Positions 1-32,000 of a stretch of DNA of 32,000 nucleotides are shown piece after piece. The DNA lies in contig NZ_LT671858.1 of the NCBI RefSeq assembly GCF_900083515.1, forward strand, positions 60,001-92,000. The letters run 5' to 3'. The stretch is from Cuniculiplasma divulgatum (GTDB lineage Archaea; Thermoplasmatota; Thermoplasmata; Thermoplasmatales; Thermoplasmataceae). Numbering within the stretch: the first letter of the stretch is position 1; each line of letters opens with the position of its first letter. Below the pieces are notes generated by a model. The model saw only the letters and a list, made by a program, of their open reading frames with translations, was not told the origin of the DNA and did not search any database. The translations under genes were made by a program, and so were the position numbers.

Positions 1-1103
1 TCGTTATTGAGGACATGGATAGCGTCACTCTGAACAATGGGAGCATTGTCTTTGACTTCTCTTCACTGCCGACAAAGCAAGCCCAGAATTTCTATGCCGA
101 GCTTATGCTGAGGCAAATATACAGGGAAATGGAGGAGCGCAAGAGGGAAGACGTTCTTGTACTCATAGACGAAGCTCATAGACTCACCAAGTCATATCAT
201 ACAATCCTTGACATCATGTCCAGGGAGATAAGGGACAAGGGAATGCTTTGGATTATTACGCAAAATCTCATCGACATACTACCTGAAATGAGGGCAAACT
301 TCGGAACAAAGTTCACCTTCAGACTTGGTGATGCCGATCTAAACATGCTGTCATACAATCCGCTGATGAGATTTGCCGTTGAGATACTACAGCCAAGGCA
401 GTTCATAGACATAGAGTTCCCGGAAGGCTCATCATTTTCGCCGGTATTCACATACGTTTCGAATGGCTTGGAGCACAAGGAAACACAAAAGGTCGCGGCG
501 GAGGTATCGGAGCCAAAGAGGGAAGTGGGAGTCGGAGGGAGAGGGGAGATCATCGACTTCAGGAGGGAGGCCCAGGAAATCCTCAGCGAGAAGATGTCTT
601 ATGCAACAGAAATGGGAAAGATAATCGCAGAGAAGTATGGTATCACGAAGGATCAGGCAAAACTCAAGCTGAAATCTGCTCTTGAAGAACTCAAGAACAA
701 CAACGAAGTTGGTAGGGTGAAGTATCTCAGGGAAGGAAAGCCAATAGTTATGTATTATTCCAGGAATCCGAATCTGTCGAATCTGCATACAGGAATGCAG
801 AGCCAGGTGGTGGGAATCCTGAATGATCTCGGTGTAACTATAAACAGGATATCCACCACGGGAGAAAGGAGTGCATTTGACATCGAAACAGACTTCTTCA
901 TGATCGAGATTGAAACGGGCTTGAAACACAGCATGGAAGACCTGAAAGACAGAATAAAGAGCACCAACCTGAGAGTGATCATTATTGTACCGAACAAGGA
1001 ACTAATGGAGAAGTATATAGGATTAGAAGAGAACGTAATTGTTGCTACCATTGACTCCTTCAAGGTCCTTCTTGAAGAGCCTCAAAAAAATAGAGGCTCA
1101 TAA
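1..1103 (+). CDS. HerA/FtsK-type (DUF87-like) P-loop ATPase, C-terminal part; gene runs off the left edge
   Basis: The frame is open from nt 3 to the TAA at 1101-1103, with no stop before the ATG at 15. A Walker-B-like VLVLIDEAHRL is followed by SREIRDKGMLWIITQN...FTFRL, the pattern of HerA/VirB4-like plasmid ATPases. The Walker A motif must lie outside the window. The C-terminal ~170 aa (wHTH-like stretch, then FDIETDFFMIEIETG) is unassigned. Confidence 0.6.
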   Translation, partial: VIEDMDSVTLNNGSIVFDFSSLPTKQAQNFYAELMLRQIYREMEERKREDVLVLIDEAHRLTKSYHTILDIMSREIRDKGMLWIITQNLIDILPEMRANFGTKFTFRLGDADLNMLSYNPLMRFAVEILQPRQFIDIEFPEGSSFSPVFTYVSNGLEHKETQKVAAEVSEPKREVGVGGRGEIIDFRREAQEILSEKMSYATEMGKIIAEKYGITKDQAKLKLKSALEELKNNNEVGRVKYLREGKPIVMYYSRNPNLSNLHTGMQSQVVGILNDLGVTINRISTTGERSAFDIETDFFMIEIETGLKHSMEDLKDRIKSTNLRVIIIVPNKELMEKYIGLEENVIVATIDSFKVLLEEPQKNRGS

Positions 1104-1291
1104 ATGAAGCATGAAGAGGATTGCCAAGACTATAACGAATGCGATACCTGCTTTGACTAGACTCTTGAAAATGACGAATAGGATGAAGAACACAATCAGT
1201 GCTCCCCCAATAGAGGCTTCAATCGGTGAAATTGGAACTGCCACATGGGTTGCGCGCAATATTTAAACCTGAACTTGCATGAGAATGAACA

Positions 1292-1519
1292 ATGAACTGG
1301 AAGCTGACATCCATTCTTGTGATTGTTGTCGTGGCATTCATATTCTTAGTTCCTGTAGTTCCCGCTGTTGGATTATTACCCGGTGTTGCCCAAATCCAGA
1401 ACCATCCAGTATATTTCCACTATTACAAATCGATAAGCGGTGTATTCACTCCATTCGGGACAAGCTTCTATGGGAAATACTACTTCCATCCGTTTCCGTT
1501 TTGGGGTACTTATGCTTAA
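1292..1519 (+). CDS. small membrane-anchored hypothetical protein (75 aa)
   Basis: ATG ORF with one clear N-terminal hydrophobic helix (ILVIVVVAFIFLVPVVPAVGLL) and an aromatic-rich tail. No recognisable family. The overlapping 1279..1584 ORF looks less protein-like. Confidence 0.3.
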   Translation: MNWKLTSILVIVVVAFIFLVPVVPAVGLLPGVAQIQNHPVYFHYYKSISGVFTPFGTSFYGKYYFHPFPFWGTYA

Positions 1520-1571
1520 CAGTGATTATCGGCAATAGACCGGCAAGCCCTATTTTTTCAATTTTTGAAAA

Positions 1572-1607
1572 CGTTAACCACTAACCGTTACTCCAAGCAG
1601 GTTAACC
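1572..1607. promoter_or_regulatory. cluster of GTTAAC-core palindromic motifs upstream of parA (candidate operator/centromere)
   Basis: The motifs are cGTTAACC at 1572-1579, TAACCGTTA at 1582-1590 and GGTTAACC at 1600-1607, all within 36 nt and 35-70 nt upstream of the parA start. The same 8-mer recurs at 2654, 3393, 3408 and 3444. Confidence 0.35.
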
Positions 1608-1642
1608 ATAAACTTATAACCCTTTCCAGACAAGTTTGATTG

Positions 1643-2395
1643 ATGATCATCGCCATCGCTAACCAGAAAGGAGGTTGCGGAAAGACAACCACCGCAGCGA
1701 ATCTTGGAGCGTTGCTATCGAAGAAACACAGAGTGCTTCTGATTGACATCGACCCGCAGGGAAATCTCACCACTCATTTTGGAATCAACAAGGCAGATCA
1801 AAAGCGCACAATATACGATGTAATGTTAAATGGCAGGATTGAGGAATCAATAATCCGAAAGGACGGGATCGACATCGTACCAAGCACCATCGACCTTGCA
1901 GGTGCGGAGGTTGAGCTAACAGGAAGGATTGGCCGCGAGTACATTCTGGATAATGAACTCAAGAGGATTGCCAGGAAATACGACTTTGTAATCATAGATA
2001 CTCCACCGAGTCTGGGAATATTCACAATCAATTCGCTTGTTGCATCAGATTATGTTCTGATACCGGTGCAGGCTGAATTCTTCGCCTTGGAGGGATTGAC
2101 CCAATTAATGAAAGTCGTCGAACTCGTGAACTCACGGCTTTCAAAGAACTTGAAACTGCTTGGAATGGTCATGACTATGTTCAATTCAAGAACAAGATCC
2201 TCTAGGGAAGTTTTTGAAGACGTACGGAAGCACTACTCAAAGAACCTCCTTAAGACAGTTATACCCAGAAATGTCACCATAACGGATTCAACCATGGCAG
2301 GTTCTCCTGTTGTGAGATATCGGAAATCGGCACCTGCATCAAAATCATATATTGCGCTTGCAAAGGAAATTGAGAGAATCTTGAAGGTGAAATAA
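1643..2395 (+). CDS. parA: ParA/Soj-family partition ATPase
   Basis: Deviant Walker A motif (IAIANQKGGCGKTTTAANLG), the IIDTPPSLG motif, and the length expected for ParA/MinD-class ATPases. The ATG at 1643 is preferred over the TTG at 1640. Confidence 0.9.
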   Translation: MIIAIANQKGGCGKTTTAANLGALLSKKHRVLLIDIDPQGNLTTHFGINKADQKRTIYDVMLNGRIEESIIRKDGIDIVPSTIDLAGAEVELTGRIGREYILDNELKRIARKYDFVIIDTPPSLGIFTINSLVASDYVLIPVQAEFFALEGLTQLMKVVELVNSRLSKNLKLLGMVMTMFNSRTRSSREVFEDVRKHYSKNLLKTVIPRNVTITDSTMAGSPVVRYRKSAPASKSYIALAKEIERILKVK

Positions 2396-2667
2396 TGGCA
2401 GATATCAAGAAGAGAGGATTGGACAGTCTCATATCACAGAACTCACACTCCGAGGTCGCGACAAATAGGCAAGAGGAGAGATTCACAAAAACGGTAGGCT
2501 TCAAGGTAACTGAAAAGCAGTACGAAACCTACAAGAGATATTCAAAATACTTTGGCTCTGACAACCTGATAAAGAAATGGCGTTCTGATCTTGACATGAT
2601 AGAACAGGAGAAAGGCAAGGACATGGAGAGCGTTGAAACAGAAATCAGGAAACGGTTAACCAAGTGA
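2395..2667 (+). CDS. small ParA-partner protein (ParB-N-terminus-like KKRGLDSLI motif, RHH-like middle)
   Basis: The ATG overlaps the parA stop (ATAATGG), implying translational coupling. It encodes 90 aa. The N-terminal KKRGLDSLI resembles the ParA-interacting N-terminus of ParB proteins. The functional assignment is an inference from position. Confidence 0.55.
   Translation: MADIKKRGLDSLISQNSHSEVATNRQEERFTKTVGFKVTEKQYETYKRYSKYFGSDNLIKKWRSDLDMIEQEKGKDMESVETEIRKRLTK
2611..2667 (+). repeat. 57-bp perfect direct repeat, copy 1 (3' end of the parA-partner gene)
   Basis: A character-by-character comparison shows it is identical to 3350-3406. It contains the palindrome GGTTAACC at 2654-2661. Confidence 0.95.
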
Positions 2668-2774
2668 CGGATTATTTATCCTTTAAAGGCCAATCCTATT
2701 TATATGGTTCACTCTGGATTACGCGGTTACAGGAAAGAATATTATACATTGTGAAAGTATAATGTTTTGAAGTT

Positions 2775-3308
2775 ATGAAGATACAAAGCGACGCTTGGTT
2801 TGTATCGCACGCCGTGATATTAAAGAACACAATTCGTATGGTTTTCGGTTTAGTATGGGCCATAGATGCATCATTTAAGTTTCAGCCAAGCTTTATCAAC
2901 TCATTTCCAAGTCTTATTGCTTCTGCAGCTGCGGGACAACCATCCTGGCTCTCTGGGTGGTTTACATTCTGGCAAACAACGACTTCTTCCAACCCGGCCT
3001 TATTCGCCTATTCTGTTGCGATTCTGGAAAGTGCCCTGGCTTTTTCCCTGATTTTTGGGTTCATGAGGAAAATTGCATATGGTGGTGGGTTCTTCTTCAG
3101 CCTGGTTATCTGGTCAATACCAGAAGGATTTGGTGGACCATATGGACCAAGCTCCACAGACATAGGTACGAGTATCATTTACGCTTTTGTATTCCTCCTT
3201 CTTGCCATCATATCTGCAACTTATGGAACCAGCAAGTATTCTCTGGATGCCTTGATAGAGAAACGTGTTTCATGGTGGCATAAAATTGCTGAGATAAAGC
3301 AGGGATAA
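2775..3308 (+). CDS. DoxX-like polytopic membrane protein
   Basis: A 177-aa protein with about four hydrophobic helices. The overall pattern (FGLVWAIDASFKF..., SLVIWSIPEGFGG) resembles DoxX/DoxD-family proteins. The family call is from memory and is unverified. Confidence 0.5.
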   Translation: MKIQSDAWFVSHAVILKNTIRMVFGLVWAIDASFKFQPSFINSFPSLIASAAAGQPSWLSGWFTFWQTTTSSNPALFAYSVAILESALAFSLIFGFMRKIAYGGGFFFSLVIWSIPEGFGGPYGPSSTDIGTSIIYAFVFLLLAIISATYGTSKYSLDALIEKRVSWWHKIAEIKQG

Positions 3309-3349
3309 ATGAGGATATGCCCTTCAACACCAACAATCTAGAATACGTG

Positions 3350-3406
3350 AAAGGCAAGGACATGGAGAGCGTTGAAACAGAAATCAGGAAACGGTTAACC
3401 AAGTGA
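3350..3406 (+). repeat. 57-bp perfect direct repeat, copy 2
   Basis: Identical to 2611-2667. It is preceded by unrelated sequence that forms a 29-codon remnant ORF (ATG 3317, MPFNTNNLEYVKGKDMESVETEIRKRLTK). Confidence 0.95.
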
Positions 3407-3451
3407 TGGTTAACTTGTAACGTAAAGTTATAAAGCGTTGAAAGGTTAACA
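3393..3451. promoter_or_regulatory. second cluster of GGTTAAC(C) motifs (candidate centromere-like site)
   Basis: GGTTAACC at 3393-3400, GGTTAAC at 3408-3414 and GGTTAAC at 3444-3450, all within 58 nt. Confidence 0.35.
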
Positions 3452-3491
3452 TTATAAGGGTATTAATACTCCAGACATTAGAGGGAGTAGA

Positions 3492-3929
3492 ATGTCATTC
3501 TCCGGCAGATTTTCGAGATGGATCCCGTTATTAATCGTAGCGGTTGTTGACTTCTTTGTCCTCTTTTCAGTACTCTATTTTTTACCCAGTTCTTCTCCTT
3601 ATTACACGCCACTTTACTACATAGTATGGGCTCTGACCTTTGCTGCTGTAGTTCTCACTGGCAATTCCATAAGATTTAAAACAGGTTTTGGAAGAAGAGT
3701 TGTTTACAGATCAAAACCTAACTTCATTTACAGCAATATAGTTGACGATTCCGACACAGATGAATACAAGAAGAAGCTTAAGGAAGCATCCGATCTCTAC
3801 CTTCAAGGGAAAATAAGCTCCGATGAGGAATTCTTCTCAGCAATAGGCGAGCATACACCAAAGGAGGAAAGTATTTTCCGCGCTCTGAAAGTAGCACGGG
3901 AAAACTTTGGAAAAATGGGCAGGAGATAA
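3492..3929 (+). CDS. membrane protein with SHOCT-like C-terminal segment
   Basis: Two N-terminal hydrophobic helices. The C-terminal KKLKEASDLYLQGKISSDEEFFSAIGE resembles the SHOCT short C-terminal domain pattern (L..L...G.Is.eEF). Confidence 0.45.
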   Translation: MSFSGRFSRWIPLLIVAVVDFFVLFSVLYFLPSSSPYYTPLYYIVWALTFAAVVLTGNSIRFKTGFGRRVVYRSKPNFIYSNIVDDSDTDEYKKKLKEASDLYLQGKISSDEEFFSAIGEHTPKEESIFRALKVARENFGKMGRR

Positions 3930-3990
3930 TCATGCAAATGCAATACCTGCGTCTTCTGATAACTGCAGGTTCAATAAGACGGGAGAACCT

Positions 3991-4212
3991 ATGGCTCAAA
4001 AGCTAAGCCAGAGAGAATACTTCATCATTTCTACTTCTTTTGCAGCATTAGGTCTTGTTGCTTTGACAGCTGGCCTTTACTACTTTTTTGGATACGTGAG
4101 CTCAAGCTCAGTATCTAACATTGTATTCTACTCTGCTCTATGGATTGTTGGAGTATTAGTTCTCCTAAGAAGATACTCAAAACGCAGACCTTCGAAAGGC
4201 AATAACCAGTGA
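3991..4212 (+). CDS. small two-helix membrane protein
   Basis: The ATG at 3991 is preceded by GGGAG. There are two hydrophobic helices and a basic tail (RRYSKRRPSKGNNQ). The longer 3907 start would overlap the previous gene. Confidence 0.35.
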   Translation: MAQKLSQREYFIISTSFAALGLVALTAGLYYFFGYVSSSSVSNIVFYSALWIVGVLVLLRRYSKRRPSKGNNQ

Positions 4213-4299
4213 CTTCACTGTCACTAAACTTGTAATTTTAGTAACGCCACTAAACACTGGATTTTAATAACATATGCGCCCCTAAATTCTATGAATTAA

Positions 4300-4905
4300 A
4301 TGGCACTCGCTTTCGCTTATGTTCGTGCCAGCACCCAGGAAGAGGTCAGGCAGGGCTCAAACGAGAGGCAGAAGGCCATAATCAGAGAGTACGCGAAGTC
4401 CAGGGGCTATGAACTTGAATTCTTCGAAGACAGGGCGAAGTCCGGGAAGAACATCCAGAGGCCGGATTTTGAGAGGATGCTAAATTCTCTTGATGCCAAG
4501 CCGAAGCTTGTCATTGTCGCAAAGATCGATAGATTTGCCCGTTCCCTATCAGACCTGCTGAGAATGCTTGAATATCTGGACCAGAAGGGCATAGGATTCA
4601 TCAGCGTCAACGACCCAGGCATAGATACAACCACACCCAACGGAAGGCTCCTGCTGCAAATCCTGGGTGCTTTTGCGGAATTCGAGAGGAATATGATCAA
4701 TTCCAGAACAAAGGCAGGAAGGGAACAGGCCATGAGCAGGGGAGTCAAATTCGGGAGGCCTGCACTGAAAACGAGGAATGGAAGCTTCATAGACAGGAGG
4801 AAGGTCATTGAACTGAAAGAGAGAGGCCTTTCTGCAAGAGCCATAGCAAAGTCCATGGAATGCTCAATAACGCCAATACTGAAAATCCTGAAAGAAAGCC
4901 ACTGA
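4300..4905 (+). CDS. small serine recombinase (resolvase/invertase family)
   Basis: The N-terminal catalytic domain carries AYVRASTQEE (Ser nucleophile context), IDRFARS, GAFAEFERNMINSRTKAG and FGRP. A C-terminal HTH is present (LSARAIAKSMECS). At 201 aa, the length is typical. Confidence 0.9.
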   Translation: MALAFAYVRASTQEEVRQGSNERQKAIIREYAKSRGYELEFFEDRAKSGKNIQRPDFERMLNSLDAKPKLVIVAKIDRFARSLSDLLRMLEYLDQKGIGFISVNDPGIDTTTPNGRLLLQILGAFAEFERNMINSRTKAGREQAMSRGVKFGRPALKTRNGSFIDRRKVIELKERGLSARAIAKSMECSITPILKILKESH

Positions 4906-4921
4906 TTCTCAGTGAAAGAGA

Positions 4922-4949
4922 GAGAGTCGCCGAACGCGTCGGCGCTCTT
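4922..4949 (+). terminator. GC-rich hairpin just 3' of the recombinase gene
   Basis: The stem is cgccga 4928-4933 / tcggcg 4939-4944 with loop acgcg. It is extended by gagag/ctctt with one bulge and is followed by a T/A-rich run. It could equally be a protein-binding palindrome. Confidence 0.35.
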
Positions 4950-5165
4950 CTTATATATAATATATACCTGATACAATGAACATAACATTCTAAAAAAATG
5001 GAATTTTCTTCTATTTTTCTAAAGTAAAACCAAACAAACACATCCACTCGTTTTCTGACACTCTCTCTTCTGAAATGAAAACGACTGTTCTACGACACTC
5101 AATGATTCGACTCGTTCGGAACTTTTAATAATCTTACCAGTGAATCATAAAAGTGCAGTGATCGC

Positions 5166-6251
5166 ATGGCTCTGAAAGATCCATATGCGTTCTTTGACAG
5201 CAAGGTCAAGCAGAGGGCAAAGGAAACCAGCAACATAAAGAATGCACAGCTATTCGACATGGATTTCAAGCCAAATCGCATCCTCATAAGAAAGGAACTT
5301 GACAAGGTTACCAATGACCTTGCAGACTACGTGAACCTAAACCTTCCCAGGCACATAATCATCTATGGTTCAAAGGGTTCCGGCAAGACGCTTAGTGCTT
5401 TGATCATGGCAAAGGCCCTGAAAGAGAGCAAATCTGTGCCATATTACTACATAAACGTAAGAGAGAACCCAACCTCCATAAAGATATACAGGTATCTGAC
5501 AAGGATATCCAGCAGAGGCCATGACATTGATGAAGTAAAGAACAAATTTGACTCGTTGCTGTCTGGAAAGTCAATTGTTATACTGGACGAAGTTGATTTT
5601 CTCCAGGACTATGATGTCCTATACCACATAACGAGACATACAAAAGCTAACCTTATCCTGCTGACCCAGAAAGTCTACTGGTACAAGGACATGAACGACG
5701 AGAGCGTGAAGAGTTCCCTGCAGCCTGACCACATAGTGTTCCATGAATACAACGCAGATGAGATTCGCGAGATACTGAAAATGAGGGCAGAAGAAGGTCT
5801 TAACAAATTCGACAAGGTTGCTTTAGGCCTCTTATCCGCCATGCTTGTCAGGGAGTACAGGAGCGATGCGAGGATCGGCCTCAAGGCACTGGAGATACTT
5901 GGAAGAGTTAACAAATGGACTGATGAGGCAGTCATATCAGCATTGAGGCAGGCTTATGTGGAGGTGGAGGGAGAAACTCTAAGGAATCTTGGAGACAGGG
6001 ACTTATTGATTCTGGCGTCATTGATCAAGAACCAGGACACGAATAAAGCCTATGCTGAAGTGACGAATATCAACAGCTTCCTGGTTAAGGGAATGAGCAA
6101 GTCAACATTCTTCCAGAGCGTCAACTACCTGCAGAACCTAGGTCTGGTCACGCTGATTAAGAAAAAGATTGGCCGGTACTACACAATGGAATCGCAAATT
6201 TTATTATCTGATGCGTCGATTGTATCTGTCGAATTAAGAAAAAGGCTTTGA
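5166..6251 (+). CDS. cdc6: Orc1/Cdc6-family replication initiator
   Basis: AAA+ Walker A (IIIYGSKGSGKTLSA) and Walker B (IVILDEVDFL), with a C-terminal winged-helix-like region (STFFQSVNYLQNLGLVTLIKKK). At 361 aa, the size is as expected for archaeal Orc1/Cdc6. Confidence 0.8.
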   Translation: MALKDPYAFFDSKVKQRAKETSNIKNAQLFDMDFKPNRILIRKELDKVTNDLADYVNLNLPRHIIIYGSKGSGKTLSALIMAKALKESKSVPYYYINVRENPTSIKIYRYLTRISSRGHDIDEVKNKFDSLLSGKSIVILDEVDFLQDYDVLYHITRHTKANLILLTQKVYWYKDMNDESVKSSLQPDHIVFHEYNADEIREILKMRAEEGLNKFDKVALGLLSAMLVREYRSDARIGLKALEILGRVNKWTDEAVISALRQAYVEVEGETLRNLGDRDLLILASLIKNQDTNKAYAEVTNINSFLVKGMSKSTFFQSVNYLQNLGLVTLIKKKIGRYYTMESQILLSDASIVSVELRKRL

Positions 6252-6290
6252 AGAGTTTCAATGATAACCATAAGACTATCCAGGTAATAT

Positions 6291-6720
6291 TTTGGTATCT
6301 ATCGGTAAGACTTCGGCTCAAATTCACCCCTAGCCCCTCGTTGAGCCTTCGTCAATTGCTATGTGCCCTTCGCTCGCCTGCACGCCGAGCACAGGACCCC
6401 ATGCTTCGCCTACAATCAAAATTCACCCCTAACCCCTCTTTTGATTTCCATCTCGCACTCTTCTGCGAAGAGCCCCTCATTCGCCTTGCTCATTCAGGGT
6501 GGTGTCCTGTGCTCGCCGCTCGTGGTGTATGTGTGGTGTTACACACCTTCGCTTCGCTTGGTGTTCCACACCACCCACCGCTAACGCTTACACCACTCGG
6601 TCTTGCTACGCAAGACTTCCGGCTCGCTTCGGGCACATTACTCTCTCCTGCGGAGGTCAATTTGAGGGGAACAGGGTAGGGGAATTTTTGACCGCACCAT
6701 CTCGTTGCACTCGGTGCGGG
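6291..6720 (+). ncRNA. GC-rich hairpin-dense element, copy A (candidate structured RNA; family unknown)
   Basis: GC is visibly above that of the flanks, and ORFs are open in many frames on both strands. Six perfect hairpins are present (coordinates in findings). It is homologous end-to-end to 27784-28166. The strand is inferred from one G-U pair and from TATA-like and T-run context, so it is tentative. Confidence 0.5.
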
Positions 6721-6881
6721 ATTATTGGAATATGAGAGAATTCTTCCGCTAGAACTAATCAAACAACGGAAAGCGCTATGCGAAATTCGTAATCAGATCT
6801 ATCAGGGGTCAAACAGAAAGTTGCAACCAAATTATTTTCGTTCTCTGGTTTCTCACGTGAAAAAGTAGCATTTTTCAGTTT

Positions 6882-7262
6882 TCAGTGTAATGAAGTCTGT
6901 TCGATTAAACGCAGCAGTGGAAGCAAACTCTCCCTCACATTACGGCCAAATTCAGTGAGTGAATAATTAACTCCTTCTGTTTCTTCTCTTCTCTGGATTA
7001 AATGTAAATCCTGCAACTCCTTAAGCCTACTGGAAATAATCGTTGAGCTTGAATAGGGGATGTCTCTCAGTATTTCATTGAAATTCTTCCTGTTTCCATT
7101 GTTTCCTATTACACCCAATATCATCATGGTGTATTTCTTGCCAATCAGGCTAAGAAGAGGCAGGGACGGATCAACACACACCGTAGATTCGCGATCCTCG
7201 ATCATGCAGGCCTTGTTCTTGTTTTGGAATCTCGTGCGTTCATCATTCTGGATTTTCCCCAA
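6882..7262 (-). CDS. HxlR-type winged-helix transcriptional regulator
   Basis: CVDPSLPLLSLIGKKYTMMILGVIGNNGNRKNFNEILRDIPYSSSTIISSRLKELQDLHLIQRRE matches the HxlR (DUF24) pattern. The gene is divergent from the mer genes. The track start at 7262 is TTG; the ATG at 7205 (MIEDRE...) is an equally plausible start. Confidence 0.75.
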   Translation of the reverse strand: MGKIQNDERTRFQNKNKACMIEDRESTVCVDPSLPLLSLIGKKYTMMILGVIGNNGNRKNFNEILRDIPYSSSTIISSRLKELQDLHLIQRREETEGVNYSLTEFGRNVRESLLPLLRLIEQTSLH

Positions 7263-7342
7263 TTTATATCACCCACATATCATCCAGGAAGGTTAAAAAA
7301 AGTTTACGTTTCCATATTAATATCTGCCTGCGATGTGAAATA

Positions 7343-7576
7343 ATGCCAGAAGAAAGAGTGAAGCTCAGAATATATGGAATGACGTGCGATGACTGCGTTA
7401 GGACAGTAAGCAATGGTCTCAAGAACCAGGATGGTGTCCTCGATGTAAGAATCTCCCTGAAAGACGGCACCGGAGAAGTTAATGTGGATTCGGATAAAGT
7501 AAATCCAGAGGAACTTCTTAAGAACAAGGTATTCGAAAAGCCGTCACACTACAAAGCAACTCTCATGGATCAATAA
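7343..7576 (+). CDS. heavy-metal-associated (HMA) domain metallochaperone, MerP/CopZ-like
   Basis: GMTCDDCV metal-binding motif in a 77-aa ferredoxin-like-size protein, immediately upstream of merA. Confidence 0.85.
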   Translation: MPEERVKLRIYGMTCDDCVRTVSNGLKNQDGVLDVRISLKDGTGEVNVDSDKVNPEELLKNKVFEKPSHYKATLMDQ

Positions 7577-7589
7577 AGGGGGCATAGAT

Positions 7590-9029
7590 TTGAACAGTGA
7601 TGTACAGAAATTCGATCTTGTAATACTGGGAAGAGGCGCAGCTGCATTTTCGGCCGCAATCAAGGCTTCGGAACTCAGCAATGGTGAGATGACCGTTGCC
7701 ATGATAGGCACGGGACCGCTTGGAGGTACATGCGTCAATGTGGGTTGCGTTCCATCAAAATACCTGCTTGAGGCATCTCATTCTGTCTTCAGGCCGGAAC
7801 ATCCAATGATGGCGGGTATTCACGCAACACCAGTGAAACACGACTTTTCAGAAGTAATGGAAGGCCTGAGATCATATGTTGCACACGCAAGGGATTCAAA
7901 ATATGTCCAGGTGATTGAAAACTACAGCAATGTGAATCTTTTTGACGGTCTTGGGAAATTCGTGGATAAGAAGACCGTAATGGTATCAGATTCTGAAGGA
8001 AATGATATTGCTTTAGTCTCAGGATCCAACATTCTCATCGCAACCGGATCACATCCCACCGTGCCCAACATTGAGGGGTTGAAGGAAACAGGATTCCTCA
8101 CCAGTGATACAATATGGGCACTAAAAGAACTGCCGGAGTCAGTTGCCATAATAGGTGGAGGTGCCATTGGACTTGAACTGGGACAGGCACTGCTACATTT
8201 CGGCTCAAACGTTACTGTTATAGAGGCTCTGGATTCCCTTCTTCCCCAGTCCGAACCTGAGATTGGATTTGCGCTTAAGAGCAAACTGGAGGAAGAGGGC
8301 ATGAAGTTCTACCTGAGGGCAAGAGTTAGCTCAGTAAGCTCATCAGGAAACAGAAAAACAATTCATGTAATAACACACAAGGGAGAGGAAAAAGTAGAAA
8401 TCCACGAGATCATAGTTGCAACCGGAAGACAGCCCAACACACCATATCTGAATCTCAAAGCTGCAGGTGTTGACACCGATTCCAGGGGGCAAATTGTCAC
8501 TTCCGAAACAATGAAGACATCCGCACCTGGAATTTATGCTGCAGGTGACTGTGTTTCAAAAAATATGTTTCTTGAAACTCTAGCGGCAAGGGAAGGTGTC
8601 ATAGCCCTGAGCAACATGTTCGGTGAAGACCTTAAGATCGATTACGACTCTGCAACATGGGCAGTATTTACCAGCCCACAGGTTGCAGGTGTGGGAATGA
8701 CAGAGAATGAATTCTCCCAGAAGAATGGATCGTGTTCGTGTAGGGTATTTTCCCTTGAAAATTTAACAAAGGCAAGCATAATGGGAGAAACAGAAGGTAT
8801 TATAAAGATCACCGTCGATCCAAAGGACAACAGGGTAGTGGGAATGCACATCATGGCTCCAAATGCCACAGATATAATAACAGAGGGCACATATGCTGTC
8901 AGGAACGGATACACCATTGATGATATAATCGCAACAAGCCACATATTCCCGTCATTTTCAGAGGGTGTGAAACTTGCAGCCCAGTCGTTCATCAGGGATC
9001 TGTCCAAAATGGCGTGTTGCGTGGAGTGA
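7590..9029 (+). CDS. merA: mercuric reductase (core MerA without N-terminal HMA domain)
   Basis: FAD motif DLVILGRGAAAFSAA, redox-active GGTCVNVGCVPSK, YAAGDC, and the C-terminal vicinal cysteine pair (MACCVE) that distinguishes MerA from other disulfide oxidoreductases. The TTG start at 7590 is preceded by AAAGGGGG. Confidence 0.85.
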   Translation: MNSDVQKFDLVILGRGAAAFSAAIKASELSNGEMTVAMIGTGPLGGTCVNVGCVPSKYLLEASHSVFRPEHPMMAGIHATPVKHDFSEVMEGLRSYVAHARDSKYVQVIENYSNVNLFDGLGKFVDKKTVMVSDSEGNDIALVSGSNILIATGSHPTVPNIEGLKETGFLTSDTIWALKELPESVAIIGGGAIGLELGQALLHFGSNVTVIEALDSLLPQSEPEIGFALKSKLEEEGMKFYLRARVSSVSSSGNRKTIHVITHKGEEKVEIHEIIVATGRQPNTPYLNLKAAGVDTDSRGQIVTSETMKTSAPGIYAAGDCVSKNMFLETLAAREGVIALSNMFGEDLKIDYDSATWAVFTSPQVAGVGMTENEFSQKNGSCSCRVFSLENLTKASIMGETEGIIKITVDPKDNRVVGMHIMAPNATDIITEGTYAVRNGYTIDDIIATSHIFPSFSEGVKLAAQSFIRDLSKMACCVE

Positions 9030-9034
9030 TAGAA

Positions 9035-9409
9035 ATGAAAGTGGAAGAAATAATATCAAAATTCGGATTCGACCAGACAGTTGAGTTTCTTGAGAGATCT
9101 GTAGATGAGAATGGCCTGAAGACCGTATCAGTAATAAATGCTCAGGCAAATTTGAGGAAAATTGGTGTTGAGACAGGTGGAAACAAAATTCTGGAAGTTT
9201 TCCACCCAAAGCTTGCCAAGGAAGTTTTCGACAGCGATCTGAGAGCGGGCATAGTTCCGCCCTTGAGAATTTACATATACGAAGAAAATGGCACAACCCA
9301 TGTAGAAACGCAGAATGCGGCGGAACTTTTCTCCGAGTTCAACGGACTGGAGGAACTTGGCAGAAAAGTAGACGGAATGCTAAATTCTGTGATCAAATCT
9401 GTCAAATAA
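9035..9409 (+). CDS. DUF302-domain protein
   Basis: The ATG lies 5 nt after the merA stop. FDQTVEFLERSVDENGLKTVSVINAQ...ILEVFHPKLAKEVF...PPLRIYIYEENG fits the DUF302 pattern. The family call is from memory. Confidence 0.65.
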   Translation: MKVEEIISKFGFDQTVEFLERSVDENGLKTVSVINAQANLRKIGVETGGNKILEVFHPKLAKEVFDSDLRAGIVPPLRIYIYEENGTTHVETQNAAELFSEFNGLEELGRKVDGMLNSVIKSVK

Positions 9410-9810
9410 TGCATTTATGGGAAATAAGATAATGGAGTGAAGAGACACGAATGGCTCCAAATGCCATTTTATCAATTATATTTCTCAATAGATAAGGAAT
9501 CTGATGGATTACAGTACTCAAAAGCACTTAAGGTTTTCAAGAATCATTACTTAGAGTTGATTCTGCTAATCAATGCCTCTAACACGACGAATGGTGAGAG
9601 TTCTAAAGTGATAAGCATAGCTGTCCTAATTTCCCCATCTGGGTCATGATACTAAAACTGCACAACAATTTTTCACAGATCTTTAATTGCTATACATTAT
9701 GAACAGTCATGATGCAATTCCTTTGCATTGTGATAAGGGAACTTTTAAGATTTCTCAACCATTCTTTCATTATGTAGGAAAAGGTTTTCTACGCCATTGT
9801 TTCCGCGATA

Positions 9811-10419
9811 GTGATTATAGGAGGAGTGGGGATTGGTGTTGCTTATGACCATCAGGTCGCTGTCAGCAGCAGCCATATGAGTAATCAGCAGATTGGTGGC
9901 ACATATCACCTTGACTTGGTAGAAGTCATGGACGCAAACTACAACAGTTCGATCGGGGCACAACCCAGATACTATGAGGTTGTGAATGGCTCTCTTCAGT
10001 CCCCTTCCAATATCACGCTGCCTACACACACCAAGATAACTGTCACCATCACTTCTTACGATATGGGTAATGCCTCTGTACCATCGCAGTATTTGACAGC
10101 CAGTGGAATACAGAATGACAAGGTTCTTGCAATAAACGGCACAACGGCAATGGGAAGCAATACTTCAAAGTCATGGTCAACTAATATGACATCATTCCCC
10201 GCATCAAAAGTGTTGCATACTTTTACCATCTTACAAGGATCAAGCATCATTGTTAACATTCCTGTAATGGCAGGATATACTGAAATCGCATCATTTTATC
10301 TTAACAGCACCGGAAGCATGACCTGGCAATGCGAGGCTGCTTGTGGCACAGGATCATCAGGATGGGAGGGTGCAATGTCCACTGCCGGCTGGATGACAGG
10401 AACAGTTTATGCCCAATAA
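9811..10419 (+). CDS. membrane-anchored cupredoxin-like protein with CuA-like Cx3C motif
   Basis: The protein has an N-terminal hydrophobic anchor and many N-x-S/T sequons. HTFTIL ... WQCEAACGTGSSGWEGAM resembles a CuA-type H...CxxxCG...M site but lacks the second His. GTG start; the in-frame hydrophobic sequence continues upstream to a stop at 9775, so the true start is uncertain. Confidence 0.4.
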   Translation: MIIGGVGIGVAYDHQVAVSSSHMSNQQIGGTYHLDLVEVMDANYNSSIGAQPRYYEVVNGSLQSPSNITLPTHTKITVTITSYDMGNASVPSQYLTASGIQNDKVLAINGTTAMGSNTSKSWSTNMTSFPASKVLHTFTILQGSSIIVNIPVMAGYTEIASFYLNSTGSMTWQCEAACGTGSSGWEGAMSTAGWMTGTVYAQ

Positions 10420-10439
10420 ATGATAGAGTATATCGATCT

Positions 10440-11000
10440 ATGAGAAGGAGCAAAGATTCTGCATTTCCAGCATCCGGGGATCCACAGGGCATAAGACGGC
10501 TTATATTCTACGGTATCTCCCTGATGCTCTCTCTCCTTATCATAGTCATCTCGATAACATTTTTTGTGGTTGTTGTTTACCTTGAGGGCAGGGTAACTGA
10601 AGATTTTTTCTACCTTTTTACAGGAATTATTACCGTTAACCTTGTAATTTCAGCACTTTCCGTTAAAGGATTGATGACTCTCTATCCCATATTACAACCT
10701 AAAAATGGAGAATTCAGAACTATGATCTTATCAAGGTCAGATGAGATGCGCTCATCTGGTGACACCACTTCAATGACTAGAAAGAACTCGGAATACTTTA
10801 CAAACTTAGAGCTTGAAGTGATAGAACTTATAAGAAATAATGGAAATAAAATGCTTCAAAGCAAGATAGTAACCACAATAGAAGCATCGAAGGCATCAAT
10901 TTCCAGAACGCTTACATCTTTAGAGAACAAAGGAGTGGTTGTGAGGATGAGAAAGGGAGTAACAAATGAAGTAATCCTCATTGAAACCTATTCCAATTAG
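10440..11000 (+). CDS. membrane-anchored winged-helix (MarR/TrmB-like) DNA-binding protein
   Basis: The ATG at 10440 avoids overlap with the preceding gene. Two hydrophobic helices are followed by LELEVIELIRNNGNKMLQSKIVTTIEASKASISRTLTSLENKGVVVR, a wHTH pattern. Confidence 0.55.
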   Translation: MRRSKDSAFPASGDPQGIRRLIFYGISLMLSLLIIVISITFFVVVVYLEGRVTEDFFYLFTGIITVNLVISALSVKGLMTLYPILQPKNGEFRTMILSRSDEMRSSGDTTSMTRKNSEYFTNLELEVIELIRNNGNKMLQSKIVTTIEASKASISRTLTSLENKGVVVRMRKGVTNEVILIETYSN

Positions 11001-11056
11001 TTCCGTGAAACATGTTTCAACCTAAACTTAAGTGCCTTTTCATCATATATAACTTC

Positions 11057-11416
11057 ATGGAAAAAAGAGTTGAAAACCTGATATGGATTCTTGTAGCACT
11101 TGTGTCGGTGGTTGCTGCAGTTGCAATAATTATCTCCATACTGTTTGGAGGCAACTACTATAATGGAACCTATGGGCCCTTTGGTATGATGGGTGGCTTC
11201 TATGGAATGGGGATATTAATGCCGATCATTGGCGTCATTTCGGTAATCTTGGCAATAGTGTTCATTTATTTCATCTTTGAAGCAGTTCAAACTCCAGAAT
11301 CGTACAGACCTGTTGAGAAAGCCGCAAATGCAGAGGAGATAGCGAAAGAAAGGTTCGCAAAGGGAGAGATTTCTGAAGAAGAATACCGCCAAATAATTGA
11401 AACTATAAGGAGGTGA
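11057..11416 (+). CDS. SHOCT-domain membrane protein
   Basis: Two hydrophobic helices, then EEIAKERFAKGEISEEEYRQIIETI (SHOCT pattern). An alternative ATG at 11012 adds 15 atypical residues. Confidence 0.6.
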   Translation: MEKRVENLIWILVALVSVVAAVAIIISILFGGNYYNGTYGPFGMMGGFYGMGILMPIIGVISVILAIVFIYFIFEAVQTPESYRPVEKAANAEEIAKERFAKGEISEEEYRQIIETIRR

Positions 11417-11424
11417 AAATTAGT

Positions 11425-12015
11425 ATGAACACGCATAAAACCATTGGAATTGCGGCGGGTGCCTTCCTTGCTGCTGTTCTTGTATTTTCGGCTTTCTATT
11501 ACTACGGCGGATATAATACATCTAGCGGTTCCCAGTACCTAACGCAGTCACAGCTTGAAAGTCTGAATGTAACTGAGCAGGGAGTTTACGTTTCACACGT
11601 GAATTCAACTGTTTACATAAACAGTTCCACCAGTTTGCTTGTGATGGCTGGTCCAATGAACGCGCCGAGCATGTACAGCTTCGAGATACAGGGTTTGTTC
11701 AACCCAACAATAGTAATTAAAGAAGGAGTGACCATTAACTTCACAGTTGTAAATATAGATACCGACTCTGAACACAATTTTGTGTTGAGCAGCCAGGGAC
11801 CGCCATATTCGTACATGAATGGCATGGGCTCCATGGGCTCGGGAGGATATGACTCTATGACGTCTATGAGTTTTCTTCCACCAACAAATTCTGGTCACTT
11901 CTATTATTACAATGTCAGCTACGGTTTTTCACAAACCGGAACTTACTGGTACCTGTGTACCTATCCAGGGCACGCCGAAAACGGGATGTACGGAAAAATA
12001 GTCGTAGAACGGTAA
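11425..12015 (+). CDS. sulfocyanin-like type-1 blue copper protein (cupredoxin)
   Basis: The C-terminal YWYLCTYPGHAENGMYG is a type-1 Cu site (C-x2-P-G-H-x4-M), with an upstream His in SEHNFVL and an N-terminal membrane anchor. The ATG at 11425 is preceded by AGGAGGTGA. Confidence 0.7.
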   Translation: MNTHKTIGIAAGAFLAAVLVFSAFYYYGGYNTSSGSQYLTQSQLESLNVTEQGVYVSHVNSTVYINSSTSLLVMAGPMNAPSMYSFEIQGLFNPTIVIKEGVTINFTVVNIDTDSEHNFVLSSQGPPYSYMNGMGSMGSGGYDSMTSMSFLPPTNSGHFYYYNVSYGFSQTGTYWYLCTYPGHAENGMYGKIVVER

Positions 12016-12289
12016 TTAATCTGGCGGTAGCAATACTGCCTACCTAAATTTTCTCACTAAGAAGTAAGGTAAACTCCATCACTTTATGGCAAATTGCTGG
12101 GATGTCCAGGAAAATAAATGAGTGTCTTGAGTTCATTATCAAAAATAACTCAAAGGATAACAATTACCATAGTTGACAATAAAACCATCCTGATGGTTTA
12201 CTGCCTTACCTGAATAAATTCACACACAGAAATTCTCGCGCATGCATTTTAGACCATATGATAACTAATCCCTGCACTAAAAGACTGGT

Positions 12290-12325
12290 GCTCCAGAAGC
12301 AGTCTTTCCTGCTTAACTCTGGAGC
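12290..12325 (-). terminator. extended hairpin immediately 3' of the DUF302 gene
   Basis: The outer stem is gctccaga 12290-12297 / tctggagc 12318-12325 and the inner stem is agcag 12298-12302 / ctgct 12309-12313. It lies 12 nt beyond the stop of the minus-strand gene. Confidence 0.4.
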
Positions 12326-12336
12326 CTATTCAACGA

Positions 12337-12729
12337 TTATATAAATGAGTCCACAATGGTTTTGAGTTTGGTCTCAACCTCATCCAGAAAGGCCGCATTC
12401 TGTTCCGTCTTATCTGTTTTAAGAGTTCGGAAAATTTCTGCAGGCAGTTGAGCAGATATTTCCGTACCACCTTCCACTGATTTCGCTATTAGATGGCATG
12501 GAATGAGTGTCTCTACCCTATTGTCTAAGGAAAGAGCCTCATGTGCATATTTAGCATTGCAAATATCAAAGGTTCTGAGATTTGGATATTCAAACCCCTT
12601 TGACCTCAGTATGTCACTTGTCCTGATCTCAGATAATATTGAGAAACCATTTAGAGGCACTACCTCTCTTATCTTATCGCACACCTCGTCGAAGGAACGT
12701 TCTGATTTAACTCTGTATTCAGTTGCCAT
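12337..12729 (-). CDS. DUF302-domain protein (second copy in window)
   Basis: SFDEVCDKIREVVPLNGFSILSEI...FDICNAKYAHEAL...LIPCHLIAKSVEGG fits the DUF302 pattern. It is a diverged paralog of 9035..9409. Confidence 0.6.
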   Translation of the reverse strand: MATEYRVKSERSFDEVCDKIREVVPLNGFSILSEIRTSDILRSKGFEYPNLRTFDICNAKYAHEALSLDNRVETLIPCHLIAKSVEGGTEISAQLPAEIFRTLKTDKTEQNAAFLDEVETKLKTIVDSFI

Positions 12730-12733
12730 TTCT

Positions 12734-12925
12734 TCACCTGGATAAAATTTGTTTCTTCATGCTTAAATATTCTTCCTTCTCGATTTCTCCCCTTGCATAT
12801 CTCTCGTTCAATATGCCAATTGCAGTTTTAGTTTCATTCACTGTGGGGTTTTCCTCACTGCCGTGACTGTGCATATGGTGCTTTCCCATATCATTTCCTG
12901 CATTCTTCATACATCCGCAAGACAT
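12734..12925 (-). CDS. small Cys/His-rich protein with SHOCT domain
   Basis: The N-terminus MSCGCMKNAGNDMGKHHMHSHGSEE is rich in metal-ligand residues. The C-terminus LNERYARGEIEKEEYLSMKKQIL matches the SHOCT pattern. The stop lies 4 nt upstream of the DUF302 gene start, suggesting an operon. Confidence 0.6.
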   Translation of the reverse strand: MSCGCMKNAGNDMGKHHMHSHGSEENPTVNETKTAIGILNERYARGEIEKEEYLSMKKQILSR

Positions 12926-13013
12926 ACTTACGAAATCATGTGAAGAGATAAAACAATATCCTATTCAATTTGTAATTTATGATGACTGAAAACATACATA
13001 ATGATAAGAGGTA

Positions 13014-13427
13014 TCAATAGGTTAGCGAGAATCCTTTCACGGTCAGACTTCCAAATCGTCCTTTCCTGATGGAAATGTCTTGCCTGCCCTTATCTATGGC
13101 TCGCCACACAGCTTTGCTGATGACAAACGTGAACTTCTCAGTTTTAATAATTTCATATGAGGATGAGTCATTGATGCTGTCAAGAATTCCTGCACTGATT
13201 TTAGCTTCCAATTGGCACATATTATCGGGGCACGGGCCCTTTTCCTGCACCAAATCCAGGACAAGAAATTTTCCTTCTGCAGCCTTTACTACTCCTTTTC
13301 CCGATTCGACTTTCCCCTTTCCAACAGATATTAATTCTGGAGTGTTGGAATTCTTGACCGACGGGTCATTATCAACCGCACCAGGTGTCGAATGCCTCCC
13401 GGTAGTGAAATCTCCTCTCCCACTCAT
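13014..13427 (-). CDS. hypothetical protein (137 aa) with CPDNMC motif
   Basis: Clean ORF with protein-like composition. It has a low-complexity N-terminus and then a probable globular domain containing C-x4-C. No family is recognised. Confidence 0.4.
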   Translation of the reverse strand: MSGRGDFTTGRHSTPGAVDNDPSVKNSNTPELISVGKGKVESGKGVVKAAEGKFLVLDLVQEKGPCPDNMCQLEAKISAGILDSINDSSSYEIIKTEKFTFVISKAVWRAIDKGRQDISIRKGRFGSLTVKGFSLTY

Positions 13428-13571
13428 AGATAATTATAATTCTTCTCAGTTATTTATAATATAACTGTCCAAACTGTCCAGAACGCTCCAATTTACTAAA
13501 CACTATGAGAACAATTTGAGTAGAATGCTTCCATGCCCTTTTCCACATGTTTTGGTTCGTATATGCTAATG

Positions 13572-14099
13572 TCAGTTTTCCTCCATAATTAACTCTCCTC
13601 TTTTCTTAAGATCTCTTTCACAGTTCGGACAGCACACGTAATATGTCTTTCCCCTTATTTCAACTGAGATCGGATTATCTTTGATCTCCTTTCTACAGTA
13701 ATCGCAGTGGAGGTTTTCTGCCCTGTTCATGTTTTCATACGATTCCCTGGAAGTGGCAATTTCAACTCTTTTTATGTTGGCCCCCTTTATCTTTATGAGG
13801 TCCTCATAGTAGAGGATCACCATGTAGGTTCCGTCTATTAGAGAGAAACGCTCCAGGATGATATTCCCCGGTATATTATCTAAATTGTCAGTGTATATGA
13901 GAACCATATCCTTTTCTTCATCTGCAATGGAGATGGTGAATTTCTTGATCCTTCCGCTTGATATGATTGAATCCATGGCCTTCTTGGCTGTAAGCCTGCT
14001 GGTCCCCAGTTCACTTGCTATGTCCACTATGCTCATCCTGGAATTTCTCCTGAGCAATAATATGAGTCTCTGTTCCAGTTCAGAAAGATTTCTTCTCAT
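13572..14099 (-). CDS. Lrp/AsnC-type HTH regulator with C-terminal TRASH domain (archaeal CopR/CopT-like copper regulator)
   Basis: N-terminal LSELEQRLILLLRRNSRMSIVDIASELGTSRLTAKK (Lrp-type HTH). C-terminal CDYCRKEI...YYVCCPNC (TRASH-type C-x2-C...C-x3-C, with an extra Cys). Divergent from the cop genes. Confidence 0.75.
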   Translation of the reverse strand: MRRNLSELEQRLILLLRRNSRMSIVDIASELGTSRLTAKKAMDSIISSGRIKKFTISIADEEKDMVLIYTDNLDNIPGNIILERFSLIDGTYMVILYYEDLIKIKGANIKRVEIATSRESYENMNRAENLHCDYCRKEIKDNPISVEIRGKTYYVCCPNCERDLKKRGELIMEEN

Positions 14100-14174
14100 A
14101 ATGTAATGATTTTACTCAACTACTTTAACATTATGCATAAGGATAATATTTGTATCGCAACACAATTCATAACC

Positions 14175-14315
14175 ATGGCAACAGATGTAATATGCGGAAT
14201 GAAAGTGAAGGAGAGCACTGACCTGAAGAGTGAGTTCCAGGGAAAAACATTCTACTTCTGCAGCAGCCACTGCAAGTCAGAATTTGACAAGAACCCCCTG
14301 AAATACAGCAGGTAA
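14175..14315 (+). CDS. TRASH/YHS-domain small metallochaperone (CopM-like)
   Basis: MATDVICGMKVKESTDLKSEFQGKTFYFCSSHCKSEF is a YHS/TRASH motif. The ATG at 14175 is chosen because the 14106 start would leave only 6 nt for the divergent promoters. Confidence 0.65.
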   Translation: MATDVICGMKVKESTDLKSEFQGKTFYFCSSHCKSEFDKNPLKYSR

Positions 14316-14326
14316 GGAGAATATAA

Positions 14327-16435
14327 ATGCCAACCGATCCTGTATGTGGAATGTTTGTACCGGAGGATACCGATCTGACGTCGGTAGTCGACGGTCAAAC
14401 ATACTATTTTTGTTCAAAAACCTGCCAGCAGAAGTACAGCTCACCTGAAAAAGAAGCGATCCGCTTAAAAAGACGACTTGCTCTTGGGTGGGGCCTAGCG
14501 ATACCAATCATAATCATAAACTACCTCGTTCCAGGAAACCTTTTTCTTGGACAGGCATACAAGGATATTGCCCTATTTATACTAACTCTTCCGGTTCAAT
14601 TTTACTCAGGCTACGGATTCTATGAAGGAGCATATCATGCCATCAAGAGCAGATCCGGAAACATGGATCTTTTGATCTCGATGGGAACACTGACTGCATT
14701 CATATTCTCAAGCTATGTTACCTTCTTTCCGGGAAGAATACCTGCCGCAGACGTCTACTTTGACGCATCCGCATTCATCATCACACTCATACTCACGGGC
14801 AACTTCATTGAGAACTTGACAAAGGTCCGTGCCAACAGGGCCGCAAGTAAGCTTCTGGAGCTTATCCCAAATGTTTCACACGTGATCACAGAAGATGGAA
14901 AGGAAGTTGACACACCAACAGACGAACTCAGGGAAGGCGACATTATACTTATCAGGCCGGGCGAATCCATCCCTGCAGATGGGATGGTCTTCGACGGTTC
15001 AGCTGAAGTGGATGAATCCATGCTCACTGGAGAACAGGAACCGGTATTGAAAAAGAAAGACGATATGGTTTCATCTGGCACTTCCAACCTCAATGGCGTC
15101 CTTAAGATAAGTGTTACAAGAACGGGAAAGAACAGCACCGTCAGCCAGATATATGAACTGATCCAGAGGGCAATTTCAGGCAGGGCAAAGGTGCAGAGAA
15201 TTGCAGACGTATTTTCAGCAATATTTGTTCCTGTGGTGATTGCTGCAGCCCTGGCTTCAGGACTCTTCTGGTATTTCTACCTCAACAGCACAGGTTTTGC
15301 CCTTCCACTGGAAATTGCAGTTCTGGCATTTGTCTCAGTTGTAGTCATAGCCTGCCCGTGCGCCATCGGGCTTGCCGGACCAATCACATTACTCATATCC
15401 TCGAATTACGCATCCGAGAATGGTATAATTATAAAGAATACCAGCGCTCTTGACAGGCTGTCAAAGGTCAATATGGCTGTATTCGACAAGACTGGCACAC
15501 TCACGGAGCCAGATCCGGCCATTACAGACATCCTCCCAGAAAAAGAGTGGTCAAAAGAAGAAGTGCTGCATATGGCAGCATCTGTTGAGAGATCTTCCAA
15601 CCATCCCATAGCCAAGGCCATAATAAAGGAGGCTGGAAAAGCCTCAATTTCGATCGATGAGGCACAGGAGGTCAAAGAGATACCTGGTATGGGGATATCG
15701 GGCACTGTTAATGGCAGGGAGGTAAAAATAACTAGGGCCAGTCGTGCAGGAGGATCTGTGGTATCCGTTTACGTTGATGAGGTAGGTATAGGTGACATAA
15801 CGCTTGCATACACCGTCAGGGAGAGTGCAGTTGAAACCGTCAAAGAGCTCAAAAAGCTTGGCATAAGGACTGCCATGGTATCGGGGGACTCGAAATCCGA
15901 GGCCGAAAGGGTTGCCAATATTCTTGGAATCGATGATATCCACGCGGAGGTTCTTCCGGAGAACAAATCAGAAATTATCAAGGAATACCAGATGAAAGGA
16001 GACTTCGTCATGTTTACAGGAGACGGGATCAATGACACTGTGGCACTTGAAACAGCGGACGTTGGAATTGCAATGGGTTCAGGTACGGATATAGCAAGGG
16101 AAAGCGGTGACATTATACTCATTAACAACGACCTGAGACAGCTCATACTGACTAGGATTATAGGAACCAAGACAATTTCAAAGATAAAGCAGAACATTGG
16201 GTGGGCTGTGGGTTACAACACGCTGCTGATGCCAATTGCCGGCGGAGTGCTGGTCCCATTCCTCGGGCTGTCTGTCTTCTCTGTTCTTCCAATACTTGCT
16301 GCATTTGCAATGGGCATGAGTTCATCATCTGTGGTGATAAACTCCCTGATGCTTAGAAAAAAAATTAGAAATGAATGGAAAAGAAGTGACTTCCGCCTGT
16401 ATTCTAAGTCGGCGCAGCCTCATCTTTCACAGTGA
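14327..16435 (+). CDS. copA: copper-translocating P1B-type ATPase with N-terminal YHS/TRASH domain
   Basis: N-terminal DPVCGMFV...YYFCSKTCQQKY; transmembrane CPC (VVIACPCAIGLAGP); DKTGTLT; SNHPIAKAI; MVSGDSK; TGDGINDT; YN...P and MSSSSV in the last helices. Confidence 0.9.
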   Translation: MPTDPVCGMFVPEDTDLTSVVDGQTYYFCSKTCQQKYSSPEKEAIRLKRRLALGWGLAIPIIIINYLVPGNLFLGQAYKDIALFILTLPVQFYSGYGFYEGAYHAIKSRSGNMDLLISMGTLTAFIFSSYVTFFPGRIPAADVYFDASAFIITLILTGNFIENLTKVRANRAASKLLELIPNVSHVITEDGKEVDTPTDELREGDIILIRPGESIPADGMVFDGSAEVDESMLTGEQEPVLKKKDDMVSSGTSNLNGVLKISVTRTGKNSTVSQIYELIQRAISGRAKVQRIADVFSAIFVPVVIAAALASGLFWYFYLNSTGFALPLEIAVLAFVSVVVIACPCAIGLAGPITLLISSNYASENGIIIKNTSALDRLSKVNMAVFDKTGTLTEPDPAITDILPEKEWSKEEVLHMAASVERSSNHPIAKAIIKEAGKASISIDEAQEVKEIPGMGISGTVNGREVKITRASRAGGSVVSVYVDEVGIGDITLAYTVRESAVETVKELKKLGIRTAMVSGDSKSEAERVANILGIDDIHAEVLPENKSEIIKEYQMKGDFVMFTGDGINDTVALETADVGIAMGSGTDIARESGDIILINNDLRQLILTRIIGTKTISKIKQNIGWAVGYNTLLMPIAGGVLVPFLGLSVFSVLPILAAFAMGMSSSSVVINSLMLRKKIRNEWKRSDFRLYSKSAQPHLSQ

Positions 16436-16488
16436 AAAATGGGTTAAATAAACAAACATTATACCTTCTATTTTACTGGAACACACAT

Positions 16489-17307
16489 TTACAGGCCACC
16501 AAAAAACCATGCAATTATTATTCCTGCGGCTAGCGCTAAAATTGATATAGATGCCATTATCGATATGATCCCTCTGCTGGGATATACTTCTTTCATGTGG
16601 TGCATATCTGTATGTTTGTTTATCATACTTTCTGAATCGTGTGTTTTAGGTCTGACAGTCATCATGCCGTGCTTAAGGTGATTTGATACCAGCCACCAGT
16701 TCATTGGGTAAGCCATCCCTAAGCCTCCCAAGAGAGCCATGGAGAATATAAACCAGAACACCACTCCTAACGGGTTATGACCTCCAGGAATGTTTGCCAG
16801 GGAAATGGTTGAAATGGGAATCATTGCAGTCATCAGAAGATTCATGGAGAGCAGTTCTGGTATAAAAGTCGAAGCTAAGGAACGCTTGTAAGAACCACCT
16901 GCCATGTCACGCATGAACAATGACTGGAATATCGCCCATCCAAAAAGGAAACCCATGGAATATTCAATAGCCACGTCGACAAATGGAGAAAAGTGTATTA
17001 CAGAACCAATTACCGCGCCCACTAATATTCCTATGCCGTCTCCCGCAACGCAATGTATAGTAGACCCAAGTACCTGTCTCCACCTTGCAGAAACGTAGCG
17101 TTCATGTAGACCAGGTAGAGGCTCTCTGCAACCTACCACATACAGGAAGGCACCTATGACTCCAGCATACGCTGTCACCAAGACAAATCCCAGTTTAAGG
17201 ATTGGATTCTCTGGAGTGGAACGTATATCCAAGATTACGAAAATCAGGAAAGGGATTGTAAGCGCAAACCAAAGCAACATCACTCCTTCAAGAATTGAGG
17301 TGTACAT
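16489..17307 (-). CDS. polytopic membrane protein, DUF4396-like
   Basis: Multiple hydrophobic helices. STIHCVAGDGIGILVG resembles the conserved HC..G motif of DUF4396 proteins (from memory). The ATG at 17307 is preferred over the TTG at 17316. Convergent with copA. Confidence 0.5.
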   Translation of the reverse strand: MYTSILEGVMLLWFALTIPFLIFVILDIRSTPENPILKLGFVLVTAYAGVIGAFLYVVGCREPLPGLHERYVSARWRQVLGSTIHCVAGDGIGILVGAVIGSVIHFSPFVDVAIEYSMGFLFGWAIFQSLFMRDMAGGSYKRSLASTFIPELLSMNLLMTAMIPISTISLANIPGGHNPLGVVFWFIFSMALLGGLGMAYPMNWWLVSNHLKHGMMTVRPKTHDSESMINKHTDMHHMKEVYPSRGIISIMASISILALAAGIIIAWFFGGL

Positions 17308-18287
17308 TTCACACAACTTCTTCTAAGTCTTGTGATATTATGTTAGACTATGTAGTTCTTATCTCTTTTCTGAGACAGTGGTTGAGACGTACCTCATTTC
17401 TTTTATCACCAGCCAAAGAACCCAATATGTTGAGGTCTCAGAAGTTGTAGGACGCCGTAAGCTACCATACAGAAGGTAACAAATGCTTTGTTTTCACCAC
17501 AAAATGAATTTACATTGGTTTTATGAGAATTCATAGTATTCGCTTAAAACATTAAGCGAATCCCGACCGGTCCATTCTGAATTTTTCAGTTAAATGAGAA
17601 AATCTCAAAATCATTCCTAAGTTTATTGTCCTTTGCTTATTCAAGAAATTTAGAGATTTTAACTCTGCATCTTTGTGCCTCCTCCAACAATTCTTCATGG
17701 ACATTAAAGTTTAGTTTCCCTTGAATGTGCATGCATACGTTCAAAAAAGAATTAAATGATACAATGTTGAACAGAGACTTGTACCATTTCTTTGTTGGCA
17801 TATTTCCAATGGCTGTAAATCATACTTTCTTTGTCCCACTCTTTCCGTACAAACAAATTTATAATTATTCTTAATATCTCAATTTCTAATCCTGATATTG
17901 CTGGCCAAACTGCTAAACTCAATACCACACAATAAAAATATCTGTATGTCTAAGAACGTGTATACTTCTCTGACAATGGAATAGGAATTATGAGGTTTCA
18001 GTATTTTGAATATGGAATATAGATACTCAAATCACCAAATTGTTAATTGGAAATAACCTCTGCAATGTATTTCCTCGTACACCAAATTTCCTACTATAGT
18101 GAATTTAAAGTTGTTTAACAAACTAGACGAATCTAAATGTATCAGGTCTACATTGTCCGATCTATTGATAAATGAAAGAGAGAGGTTAGGAAGACAGAAT
18201 TAAGATCGCATTCTCCTAGTTAAAACATCCAATACAAATTAACTTTTCTTTTTAATGAAACATTTCTTAGAGCAAGTCACATCTATT

Positions 18288-19538
18288 TCACGGAAAAACG
18301 TATTGGTCAATTCTATTAATATCATTGCAAAGTGAGACTGAATTACCACTAGTAACAATATCTGATATTACATCAGCGTTTGGATGATGATGATTATTGC
18401 CCAATCCAAATGATACAAACCAATGACCAGGGCTCACAACGTGTTTCATTATATCTAGATTCCAATTTCCTTTTGATCCGTGATGAGGAATAAGCAAATT
18501 GTTCATTTGATCAAGACAATCACTAAAATGTTTAAGAAATGCACTCGATACCTTTTTGAAGTTTACATCTCCGGTTAATACCCATCCAAATTTAACATTG
18601 GATTCCAATTCTGTTTTGCAATGGTAAAAATAATAATTTGATGGCATATTTCTTGTGGAATCTGCAGGGCATAAGAGTGAATGAATTTGCTTTTTAGTTG
18701 GTCCATGGAAAACTATTAAGGAAGTATCGTTTAGCTCTTTAAAAGTATTTTTATAGCATTTTTCGAGTTTATCTAAATGGCCTTTATTTAAAAGTATTTT
18801 TTTTAGCATTACATTATTTATATTTCCTGTGTTCGGTAATATTTGTTTAACACATTTTTCTAGTTGCGATAAGTTCTGTTTTGTTGGAGGGGAGAAAAAC
18901 CTGAAAACCCATTTCTTTCTTAAAGTAACCAATCCAGTATGGTTTTTTAATAAAATTTTTCCCTCAAAATTCTCTTCAAACAATTGATTATCATAATCTC
19001 TAATCATCTTTCTAAGATCTTCATTATCAGAAAGCTTAATTGCTTCATCATTTAAATCTTCGGAACTCAGATCAAACTCACCACCTGGAAATTCATCATT
19101 ATTTCTTTCATACCTTTCGTCATTTTTACTATTATTACCACTGATTAAAACAACTTTATCAGCCCCTAGTTCCAAAAAGTAACTTACCGGATCGATAAGT
19201 AAATTTAAGTATGATTCAGTTAAATGTGCATGCCCACCTAAAGCCAAAAGAAGTCTTTGAATTGGAAGCAGGTAAGGTAAGAACACATATCTGACTTTAG
19301 TATTTTTCATTAATTCTTCGATCCCACTAACATGATCCAGGTGCAGGTGAGATATAATTAACATGTCAATTTTAGAATTCCCCAATCTGCTTTTGTAATC
19401 TCCTATAATACTGGATATCTTATTTAGAGCTTTCATTGAACCACAATCATAGACCATATTAAAGCTACCAATTTTTCCAGTGTAGAAAAGCCCCTGCCCA
19501 ACGGGCTCTAAAGAGAATCTGGCACAATATTTAATCAT
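18288..19538 (-). CDS. metallo-beta-lactamase-fold hydrolase (ComEC/Rec2-like branch, probable nuclease)
   Basis: EPVGQGLFYTG...MVYDCGS followed by MLIISHLHLDHVSGI (HxHxDH), with later His/Asp motifs (VLTGDV, LIPHHGSKGN, NHHHPN). 416 aa. The nuclease role is an inference from the family. Confidence 0.7.
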   Translation of the reverse strand: MIKYCARFSLEPVGQGLFYTGKIGSFNMVYDCGSMKALNKISSIIGDYKSRLGNSKIDMLIISHLHLDHVSGIEELMKNTKVRYVFLPYLLPIQRLLLALGGHAHLTESYLNLLIDPVSYFLELGADKVVLISGNNSKNDERYERNNDEFPGGEFDLSSEDLNDEAIKLSDNEDLRKMIRDYDNQLFEENFEGKILLKNHTGLVTLRKKWVFRFFSPPTKQNLSQLEKCVKQILPNTGNINNVMLKKILLNKGHLDKLEKCYKNTFKELNDTSLIVFHGPTKKQIHSLLCPADSTRNMPSNYYFYHCKTELESNVKFGWVLTGDVNFKKVSSAFLKHFSDCLDQMNNLLIPHHGSKGNWNLDIMKHVVSPGHWFVSFGLGNNHHHPNADVISDIVTSGNSVSLCNDINRIDQYVFP

Positions 19539-19783
19539 ATATATTATAAGTGCTGACTGTATAAAATTGTTTCTGTAATAAATTGTGCAAACTTTGTTAA
19601 TTTATTATTCAAAAGGAAGATTTAAAAAAAATGTTGAATATTTTTATAATAACATCTTTGTTTTTTTCCAGCCCTGAAGATAAATTTTTTAAACAGTCAA
19701 TCTAACATTTTCCTTCATCTATAAAGATAGGAAAAAATTATATGGACTAGACGGTTATTAATTTCAATTATTAAGGGAGTTTA

Positions 19784-22153
19784 ATGGCTAGAAAAAGTGA
19801 GAAAAAAGAAAATAGAGATGAACTGACACAATACACATTTGAAGGAGAAAAGAGACTCAATATCCCACAAACAGGACTGGTTTCAGCGGGAACTGATCCA
19901 ATTAACGGGAAGAAGACGTATATGTTTGATCCACACTTGGATCCCGAGTTGCAATGGGCTGGAAAAACTGAAGGAACAAGCTTTGAAGTGGACACAGTAT
20001 CTTTACACGTTCATGAAAGAATCGATCCTCTAACAATAATTGAAGCAGTCAGAAATAAGGAGCCAGATACCCAAAGAAACTTGTTCTACTATTTTGAGGA
20101 GCCAGAAAACAATCTTCCTATTAGGGAAGCAATAGAATTCTACAAACACTCTGAAGGCTGGTCGAATAGATTGATTGCAGGAGACTCTTTAATTGTTATG
20201 AATTCTCTCCTTGAGAAAGAAGGTATGGCTAGAAAGGTTCAGATGATTTACATAGATCCACCTTATGGGATAAAGTATGGTTCTAATTTTCAGCCGTTTG
20301 TAAATAAGCGAGATGTTAGGGACGGAAAAGCTGAAGATCTGACACAGGAACCAGAGACCGTAAAAGCGTTTAGAGACACTTGGGAACTTGGAATACACTC
20401 TTATTTGACCTATTTAAGAGACAGATTGCTTCTAGCAAAGGATCTGCTATCTGAAACTGGCAGTATATTTGTCCAAATGAATGATGAGAATTTGCATCAT
20501 GTTAGAGAAATAATGGATGAGGTATTCGGAAATCAGAACTTCGTCGCGATCATTACGTATCAAACAGCTACAAATCAGAATACTAAGACCATCCAAAGAT
20601 TGCATGATTACTTGATCTGGTATTCAAAAACTGATAACCCAAAGGTAAGACACCTGTTTAGAAAATATACACAGGAAGAGCGGGCCAACATTTTTAATAA
20701 TATTGACAGTAAAAATAGGAGATTCAAGGCAGCTCAGTTTAGAGATAATTGGACAAAAAGTCAAATAGAAAATCTAAGAAAATCAGATAGAATATATGGT
20801 AAATATGTTAAACGGTTTGAAACAGATTTTGAGTATACTGAATATGACACTGTTTGGAATGGGACCGTAATTTCAACGTTCTCTAAGGAGAAAGTTTACG
20901 CTGTCCAAACTAGCACAGTTCCTATTAAGCGTTGCATTCTGATGACAACTGATCCAGGGGATCTTGTTCTGGATATAACTTGCGGTAGTGGCACAACGGC
21001 ATACGTGGCAGAGCAGTACGGTCGAAGATGGATTACATGCGACACCTCTCGCGTTTCAATAACTTTATCAAAGCAAAGATTGATGACATCCATATTTGAT
21101 TTTTACGAGTTAGCACATAAGGATGAAGGTGTTTCGAGCGGTTTTAATTATGAAAAAGTACCACACATCACACTTAGTTCTATCGCGAATGAAGAGCCTC
21201 ATATAGAGGAAATTTTGTATGACAAACCTATTATCGACCGCACAAAGAAAAGAGTGACTGGTCCTTTTACCGTTGAAGCAGTGCCGTCACAGCGTGTAGT
21301 AAATCTGGAAGAAGTTGAAGAAAATTCTAGTGCCCAAGACCCAGATAACACAATTCCCAGAACTGGAGAAACTATAAGACAGAGTGATTGGATTGATGAA
21401 TTGAGCAGAACTGGAATAAGGAGTGTCAAGGGAAAAGAAAACATCAAATTCGTAAGAATTGGAATATTACAGGGGACGAAGTGGTTACAAGCTGAAGGGG
21501 AGACAGAAGACGGGCAGAGAGCAGTAATTTCTTTTGGGCCCACTTATGCTCCATTAGAACAAAGACAGGTTGAATTGGCTATCGAAGAAGCACAGCAATT
21601 AGTTCCCAAGCCCAAGCTCGTTATATTTGCTTCATTCCAGTTTGATCCTGAGGCGGCAAAGGATATTGATGAACTAAAATGGCCTGAAGTTTCCGTTATA
21701 AAATGCCAGATGAATACAGATCTCTTGACAGAAGATCTTAAGCAAAAGAAGGCGAATGAGGAATCGTCTTTCTGGCTCATTGGACAGCCGGATATCGAAT
21801 TGACAAGAAAAGAAGAAAAATACATTGTAACAGTGAATGGCTTTGATTACTACGATACTCGGACTGGCGAAATAAAGTCTGGAAATCCATCAAATATTGC
21901 TATGTGGGAATTGGATACTGACTATAACGGCAGGAGTCTTTATCCCAGACAGGTATTCTTCCCTCTTGAGGGCGAGAACGGTGGTTGGAGTAAGCTCACT
22001 AAAGCACTTCGGGCATATGTTGATGAAGATCTAATTTCTAGCTATTCTGGCAACCAGTCTTTACCATTCAAAGCCGGCAGAAACAAGCAAATTGCGATAA
22101 AGATCATTGATGATCGTGGCATTGAATCTTTGAGAGTTTTAAAGGTGGATTAA
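19784..22153 (+). CDS. mod: type III restriction-modification DNA methyltransferase (Mod, beta-class N6/N4)
   Basis: Motif IV IYIDPPYG precedes motif I LDITCGSGTTAYVAEQYGRRWITCD, the beta-class order typical of Mod. GGGAG lies upstream of the ATG. The stop overlaps the res start (TAATG). Confidence 0.85.
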   Translation: MARKSEKKENRDELTQYTFEGEKRLNIPQTGLVSAGTDPINGKKTYMFDPHLDPELQWAGKTEGTSFEVDTVSLHVHERIDPLTIIEAVRNKEPDTQRNLFYYFEEPENNLPIREAIEFYKHSEGWSNRLIAGDSLIVMNSLLEKEGMARKVQMIYIDPPYGIKYGSNFQPFVNKRDVRDGKAEDLTQEPETVKAFRDTWELGIHSYLTYLRDRLLLAKDLLSETGSIFVQMNDENLHHVREIMDEVFGNQNFVAIITYQTATNQNTKTIQRLHDYLIWYSKTDNPKVRHLFRKYTQEERANIFNNIDSKNRRFKAAQFRDNWTKSQIENLRKSDRIYGKYVKRFETDFEYTEYDTVWNGTVISTFSKEKVYAVQTSTVPIKRCILMTTDPGDLVLDITCGSGTTAYVAEQYGRRWITCDTSRVSITLSKQRLMTSIFDFYELAHKDEGVSSGFNYEKVPHITLSSIANEEPHIEEILYDKPIIDRTKKRVTGPFTVEAVPSQRVVNLEEVEENSSAQDPDNTIPRTGETIRQSDWIDELSRTGIRSVKGKENIKFVRIGILQGTKWLQAEGETEDGQRAVISFGPTYAPLEQRQVELAIEEAQQLVPKPKLVIFASFQFDPEAAKDIDELKWPEVSVIKCQMNTDLLTEDLKQKKANEESSFWLIGQPDIELTRKEEKYIVTVNGFDYYDTRTGEIKSGNPSNIAMWELDTDYNGRSLYPRQVFFPLEGENGGWSKLTKALRAYVDEDLISSYSGNQSLPFKAGRNKQIAIKIIDDRGIESLRVLKVD

Positions 22154-24942
22154 TGACTTACGATAAGGTACAGCACCTAATAATTAACAGCCCTTATGAG
22201 AAGCCAGACAAGCACCTCAAATATGATCGCAATGAGCGAAAATTTGAGCTGGTTGAAGGAAGACGTCCTGCAGGATATACAAAAGCTTCAGAACAATCAG
22301 AAAAGTTTGATGATCCCGGATTCTTTGTAGAGCTGCCTGAAGTTAACAAAATCAGGGAACGAGTCGATAAGTGGAGAGATTCAGGATATCAAGGTATTAC
22401 AAAGGTAACAAAGGAGTTGCTGGACTATTGGAAGAAACCGGACAGAGACAGAAAACTCTTCTTCTGCCAACTTGAAGCAATTGAAACACTTATATGGTTC
22501 ATAGAGGCTCCGCCCACGGAGAAACAAGGAATAAAGTTAGAGGGTGATGGTGGTAACATAGAGCGGTTATGTTCTAAAATGGCCACAGGGACAGGGAAAA
22601 CAGTTGTCATGGCAATGCTCATAGCTTGGCAGATCATCAATAAGATGACTTACAGACAAGACACACGATTCTCCAAGGATATCCTTGTTGTGTCGCCTGG
22701 GCTTACGGTAAGAAATAGACTCCAAGTCCTCAGTCCAACGGCCTCAGAGGGAAGCAACTACTACATAGAATTTGATCTGATTCCTTCTGGAATGTATGAC
22801 AAGCTCCGCGGTGGACATGTCAAAATTATCAACTGGCACCTTCTCGAATGGGAAACGGAAGACCAGGTTAAGAGGAAAAAAAGTGTCGACAAGCGTGGTG
22901 TGAAAAGTGATGAATCTTATGCAAGAGAAGTGCTTGGCGAACTGAAAGATGCAAAAAATATTATTGTGATAAATGACGAGGCGCATCACGCCTGGAGATT
23001 TAATCCAGAAGCTCTTGGAAAATACGTAAGGCAGAGAGACATGAAGGACAGTGCCAATGAGAGCACTGTATGGATAGGTGGCCTTGACAAAATCAATAAT
23101 GTTAGAAATATCATGCGATGCTTTGATTTCACAGCTACTCCCTTCCTCCCTTCTGGAAAGACAGCAGACGAAGACTCACTATTTGGGTGGATTGTAAGCG
23201 ATTTTGGTCTAAACGAGGCAATAGAATCCGGCCTTGTAAAGACCCCTAGGGTTGTTGTCAGAGATGATGGAACACCAAACGCCAAGACAATGAAATCAAA
23301 ATTCTACCATATATATGTTGATCCGAAAGTGAAGTCAAATTTAAATCAAGCAGAAGGGAAAGAAGTTCCTTTACCAGACCTCGTAACAAAAGCATACTAC
23401 TTCTTGGGCCTTGACTGGCTTGAGACGCTTAAACTGTGGGAGAATAGTGCTGAAACTCCTCCTGTGATGATATCAGTATGTAACAGGACCGAAACTGCTG
23501 CCAGAGTCAAGTTTTCACTAGATAAAGGAAAGATCATGATCAAGGAACTGCAAAATCCCGATGCTACTCTTCAAATAGATACAAAAGTGCTTAACGAGGC
23601 TGAATCTGGGCTTAATGTCAAGGGTGGTGCTTCGAAGAAAACAATGGCGGAAGAACTGCGTGAAAAAGTAGACACGGTAGGGCAAAAAGGGCATCCAGGA
23701 GAAAAAATTCAACATGTTATCTCAGTCGGAATGCTTTCAGAAGGCTGGGATGCAAAGACTGTAACACACATCATGGGACTGAGGGCCTTCACAAGTCAGC
23801 TACTTTGTGAACAGGTAGTGGGAAGAGGCTTGAGACGAACATCCTATGATGTGAATAAAGAGACTGGTCTTTTCGAGCCAGAATACGTTAATGTGTTTGG
23901 TGTGCCGTTCACATTCCTCCCACACGAAGGAGAGGGTGTTGGTCCGGAGGGTGGTATCCCTCCGCCCCCTCCTACACCTAAGACAAGAGTCCATGTTGAC
24001 GATGATAAGAAGAAATTTGAACTGACCTGGCCAAACGTCCTGAGAATCAATCACACATACACTCCAAGGTTAAAGATCGATCTTGATAAAGTTCAAGAAC
24101 TACAGCTCAACCCTGAAGACACACCACTGAAAGCCGAATTGGCGCAGATAATCGAGGGTAAACCTGATGTTACAAAGGAACTGAAAGTAATCGACCTGTC
24201 AAACAATCAGGTTGAAAAATTGATCACGAGTTTGAGAAAGCAGAGATTGATATTTGAGGCCGCAAGAGATGTTTTTGATCAGATGCAACCATCGTGGCCA
24301 GGTAGCAAGGAATATTTAATAGCACAGTTGATAAGAATAGTCGAGGCATTTTTGGATTCAGATAAGCTTGTTATTCAGAGTGAATCATACAGGGAGAATC
24401 TAAAAAAGAGGCTTCTAATCCTATTAAACATGAACAAGATAGTTCAGCATCTCTTCAGCGCAATACGTGCAGAAAATACCGAGAAACTGGTACCTATTTT
24501 TGACAAGGAAATGCCCATAAAGTCCACTGGAAAAATGATCACCTGGTACACAAGCAAGCCGTGTGAGCTGACTAATAAGTCCCACATCAGCCATGTTGTT
24601 TACGACAGCGCATGGGAAGCATCAGAGTCGTATGAGTTGGAAAATAATGGCGCAATTTTGAGTTGGGTCAAGAATGATCACTTGGGGTTTGTCATAAGTT
24701 ACCTTTACAAAGGGGTGGTTCACAGTTATTATCCAGACTTCCTTATTAAGTTAAGCAACGGGAAGATGTTGGTGCTAGAAGTAAAAGGGATAGACGATGA
24801 AAAGAACAGAACAAAAAGAACAGCTCTAAAGGAGTGGATCGATGCAGTCAACTCTGACGGACGATTTGGACCATGGGAATCTGATGTATCGTTCAGACCC
24901 TCTGATATTAAGGACATAATAAGGCGGCATATGGTGGGATAA
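22153..24942 (+). CDS. res: type III restriction enzyme Res subunit (SF2 helicase plus C-terminal PD-(D/E)xK nuclease)
   Basis: Motif I MATGTGKT, motif II VINDEAHHAW, SVGMLSEGWDAKTV, motif VI QVVGRGLRR, and C-terminal YYPDFLIK...MLVLEVKG (D...ExK). Confidence 0.85.
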   Translation: MTYDKVQHLIINSPYEKPDKHLKYDRNERKFELVEGRRPAGYTKASEQSEKFDDPGFFVELPEVNKIRERVDKWRDSGYQGITKVTKELLDYWKKPDRDRKLFFCQLEAIETLIWFIEAPPTEKQGIKLEGDGGNIERLCSKMATGTGKTVVMAMLIAWQIINKMTYRQDTRFSKDILVVSPGLTVRNRLQVLSPTASEGSNYYIEFDLIPSGMYDKLRGGHVKIINWHLLEWETEDQVKRKKSVDKRGVKSDESYAREVLGELKDAKNIIVINDEAHHAWRFNPEALGKYVRQRDMKDSANESTVWIGGLDKINNVRNIMRCFDFTATPFLPSGKTADEDSLFGWIVSDFGLNEAIESGLVKTPRVVVRDDGTPNAKTMKSKFYHIYVDPKVKSNLNQAEGKEVPLPDLVTKAYYFLGLDWLETLKLWENSAETPPVMISVCNRTETAARVKFSLDKGKIMIKELQNPDATLQIDTKVLNEAESGLNVKGGASKKTMAEELREKVDTVGQKGHPGEKIQHVISVGMLSEGWDAKTVTHIMGLRAFTSQLLCEQVVGRGLRRTSYDVNKETGLFEPEYVNVFGVPFTFLPHEGEGVGPEGGIPPPPPTPKTRVHVDDDKKKFELTWPNVLRINHTYTPRLKIDLDKVQELQLNPEDTPLKAELAQIIEGKPDVTKELKVIDLSNNQVEKLITSLRKQRLIFEAARDVFDQMQPSWPGSKEYLIAQLIRIVEAFLDSDKLVIQSESYRENLKKRLLILLNMNKIVQHLFSAIRAENTEKLVPIFDKEMPIKSTGKMITWYTSKPCELTNKSHISHVVYDSAWEASESYELENNGAILSWVKNDHLGFVISYLYKGVVHSYYPDFLIKLSNGKMLVLEVKGIDDEKNRTKRTALKEWIDAVNSDGRFGPWESDVSFRPSDIKDIIRRHMVG

Positions 24943-25159
24943 ATGAACTAAAAAGTGGAACTTGCCTAATCTTTTGCAAAGGAACTCTCCAGAAGGAATA
25001 TTGTTAAAAAGGACCGGCTTGAGCACATTAGTGAGAGAATAGAACAAGAGTGTCAATTCTTCAAGCCCCATAAGAGGCAACTTGCATGGATTGTGATAAC
25101 TGAGAATAGGTCATTTTAGAGAATAGGGTAACGCAGGAGCTATTGCACACAAAAATGGT

Positions 25160-25300
25160 GCTATAAAGTATTATAGAGTTCCTTCAAGAACTTGCTCGCA
25201 TCCCTAACTCAGTCATTCTTTTGTTCTCCTTCGAAATGACTTCATTCGCTCTATTCATTCCTGGATTGATAGGTAAAAATTTATTATTATATATAAGTTA
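25160..25300 (-). pseudogene. decayed paralog of the small antitoxin-like gene at 27573..27749
   Basis: Hand alignment of the minus strand gives INPGMNRANEVISKEN vs IEALENEYVMDQLERSE, then after a frameshift and stop VRDASKFLKEL vs VRNVREFMKEL. The N-terminal ~25 codons are missing. Flanking non-coding sequence is also similar. Confidence 0.4.
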
Positions 25301-25579
25301 ATATAATAGAGTTTTTCACCATTCAGATTGGAGGTAGGCTTTGTTTTTGATCATGAAATAATCGCATACCAGAGTTCACGTCTCAAATCTATGTTCAGTA
25401 TTTCTGATCTGATCGTAAACGTAAATGTCATGTAAAAATTTTGTATTCCTTATTACCTGAAAAGAGCGTTCATAATTTGTTTTGTTACAATTAGATTAAG
25501 ATTAAAAACTGGAACGTGGTAATCTATTTATGGCATAAAATTATAAATGATATTATATTATATATTTAGGCATCAGATT

Positions 25580-27415
25580 ATGAAATTTGTACGCTTTAAT
25601 TTTGAAAACTTTAAAGGCATAAGGAAATTGACTTTTGAACTGAACCAATCCCCCTCTTCAAATGTATATACATTAGTTGGTTTAAACGAAAGTGGTAAGA
25701 CTACTATTTTGGAGGCGATAAGTAACTTTGACCCAAATCTAGAACGAGGACCAATTGAAAAACCTGAAAAAACTATAGATAATGACCCTAATGCTTTTTT
25801 ACCATTAAGTGAAAGAGCTAACTTTGGAAAAGCAATAACAATCGGTGCAGAGTTAGAATTTGAATCGGAAGACATTGAAGAGCTAAACAAATACTTGAAT
25901 ATAAACAAAAAATATTCCGAAATAAAGGACGTTACCAACACTATTTACAGAAGGTTTTATAACTTTGAGAATTCAAAGTTCAAGGACATAAATAGAACTT
26001 GGAGCCCTGGATTCAAGGTCAGTGAGAGAAATGACCCTAAAGGTACTGGAGTCAATCTCTATGAAAAGGACAAAAAAACATGGATAGAATTGGATAAGAT
26101 CTGTAACAAACGTATACCTGACATTGTATACTTCCCTAATTTCCTTTTTGACTTTCCTTCAAGAATATATCTTTCTATTGATATTTTATCAACTGATGAA
26201 AAAGAGGAGTTTTATAAGAAGCTTATTCAGGACATCTTGTATTCTTTAGATATTAACGTTACAATAGAAGAACATCTTATTAACAGAATAAAGAGTGACA
26301 ACGAAAACGACAAGAGCAACCTAAGAAGAATAATTCAGTTAATGGAAGATAAGGTCACTAACGTAATATTTGAATCATGGTATAAAATGTTTAAAAAGGA
26401 AGTCAAAGCATCTAGAATCAAGATCGAAAGTGGAGAGGACAGCATAAAGGGGGCATATCTTGAATTCTATATCGAATCTTCAGACGGAGTATACAATGTA
26501 AAGGACCGGTCTCTTGGATTCAGATGGTTTTTTACCTTCCTACTTTTTACGCAGTTTCGACCTTATAGGCCAGATTCAAAAAAAGGTTTGATTTTCCTAT
26601 TTGATGAACCAGCTTCTAATCTGCATTCTTCAGCACAAAATCAACTACTAAAACATTTTGAAAATTTTGGAAATAAAGTTACCATAATTTACACTACCCA
26701 CAGCCATTATATGATAAACCCAAACTGGCTCGAAAGTACTTATGTTGTCAAAAACGGAGGATTTAATGTAGAATCATCAGAAGATGATGTCCCAAATAGT
26801 ACTAACGTTACCGTTGAGCATTATAGAACATTTGTTTCTAAAAACCCTAAAGAAACTTCATATTTCCAGCCAGTCCTAGATATATTAGAATACGTTCCAA
26901 GCGAATTAGAAAAGATCCCAAGCTGCGTGTTTCTAGAGGGAAAGAATGATTTCTATACGCTAAAATATTTTAACGAGGTAATTCTTAATAACGAGGTAAA
27001 AATCAACCTTATGCCCGCTTTTGGCGCATCCACTATGGATGCTCTGATTAGTATGTATATGGGTTGGGGGAAGAAGTTTATTATACTACTTGATGGAGAC
27101 AAAGAAGGGAATGAACAAAAGCATAGGTATTTAAAAAAGTTTGGAAAGTTCGTATCATCTGTAATTTTTACTTTAAAAGATATCGATCAAAAATGGGAGA
27201 ACAAGTCTTTAGAAGACTTATTTCAATCTTCTGAAGCTCTTTCTTTTCAACAGATTGCAGCTTCCGATTCTATAGAATTTAAAAAGTCTCAGTTCAACTT
27301 GGCTATTCAAGAGTGTCTAATATTGAAAAGAAGATTTAATTGGCAACCAGAAACAGTTAGTAGAATAGAAAAAATTCTCAATTTCTTACACACTAAAATT
27401 CAAAATAATCCATAA
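25580..27415 (+). CDS. OLD-family / PARIS-like ABC-type ATPase fused to a C-terminal Toprim (DUF4435-like) domain
   Basis: N-terminal MKFVRFNFENFKGIRKLTFEL, Walker A GLNESGKTT, Walker B LIFLFDEPASNLH, and TTHSHY. The C-terminal part has CVFLEGKNDFY ... IILLDGDKEG (Toprim E and DxD). The ATG at 25580 is preferred over 25547. Confidence 0.75.
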   Translation: MKFVRFNFENFKGIRKLTFELNQSPSSNVYTLVGLNESGKTTILEAISNFDPNLERGPIEKPEKTIDNDPNAFLPLSERANFGKAITIGAELEFESEDIEELNKYLNINKKYSEIKDVTNTIYRRFYNFENSKFKDINRTWSPGFKVSERNDPKGTGVNLYEKDKKTWIELDKICNKRIPDIVYFPNFLFDFPSRIYLSIDILSTDEKEEFYKKLIQDILYSLDINVTIEEHLINRIKSDNENDKSNLRRIIQLMEDKVTNVIFESWYKMFKKEVKASRIKIESGEDSIKGAYLEFYIESSDGVYNVKDRSLGFRWFFTFLLFTQFRPYRPDSKKGLIFLFDEPASNLHSSAQNQLLKHFENFGNKVTIIYTTHSHYMINPNWLESTYVVKNGGFNVESSEDDVPNSTNVTVEHYRTFVSKNPKETSYFQPVLDILEYVPSELEKIPSCVFLEGKNDFYTLKYFNEVILNNEVKINLMPAFGASTMDALISMYMGWGKKFIILLDGDKEGNEQKHRYLKKFGKFVSSVIFTLKDIDQKWENKSLEDLFQSSEALSFQQIAASDSIEFKKSQFNLAIQECLILKRRFNWQPETVSRIEKILNFLHTKIQNNP

Positions 27416-27572
27416 TAATGAATCCTTTAATTATTTTAACGGCAAGCTAGCTACAGTAAATAATTCATTTCTAAATTCTGATGCTTCTATAGATCTGAAA
27501 TGAAATAAATGAAGAGCAGAAGAAAGTAACGCTCAGAGCAACCCTTCACAAAGATGAAGCAAAGAAATATTA

Positions 27573-27749
27573 CTAGAGTTCTTTCATAAACTCTCTAACG
27601 TTCCTTACTTTCCCATTTTGTATATCTTTCTCGCTCCTTTCAAGCTGATCCATTACATACTCATTTTCAAGAGCCTCGATGGTGGCATAAAGACTATCCA
27701 AATCTGACTTCGGTATGCTTACAAGCCTTGACTGTTTTGCTGTGGTCAT
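27573..27749 (-). CDS. small Phd/YefM-RelB-like antitoxin-type protein (58 aa), not in the ORF track (below its length cutoff)
   Basis: Hand translation of the minus strand gives MTTAKQSRLVSIPKSDLDSLYATIEALENEYVMDQLERSEKDIQNGKVRNVREFMKEL. The pattern (L..l..tlE.leD.e.m..l..s..di..G) resembles type II antitoxins. No intact toxin ORF follows. Confidence 0.45.
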   Translation of the reverse strand: MTTAKQSRLVSIPKSDLDSLYATIEALENEYVMDQLERSEKDIQNGKVRNVREFMKEL

Positions 27750-27783
27750 AATATAACTCTATATTCTTTCAGATTTTAATATC

Positions 27784-28166
27784 TTTTAGTATGATTTGGC
27801 TCAAATTCTCCATCCGACTTTTAGCAATCCTCTCTTTGAGCCTTCGCCAATTACCATTTGCATTTAGCTCGCCTGCAAGTCGAACATAATACTCCATGCT
27901 TAGTTCCCAATCAAAATTCATCCCTAACCCTCTCTCGATTTATGCCTCGCACTCATCTTGGAAAAGCTTTCATTCGCTATGTTCACTCAAGTTGAGGTCC
28001 TGTGCTGGCCATTTATGGTTTATGTGTGGTGTTCCGCACCACCCACCGCTAACGCTTACACCACTCGGTCTTGCTTCGCAAGACTTCCGGTTCGCTTCGG
28101 GCACATTATTCTCTCCTGCGGAGTGCAATTTAGGGGTGGGTATTAATGGGACTCTCGACCGCACGA
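27784..28166 (+). ncRNA. GC-rich hairpin-dense element, copy B (same family as 6291-6720)
   Basis: Collinear with copy A in the same orientation. The 90-nt core 28034-28123 differs from 6566-6655 at 4 positions. The stems ggctcaa/ttgagcc (27799-27805 / 27836-27842) and gtcttgc/gcaagac (28069-28075 / 28079-28085) are retained. A T6 run lies at 28187-28192. Confidence 0.5.
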
Positions 28167-28266
28167 TAAGGATCCAATCCACTATATTTTTTGGTTAATC
28201 CAAACTAAGAACTGTTAAGTATTATTTTAATACTACTCTCATATACTTATTTTATGAGATGAAATT

Positions 28267-28800
28267 ATGCGAAATAACAACCTAAGATATTATTCAATCA
28301 CCTACCTATTTCACCTAAACGGAGGCATTAGGGGTATTTTTTTCTCTAGAGGATCTTTGGATTTTTACATCTCACTCTTAATAGTTTCGATATTAACTTT
28401 GTTCCATAAACTTCATCCAATGAGCACAACAGAAGTAATATTCGTAATTGGCTTGGATGTTGCACTTCTGGGCCTAATTTTAGCAACATATGCAATAATT
28501 TACTCAATCCAAGACGAAAATTATCTATCTGCCTTAATAGCTTCTAGAAACTATCAATATCTATTATTTCAAACCTCCTGGTCCTCGTATTGGATCTTCC
28601 TATCTATCCCATTATTTGGTTTTATAGAGATGGTATATTATAATGTTACAATTCAAGCGTTAGCATTATTTGCAATAATATATGGGTTTCTTGGTACTTT
28701 CGTCCTTATAACTAAAGCTTTAAGAAAAATAGCAATAACTGCTGCCAGAAAAAGTGAGAAACTAATGAAGAGTTGGGAAGAAGCAGAGAAAAATAATTAA
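28267..28800 (+). CDS. hypothetical polytopic membrane protein
   Basis: About 4-5 hydrophobic helices and a charged C-terminal tail (KSEKLMKSWEEAEKNN). No family is recognised. The start is uncertain, with an internal ATG near 28417. Confidence 0.45.
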   Translation: MRNNNLRYYSITYLFHLNGGIRGIFFSRGSLDFYISLLIVSILTLFHKLHPMSTTEVIFVIGLDVALLGLILATYAIIYSIQDENYLSALIASRNYQYLLFQTSWSSYWIFLSIPLFGFIEMVYYNVTIQALALFAIIYGFLGTFVLITKALRKIAITAARKSEKLMKSWEEAEKNN

Positions 28801-29615
28801 ATCAATTCCTTAATTTTTTGAATTAGTTTTGACATTACACTCTCATCACGTTTTCCTTTCTCGTATTTTACCTTCTCCTTCTGCTTGTTCCTTCCTTTTG
28901 AAGAATTAAACTCTTGTTTCTCCCCCCCAATTTCTCCTTCTATTTTAACATTAAGTTTTTGCATTTCGGCAAGTTTTAGTCCTCCTTTTACAATGCTAGA
29001 TTCCTTATTTATACCCTCTCCTGAACTGTTTGAAAACTCAGTATTTTTACTGTTAGAATCTTTTATGATTTCTTCAAATCTTTGAATATTTCGATCTGGA
29101 TTGTCAGGATTGAGAATTATATTTGAAAACCTTATTAGTATTATTTTTTCTTGAGTTTCAATAAATTGATCCATCGCCTTACTATCTGTGACAAAATCTA
29201 TGTCTAATTTTTCTATTTTGATTTTTTCCTCACAAAATTTTAAAATTGCGTTCAGAACTTGTCTTTGTCCTAGTATTCTACCCTTTTGCTCGATCCAGAT
29301 ATTTTTATTGAAAACAACGAAATTTGAGTATCCTATGATTGGTGGATTGTTTGTTTGCTCCTGTGTTATACTATCATTATCTATATTAAAAGAGTCTACT
29401 TCTCTTTCTCTTTTAAACTTTACAATCTGACCAGAGACATATCTAATGTTTTTAAACGGATTATTTCTAAATTCGTGTATTGCATATTGATATTCCTCCT
29501 CTTCATTCAAAAGAATGACCCGCTTAAACGAATATGCATTCTCTAGAGAATCAAACAACGAATCCAGTTTCCTATCATTTCTTTCAATAGAGGTCCAGAT
29601 GGTTGATTCCTGCAT
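28797..29615 (-). CDS. hypothetical soluble protein with Lys/Glu-rich C-terminal tail
   Basis: Long ORF in a very AT-rich context. The ATG at 29615 (MQESTIW...) is preferred over the TTG at 29708. The C-terminal ~70 aa are low-complexity K/E/G-rich. Its stop codon overlaps the stop of the convergent 28267..28800 gene. Confidence 0.5.
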   Translation of the reverse strand: MQESTIWTSIERNDRKLDSLFDSLENAYSFKRVILLNEEEEYQYAIHEFRNNPFKNIRYVSGQIVKFKREREVDSFNIDNDSITQEQTNNPPIIGYSNFVVFNKNIWIEQKGRILGQRQVLNAILKFCEEKIKIEKLDIDFVTDSKAMDQFIETQEKIILIRFSNIILNPDNPDRNIQRFEEIIKDSNSKNTEFSNSSGEGINKESSIVKGGLKLAEMQKLNVKIEGEIGGEKQEFNSSKGRNKQKEKVKYEKGKRDESVMSKLIQKIKELI

Positions 29616-29984
29616 ATAGTTCACCCGAAGATAAAATTGATAGACGTAATTCAATATAACTCTTTCTACAAATAAGCCTACCTTTAGGTTTAAATTTATG
29701 TCTTTCAAATCATCCTTAAAAACGGGTTTAGTCCTTAATAACTAAGTATTCACTTAAAACTCGAACAAAATCCCTGTCTATCAATTCTAACTATAATAGA
29801 ACTCGTTTATTGAAGAAAGCTGATCCAGTCCGATTTCCTATTTTCCCTTATTCCTTGGAGTTGTGATAAGTTTTAGTGTTTTAAAGGGCAACAACCCTTC
29901 CTGTATTTCACTATATGCGTGAGTTATAAAGCACATTTAAAAATAACAAAACAATAAAATATCATTAATAGAATTACAATTTAC

Positions 29985-30851
29985 ATGAACAACACGATAT
30001 CGCGTCTGTTCGCGGTGGCACGTTATGAATTTACTTGGGACATCAGAAAGTACCGTACCATAGTGATGTTATTTGTTATTTTGCTGGCAACTATCGGTTA
30101 TGGTATTCTTCAGCCAATGCTTTTGCTTACTCCTGCTGAAAGATTAGCCCTGGGGAATAACTGGTGGATGAATGTGATTGGGCAGCACTTATTCACAGAA
30201 GTTGTTATTGGCGTTCTTCCACTGGTTGTGGGAGGTACTCTTGCTACCGATTCAATTTCACAAGAATTTGACAAAGGGTGGATAGTGCCCCTCCTGTCTC
30301 AACCAGTTTCTAAAGCTGAGATCTATATTGGCAAGGTTTTCGAAAAGGTATTTCTTTGCTGTATATTCTCTCTGGTTGTAATTACAGTAAGCCTTGTATC
30401 ATCATATGTTGTTGACAGCCCTGCATCCTATCTGAACCTTGTACCATATATTTTCCTGTCAGTAGTAGTCACTTTTTTTGGATTTTCTGCAATAGCCTTG
30501 CTGCTTAGTTCGGTGATCAAGAATTCAAGCGTTGTGTTTGGGTCGTTACTGGGATTGCTTGTTCTCCTTATAATAGTGTATTTCACAGTTGTTTTCTACT
30601 CGAACAGTTACACTCCGTGGATGAATGCTGTGCCAATGATCAACGAAAGCATGTTCCCCTCAGTCATTGGACAGTATCTGCTGAATCCCAACGGAAACCT
30701 TCCTTTTGCAGCCTCATCTTTTGGAGTCACAAAAACTGAGTCAATAAGTGCATTTAGCTTCTTTTCATCAAGCATCATATCAGTTCTTGTAGAAATTGGA
30801 CTGGTTCTTTCTGCAGGTTTCTATTTCTTTAGAAGGAAGGAGGTAGTTTAA
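29985..30851 (+). CDS. ABC-2-type transporter permease
   Basis: A 288-aa protein with about six hydrophobic helices, immediately followed (2-nt gap) by an ABC ATPase gene. Confidence 0.65.
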   Translation: MNNTISRLFAVARYEFTWDIRKYRTIVMLFVILLATIGYGILQPMLLLTPAERLALGNNWWMNVIGQHLFTEVVIGVLPLVVGGTLATDSISQEFDKGWIVPLLSQPVSKAEIYIGKVFEKVFLCCIFSLVVITVSLVSSYVVDSPASYLNLVPYIFLSVVVTFFGFSAIALLLSSVIKNSSVVFGSLLGLLVLLIIVYFTVVFYSNSYTPWMNAVPMINESMFPSVIGQYLLNPNGNLPFAASSFGVTKTESISAFSFFSSSIISVLVEIGLVLSAGFYFFRRKEVV

Positions 30852-30853
30852 AC

Positions 30854-31786
30854 ATGAACAACAACATAATTCTCCAACTAGATAGCATCAAAAAAGTGTA
30901 CAGGGGAGGATATGGTATTTTTGGCATTAACATGAACATCCACAGTGGAGGAATACACGGATTTCTTGGACAAAACGGAGCTGGAAAAACAACGACGATG
31001 AAATGCATCATGGGTCTGATCTCATATGATTCCGGCTCCATGAGAATGTTCGGAGAGGAATATAAACCTGGTAACTGGAAACTTAAGGCCAGAATAGGCT
31101 TTATGCCAGAAATTCTGGCATTTCCTCCCTATCTCACAGCACTGGAAGTTATGCTTACCTATGGCAGAATAAGGGGTGTAGAAAAGAGCGCCCTAAAATC
31201 CCAGGCAGAAGTTCTACTTGAAAAGGTTGGGCTCATAGAAGTGAAGAATAGGAAAGTCGGAACCTTCAGCAAAGGAATGACTTCCAGGCTGGGGATTGCC
31301 TTCTCAATGAATGGAAATCCAGATATATTGATACTTGATGAACCTACTTCTGGTCTCGATCCCGTGAGCAAGACTGCAATTCTAAAACTTTTCAAGGAGA
31401 TAGAAAATGAAGGTAAGACCATTGTGCTATCATCTCACCAGCTACAGGATGTCGAGAATCTCTGTGGTAGTGTAACAGTAATAAACAGGGGTCTAACTGT
31501 AGCAGAAGGCCCGACAGAAATGTTGCGCAAGAAAGAAGGAGCAACTTCATACAGGGTAGAATTTTCAAAGGTGGATACTAGACTTCTAAGTAGTTTGAGG
31601 TCTCTGGAAGGAGTCGCTTCTGTTAATGAAATTGAAGGAAAGAATATGGTTAGAGTAGTTGTGGCAGGAGAAAAAGATATCAGGGAAATGCTTGCAAAAG
31701 AGGCTGTGGCACTTGGAAATGCCATGCTATCTTGTGAGGAGGAAAAAAAGACCCTGGAGGAACTCTTCTTCCAGCTAATCAATTAG
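30854..31786 (+). CDS. ABC transporter ATP-binding protein
   Basis: Walker A GQNGAGKTTT, signature-like FSKGMTSRLGIA, Walker B ILILDEPTSGLD, and H-loop SSHQL. Confidence 0.85.
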   Translation: MNNNIILQLDSIKKVYRGGYGIFGINMNIHSGGIHGFLGQNGAGKTTTMKCIMGLISYDSGSMRMFGEEYKPGNWKLKARIGFMPEILAFPPYLTALEVMLTYGRIRGVEKSALKSQAEVLLEKVGLIEVKNRKVGTFSKGMTSRLGIAFSMNGNPDILILDEPTSGLDPVSKTAILKLFKEIENEGKTIVLSSHQLQDVENLCGSVTVINRGLTVAEGPTEMLRKKEGATSYRVEFSKVDTRLLSSLRSLEGVASVNEIEGKNMVRVVVAGEKDIREMLAKEAVALGNAMLSCEEEKKTLEELFFQLIN

Positions 31787-32000
31787 ATTAATGAGTGTAA
31801 TAAAAGAGAGGAGGATTTAAAATTATAAACCATTCAGGCAAGTGATGAAGAGGTGTCAGGAAAAGTTGAAAGTAATGTCATTAGAAATAGGAAACTGGAC
31901 GTTTCAATCTGCCTAAATAGGTTTTTGAGACTTCTTTATTTGCACTAATATAAATGCCACTTGTTGCAGTATCTCTGATCACACTCTATAGTGACACATT

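Follow-up and report, generated by a model that had tools for sequence, protein, structure and literature searches.

A conserved, strongly folded non-coding element in the backbone of Thermoplasmatales Orc1-type plasmids: a candidate large structured RNA

The RNA II/RNA I system of ColE1 consists of a ~0.5 kb transcript with stem-loops and interacting G-rich and C-rich segments, with the gene of a small helical protein (Rop) adjacent, and the ssoA-type single-strand origins of rolling-circle plasmids are extended non-coding regions that are orientation-specific and imperfectly palindromic and that have conserved loop motifs. ROOL, GOLLD and OLE, from bacterial mobile elements and extremophiles, are non-coding RNAs of ~0.5 kb with many helices and highly conserved single-stranded motifs (PMC12286853, PMC5737381). 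In the plasmid pPO1 of the archaeon Picrophilus oshimae, Angelov et al. (2011) noted that the intergenic region IG2 deviates in G+C content and carries no Tn5 insertions, giving no function, structure or relatives for it, and proposed another intergenic region, IG1, as the origin (PMC3177234). Here we analysed a 32,000-nt stretch of Cuniculiplasma divulgatum DNA (the window), in which the GC-rich stretch 3' of orc1/cdc6 is a copy of a non-coding element, ~400-570 nt long and strongly folded, that had not been described before and is homologous to IG2.

5166..6251, + strand: orc1/cdc6 initiator gene, plasmid-type; the upstream backbone anchor, syntenic in element-carrying loci
6302..6736, + strand: element copy A, recognised by homology to genome and metagenome loci and by its fold (z = -5.4)
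27798..28165, + strand: element copy B, decayed and 3'-truncated, in canonical context, recognised by alignment with copy A (fold z = -0.3)

Copy A begins ~40-60 nt past orc1/cdc6, since the stop of that gene is at 6251. An earlier reading of the letters alone (the sequence-only reading) had noticed a switch to GC-rich DNA after orc1/cdc6, and this is borne out by a GC content of 0.557 in 6301-6600 vs 0.40-0.49 in 300-nt windows on either side. Homology between this region and 26 genome and ~22 metagenome loci covers window positions 6289-6736; copy A is intact as far as its last hairpin, Hg, whereas the terminal ~110 nt of the canonical form (~570 nt) have diverged or are missing. The second copy that had been proposed does exist: copy B is 78% identical overall to copy A and 93% identical in the core (28027-28136 against 6559-6668), and its folding excess is gone.

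The element of pPO1 shares with the window copy the loops of hairpins H1 and H2, the nested helices, and the place after cdc6 and restriction-modification genes, but it lacks the Hc/He domain, which is where conservation of the window copy is highest. ROOL, GOLLD and OLE resemble the element in size class, in their many helices and in having mobile-element or extremophile carriers, but there is no sequence or covariance-model similarity to them, and the element has an archaeal host and is known from DNA sequence. That the element might oligomerise through its C-loops and G-tracts is speculation.

We recovered ~50 homologues from Thermoplasmatales that are 76-97% identical over ~430-570 nt (the 26 genome and ~22 metagenome loci), while the orc1 DNA at the same loci is only 72-78% identical; the element is better preserved than the flanking genes, and it is more tightly constrained than the initiator gene of the plasmid itself. 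Profile searches with nhmmer also recovered divergent homologues in pPO1 (E = 7e-10, pPO1 3713-3915, within the GC-rich intergenic region IG2) and in a further lineage, L072 (E = 2e-6). The element is carried by Orc1-type plasmids, and by integrated elements derived from them, in acidophilic Thermoplasmatales, and it is widespread in those of acid-mine and solfataric origin. Related Orc1 elements that lack the restriction-modification slot also lack the element, which is therefore dispensable for some such plasmids.

Several searches bear on whether the element belongs to a described family. With blastn there was no match among PLSDB plasmids and INPHARED phages at that sensitivity (the pPO1 homologue itself required a profile search), and exact-pattern scans of IMG/VR gave none. 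The Rfam comparison that the sequence-only reading had proposed placed the element in no known RNA family: Rfam 15 gave 0 matches at gathering score in the whole window, and in E-value mode copy A and a full-length homologue gave only chance-level scores (E >= 0.3, far below gathering). ARAGORN detected no tRNA or tmRNA, the Rfam searches gave no link between the element and the 'tmRNA' reported for G-plasma and a plasmid (bioRxiv 10.1101/538918), and we found no description of such an RNA in the literature. When a complementary target of the conserved core was sought across the window, only the two element copies matched.

The position of the element is as regular as its sequence. The canonical order is orc1, a variable restriction-modification slot, the element and then variable cargo, often with a YefM-like antitoxin gene adjacent to the element, and the same synteny and orientation occur at every locus for which the upstream flank was recovered (~40 of the 49 listed). 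Canonical copies lie 0.6-5.4 kb from orc1, and a resolvase gene belongs to the backbone. That copy A adjoins orc1 reflects a local rearrangement; more commonly the element neighbours a restriction-modification module and a toxin-antitoxin pair. Copy B, the neighbours of which match those of loci L034 and L053, has the following features on its 5' side:

27505..27576, + strand: relic of a convergent ParE/RelE-family toxin gene, last ~23 codons, recognised by translation
27573..27749, - strand: YefM/Phd-like antitoxin gene, 58 aa, the usual divergent neighbour of the element
27773..27781, no strand assigned: palindromic TATA-like box ATTTTAATA, ~24 nt from both the antitoxin gene and copy B

The antitoxin gene adjoins the element in >20 loci, and the box ATTTTAATA is conserved in canonical loci. 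The 58-aa protein is 100% identical to a Cuniculiplasma divulgatum protein for which the source names are RelB or Phd/YefM antitoxin, and it gave no significant match in Pfam, NCBIfam, PADLOC and PDB sequence searches; its probable identity as a YefM-like antitoxin follows those database names and the adjacent ParE toxin, an intact 88-aa gene for which is present in L004 (Pfam match ParE_toxin). In the window, two direct element copies bracket 21.5 kb of cargo. The element thus forms a discrete, sharply bounded unit, fixed in position and orientation within the backbone.

The element is non-coding. Indels of 25, 10-19 and 1-2 nt among copies break every reading frame, and they are extensions at hairpin tips that are themselves self-complementary. 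Open reading frames over the element vary from 23 to ~145 aa depending on the copy, and those overlapping copy A have no Pfam or other family match. Variable columns are distributed about evenly over the codon phases, with summed substitution counts favouring one phase in two short blocks. We rejected a protein-coding gene on the grounds of the indels that are not multiples of three, the lack of codon periodicity, the varying lengths of the open reading frames and the missing Pfam match.

The helices and motifs of copy A are as follows, with percentages referring to paired cells of the alignment:

6285..6293, + strand: AT-rich, TATA-like box, ~22-30 nt 5' of hairpin H1; weak evidence in AT-rich DNA
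6315..6347, + strand: hairpin H1, stem GGCTCAA/TTGAGCC, loop TTCACCCC-TAG-CCCCTC; 96% paired, 36 sequences
6361..6368, + strand: helix Ha 5' arm (ATGTGCCC), long-range partner 6631-6638; 99% paired
6383..6397, + strand: helix Hb 5' arm, long-range partner 6504-6518; 98% paired
6414..6446, + strand: hairpin H2, stem AATCAAAA/TTTTGATT, loop TTCACCCC-TAA-CCCCTC; repeat D10; 98% paired
6458..6472, + strand: hairpin H3, CTCTTC/GAAGAG; 97% paired, compensatory change in one pair
6504..6518, + strand: helix Hb 3' arm, partner of 6383-6397
6522..6598, + strand: nested helices Hc and Hd, GTGGTGT/ACACCAC, enclosing the most conserved stretch, CCACCGCTAACGCTTACACCAC
6599..6617, + strand: hairpin He, GGTCTTGC/GCAAGACT; 99% paired
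6631..6638, + strand: helix Ha 3' arm (GGGCACAT), partner of 6361-6368
6643..6657, + strand: hairpin Hf, CTCC-TGC-GGAG; covariation in 10 sequences
6664..6689, + strand: G-tract segment GAGGGG..GGG..GGGGAATTTTT, complementary to the C-rich loops; read directly
6692..6719, + strand: hairpin Hg, CCGCAC/GTGCGG; 83% of cells paired

Most of the local features that the sequence-only reading had pointed out recur here, namely the hairpins at 6315-6321/6341-6347, 6414-6421/6439-6446, 6458-6463/6467-6472, 6599-6606/6610-6617 and 6692-6698/6713-6719, the two near-identical C-rich loops (recovered as repeat D10), the G-rich segment at 6664-6689 and the TATA-like A/T box at 6285-6293, which can be read directly before the element. 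A further proposed hairpin, ccgg/tcgg at 6619-6632, is present, but it competes with the better supported long-range helix 6361-6368/6631-6638.

The minimum free energy of 6305-6725 is -152.2 kcal/mol vs -120.4 +/- 5.8 for dinucleotide shuffles (z = -5.4), and 0 of 100 shuffles fold as well. The corresponding z-scores are -11.7 for pPO1 and -13.7 for L072, and independent minimum free energy folds of these two sequences recover the architecture. In a model of 88 pairs, 96.3% of cells are paired vs 34-49% when the partners are slid. Double-sided changes in the main family amount to 25 cells over six pairs, a value reached by 0 of 500 shuffles; covariation is sparse within this family because the sequence is so conserved. 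A 19-mer of the Hc/Hd region has an exact match in 26 Thermoplasmatales loci. In hairpin Hf, two pairs change jointly in 10 sequences (U-A to C-G and C-G to U-A); in Hg, six of seven pairs are conserved and the seventh is unique to copy A. The 25-nt indel among copies is a tip extension of Hd, and inserts in the H1 loop range from 2 to 40 nt.

When the three lineages were aligned with MAFFT, H1 was the only part placed reliably, and the cross-lineage helices were therefore compared arm by arm. Both pPO1 and L072 retain H1, Hb, variously H2, Ha, Hc and He, and the loop motif, with several helix sequences differing: H1, H2, Ha, Hb and He have been swapped for different complementary sequences in one or both. 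The H1 stem has undergone compensatory replacement in pPO1 and is 12 bp long in L072, with the loop kept in both; Hb is retained with other sequence (15 bp in pPO1, 12 bp in L072); the Ha counterpart in pPO1 is CCCGCC/GGCGGG; H2 in pPO1 has the stem GTAAAAAAA/TTTTTTTAC and an unchanged loop; and the He counterpart in L072 is GGTCTGCCCC/GGGGCAGACT. The exceptions are that L072 lacks the second C-loop hairpin and keeps helix Hc (GTGGTG/CACCAC core) but not the stretch CCACCGCTAACGCTTACACCAC, and that pPO1 lacks Hc and He as well as this stretch. Throughout, one or two hairpins present the invariant loop UUCACCCC-N-CCCCUC, with G4 tracts downstream. Much of the nested helix architecture is preserved by compensatory change across three lineages, the behaviour of a structured non-coding RNA.

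The counts of G4 tracts and of C-loop hairpins rise and fall together across the three lineages; the G-tract segment differs in length between copies and aligns poorly, and one variant informative for C-loop vs G-tract covariation (L025) shows no compensation.

Nearly all pairs are Watson-Crick, with G-U in ~2% of cells, and variant pairs show A-C mismatches as often as G-U; the pairing therefore leaves the strand undecided, and a function on both strands, or as single-stranded DNA, would fit it equally well. The suggestion that a G-U pair would indicate the strand accordingly failed. In two of the three lineages the z-score is stronger on the + strand. An AT-rich box is found at -35 to -15 in most of the unrelated upstream contexts, which is weak evidence in AT-rich DNA, and an orphan AT-rich box lies upstream of H1 in pPO1. 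At the 3' end we found no clear conserved oligo-T terminator. Transcription start sites of the genes flanking IG2 have been mapped by RACE to 3492 (-) and 4528 (+) (PMC3177234); placed on the pPO1 record, both lie outside the element (3720-4100). With these starts outside and with neighbours that differ between loci, a leader or riboswitch of a flanking gene was rejected.

Our best explanation, towards which we lean slightly, is that this part of the backbone encodes a large, highly structured non-coding RNA with a ~400-nt core and a length of up to ~570 nt. Transcription would run rightward (+) from the AT-rich box ~20-25 nt before H1, and in the canonical arrangement the spacing suggests that a promoter-like box may be common to the divergent antitoxin gene and the element. 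The RNA would fold into a closed multi-helix domain (Ha, Hb) exposing one or two identical C-rich loops, UUCACCCC-N-CCCCUC, on which the downstream G4 tracts could dock either intra- or intermolecularly. The folded RNA may then serve plasmid maintenance or establishment, as neither an origin nor a neighbour's leader. The would-be ~0.5 kb transcript, the G-rich and C-rich segments and the adjacent small protein gene recall ColE1, but the plasmids that carry the element rely on an initiator protein, the candidate origin lies elsewhere than beside it, and its 58-aa neighbour is, in contrast to Rop, a YefM-like antitoxin. Co-resident elements are near-identical in sequence, and the element is therefore unlike an incompatibility determinant of the ColE1 type.

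A structured DNA site, folded as single strand or cruciform and acting in fork arrest or as a terminus, in lagging-strand priming or as a serine recombinase site, would agree with helices that consist almost wholly of Watson-Crick pairs and that fold equally well on either strand. It would also fit the location of the pPO1 element opposite the putative origin IG1 on the circle (PMC3177234), the border between two variable gene slots at which the element sits, the direct copies around the 21.5 kb cargo and the resolvase gene of the backbone. We nonetheless consider such a site unlikely. The nested helices of 90-280 nt demand that several hundred nucleotides be single-stranded simultaneously, and these spans seem better suited to a transcript than to transient single-stranded DNA; single-stranded intermediates were not seen for pPO1, which has no gene for an RC Rep (PMC3177234). 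Serine resolvases use short duplex sites, usually beside their own gene, placement opposite the origin cannot hold in larger relatives with variable cargo, and ~400 nt of near-invariant sequence far exceeds known sites of these kinds. As for ssoA-type origins, the element is likewise long, orientation-specific, non-coding and imperfectly palindromic with conserved loop motifs, but it has no sequence similarity to them.

Quite improbable, in our judgement, is a minus-strand transcript, that is, a long structured leader or antisense RNA controlling the nuclease, toxin or antitoxin gene next to it. Folding is as strong on the minus strand as on the plus strand, and a minus-strand gene starts 12-52 nt from the H1 side in pPO1, in L072 and in the canonical arrangement (REase, as annotated, Vsr and antitoxin, respectively). 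However, the mRNA of the pPO1 REase starts at 3492, well outside the element (PMC3177234), and in ~12 main-family loci the H1-side neighbour is on the plus strand, so that a minus-strand role would flip from sense leader to antisense; past the right end there is also no conserved sequence that might act as a promoter.

Still less probable is that the element is the replication origin of the plasmid or a group of ORB-type boxes bound by Orc1, a reading to which the following feature is relevant:

4916..5069, no strand assigned: AT-rich stretch with flanking 24-nt inverted repeats, upstream of orc1; analogous to pPO1 IG1 (PMC3177234)

The element resembles archaeal Orc1/Cdc6 ORB origins in its co-occurrence with plasmid-type orc1, which copy A adjoins, and in its three related C/G-rich boxes, repeated G/C strings of which one is inverted. 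It differs in being GC-rich (0.557) with no AT-rich unwinding stretch and in lying usually 0.6-5.4 kb from orc1, and it is absent from related Orc1 elements. The C-tracts of its boxes are 2-40 nt apart across copies, a variability that is tolerable in a hairpin loop but not in a duplex protein site. By analogy with IG1, the stretch at 4916..5069 is more likely to be the replication origin than the element is. The sequence-only reading had offered a novel structured RNA or an origin-type element; the former part is supported by the lack of an Rfam family match, by the ~50 loci and by an architecture kept through complete changes of helix sequence in pPO1 and L072, and the origin part is not supported, given the composition, box spacing and distance from orc1 just described and the AT-rich candidate upstream of that gene.

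Least credible of all is a MITE-like non-autonomous mobile element, an IS end or a recently spread functionless repeat, for although the ends look like imperfect inverted repeats (5' C-box and 3' G-box), several copies occur per genome and the 5' boundary is sharp, synteny and orientation are constant as described above with no dispersed copies, conservation is uneven along the element and runs ~150 nt past the 3' 'repeat', and divergent lineages preserve structure, not sequence.

Returning to the reading of the element as an RNA gene, we regard as evenly balanced the fuller proposal that it founds a new class of large structured non-coding RNA, ~0.4-0.6 kb in length, that is specific to Orc1-type plasmids and integrated elements of extremely acidophilic Thermoplasmatales, forms contacts, intra- or intermolecular, between its invariant C4-N-C4 loops and the downstream G4 tracts and is needed for plasmid maintenance or establishment. 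To our knowledge, archaea have few described structured non-coding RNAs of large size besides rRNA, RNase P RNA and SRP RNA, and we know of none that is a backbone component of archaeal plasmids. Given the presence of the element in the sequenced 7.6-kb pPO1, the role of IG2, unexplained since 2011, is directly testable, and it matters for vector building in Picrophilus and Thermoplasma. The behaviour of C-tract loops at the low cytoplasmic pH of the host organisms is an attractive side question. If the proposal is true, this RNA would be among the very few large non-ribosomal RNAs of archaea, and the first tied to archaeal plasmids.

Directly downstream of orc1/cdc6 lies a GC-rich, strongly folded stretch that occurs twice in the window.

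Element copies and the adjoining initiator gene
5166-6251: orc1/cdc6, matching AAA_22 and TIGR02928, ending ~40 nt ahead of the GC switch
6302-6736: copy A of the element
27798-28165: copy B of the element

The compositional switch described in the sequence-only reading was recovered (GC 0.557 over 6301-6600, where the + strand is C-rich, vs ~0.40-0.49 on either side), as were all the hairpins it listed and its two C-rich loops, which were picked up as a repeat. Folded as RNA, 6305-6725 reaches -152.2 kcal/mol, with dinucleotide shuffles at -120.4 +/- 5.8 (z = -5.4); the opposite strand gives z = -5.7. The element matched no Rfam family, and the ORFs overlapping it had no family match.

We searched one-genome-per-species contigs for homologues using an exact 19-mer from the element core. 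True homologues accounted for 26 of the 28 places found, all in Thermoplasmatales or Thermoplasmata genomes or MAGs (including I-plasma, E-plasma, Thermogymnomonas, and one complete genome with two copies), and a gapped pattern recovered ~22 more from metagenomes. Homologues are 76-97% identical to the window copy or a canonical copy over ~430-570 nt, whereas orc1 DNA in the same loci reaches only 72-78%. Homology starts sharply ~8 nt ahead of GGCTCAAATTC, regardless of upstream sequence; full-length copies extend ~130 nt past the equivalent of window 6736, adding a hairpin (GTGCCGTGC...GCACGGCAC) and a terminal CCTTTT-loop-AAAAGG hairpin, beyond which they diverge sharply. The family has no Rfam model, and in the literature we found no description of it beyond a 2011 remark on IG2, an intergenic region of the Picrophilus oshimae plasmid pPO1; its likeness to the large ornate RNAs found on bacterial mobile elements is one of kind only. 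A ~120-nt relic occurs at 5900-6025 of the Thermoplasma acidophilum chromosome (AL139299.1, locus L066), where its neighbours are a homologue of the antitoxin gene and, convergent with that, a gene for a ParE toxin; its putative promoter region is fused straight to the core CACCGCTGACGCTTACACC, a clean deletion having removed ~250 nt.

The element is not coding. Indels among homologues measure 25 nt, 10-19 nt, and 1-2 nt, ORF length varies by copy from 23 to ~145 aa, and there is no clear codon periodicity, though two short blocks have uneven substitution counts by phase. Indel sites are hairpin tips: the loop of C-loop hairpin H1 reads TTCACCCC, then TA, GACTTTCAGCCA, GACCTGAAGGCCA, or a longer insert, then CCCCTC; GTCTTGCTNNCGCAATCCA is optional in the loop of its counterpart H2; and the 25-nt indel lengthens the GTGGTGT/ACACCAC hairpin. 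The tip inserts form small hairpins of their own, in which U-A pairs are exchanged for C-G. An 88-pair model (H1, the long-range helices Ha and Hb, H2, H3, Hc, Hd, He, Hf, Hg, and the 3' hairpin) left 96.3% of cells paired across 36 sequences, compared with 34-49% when partners were slid by 1-3 columns, and RNAalifold returned the same core. Because the sequence is so conserved, double changes were confined to six pairs (25 cells), a count reached in 0 of 500 shuffles.

Divergent lineages, which we found with a profile of the main, window-like family, are a stronger structural test. In the 7.6-kb pPO1 the profile hit 3713-3915 (E = 7e-10), with a second, weak match at 3987-4110; in the metagenomic element L072 the match had E = 2e-6. 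The Cdc6 of pPO1 is 42.8% identical to that of the window, and the Orc1 of L072 54% identical; the pPO1 version also occurs on three pPO1-like contigs at 95-98% identity. Most of one architecture is common to all three lineages, with several helices differing in sequence.

Helices of the element in the main family, pPO1, and L072
H1 stem: main GGCTCAAA/TTTGAGCC; pPO1 ATGCACGAA/TTCGTGCAT; L072 CTCGTTCTCAAA/TTTGAGAACGAG
H2 stem: main AATCAAAA/TTTTGATT; pPO1 GTAAAAAAA/TTTTTTTAC; L072 absent
Hb (long-range): main CGAGCACAGGAC/GTCCTGTGCTCG; pPO1 GTGAGCAGACGACAC/GTGTCGTCTGCTCAC; L072 CGACGAGCAGAG/CTCTGCTCGTCG
Ha (long-range): main ATGTGCCC/GGGCACAT; pPO1 CCCGCC/GGCGGG; L072 not assigned, with GGCGAG…CUCGCC paired at that position in the MFE fold
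Hc: main GTGGTGT/ACACCAC; pPO1 absent; L072 GGGGTGGTG/CACCACCCC
He: main GGTCTTGC/GCAAGACT; pPO1 absent; L072 GGTCTGCCCC/GGGGCAGACT

Independent MFE folds of pPO1 and L072 give back these helices, with z = -11.7 (+ strand) and -10.4 (- strand) for pPO1 and -13.7 (+) and -10.9 (-) for L072. The H1 loop (TTCACCCC...CCCCTC) is present in all three lineages, with a 40-nt insert in L072. C-loop hairpins and downstream G4 tracts number 2 and 2-3 in the main family, 2 and 2 in pPO1, and 1 and 1 in L072, a correspondence that would fit a loop-strand contact. L072 also carries the same 370-aa Orc1 gene twice on one contig, 9 kb apart (1550-2662 and 10802-11914). After each copy come a small ORF and a methylase gene, an arrangement that suggests tandem integrated elements.

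Nested helices that span 90-280 nt on closing, the expanding hairpin tips, and compensatory stem change around invariant loops together make it probable that the element acts as RNA. Should it do so, the + strand would be the likelier one: AT-rich boxes lie 15-35 nt ahead of H1 in loci whose upstream sequences are unrelated, ~24 nt separates the canonical TTTTAATA box from H1 on one side and from the antitoxin ATG on the other, pPO1 has an orphan TTTATATTTATATT ~20 nt ahead of H1 that no mapped mRNA uses, and the + strand z-score is stronger in two of three lineages. G-U pairs, one of which was earlier noted as legal only on the + strand, do not serve as an indicator; they make up only ~2% of paired cells and A-C variants are as common, and therefore pairing is symmetric between strands.

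The alternative of an origin with ORB-like boxes, also raised from sequence, was rejected: the element is GC-rich, with variable box-internal spacing, and usually lies kilobases from orc1, and an AT-rich stretch sits upstream of orc1 instead. This stretch (4916-5069; 106 nt between 24-nt inverted repeats, 75% complementary, with short direct repeats GTTTTCTGACACTC / GTTCTACGACACTC nearby) is likely the replication origin of the window's Orc1-type element. The authors of the pPO1 study likewise took IG1, which lies upstream of cdc6 and is rich in AT and in repeats, as the likely origin; IG2, opposite it, they left unexplained beyond remarking that its G+C content deviates, that it took up no Tn5 insertions, and that it might form secondary structure (PMC3177234). 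Mapping the RACE sequences of that study onto the pPO1 record placed the mRNA starts of the REase (3492, - strand) and ATPase (4528, + strand) outside the element at 3720-4100, and we therefore rejected a leader of a neighbouring gene. RefSeq starts of the genes flanking IG2 (2926-3708 and 4263-6239, NC_016049.1) conflict with the published RACE; with ATGs at 3450 and 4602, the non-coding region lengthens from 0.55 to ~1.1 kb, and it also includes a further G-rich block plus direct repeats at 4160-4215. A MITE was rejected, as synteny and orientation never vary among loci.

Gene order and orientation are constant over ~45 loci. To the left lies orc1 (with ParA, a small partner gene, and resolvase), followed by a variable restriction-modification/defence slot, which is occupied by type III-like Mod/Res, by other REases, or by Dcm/Vsr. 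Next there is often a convergent pair, a ParE/RelE toxin (+) and a 58-aa YefM-like antitoxin (-), and then the element; the pPO1 order (cdc6, methylase, REase, element) agrees. Related Orc1 elements without this slot had no element in the DNA retrieved. Variable cargo follows, such as DUF302/cupredoxin, AAA_15/OLD ATPases, DndB-like and Schlafen-like genes, and metal resistance genes; one cargo protein, without a Pfam match, looks Argonaute-like. Between the window copies, metal-resistance cargo at 6882-17316 comprises an HxlR regulator, cupredoxin, DUF302, a TRASH-domain regulator, DUF4396, and the following genes; at locus L011 the same genes follow the element in reversed order and orientation.

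Further genes of the metal-resistance cargo
from 7344: small HMA-domain ORF
7590-9029: MerA-like reductase
14327-16435: CopA-type P-type ATPase

The defence block at 19784-27415 encodes a 789-aa type III-like methylase, a 929-aa restriction enzyme of the BPTD_3080 family, and a 622-aa AAA_15/OLD-type ATPase whose top PADLOC matches are AriA, GajA, and PtuA. The convergent toxin (27505-27576, +) and antitoxin (27573-27749, -) genes overlap their stop codons in one CTAG; the toxin retains its last ~23 codons (an intact 88-aa gene is at locus L004, 5174-5440), and the antitoxin gene is intact, its 58-aa product matching just the C-terminal portion of YefM-type proteins, where the toxin is bound. 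The 90-aa gene behind ParA (1640-2395) has its 3' end duplicated as an 89-nt direct repeat (2600-2688 and 3339-3427, 87% identical), which may be a partition-site or gene-duplication remnant.

Copy B, separated from copy A by 21.5 kb of cargo, is 78% identical to it overall and 93% in the core; it is truncated, and its folding excess is gone (z = -0.3 on one strand, -0.8 on the other). Its neighbours are the canonical set, but with the toxin gene cut to ~23 codons. Copy A belongs to a different subfamily (94-97% identity to loci L013 and L023), and its position next to orc1 is the outcome of rearrangement. As a Cuniculiplasma divulgatum protein matches the 58-aa neighbour of copy B at 100% identity, the window is most likely a mosaic island within the chromosome of this species. 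GC of ~0.25-0.35 in 17400-19800 and 25200-29900, vs ~0.42 elsewhere, indicates a mosaic of segments with differing histories.

The architecture we propose has as its supported structural part a closed Ha/Hb core that would bear the inner hairpins; this core would display one or two identical C-rich loops, with which downstream G4 tracts could pair, and 3' hairpins would form the end. The element may act as a protein scaffold, an oligomerising RNA, or a regulator. Because it is a backbone component that persists alongside the replication, resolution, and addiction functions even as all its surroundings are swapped, its position points most likely to a role in plasmid maintenance or establishment.

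What the first reader, a model, noticed from the sequence alone, without database searches (positions are those of the whole stretch)
27784..28166. Second, diverged copy of the element (copy B): the conservation pattern looks like selection on structure rather than on a protein
Hand alignment shows the following:
- Copy B is collinear with copy A in the same orientation.
- A 90-nt core (28034-28123 vs 6566-6655) differs at only 4 positions, while the 5' ~250 nt are far more diverged, with many substitutions and small indels.
- Two of the four core substitutions fall in the loops of the two core hairpins: tac vs ttc, and the first loop nt of the ccgg/tcgg hairpin. None disrupts a listed stem.
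- The 5' stem ggctcaa/ttgagcc is intact in both copies, although the enclosed loop differs in sequence and length (19 vs 30 nt).
- Copy A carries a 25-nt insertion (6541-6565, itself a small acacc/ggtgt hairpin) relative to copy B. The length is not a multiple of 3, so no reading frame is conserved across the element.
- A TATA-like A/T box (about 27774-27785) precedes copy B, and a T6 run (28187-28192) follows it.
Basis: seen in the sequence. Interest (0 to 1): 0.75.

Follow-up and report, generated by a model that had tools for sequence, protein, structure and literature searches.

The report
Conserved structured element in archaeal islands
Copy B is a partly decayed copy of a strongly conserved, hairpin-rich, 420-540-nt non-coding element that sits at the end of the cargo slot of plasmid-like and defence islands in acid-loving Thermoplasmata archaea; the element matches no known RNA family and its function, most likely as a structured RNA, is still open.

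Summary
Copies A (about 6311-6719) and B (about 27794-28166) are collinear. The 90-nt core differs at 4 positions and the flanks are 60-77% identical.

They belong to a family of at least 46 near-full copies in acidophilic Thermoplasmata (Cuniculiplasma, E-plasma, I-plasma, Thermogymnomonas). Genomes that carry more than one have two or three. No match was found in Rfam, plasmid, phage or IMG/VR collections.

The element is non-coding. It diverges 5-10 times less than the third codon positions of the adjacent small gene. Its variation avoids predicted stems.

It recurs in the order resolvase, Orc1/Cdc6-like gene, variable cargo (mostly restriction-modification), sometimes a divergent small-ORF operon, then the element.

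Copy A lies inside a ~21-kb element integrated at tRNA-Ala. Copy B closes an older resident defence island.

Mosaic copies at the B site show homologous crossovers inside the core.

Copy B has lost the global fold (z about 0, against -6 for copy A) and drifts from GC to AT outside the core. "Selection on structure" therefore fits the family, not copy B.

Best reading: a functional backbone module, probably a + strand structured RNA. A cis-acting DNA site is not excluded.

The parts
27794..28166 (+). Element copy B (the finding): 3'-truncated, partly decayed member of the family
   Evidence: nhmmer hit 27745-28180, E 7.8e-120. Alignments A1, A3 and A4. It forms 69 of 87 consensus pairs. Fold z is -0.14 and -1.16.
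27798..27843 (+). B hairpin/unit 1: GGCTCAAA ... TTTGAGCC with a diverged 30-nt loop
   Evidence: Sequence; A3 columns 8-64.
27909..27940 (+). B unit 2: AATCAAAA-TTCATCCCTAACCCTC-TCTCGATT, the second direct copy of the TCAAA(A)TTCACCCC..CCCCTC motif. Two arm positions changed from T to C.
   Evidence: helix 8 mismatches are listed.
28034..28123 (+). Conserved core. It contains the palindromes/hairpins GGTGT-TCC-GCACC (28028-28040), GTCTTGC-TTC-GCAAGAC (28068-28084) and CTCC-TGC-GGAG (28113-28123).
   Evidence: 4 differences from copy A. Family pairwise divergence in the core is 0.05. Crossover breakpoints map here.
28130..28164 (+). G-tract region (the inverted, degenerate third copy of the unit motif) followed by GACCGCAC. 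The family's 3' hairpin partner GTGCGG is missing in B.
   Evidence: A3 columns 405-470. This part is identical in three Cuniculiplasma genomes at this site.
28167..28266 (.). Junction with the conserved chromosomal flank (includes T6 at 28187-28192), ahead of the 177-aa gene at 28267-28800
   Evidence: Identical in winB, L081 and L083. The same right flank is present in 8 assemblies.
27573..27749 (-). ORF1: 58-aa protein resembling the C-terminal half of Phd/YefM, divergent from the element. Present next to 22 of 46 copies.
   Evidence: 288 homologues; some sources name them RelB or PHD/YefM antitoxin.
27750..27793 (.). Conserved spacer with the TATA-like box (27774-27785) and an A-rich BRE-like stretch on the ORF1 side. 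Fits a leaderless ORF1 promoter; may be bidirectional.
   Evidence: Upstream alignment of the ORF1-linked copies.
6311..6719 (+). Element copy A: well-preserved member, starting 60 nt after the orc1/cdc6-like stop codon. There is weak similarity to the long-form 3' module up to about 6745.
   Evidence: nhmmer hit 6273-6738, E 4e-145. It forms 87 of 87 pairs. Fold z is -6.3 and -5.4.
6541..6565 (+). 25-nt tandem duplication (hairpin GGTGT-NNN-ACACC plus a TTCGCTTCGCTT spacer)
5166..6251 (+). Orc1/Cdc6-like initiator of the plasmid-like unit. A co-oriented homologue lies upstream of the element in 17 loci.
   Evidence: TIGR02928 E 2.8e-30, below the curated cutoff; gene maps.
4300..4905 (+). Serine resolvase of the same unit
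   Evidence: Pfam Resolvase E 1.6e-44; recurs in 6 loci.
17559..17576 (+). attR: exact 18-nt copy of the 3' end of tRNA-Ala(CGC). It places copy A inside a ~21-kb integrated element and copy B outside it.
   Evidence: L078 equals window 1-6394 at 99.9%.

Best explanation
**Shown**

Copy B and copy A belong to a previously undescribed family of 420-540-nt non-coding elements (called ELEM here) in acidophilic Thermoplasmata.

ELEM is a conserved backbone module of plasmid-like integrative elements and of the defence islands they leave behind. The recurrent, co-oriented order is:

1. (ParA) and a serine resolvase
2. an Orc1/Cdc6-like gene
3. a variable cargo slot: type III or other restriction-modification systems, helicase-nucleases, or nothing
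4. an optional divergent small-ORF operon (ORF1/ORF2)
5. ELEM

In three contexts the whole unit hangs on tRNA-Ala(CGC).

ELEM evolves far more slowly than neighbouring third codon positions. Because it is conserved, it is also the place where homologous crossovers join incoming elements to resident islands, which produces mosaic copies.

In this window, copy A is the intact ELEM of a ~21-kb element integrated at tRNA-Ala. Copy B is the ELEM of an older resident island (MBL, MTase, Res, OLD, ORF1). B has lost its 3' hairpin and its global fold and is drifting towards AT, except in the core.

**Inferred**

The constrained form is a folded single strand. Most likely this is a + strand RNA of about 400-450 nt. 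It would be transcribed either from the compact promoter region shared with ORF1 or by read-through from the co-oriented upstream operon. It would act for the mobile element, for example as the RNA part of a maintenance or regulatory RNP. Its invariant 150-nt core would be a binding surface, and its peripheral hairpin loops would be free to vary.
For: - **Family and hosts.** 22 metagenome loci and 31 archaeal genome loci; 46 near-full copies.
- **Non-coding.**
- **Constraint.** Mean pairwise divergence is 0.05 in the core and 0.10 in the 5' part. ORF1 shows 0.51 at third codon positions and 0.15 at first and second positions in the same loci. Copies within one genome are only 93-95% identical, so homogenisation alone does not explain the low divergence.
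- **Structure.** z is -6.3 for copy A and -2.5 to -6.7 across the family, and is more negative on the + strand in 8 of 10 copies. Variation is 2.8-fold lower in the stems of copy A's own MFE fold (0 of 133 circular shifts). Consensus fold cells are 97.8% paired, with compensatory changes in helix 14 and in the 3' hairpin. Indels fall in hairpin loops and the 25-nt insertion duplicates a hairpin. The element is about 55% G+C where the window's 1-kb bins run 0.30-0.47.
- **Orientation.** Every abutting upstream gene, from 5 unrelated families, is co-oriented.
- **Architecture.** Gene maps; strain variants with the same backbone and different cargo.
- **Integration.** tRNA-Ala attL and an 18-nt attR at 17559-17576.
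- **Crossovers inside ELEM.** winB, L081 and L083 share an identical 3' part and flank but have different 5' parts, with different breakpoints.
- **Decay of copy B.**
Against: - No transcript data are available.
- There is no conserved terminator. A T5 run follows the G-tracts only in one sequence type.
- The conserved TATA/BRE fits the ORF1 promoter on the opposite strand.
- Covariation is minimal. G.U-compatible and A.C-type changes are balanced (15 against 14), and 17 changes are outright disruptive.
- The + strand is C-rich (33% C, 22% G), which is unusual for a structured RNA.
- The recurrent perfect palindromes with 3-nt centres would suit dimeric DNA-binding proteins or ssDNA hairpins equally well.
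- Single-unit deletion variants lack the long-range helices (L017, L024, L083).
- Low divergence could partly reflect recombination among copies.
Confidence: 0.45

Rival explanations
1. ELEM is a cis-acting DNA site of the mobile element, working as double-stranded or transiently single-stranded DNA. Examples would be a transfer locus (oriT-like or clt-like) served by the element's 580-aa ATPase, or a dense array of binding sites for element-encoded proteins. It would not be an RNA.
For: - Primary sequence is conserved in paired and unpaired positions alike.
- No G.U strand asymmetry.
- Four or five perfect palindromes with 3-nt variable centres, plus a 22-nt motif present twice direct and once inverted.
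- Fixed orientation within a backbone that carries ParA, resolvase, Orc1/Cdc6 and an AAA_10/AAA_22-like ATPase.
Against: - G+C is well above the surroundings, and the fold z-scores are strong.
- Constraint is continuous over more than 400 nt rather than confined to short sites with free spacers.
- The palindrome CTCC/GGAG changes to CCCT/AGGG on both arms. That fits a hairpin better than a protein operator.
- The element persists in islands that have lost the backbone genes (L071, L072, L013).
Confidence: 0.28
2. ELEM has no function of its own. It is a shared homology block (an anchor) kept similar by frequent recombination, and its effect is cassette exchange between islands.
For: - Mosaic copies with breakpoints inside ELEM.
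- Left and right neighbours are shuffled across loci.
- ELEM-cargo-ELEM arrays occur in the window, L014 and L068.
- Assemblies break in it.
- Copies within one genome are slightly more alike than average.
Against: - Divergence is 5-10 times lower than at the third codon positions of a gene only 60 nt away. Recombination would have to stop sharply at the ORF1 promoter.
- Variation avoids stems.
- Copy B shows what relaxed evolution looks like (GC to AT drift, z about 0), and the other copies do not look like that.
Confidence: 0.1
3. ELEM is the replication origin served by the adjacent Orc1/Cdc6-like initiator, with the three repeated C/G-tract units acting as ORB-like boxes.
For: An Orc1/Cdc6-like gene lies upstream and co-oriented in 17 loci, and directly adjacent in the cargo-free versions (window copy A, L040, L059, L074). 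The unit motif occurs twice direct and once inverted.
Against: - ELEM is G+C-rich with no AT-rich unwinding stretch.
- Cargo of up to 6 kb separates it from the initiator gene.
- A much better origin candidate lies directly upstream of the gene: an AT-rich 106 nt flanked by inverted repeats that covary between loci.
- ELEM is kept in islands that lack the initiator.
Confidence: 0.06
4. The active strand is the minus strand. ELEM would be a G-rich RNA or a long 5' leader of the ORF1-ORF2 operon.
For: The minus strand is purine-rich and folds to a lower energy, with more consensus pairs. ELEM lies upstream of ORF1 in 22 of 46 copies.
Against: - ORF1 has its own TATA/BRE at the right distance for a leaderless mRNA.
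- No conserved promoter lies at the far end of ELEM.
- Half of the copies have no ORF1 and abut the 3' end of a convergent gene.
- z-scores and the stem/loop contrast favour the + strand.
Confidence: 0.07
5. ELEM is a non-autonomous transposable element, of the MITE or IS200/IS605-derived PATE type.
For: The 5' boundary is sharp and constant (CTTCGGCTCAAATTC), and the long-form 3' boundary is constant (GGTAGGCGAAAA), across different contexts. There are subterminal hairpins, multiple copies and truncated copies.
Against: - Only 2-3 copies per genome.
- No terminal inverted repeats and no target-site duplications.
- No related transposase or TnpB next to any copy; the only transposase seen is an IS1634-like insertion into a copy.
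- The position is always the same within one gene architecture.
Confidence: 0.04

Closest known systems
Large orphan structured RNAs linked to mobile elements (GOLLD, ROOL, HEARO/omega-RNA class; named from my own knowledge of Rfam and the Breaker-lab literature)
   Same: Several hundred nucleotides long, with strongly negative fold z-scores, an invariant core with variable peripheral hairpins, and carriage on mobile DNA.
   Different: No match to any of 4227 Rfam models. The host is archaeal. No associated nuclease or transposase gene was seen. Covariation support is much weaker. Expression has not been shown.
Integron attC sites and other cassette-end recombination elements
   Same: It sits at the 3' end of co-oriented cargo genes, has a strand-specific orientation, is rich in hairpins, forms element-cargo-element arrays, and recombination joins cassettes at it.
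   Different: It is 4-8 times longer. It is conserved in sequence rather than only in structure. No integron integrase is present. Breakpoints vary in position, as expected of homologous rather than site-specific recombination.
tRNA-linked genomic islands / integrative plasmids of archaea
   Same: The unit is integrated at the 3' end of tRNA-Ala(CGC) with an 18-nt direct repeat. It carries plasmid-type maintenance genes (ParA, resolvase, Orc1/Cdc6-like), toxin-antitoxin genes, restriction-modification genes and metal-resistance cargo.
   Different: ELEM is not the att site and has no significant similarity to the tRNA (p=0.35). The candidate integrase (429 aa) has no Pfam match. A second, homology-based anchor at the far end of the cargo slot is not a described feature of such islands, as far as I could find.
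Plasmid replication-control or primer RNAs (ColE1 RNA II type; from my own knowledge)
   Same: An RNA-sized (about 500 nt), highly folded backbone region next to the replication gene, with G-tracts followed by a T-run near its 3' end.
   Different: The replicon is of the Orc1/Cdc6 type, with its own origin-like region upstream of the gene. Cargo can separate ELEM from the replication gene. There is no antisense partner and no evidence of priming.

Membership tests
Any Rfam 15 family | Score at or above the family's gathering threshold against a covariance model | tested here: not met
   0 hits in the window at gathering thresholds. Only chance-level hits (E 0.3-8) at E<=10 on copy A and on a long-form copy.
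   Stops in all six frames apart from one frame that the 25-nt indel breaks. Loop and compensatory changes would be non-synonymous. No BLAST match in the plasmid or phage collections.
MITE / non-autonomous DNA transposon | Terminal inverted repeats and target-site duplications | tested here: not met
   The ends CTTCGGCTCAAATTC and GGTAGGCGAAAA are not inverted repeats. The flanks of more than 25 copies show no duplication.
MITE / non-autonomous DNA transposon | Many dispersed copies in unrelated contexts | tested here: not met
   Two to three copies per genome, always at the same place in one gene architecture.
IS200/IS605-derived PATE / omega-RNA | Shares its ends with a TnpA/TnpB-bearing element; the RNA overlaps the 3' end of tnpB | tested here: inconclusive
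   No TnpB-like neighbour appears among the clustered flanking ORFs of 46 copies. Public collections were not searched for an autonomous partner.
Integron attC | 57-141 bp imperfect palindrome with R/L boxes, served by an IntI integrase | tested here: not met
   Length is 420-540 nt. No tyrosine recombinase was detected in the window or in the loci examined.
Archaeal replication origin | AT-rich unwinding element flanked by inverted initiator boxes next to orc1/cdc6 | tested here: not met
   ELEM is about 55% G+C with no AT-rich stretch. Such an architecture does exist, at 4916-5069 upstream of the gene.
tRNA-derived att site | Significant identity to the target tRNA's 3' part | tested here: not met
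   Best local alignment to tRNA-Ala scores 18 against a null of 17.0 +/- 2.2 (p=0.35). The real attR is at 17559-17576.
Structured non-coding RNA (generic) | Statistically supported covariation in helices | tested here: inconclusive
   5 of 87 pairs have changes on both sides (shuffles average 2.4; 1 of 500 reach 5), and they are confined to two small hairpins. The other helices are invariant or change on one side only.
Structured non-coding RNA (generic) | A discrete transcript of defined strand and ends | not testable with these tools
   No expression data could be accessed. No paper describing the element was found.

The most novel reading that the evidence does not exclude
ELEM is a new class of large (about 450 nt) structured RNA carried by archaeal integrative plasmids. 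Its near-invariant 150-nt core, with repeated CUNCG-type hairpin loops, assembles with element-encoded small proteins (for example the adjacent ORF1 and the zinc-ribbon ORF2). This RNP is required for maintenance of the element or for capture and exchange of defence cassettes at tRNA-Ala-linked islands.
Probability: 0.3. Interest if true: 0.75.

Novelty: new variant of a known kind. Interest (0 to 1): 0.6.

Why it matters
The element is one of the most conserved non-coding sequences in the variable genome of acid-mine Thermoplasmata. It is better conserved than the protein-coding positions next to it. It is absent from RNA-family libraries and from the island literature I could search.

It marks a precise, reusable slot where restriction-modification and other defence systems are swapped. 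It is also demonstrably the crossover point that fuses incoming plasmid-like elements with resident islands.

If it is an RNA, it would add an archaeal, plasmid-borne member to the short list of large orphan structured RNAs. If it is a DNA site, it would be a handle on transfer or recombination in archaeal mobile elements, about which little is known.

In practical terms:
- It breaks metagenome assemblies of these organisms.
- It is a good marker for finding their defence islands.
- The host (Cuniculiplasma divulgatum) is cultured, so the question can be tested directly.

Tried and rejected
- **Rfam.** Gathering thresholds on the window and permissive E-values on copy A and a long-form copy gave nothing.
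- **Sequence collections.** BLAST against the plasmid and phage collections gave no match. Four IMG/VR scans with different conserved 19-22-mers gave no match.
- **Coding hypothesis.** Rejected.
- **TnpB/omega-RNA or autonomous-partner idea.** The split copy in L018 holds an unrelated IS1634-like transposase, so it is an insertion, not a parent element.
- **tRNA-derived origin of the 5' unit and the core hairpin.** It looked suggestive by eye, but the alignment score is at chance (p=0.35).
- **Origin-of-replication idea.** Weakened by a much better origin-like region upstream of the initiator gene.
- **Strand assignment from G.U against A.C substitutions.** Balanced, so uninformative.
- **Long-range pairing between the C-rich hairpin loops and the 3' G-tracts.** Insert types at the two regions showed no correlated changes (by eye).
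- **Reaching more diverged homologues through ORF1.** The best 120 of 288 homologues are at least 81% identical. The T. acidophilum locus keeps only a ~50-nt remnant of the core.
- **Literature.** Searches on Thermoplasmatales and Cuniculiplasma non-coding RNAs and genomic islands found no description.
Full report
**1.

Copy B (about 27794-28166) and copy A (about 6311-6719) are collinear on the + strand.
- The 90-nt core, 6566-6655 against 28034-28123, differs at exactly four positions. One is the middle nucleotide of a hairpin loop. One converts a U-A pair into U.G.
- Outside the core, B is 72% (5' part) and 59% (3' part) identical to A.
- The 25-nt insertion in A (6541-6565) is a tandem duplication of the small hairpin GGTGT-NNN-ACACC plus a spacer. 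A metagenomic variant of copy A lacks it.

**2. It is a family, not a pair**

- Contigs that carry the gene upstream of copy A end inside the element in many assemblies. That is the signature of a repeat.
- One conserved 19-mer recovered 22 metagenome loci. An independent 20-mer recovered 31 archaeal genome loci plus 11 bacterial chance hits that hold no element.
- A profile HMM built from the first set finds 46 near-full copies (E 1e-91 to 1e-164) and several fragments.
- The hosts are acidophilic Thermoplasmata: E-plasma, I-plasma, Thermogymnomonas acidicola, many hot-spring and mine MAGs, and one Micrarchaeota MAG.
- The window itself is Cuniculiplasma divulgatum-type DNA, 98% identical to strain PM4 (LT719092) over 11 kb.
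- Genomes that carry more than one copy have two or three.
- Nothing similar turned up in Rfam, PLSDB, the phage collection or IMG/VR, or in the papers I could search.

**3. Anatomy** (alignment A3 of 29 full copies)

- The 5' boundary is sharp at CTTCGGCTCAAATTC.
- Two direct copies of a unit, TCAAA(A)TTCACCCC-[optional insert]-CCCCTC-TTT(T)GA, each close into a hairpin.
- A central region and a 150-nt core follow. They contain perfect palindromes with 3-nt centres: CTCTTC-TTC-GAAGAG, GGTGT-TNC-ACACC (once or twice), GTCTTGC-TNC-GCAAGAC and CTCC-TGC-GGAG.
- Next comes a variable G-tract region that is an inverted, degenerate third copy of the unit.
- A 3' hairpin, CCGCAC...GTGCGG, closes this part.
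- Most copies continue for about 110 nt more, to a second sharp boundary at GGTAGGCGAAAA. Both window copies lack this module.
- No frame is open or conserved.

**4. Evidence that the family is constrained**

- In the 12 loci that also carry the neighbouring small gene ORF1, mean pairwise divergence at ORF1 is 0.51 at third codon positions and 0.15 at first and second positions. In the element it is 0.10 (5' part), 0.05 (core) and 0.21-0.25 (3' part).
- Copies within one genome are 93-95% identical, against a mean of 89% over all pairs. Homogenisation contributes but cannot be the whole story.
- Fold energies are well below dinucleotide shuffles: copy A z -6.3 (+) and -5.4 (-), and the family -2.5 to -6.7 on the + strand. 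The + strand is the more negative in 8 of 10 copies.
- I took the MFE fold of copy A alone, so the structure owes nothing to the alignment. Columns paired in it are 2.8-fold less variable than unpaired ones on the + strand and 2.1-fold on the - strand. None of 133 circular shifts of the structure reaches that contrast.
- Length variation sits in hairpin loops.
- One 4-bp hairpin is doubly compensated in six sequences (CUCC/GGAG to CCCU/AGGG), and the 3' hairpin covaries.

**5. Limits of the structure argument**

- Covariation is otherwise absent because the helices hardly vary.
- In the pairs shared by the + and - strand consensus folds, variant types split into 15 G.U-compatible on the + strand, 14 on the - strand and 17 disruptive. 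Substitutions therefore do not reveal an RNA strand.
- Core positions are invariant whether paired or not.
- The palindromes with variable 3-nt centres would suit DNA-binding dimers or ssDNA hairpins as well as RNA.

**6. Copy B is a relic**

- It forms 69 of the 87 consensus pairs, against 81-87 in all 28 other copies. Its differences from the consensus fall on paired and unpaired columns alike (p=0.13).
- Its 5' half shows 33 GC-to-AT changes against 8 AT-to-GC changes.
- It lacks the 3' arm of the terminal hairpin.
- Its fold is no better than shuffles (z -0.14 and -1.16).
- Its 5' and 3' parts are 0.25 and 0.45 diverged from the other copies, about half to nearly all of the 0.51 seen at ORF1 third codon positions, while the core is at 0.09.
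It does not reflect stem-preserving evolution.

**7. Context: a recurrent architecture**

Gene maps of the loci show a co-oriented order:
- (ParA) and a serine resolvase;
- an Orc1/Cdc6-like protein (TIGR02928 E 2.8e-30);
- variable cargo;
- an optional divergent operon of ORF1 (57-58 aa, like the C-terminal half of Phd/YefM) and ORF2 (about 54 aa, zinc ribbon);
- the element.

The cargo is a type III methyltransferase with Res, a methyltransferase with a 991-aa helicase, a methyltransferase with a 316-aa protein, an 827-aa protein, a SNF2-PLD protein, or nothing.

The Orc1/Cdc6-like gene is present in 17 loci. Every gene that directly abuts the element's 5' end is co-oriented, and these genes come from five unrelated families. 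Right-hand neighbours vary in identity and orientation (pAgo, DndB-like, OLD-like, VapBC-like, copper proteins), and the same left module occurs with different right modules.

**8. The window in that frame**

- A contig identical to window 1-6394 extends it leftwards. tRNA-Ala(CGC) is followed by a 429-aa protein with no Pfam match, several small proteins, a 580-aa ATPase, ParA, the resolvase and the Orc1/Cdc6-like gene.
- An exact 18-nt copy of the tRNA's 3' end lies at window 17559-17576.
- A ~21-kb element is therefore integrated at tRNA-Ala. Copy A lies inside it, directly after the initiator gene, and is followed by metal-resistance cargo.
- Copy B lies outside it, at the end of the resident block of MBL, type III MTase, Res, an OLD-like ATPase and ORF1, just before a 177-aa gene.
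- In other genera the same bracket is seen with less between: tRNA-Ala, MTase, Res, element in T. acidicola; and tRNA-Ala, a two-gene ORF1 operon, element, only 630 nt apart, in another MAG.

**9. Recombination inside the element is directly visible**

At the chromosomal site of copy B, eight assemblies share the right flank while the left side varies. Alignment A4 shows the following:
- The PM4-type copy (equal to copy B), the copy in GCA_027367175 (L081) and the G-plasma copy (L083) are identical from the core to the 177-aa gene.
- Their 5' parts are unrelated variants.
- The switch lies between columns about 296-322 in L081 and about 386-419 in L083.
- L081 joins a complete backbone with cargo directly to the B-type 3' part. 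That is the expected product of a crossover between an incoming element's copy and the resident copy, deleting what lay between.

This explains the shuffled neighbours, the element-cargo-element arrays (window, L014, L068) and possibly the retention of B's core.

**10. What it most likely is**

- **Shown:** a conserved, constrained, non-coding backbone module that closes the cargo slot of these plasmid-like elements and islands, and that serves as their homologous crossover point.
- **Inferred:** the constrained form is a folded single strand, most likely a + strand RNA of 400-450 nt.
- **In favour:** G+C of about 55% where the window's 1-kb bins run 0.30-0.47; strong z-scores; variation that avoids stems, with the stronger contrast on the + strand; loop-located indels and hairpin duplications; strict co-orientation with upstream operons; a conserved promoter-like spacer at the right distance in the ORF1-linked copies.
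- **Against:** see section 5. In addition, the spacer's BRE/TATA fits the leaderless ORF1 promoter, there is no universal terminator, and the strand is C-rich.

I put the RNA reading at about 0.45 and a cis-acting DNA site at about 0.28. The remainder is spread over a pure homology anchor, a minus-strand RNA or leader, an origin and a MITE.

The origin reading is weakened by a classical origin-like region directly upstream of the initiator gene. This is an AT-rich 106 nt between inverted repeats that covary among loci.

**11. Novelty**

No family in Rfam, no similar record in the annotated collections and no description in the searched literature match this element. By kind it resembles large orphan structured RNAs of mobile elements, and by position it resembles cassette-end elements, but it fails the defining tests of each named family (see the membership table). 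The host is cultured, so the decisive experiments are feasible.

Noticed in passing
window 17559-17576 (and L078:4610-4681): An exact 18-nt copy (AATCCCGACCGGTCCATT) of the 3' end of a tRNA-Ala(CGC) gene that lies about 3.7 kb left of the window start. Together they are the attL/attR of a ~21-kb integrated plasmid-like element carrying ParA, resolvase, an Orc1/Cdc6-like gene, copy A and metal-resistance genes.
   Followed up: yes
window 4916-5069: An AT-rich stretch of about 106 nt flanked by 24-nt inverted repeats, directly upstream of the orc1/cdc6-like gene. The repeat arms covary between loci ((GA)n/(TC)n against (GT)n/(AC)n), and a GAC(T/G)CGTT motif recurs. This is a good candidate for the element's replication origin.
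   Followed up: partly
window 2600-2688 and 3339-3427: An 89-nt direct repeat (87% identical) at the 3' end of the 90-aa gene after parA and again 739 nt downstream. It is also present in the sister contig L078. It could be a partition site or a duplicated gene end.
   Followed up: no
window 18288-27415: A defence block: an MBL-fold protein (weak LmuA-like hit), a type III methyltransferase and a BPTD_3080-family restriction enzyme, and an OLD/AriA-like ATPase. In sister strains the cargo before ORF1 differs (other methyltransferase/Res alleles, ParE toxin).
   Followed up: partly
window 6882-17316: Metal-resistance cargo inside the integrated element: HxlR regulator, a MerA-like pyridine-nucleotide disulphide oxidoreductase, DUF302 proteins, a cupredoxin, a copper P-type ATPase and a DUF4396 protein.
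   Followed up: no
L020, L022, L033, L041, L054, L056, L070, L073 (next to ORF1); absent from the window: A second small gene (ORF2, 53-68 aa, CPxC...CSxC zinc ribbon) follows ORF1 in 10 loci. In other loci a ParE-family toxin gene converges on ORF1 with a 4-nt overlap.
   Followed up: partly
L018:7943-9487: An IS1634-like 514-aa transposase gene is inserted into a copy of the element, splitting it into a 5' piece (9573-9672) and the remainder (7595-7926).
   Followed up: yes
L087 (Thermoplasma acidophilum AL139299) about 5600-6000: ORF1 and a ParE toxin gene are present, but only a remnant of about 50 nt of the element's core remains, fused to the ORF1 promoter spacer. A fragment resembling a tRNA 3' end (AAATCCGATCGGGCCCA) lies about 250 nt further on. 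This looks like a degraded island.
   Followed up: partly
L014, L019, L021, L029, L030, L035, L039, L056, L068, L070, L072 (3' of the element): Most family members carry an extra 3' module of about 110 nt, with a long hairpin (GTGCCGTGC...GCACGGCAC) and ACCTTTTGGAAAAGGT, ending at GGTAGGCGAAAA. Both window copies lack it.
   Followed up: partly
L044 (Micrarchaeota MAG) and L071 (T. acidicola): Partial copies occur in a Micrarchaeota bin, which could be transfer from the Thermoplasmata host or mis-binning. The T. acidicola copy has runs of 7-8 C where the others have 4, possibly homopolymer sequencing errors.
   Followed up: no
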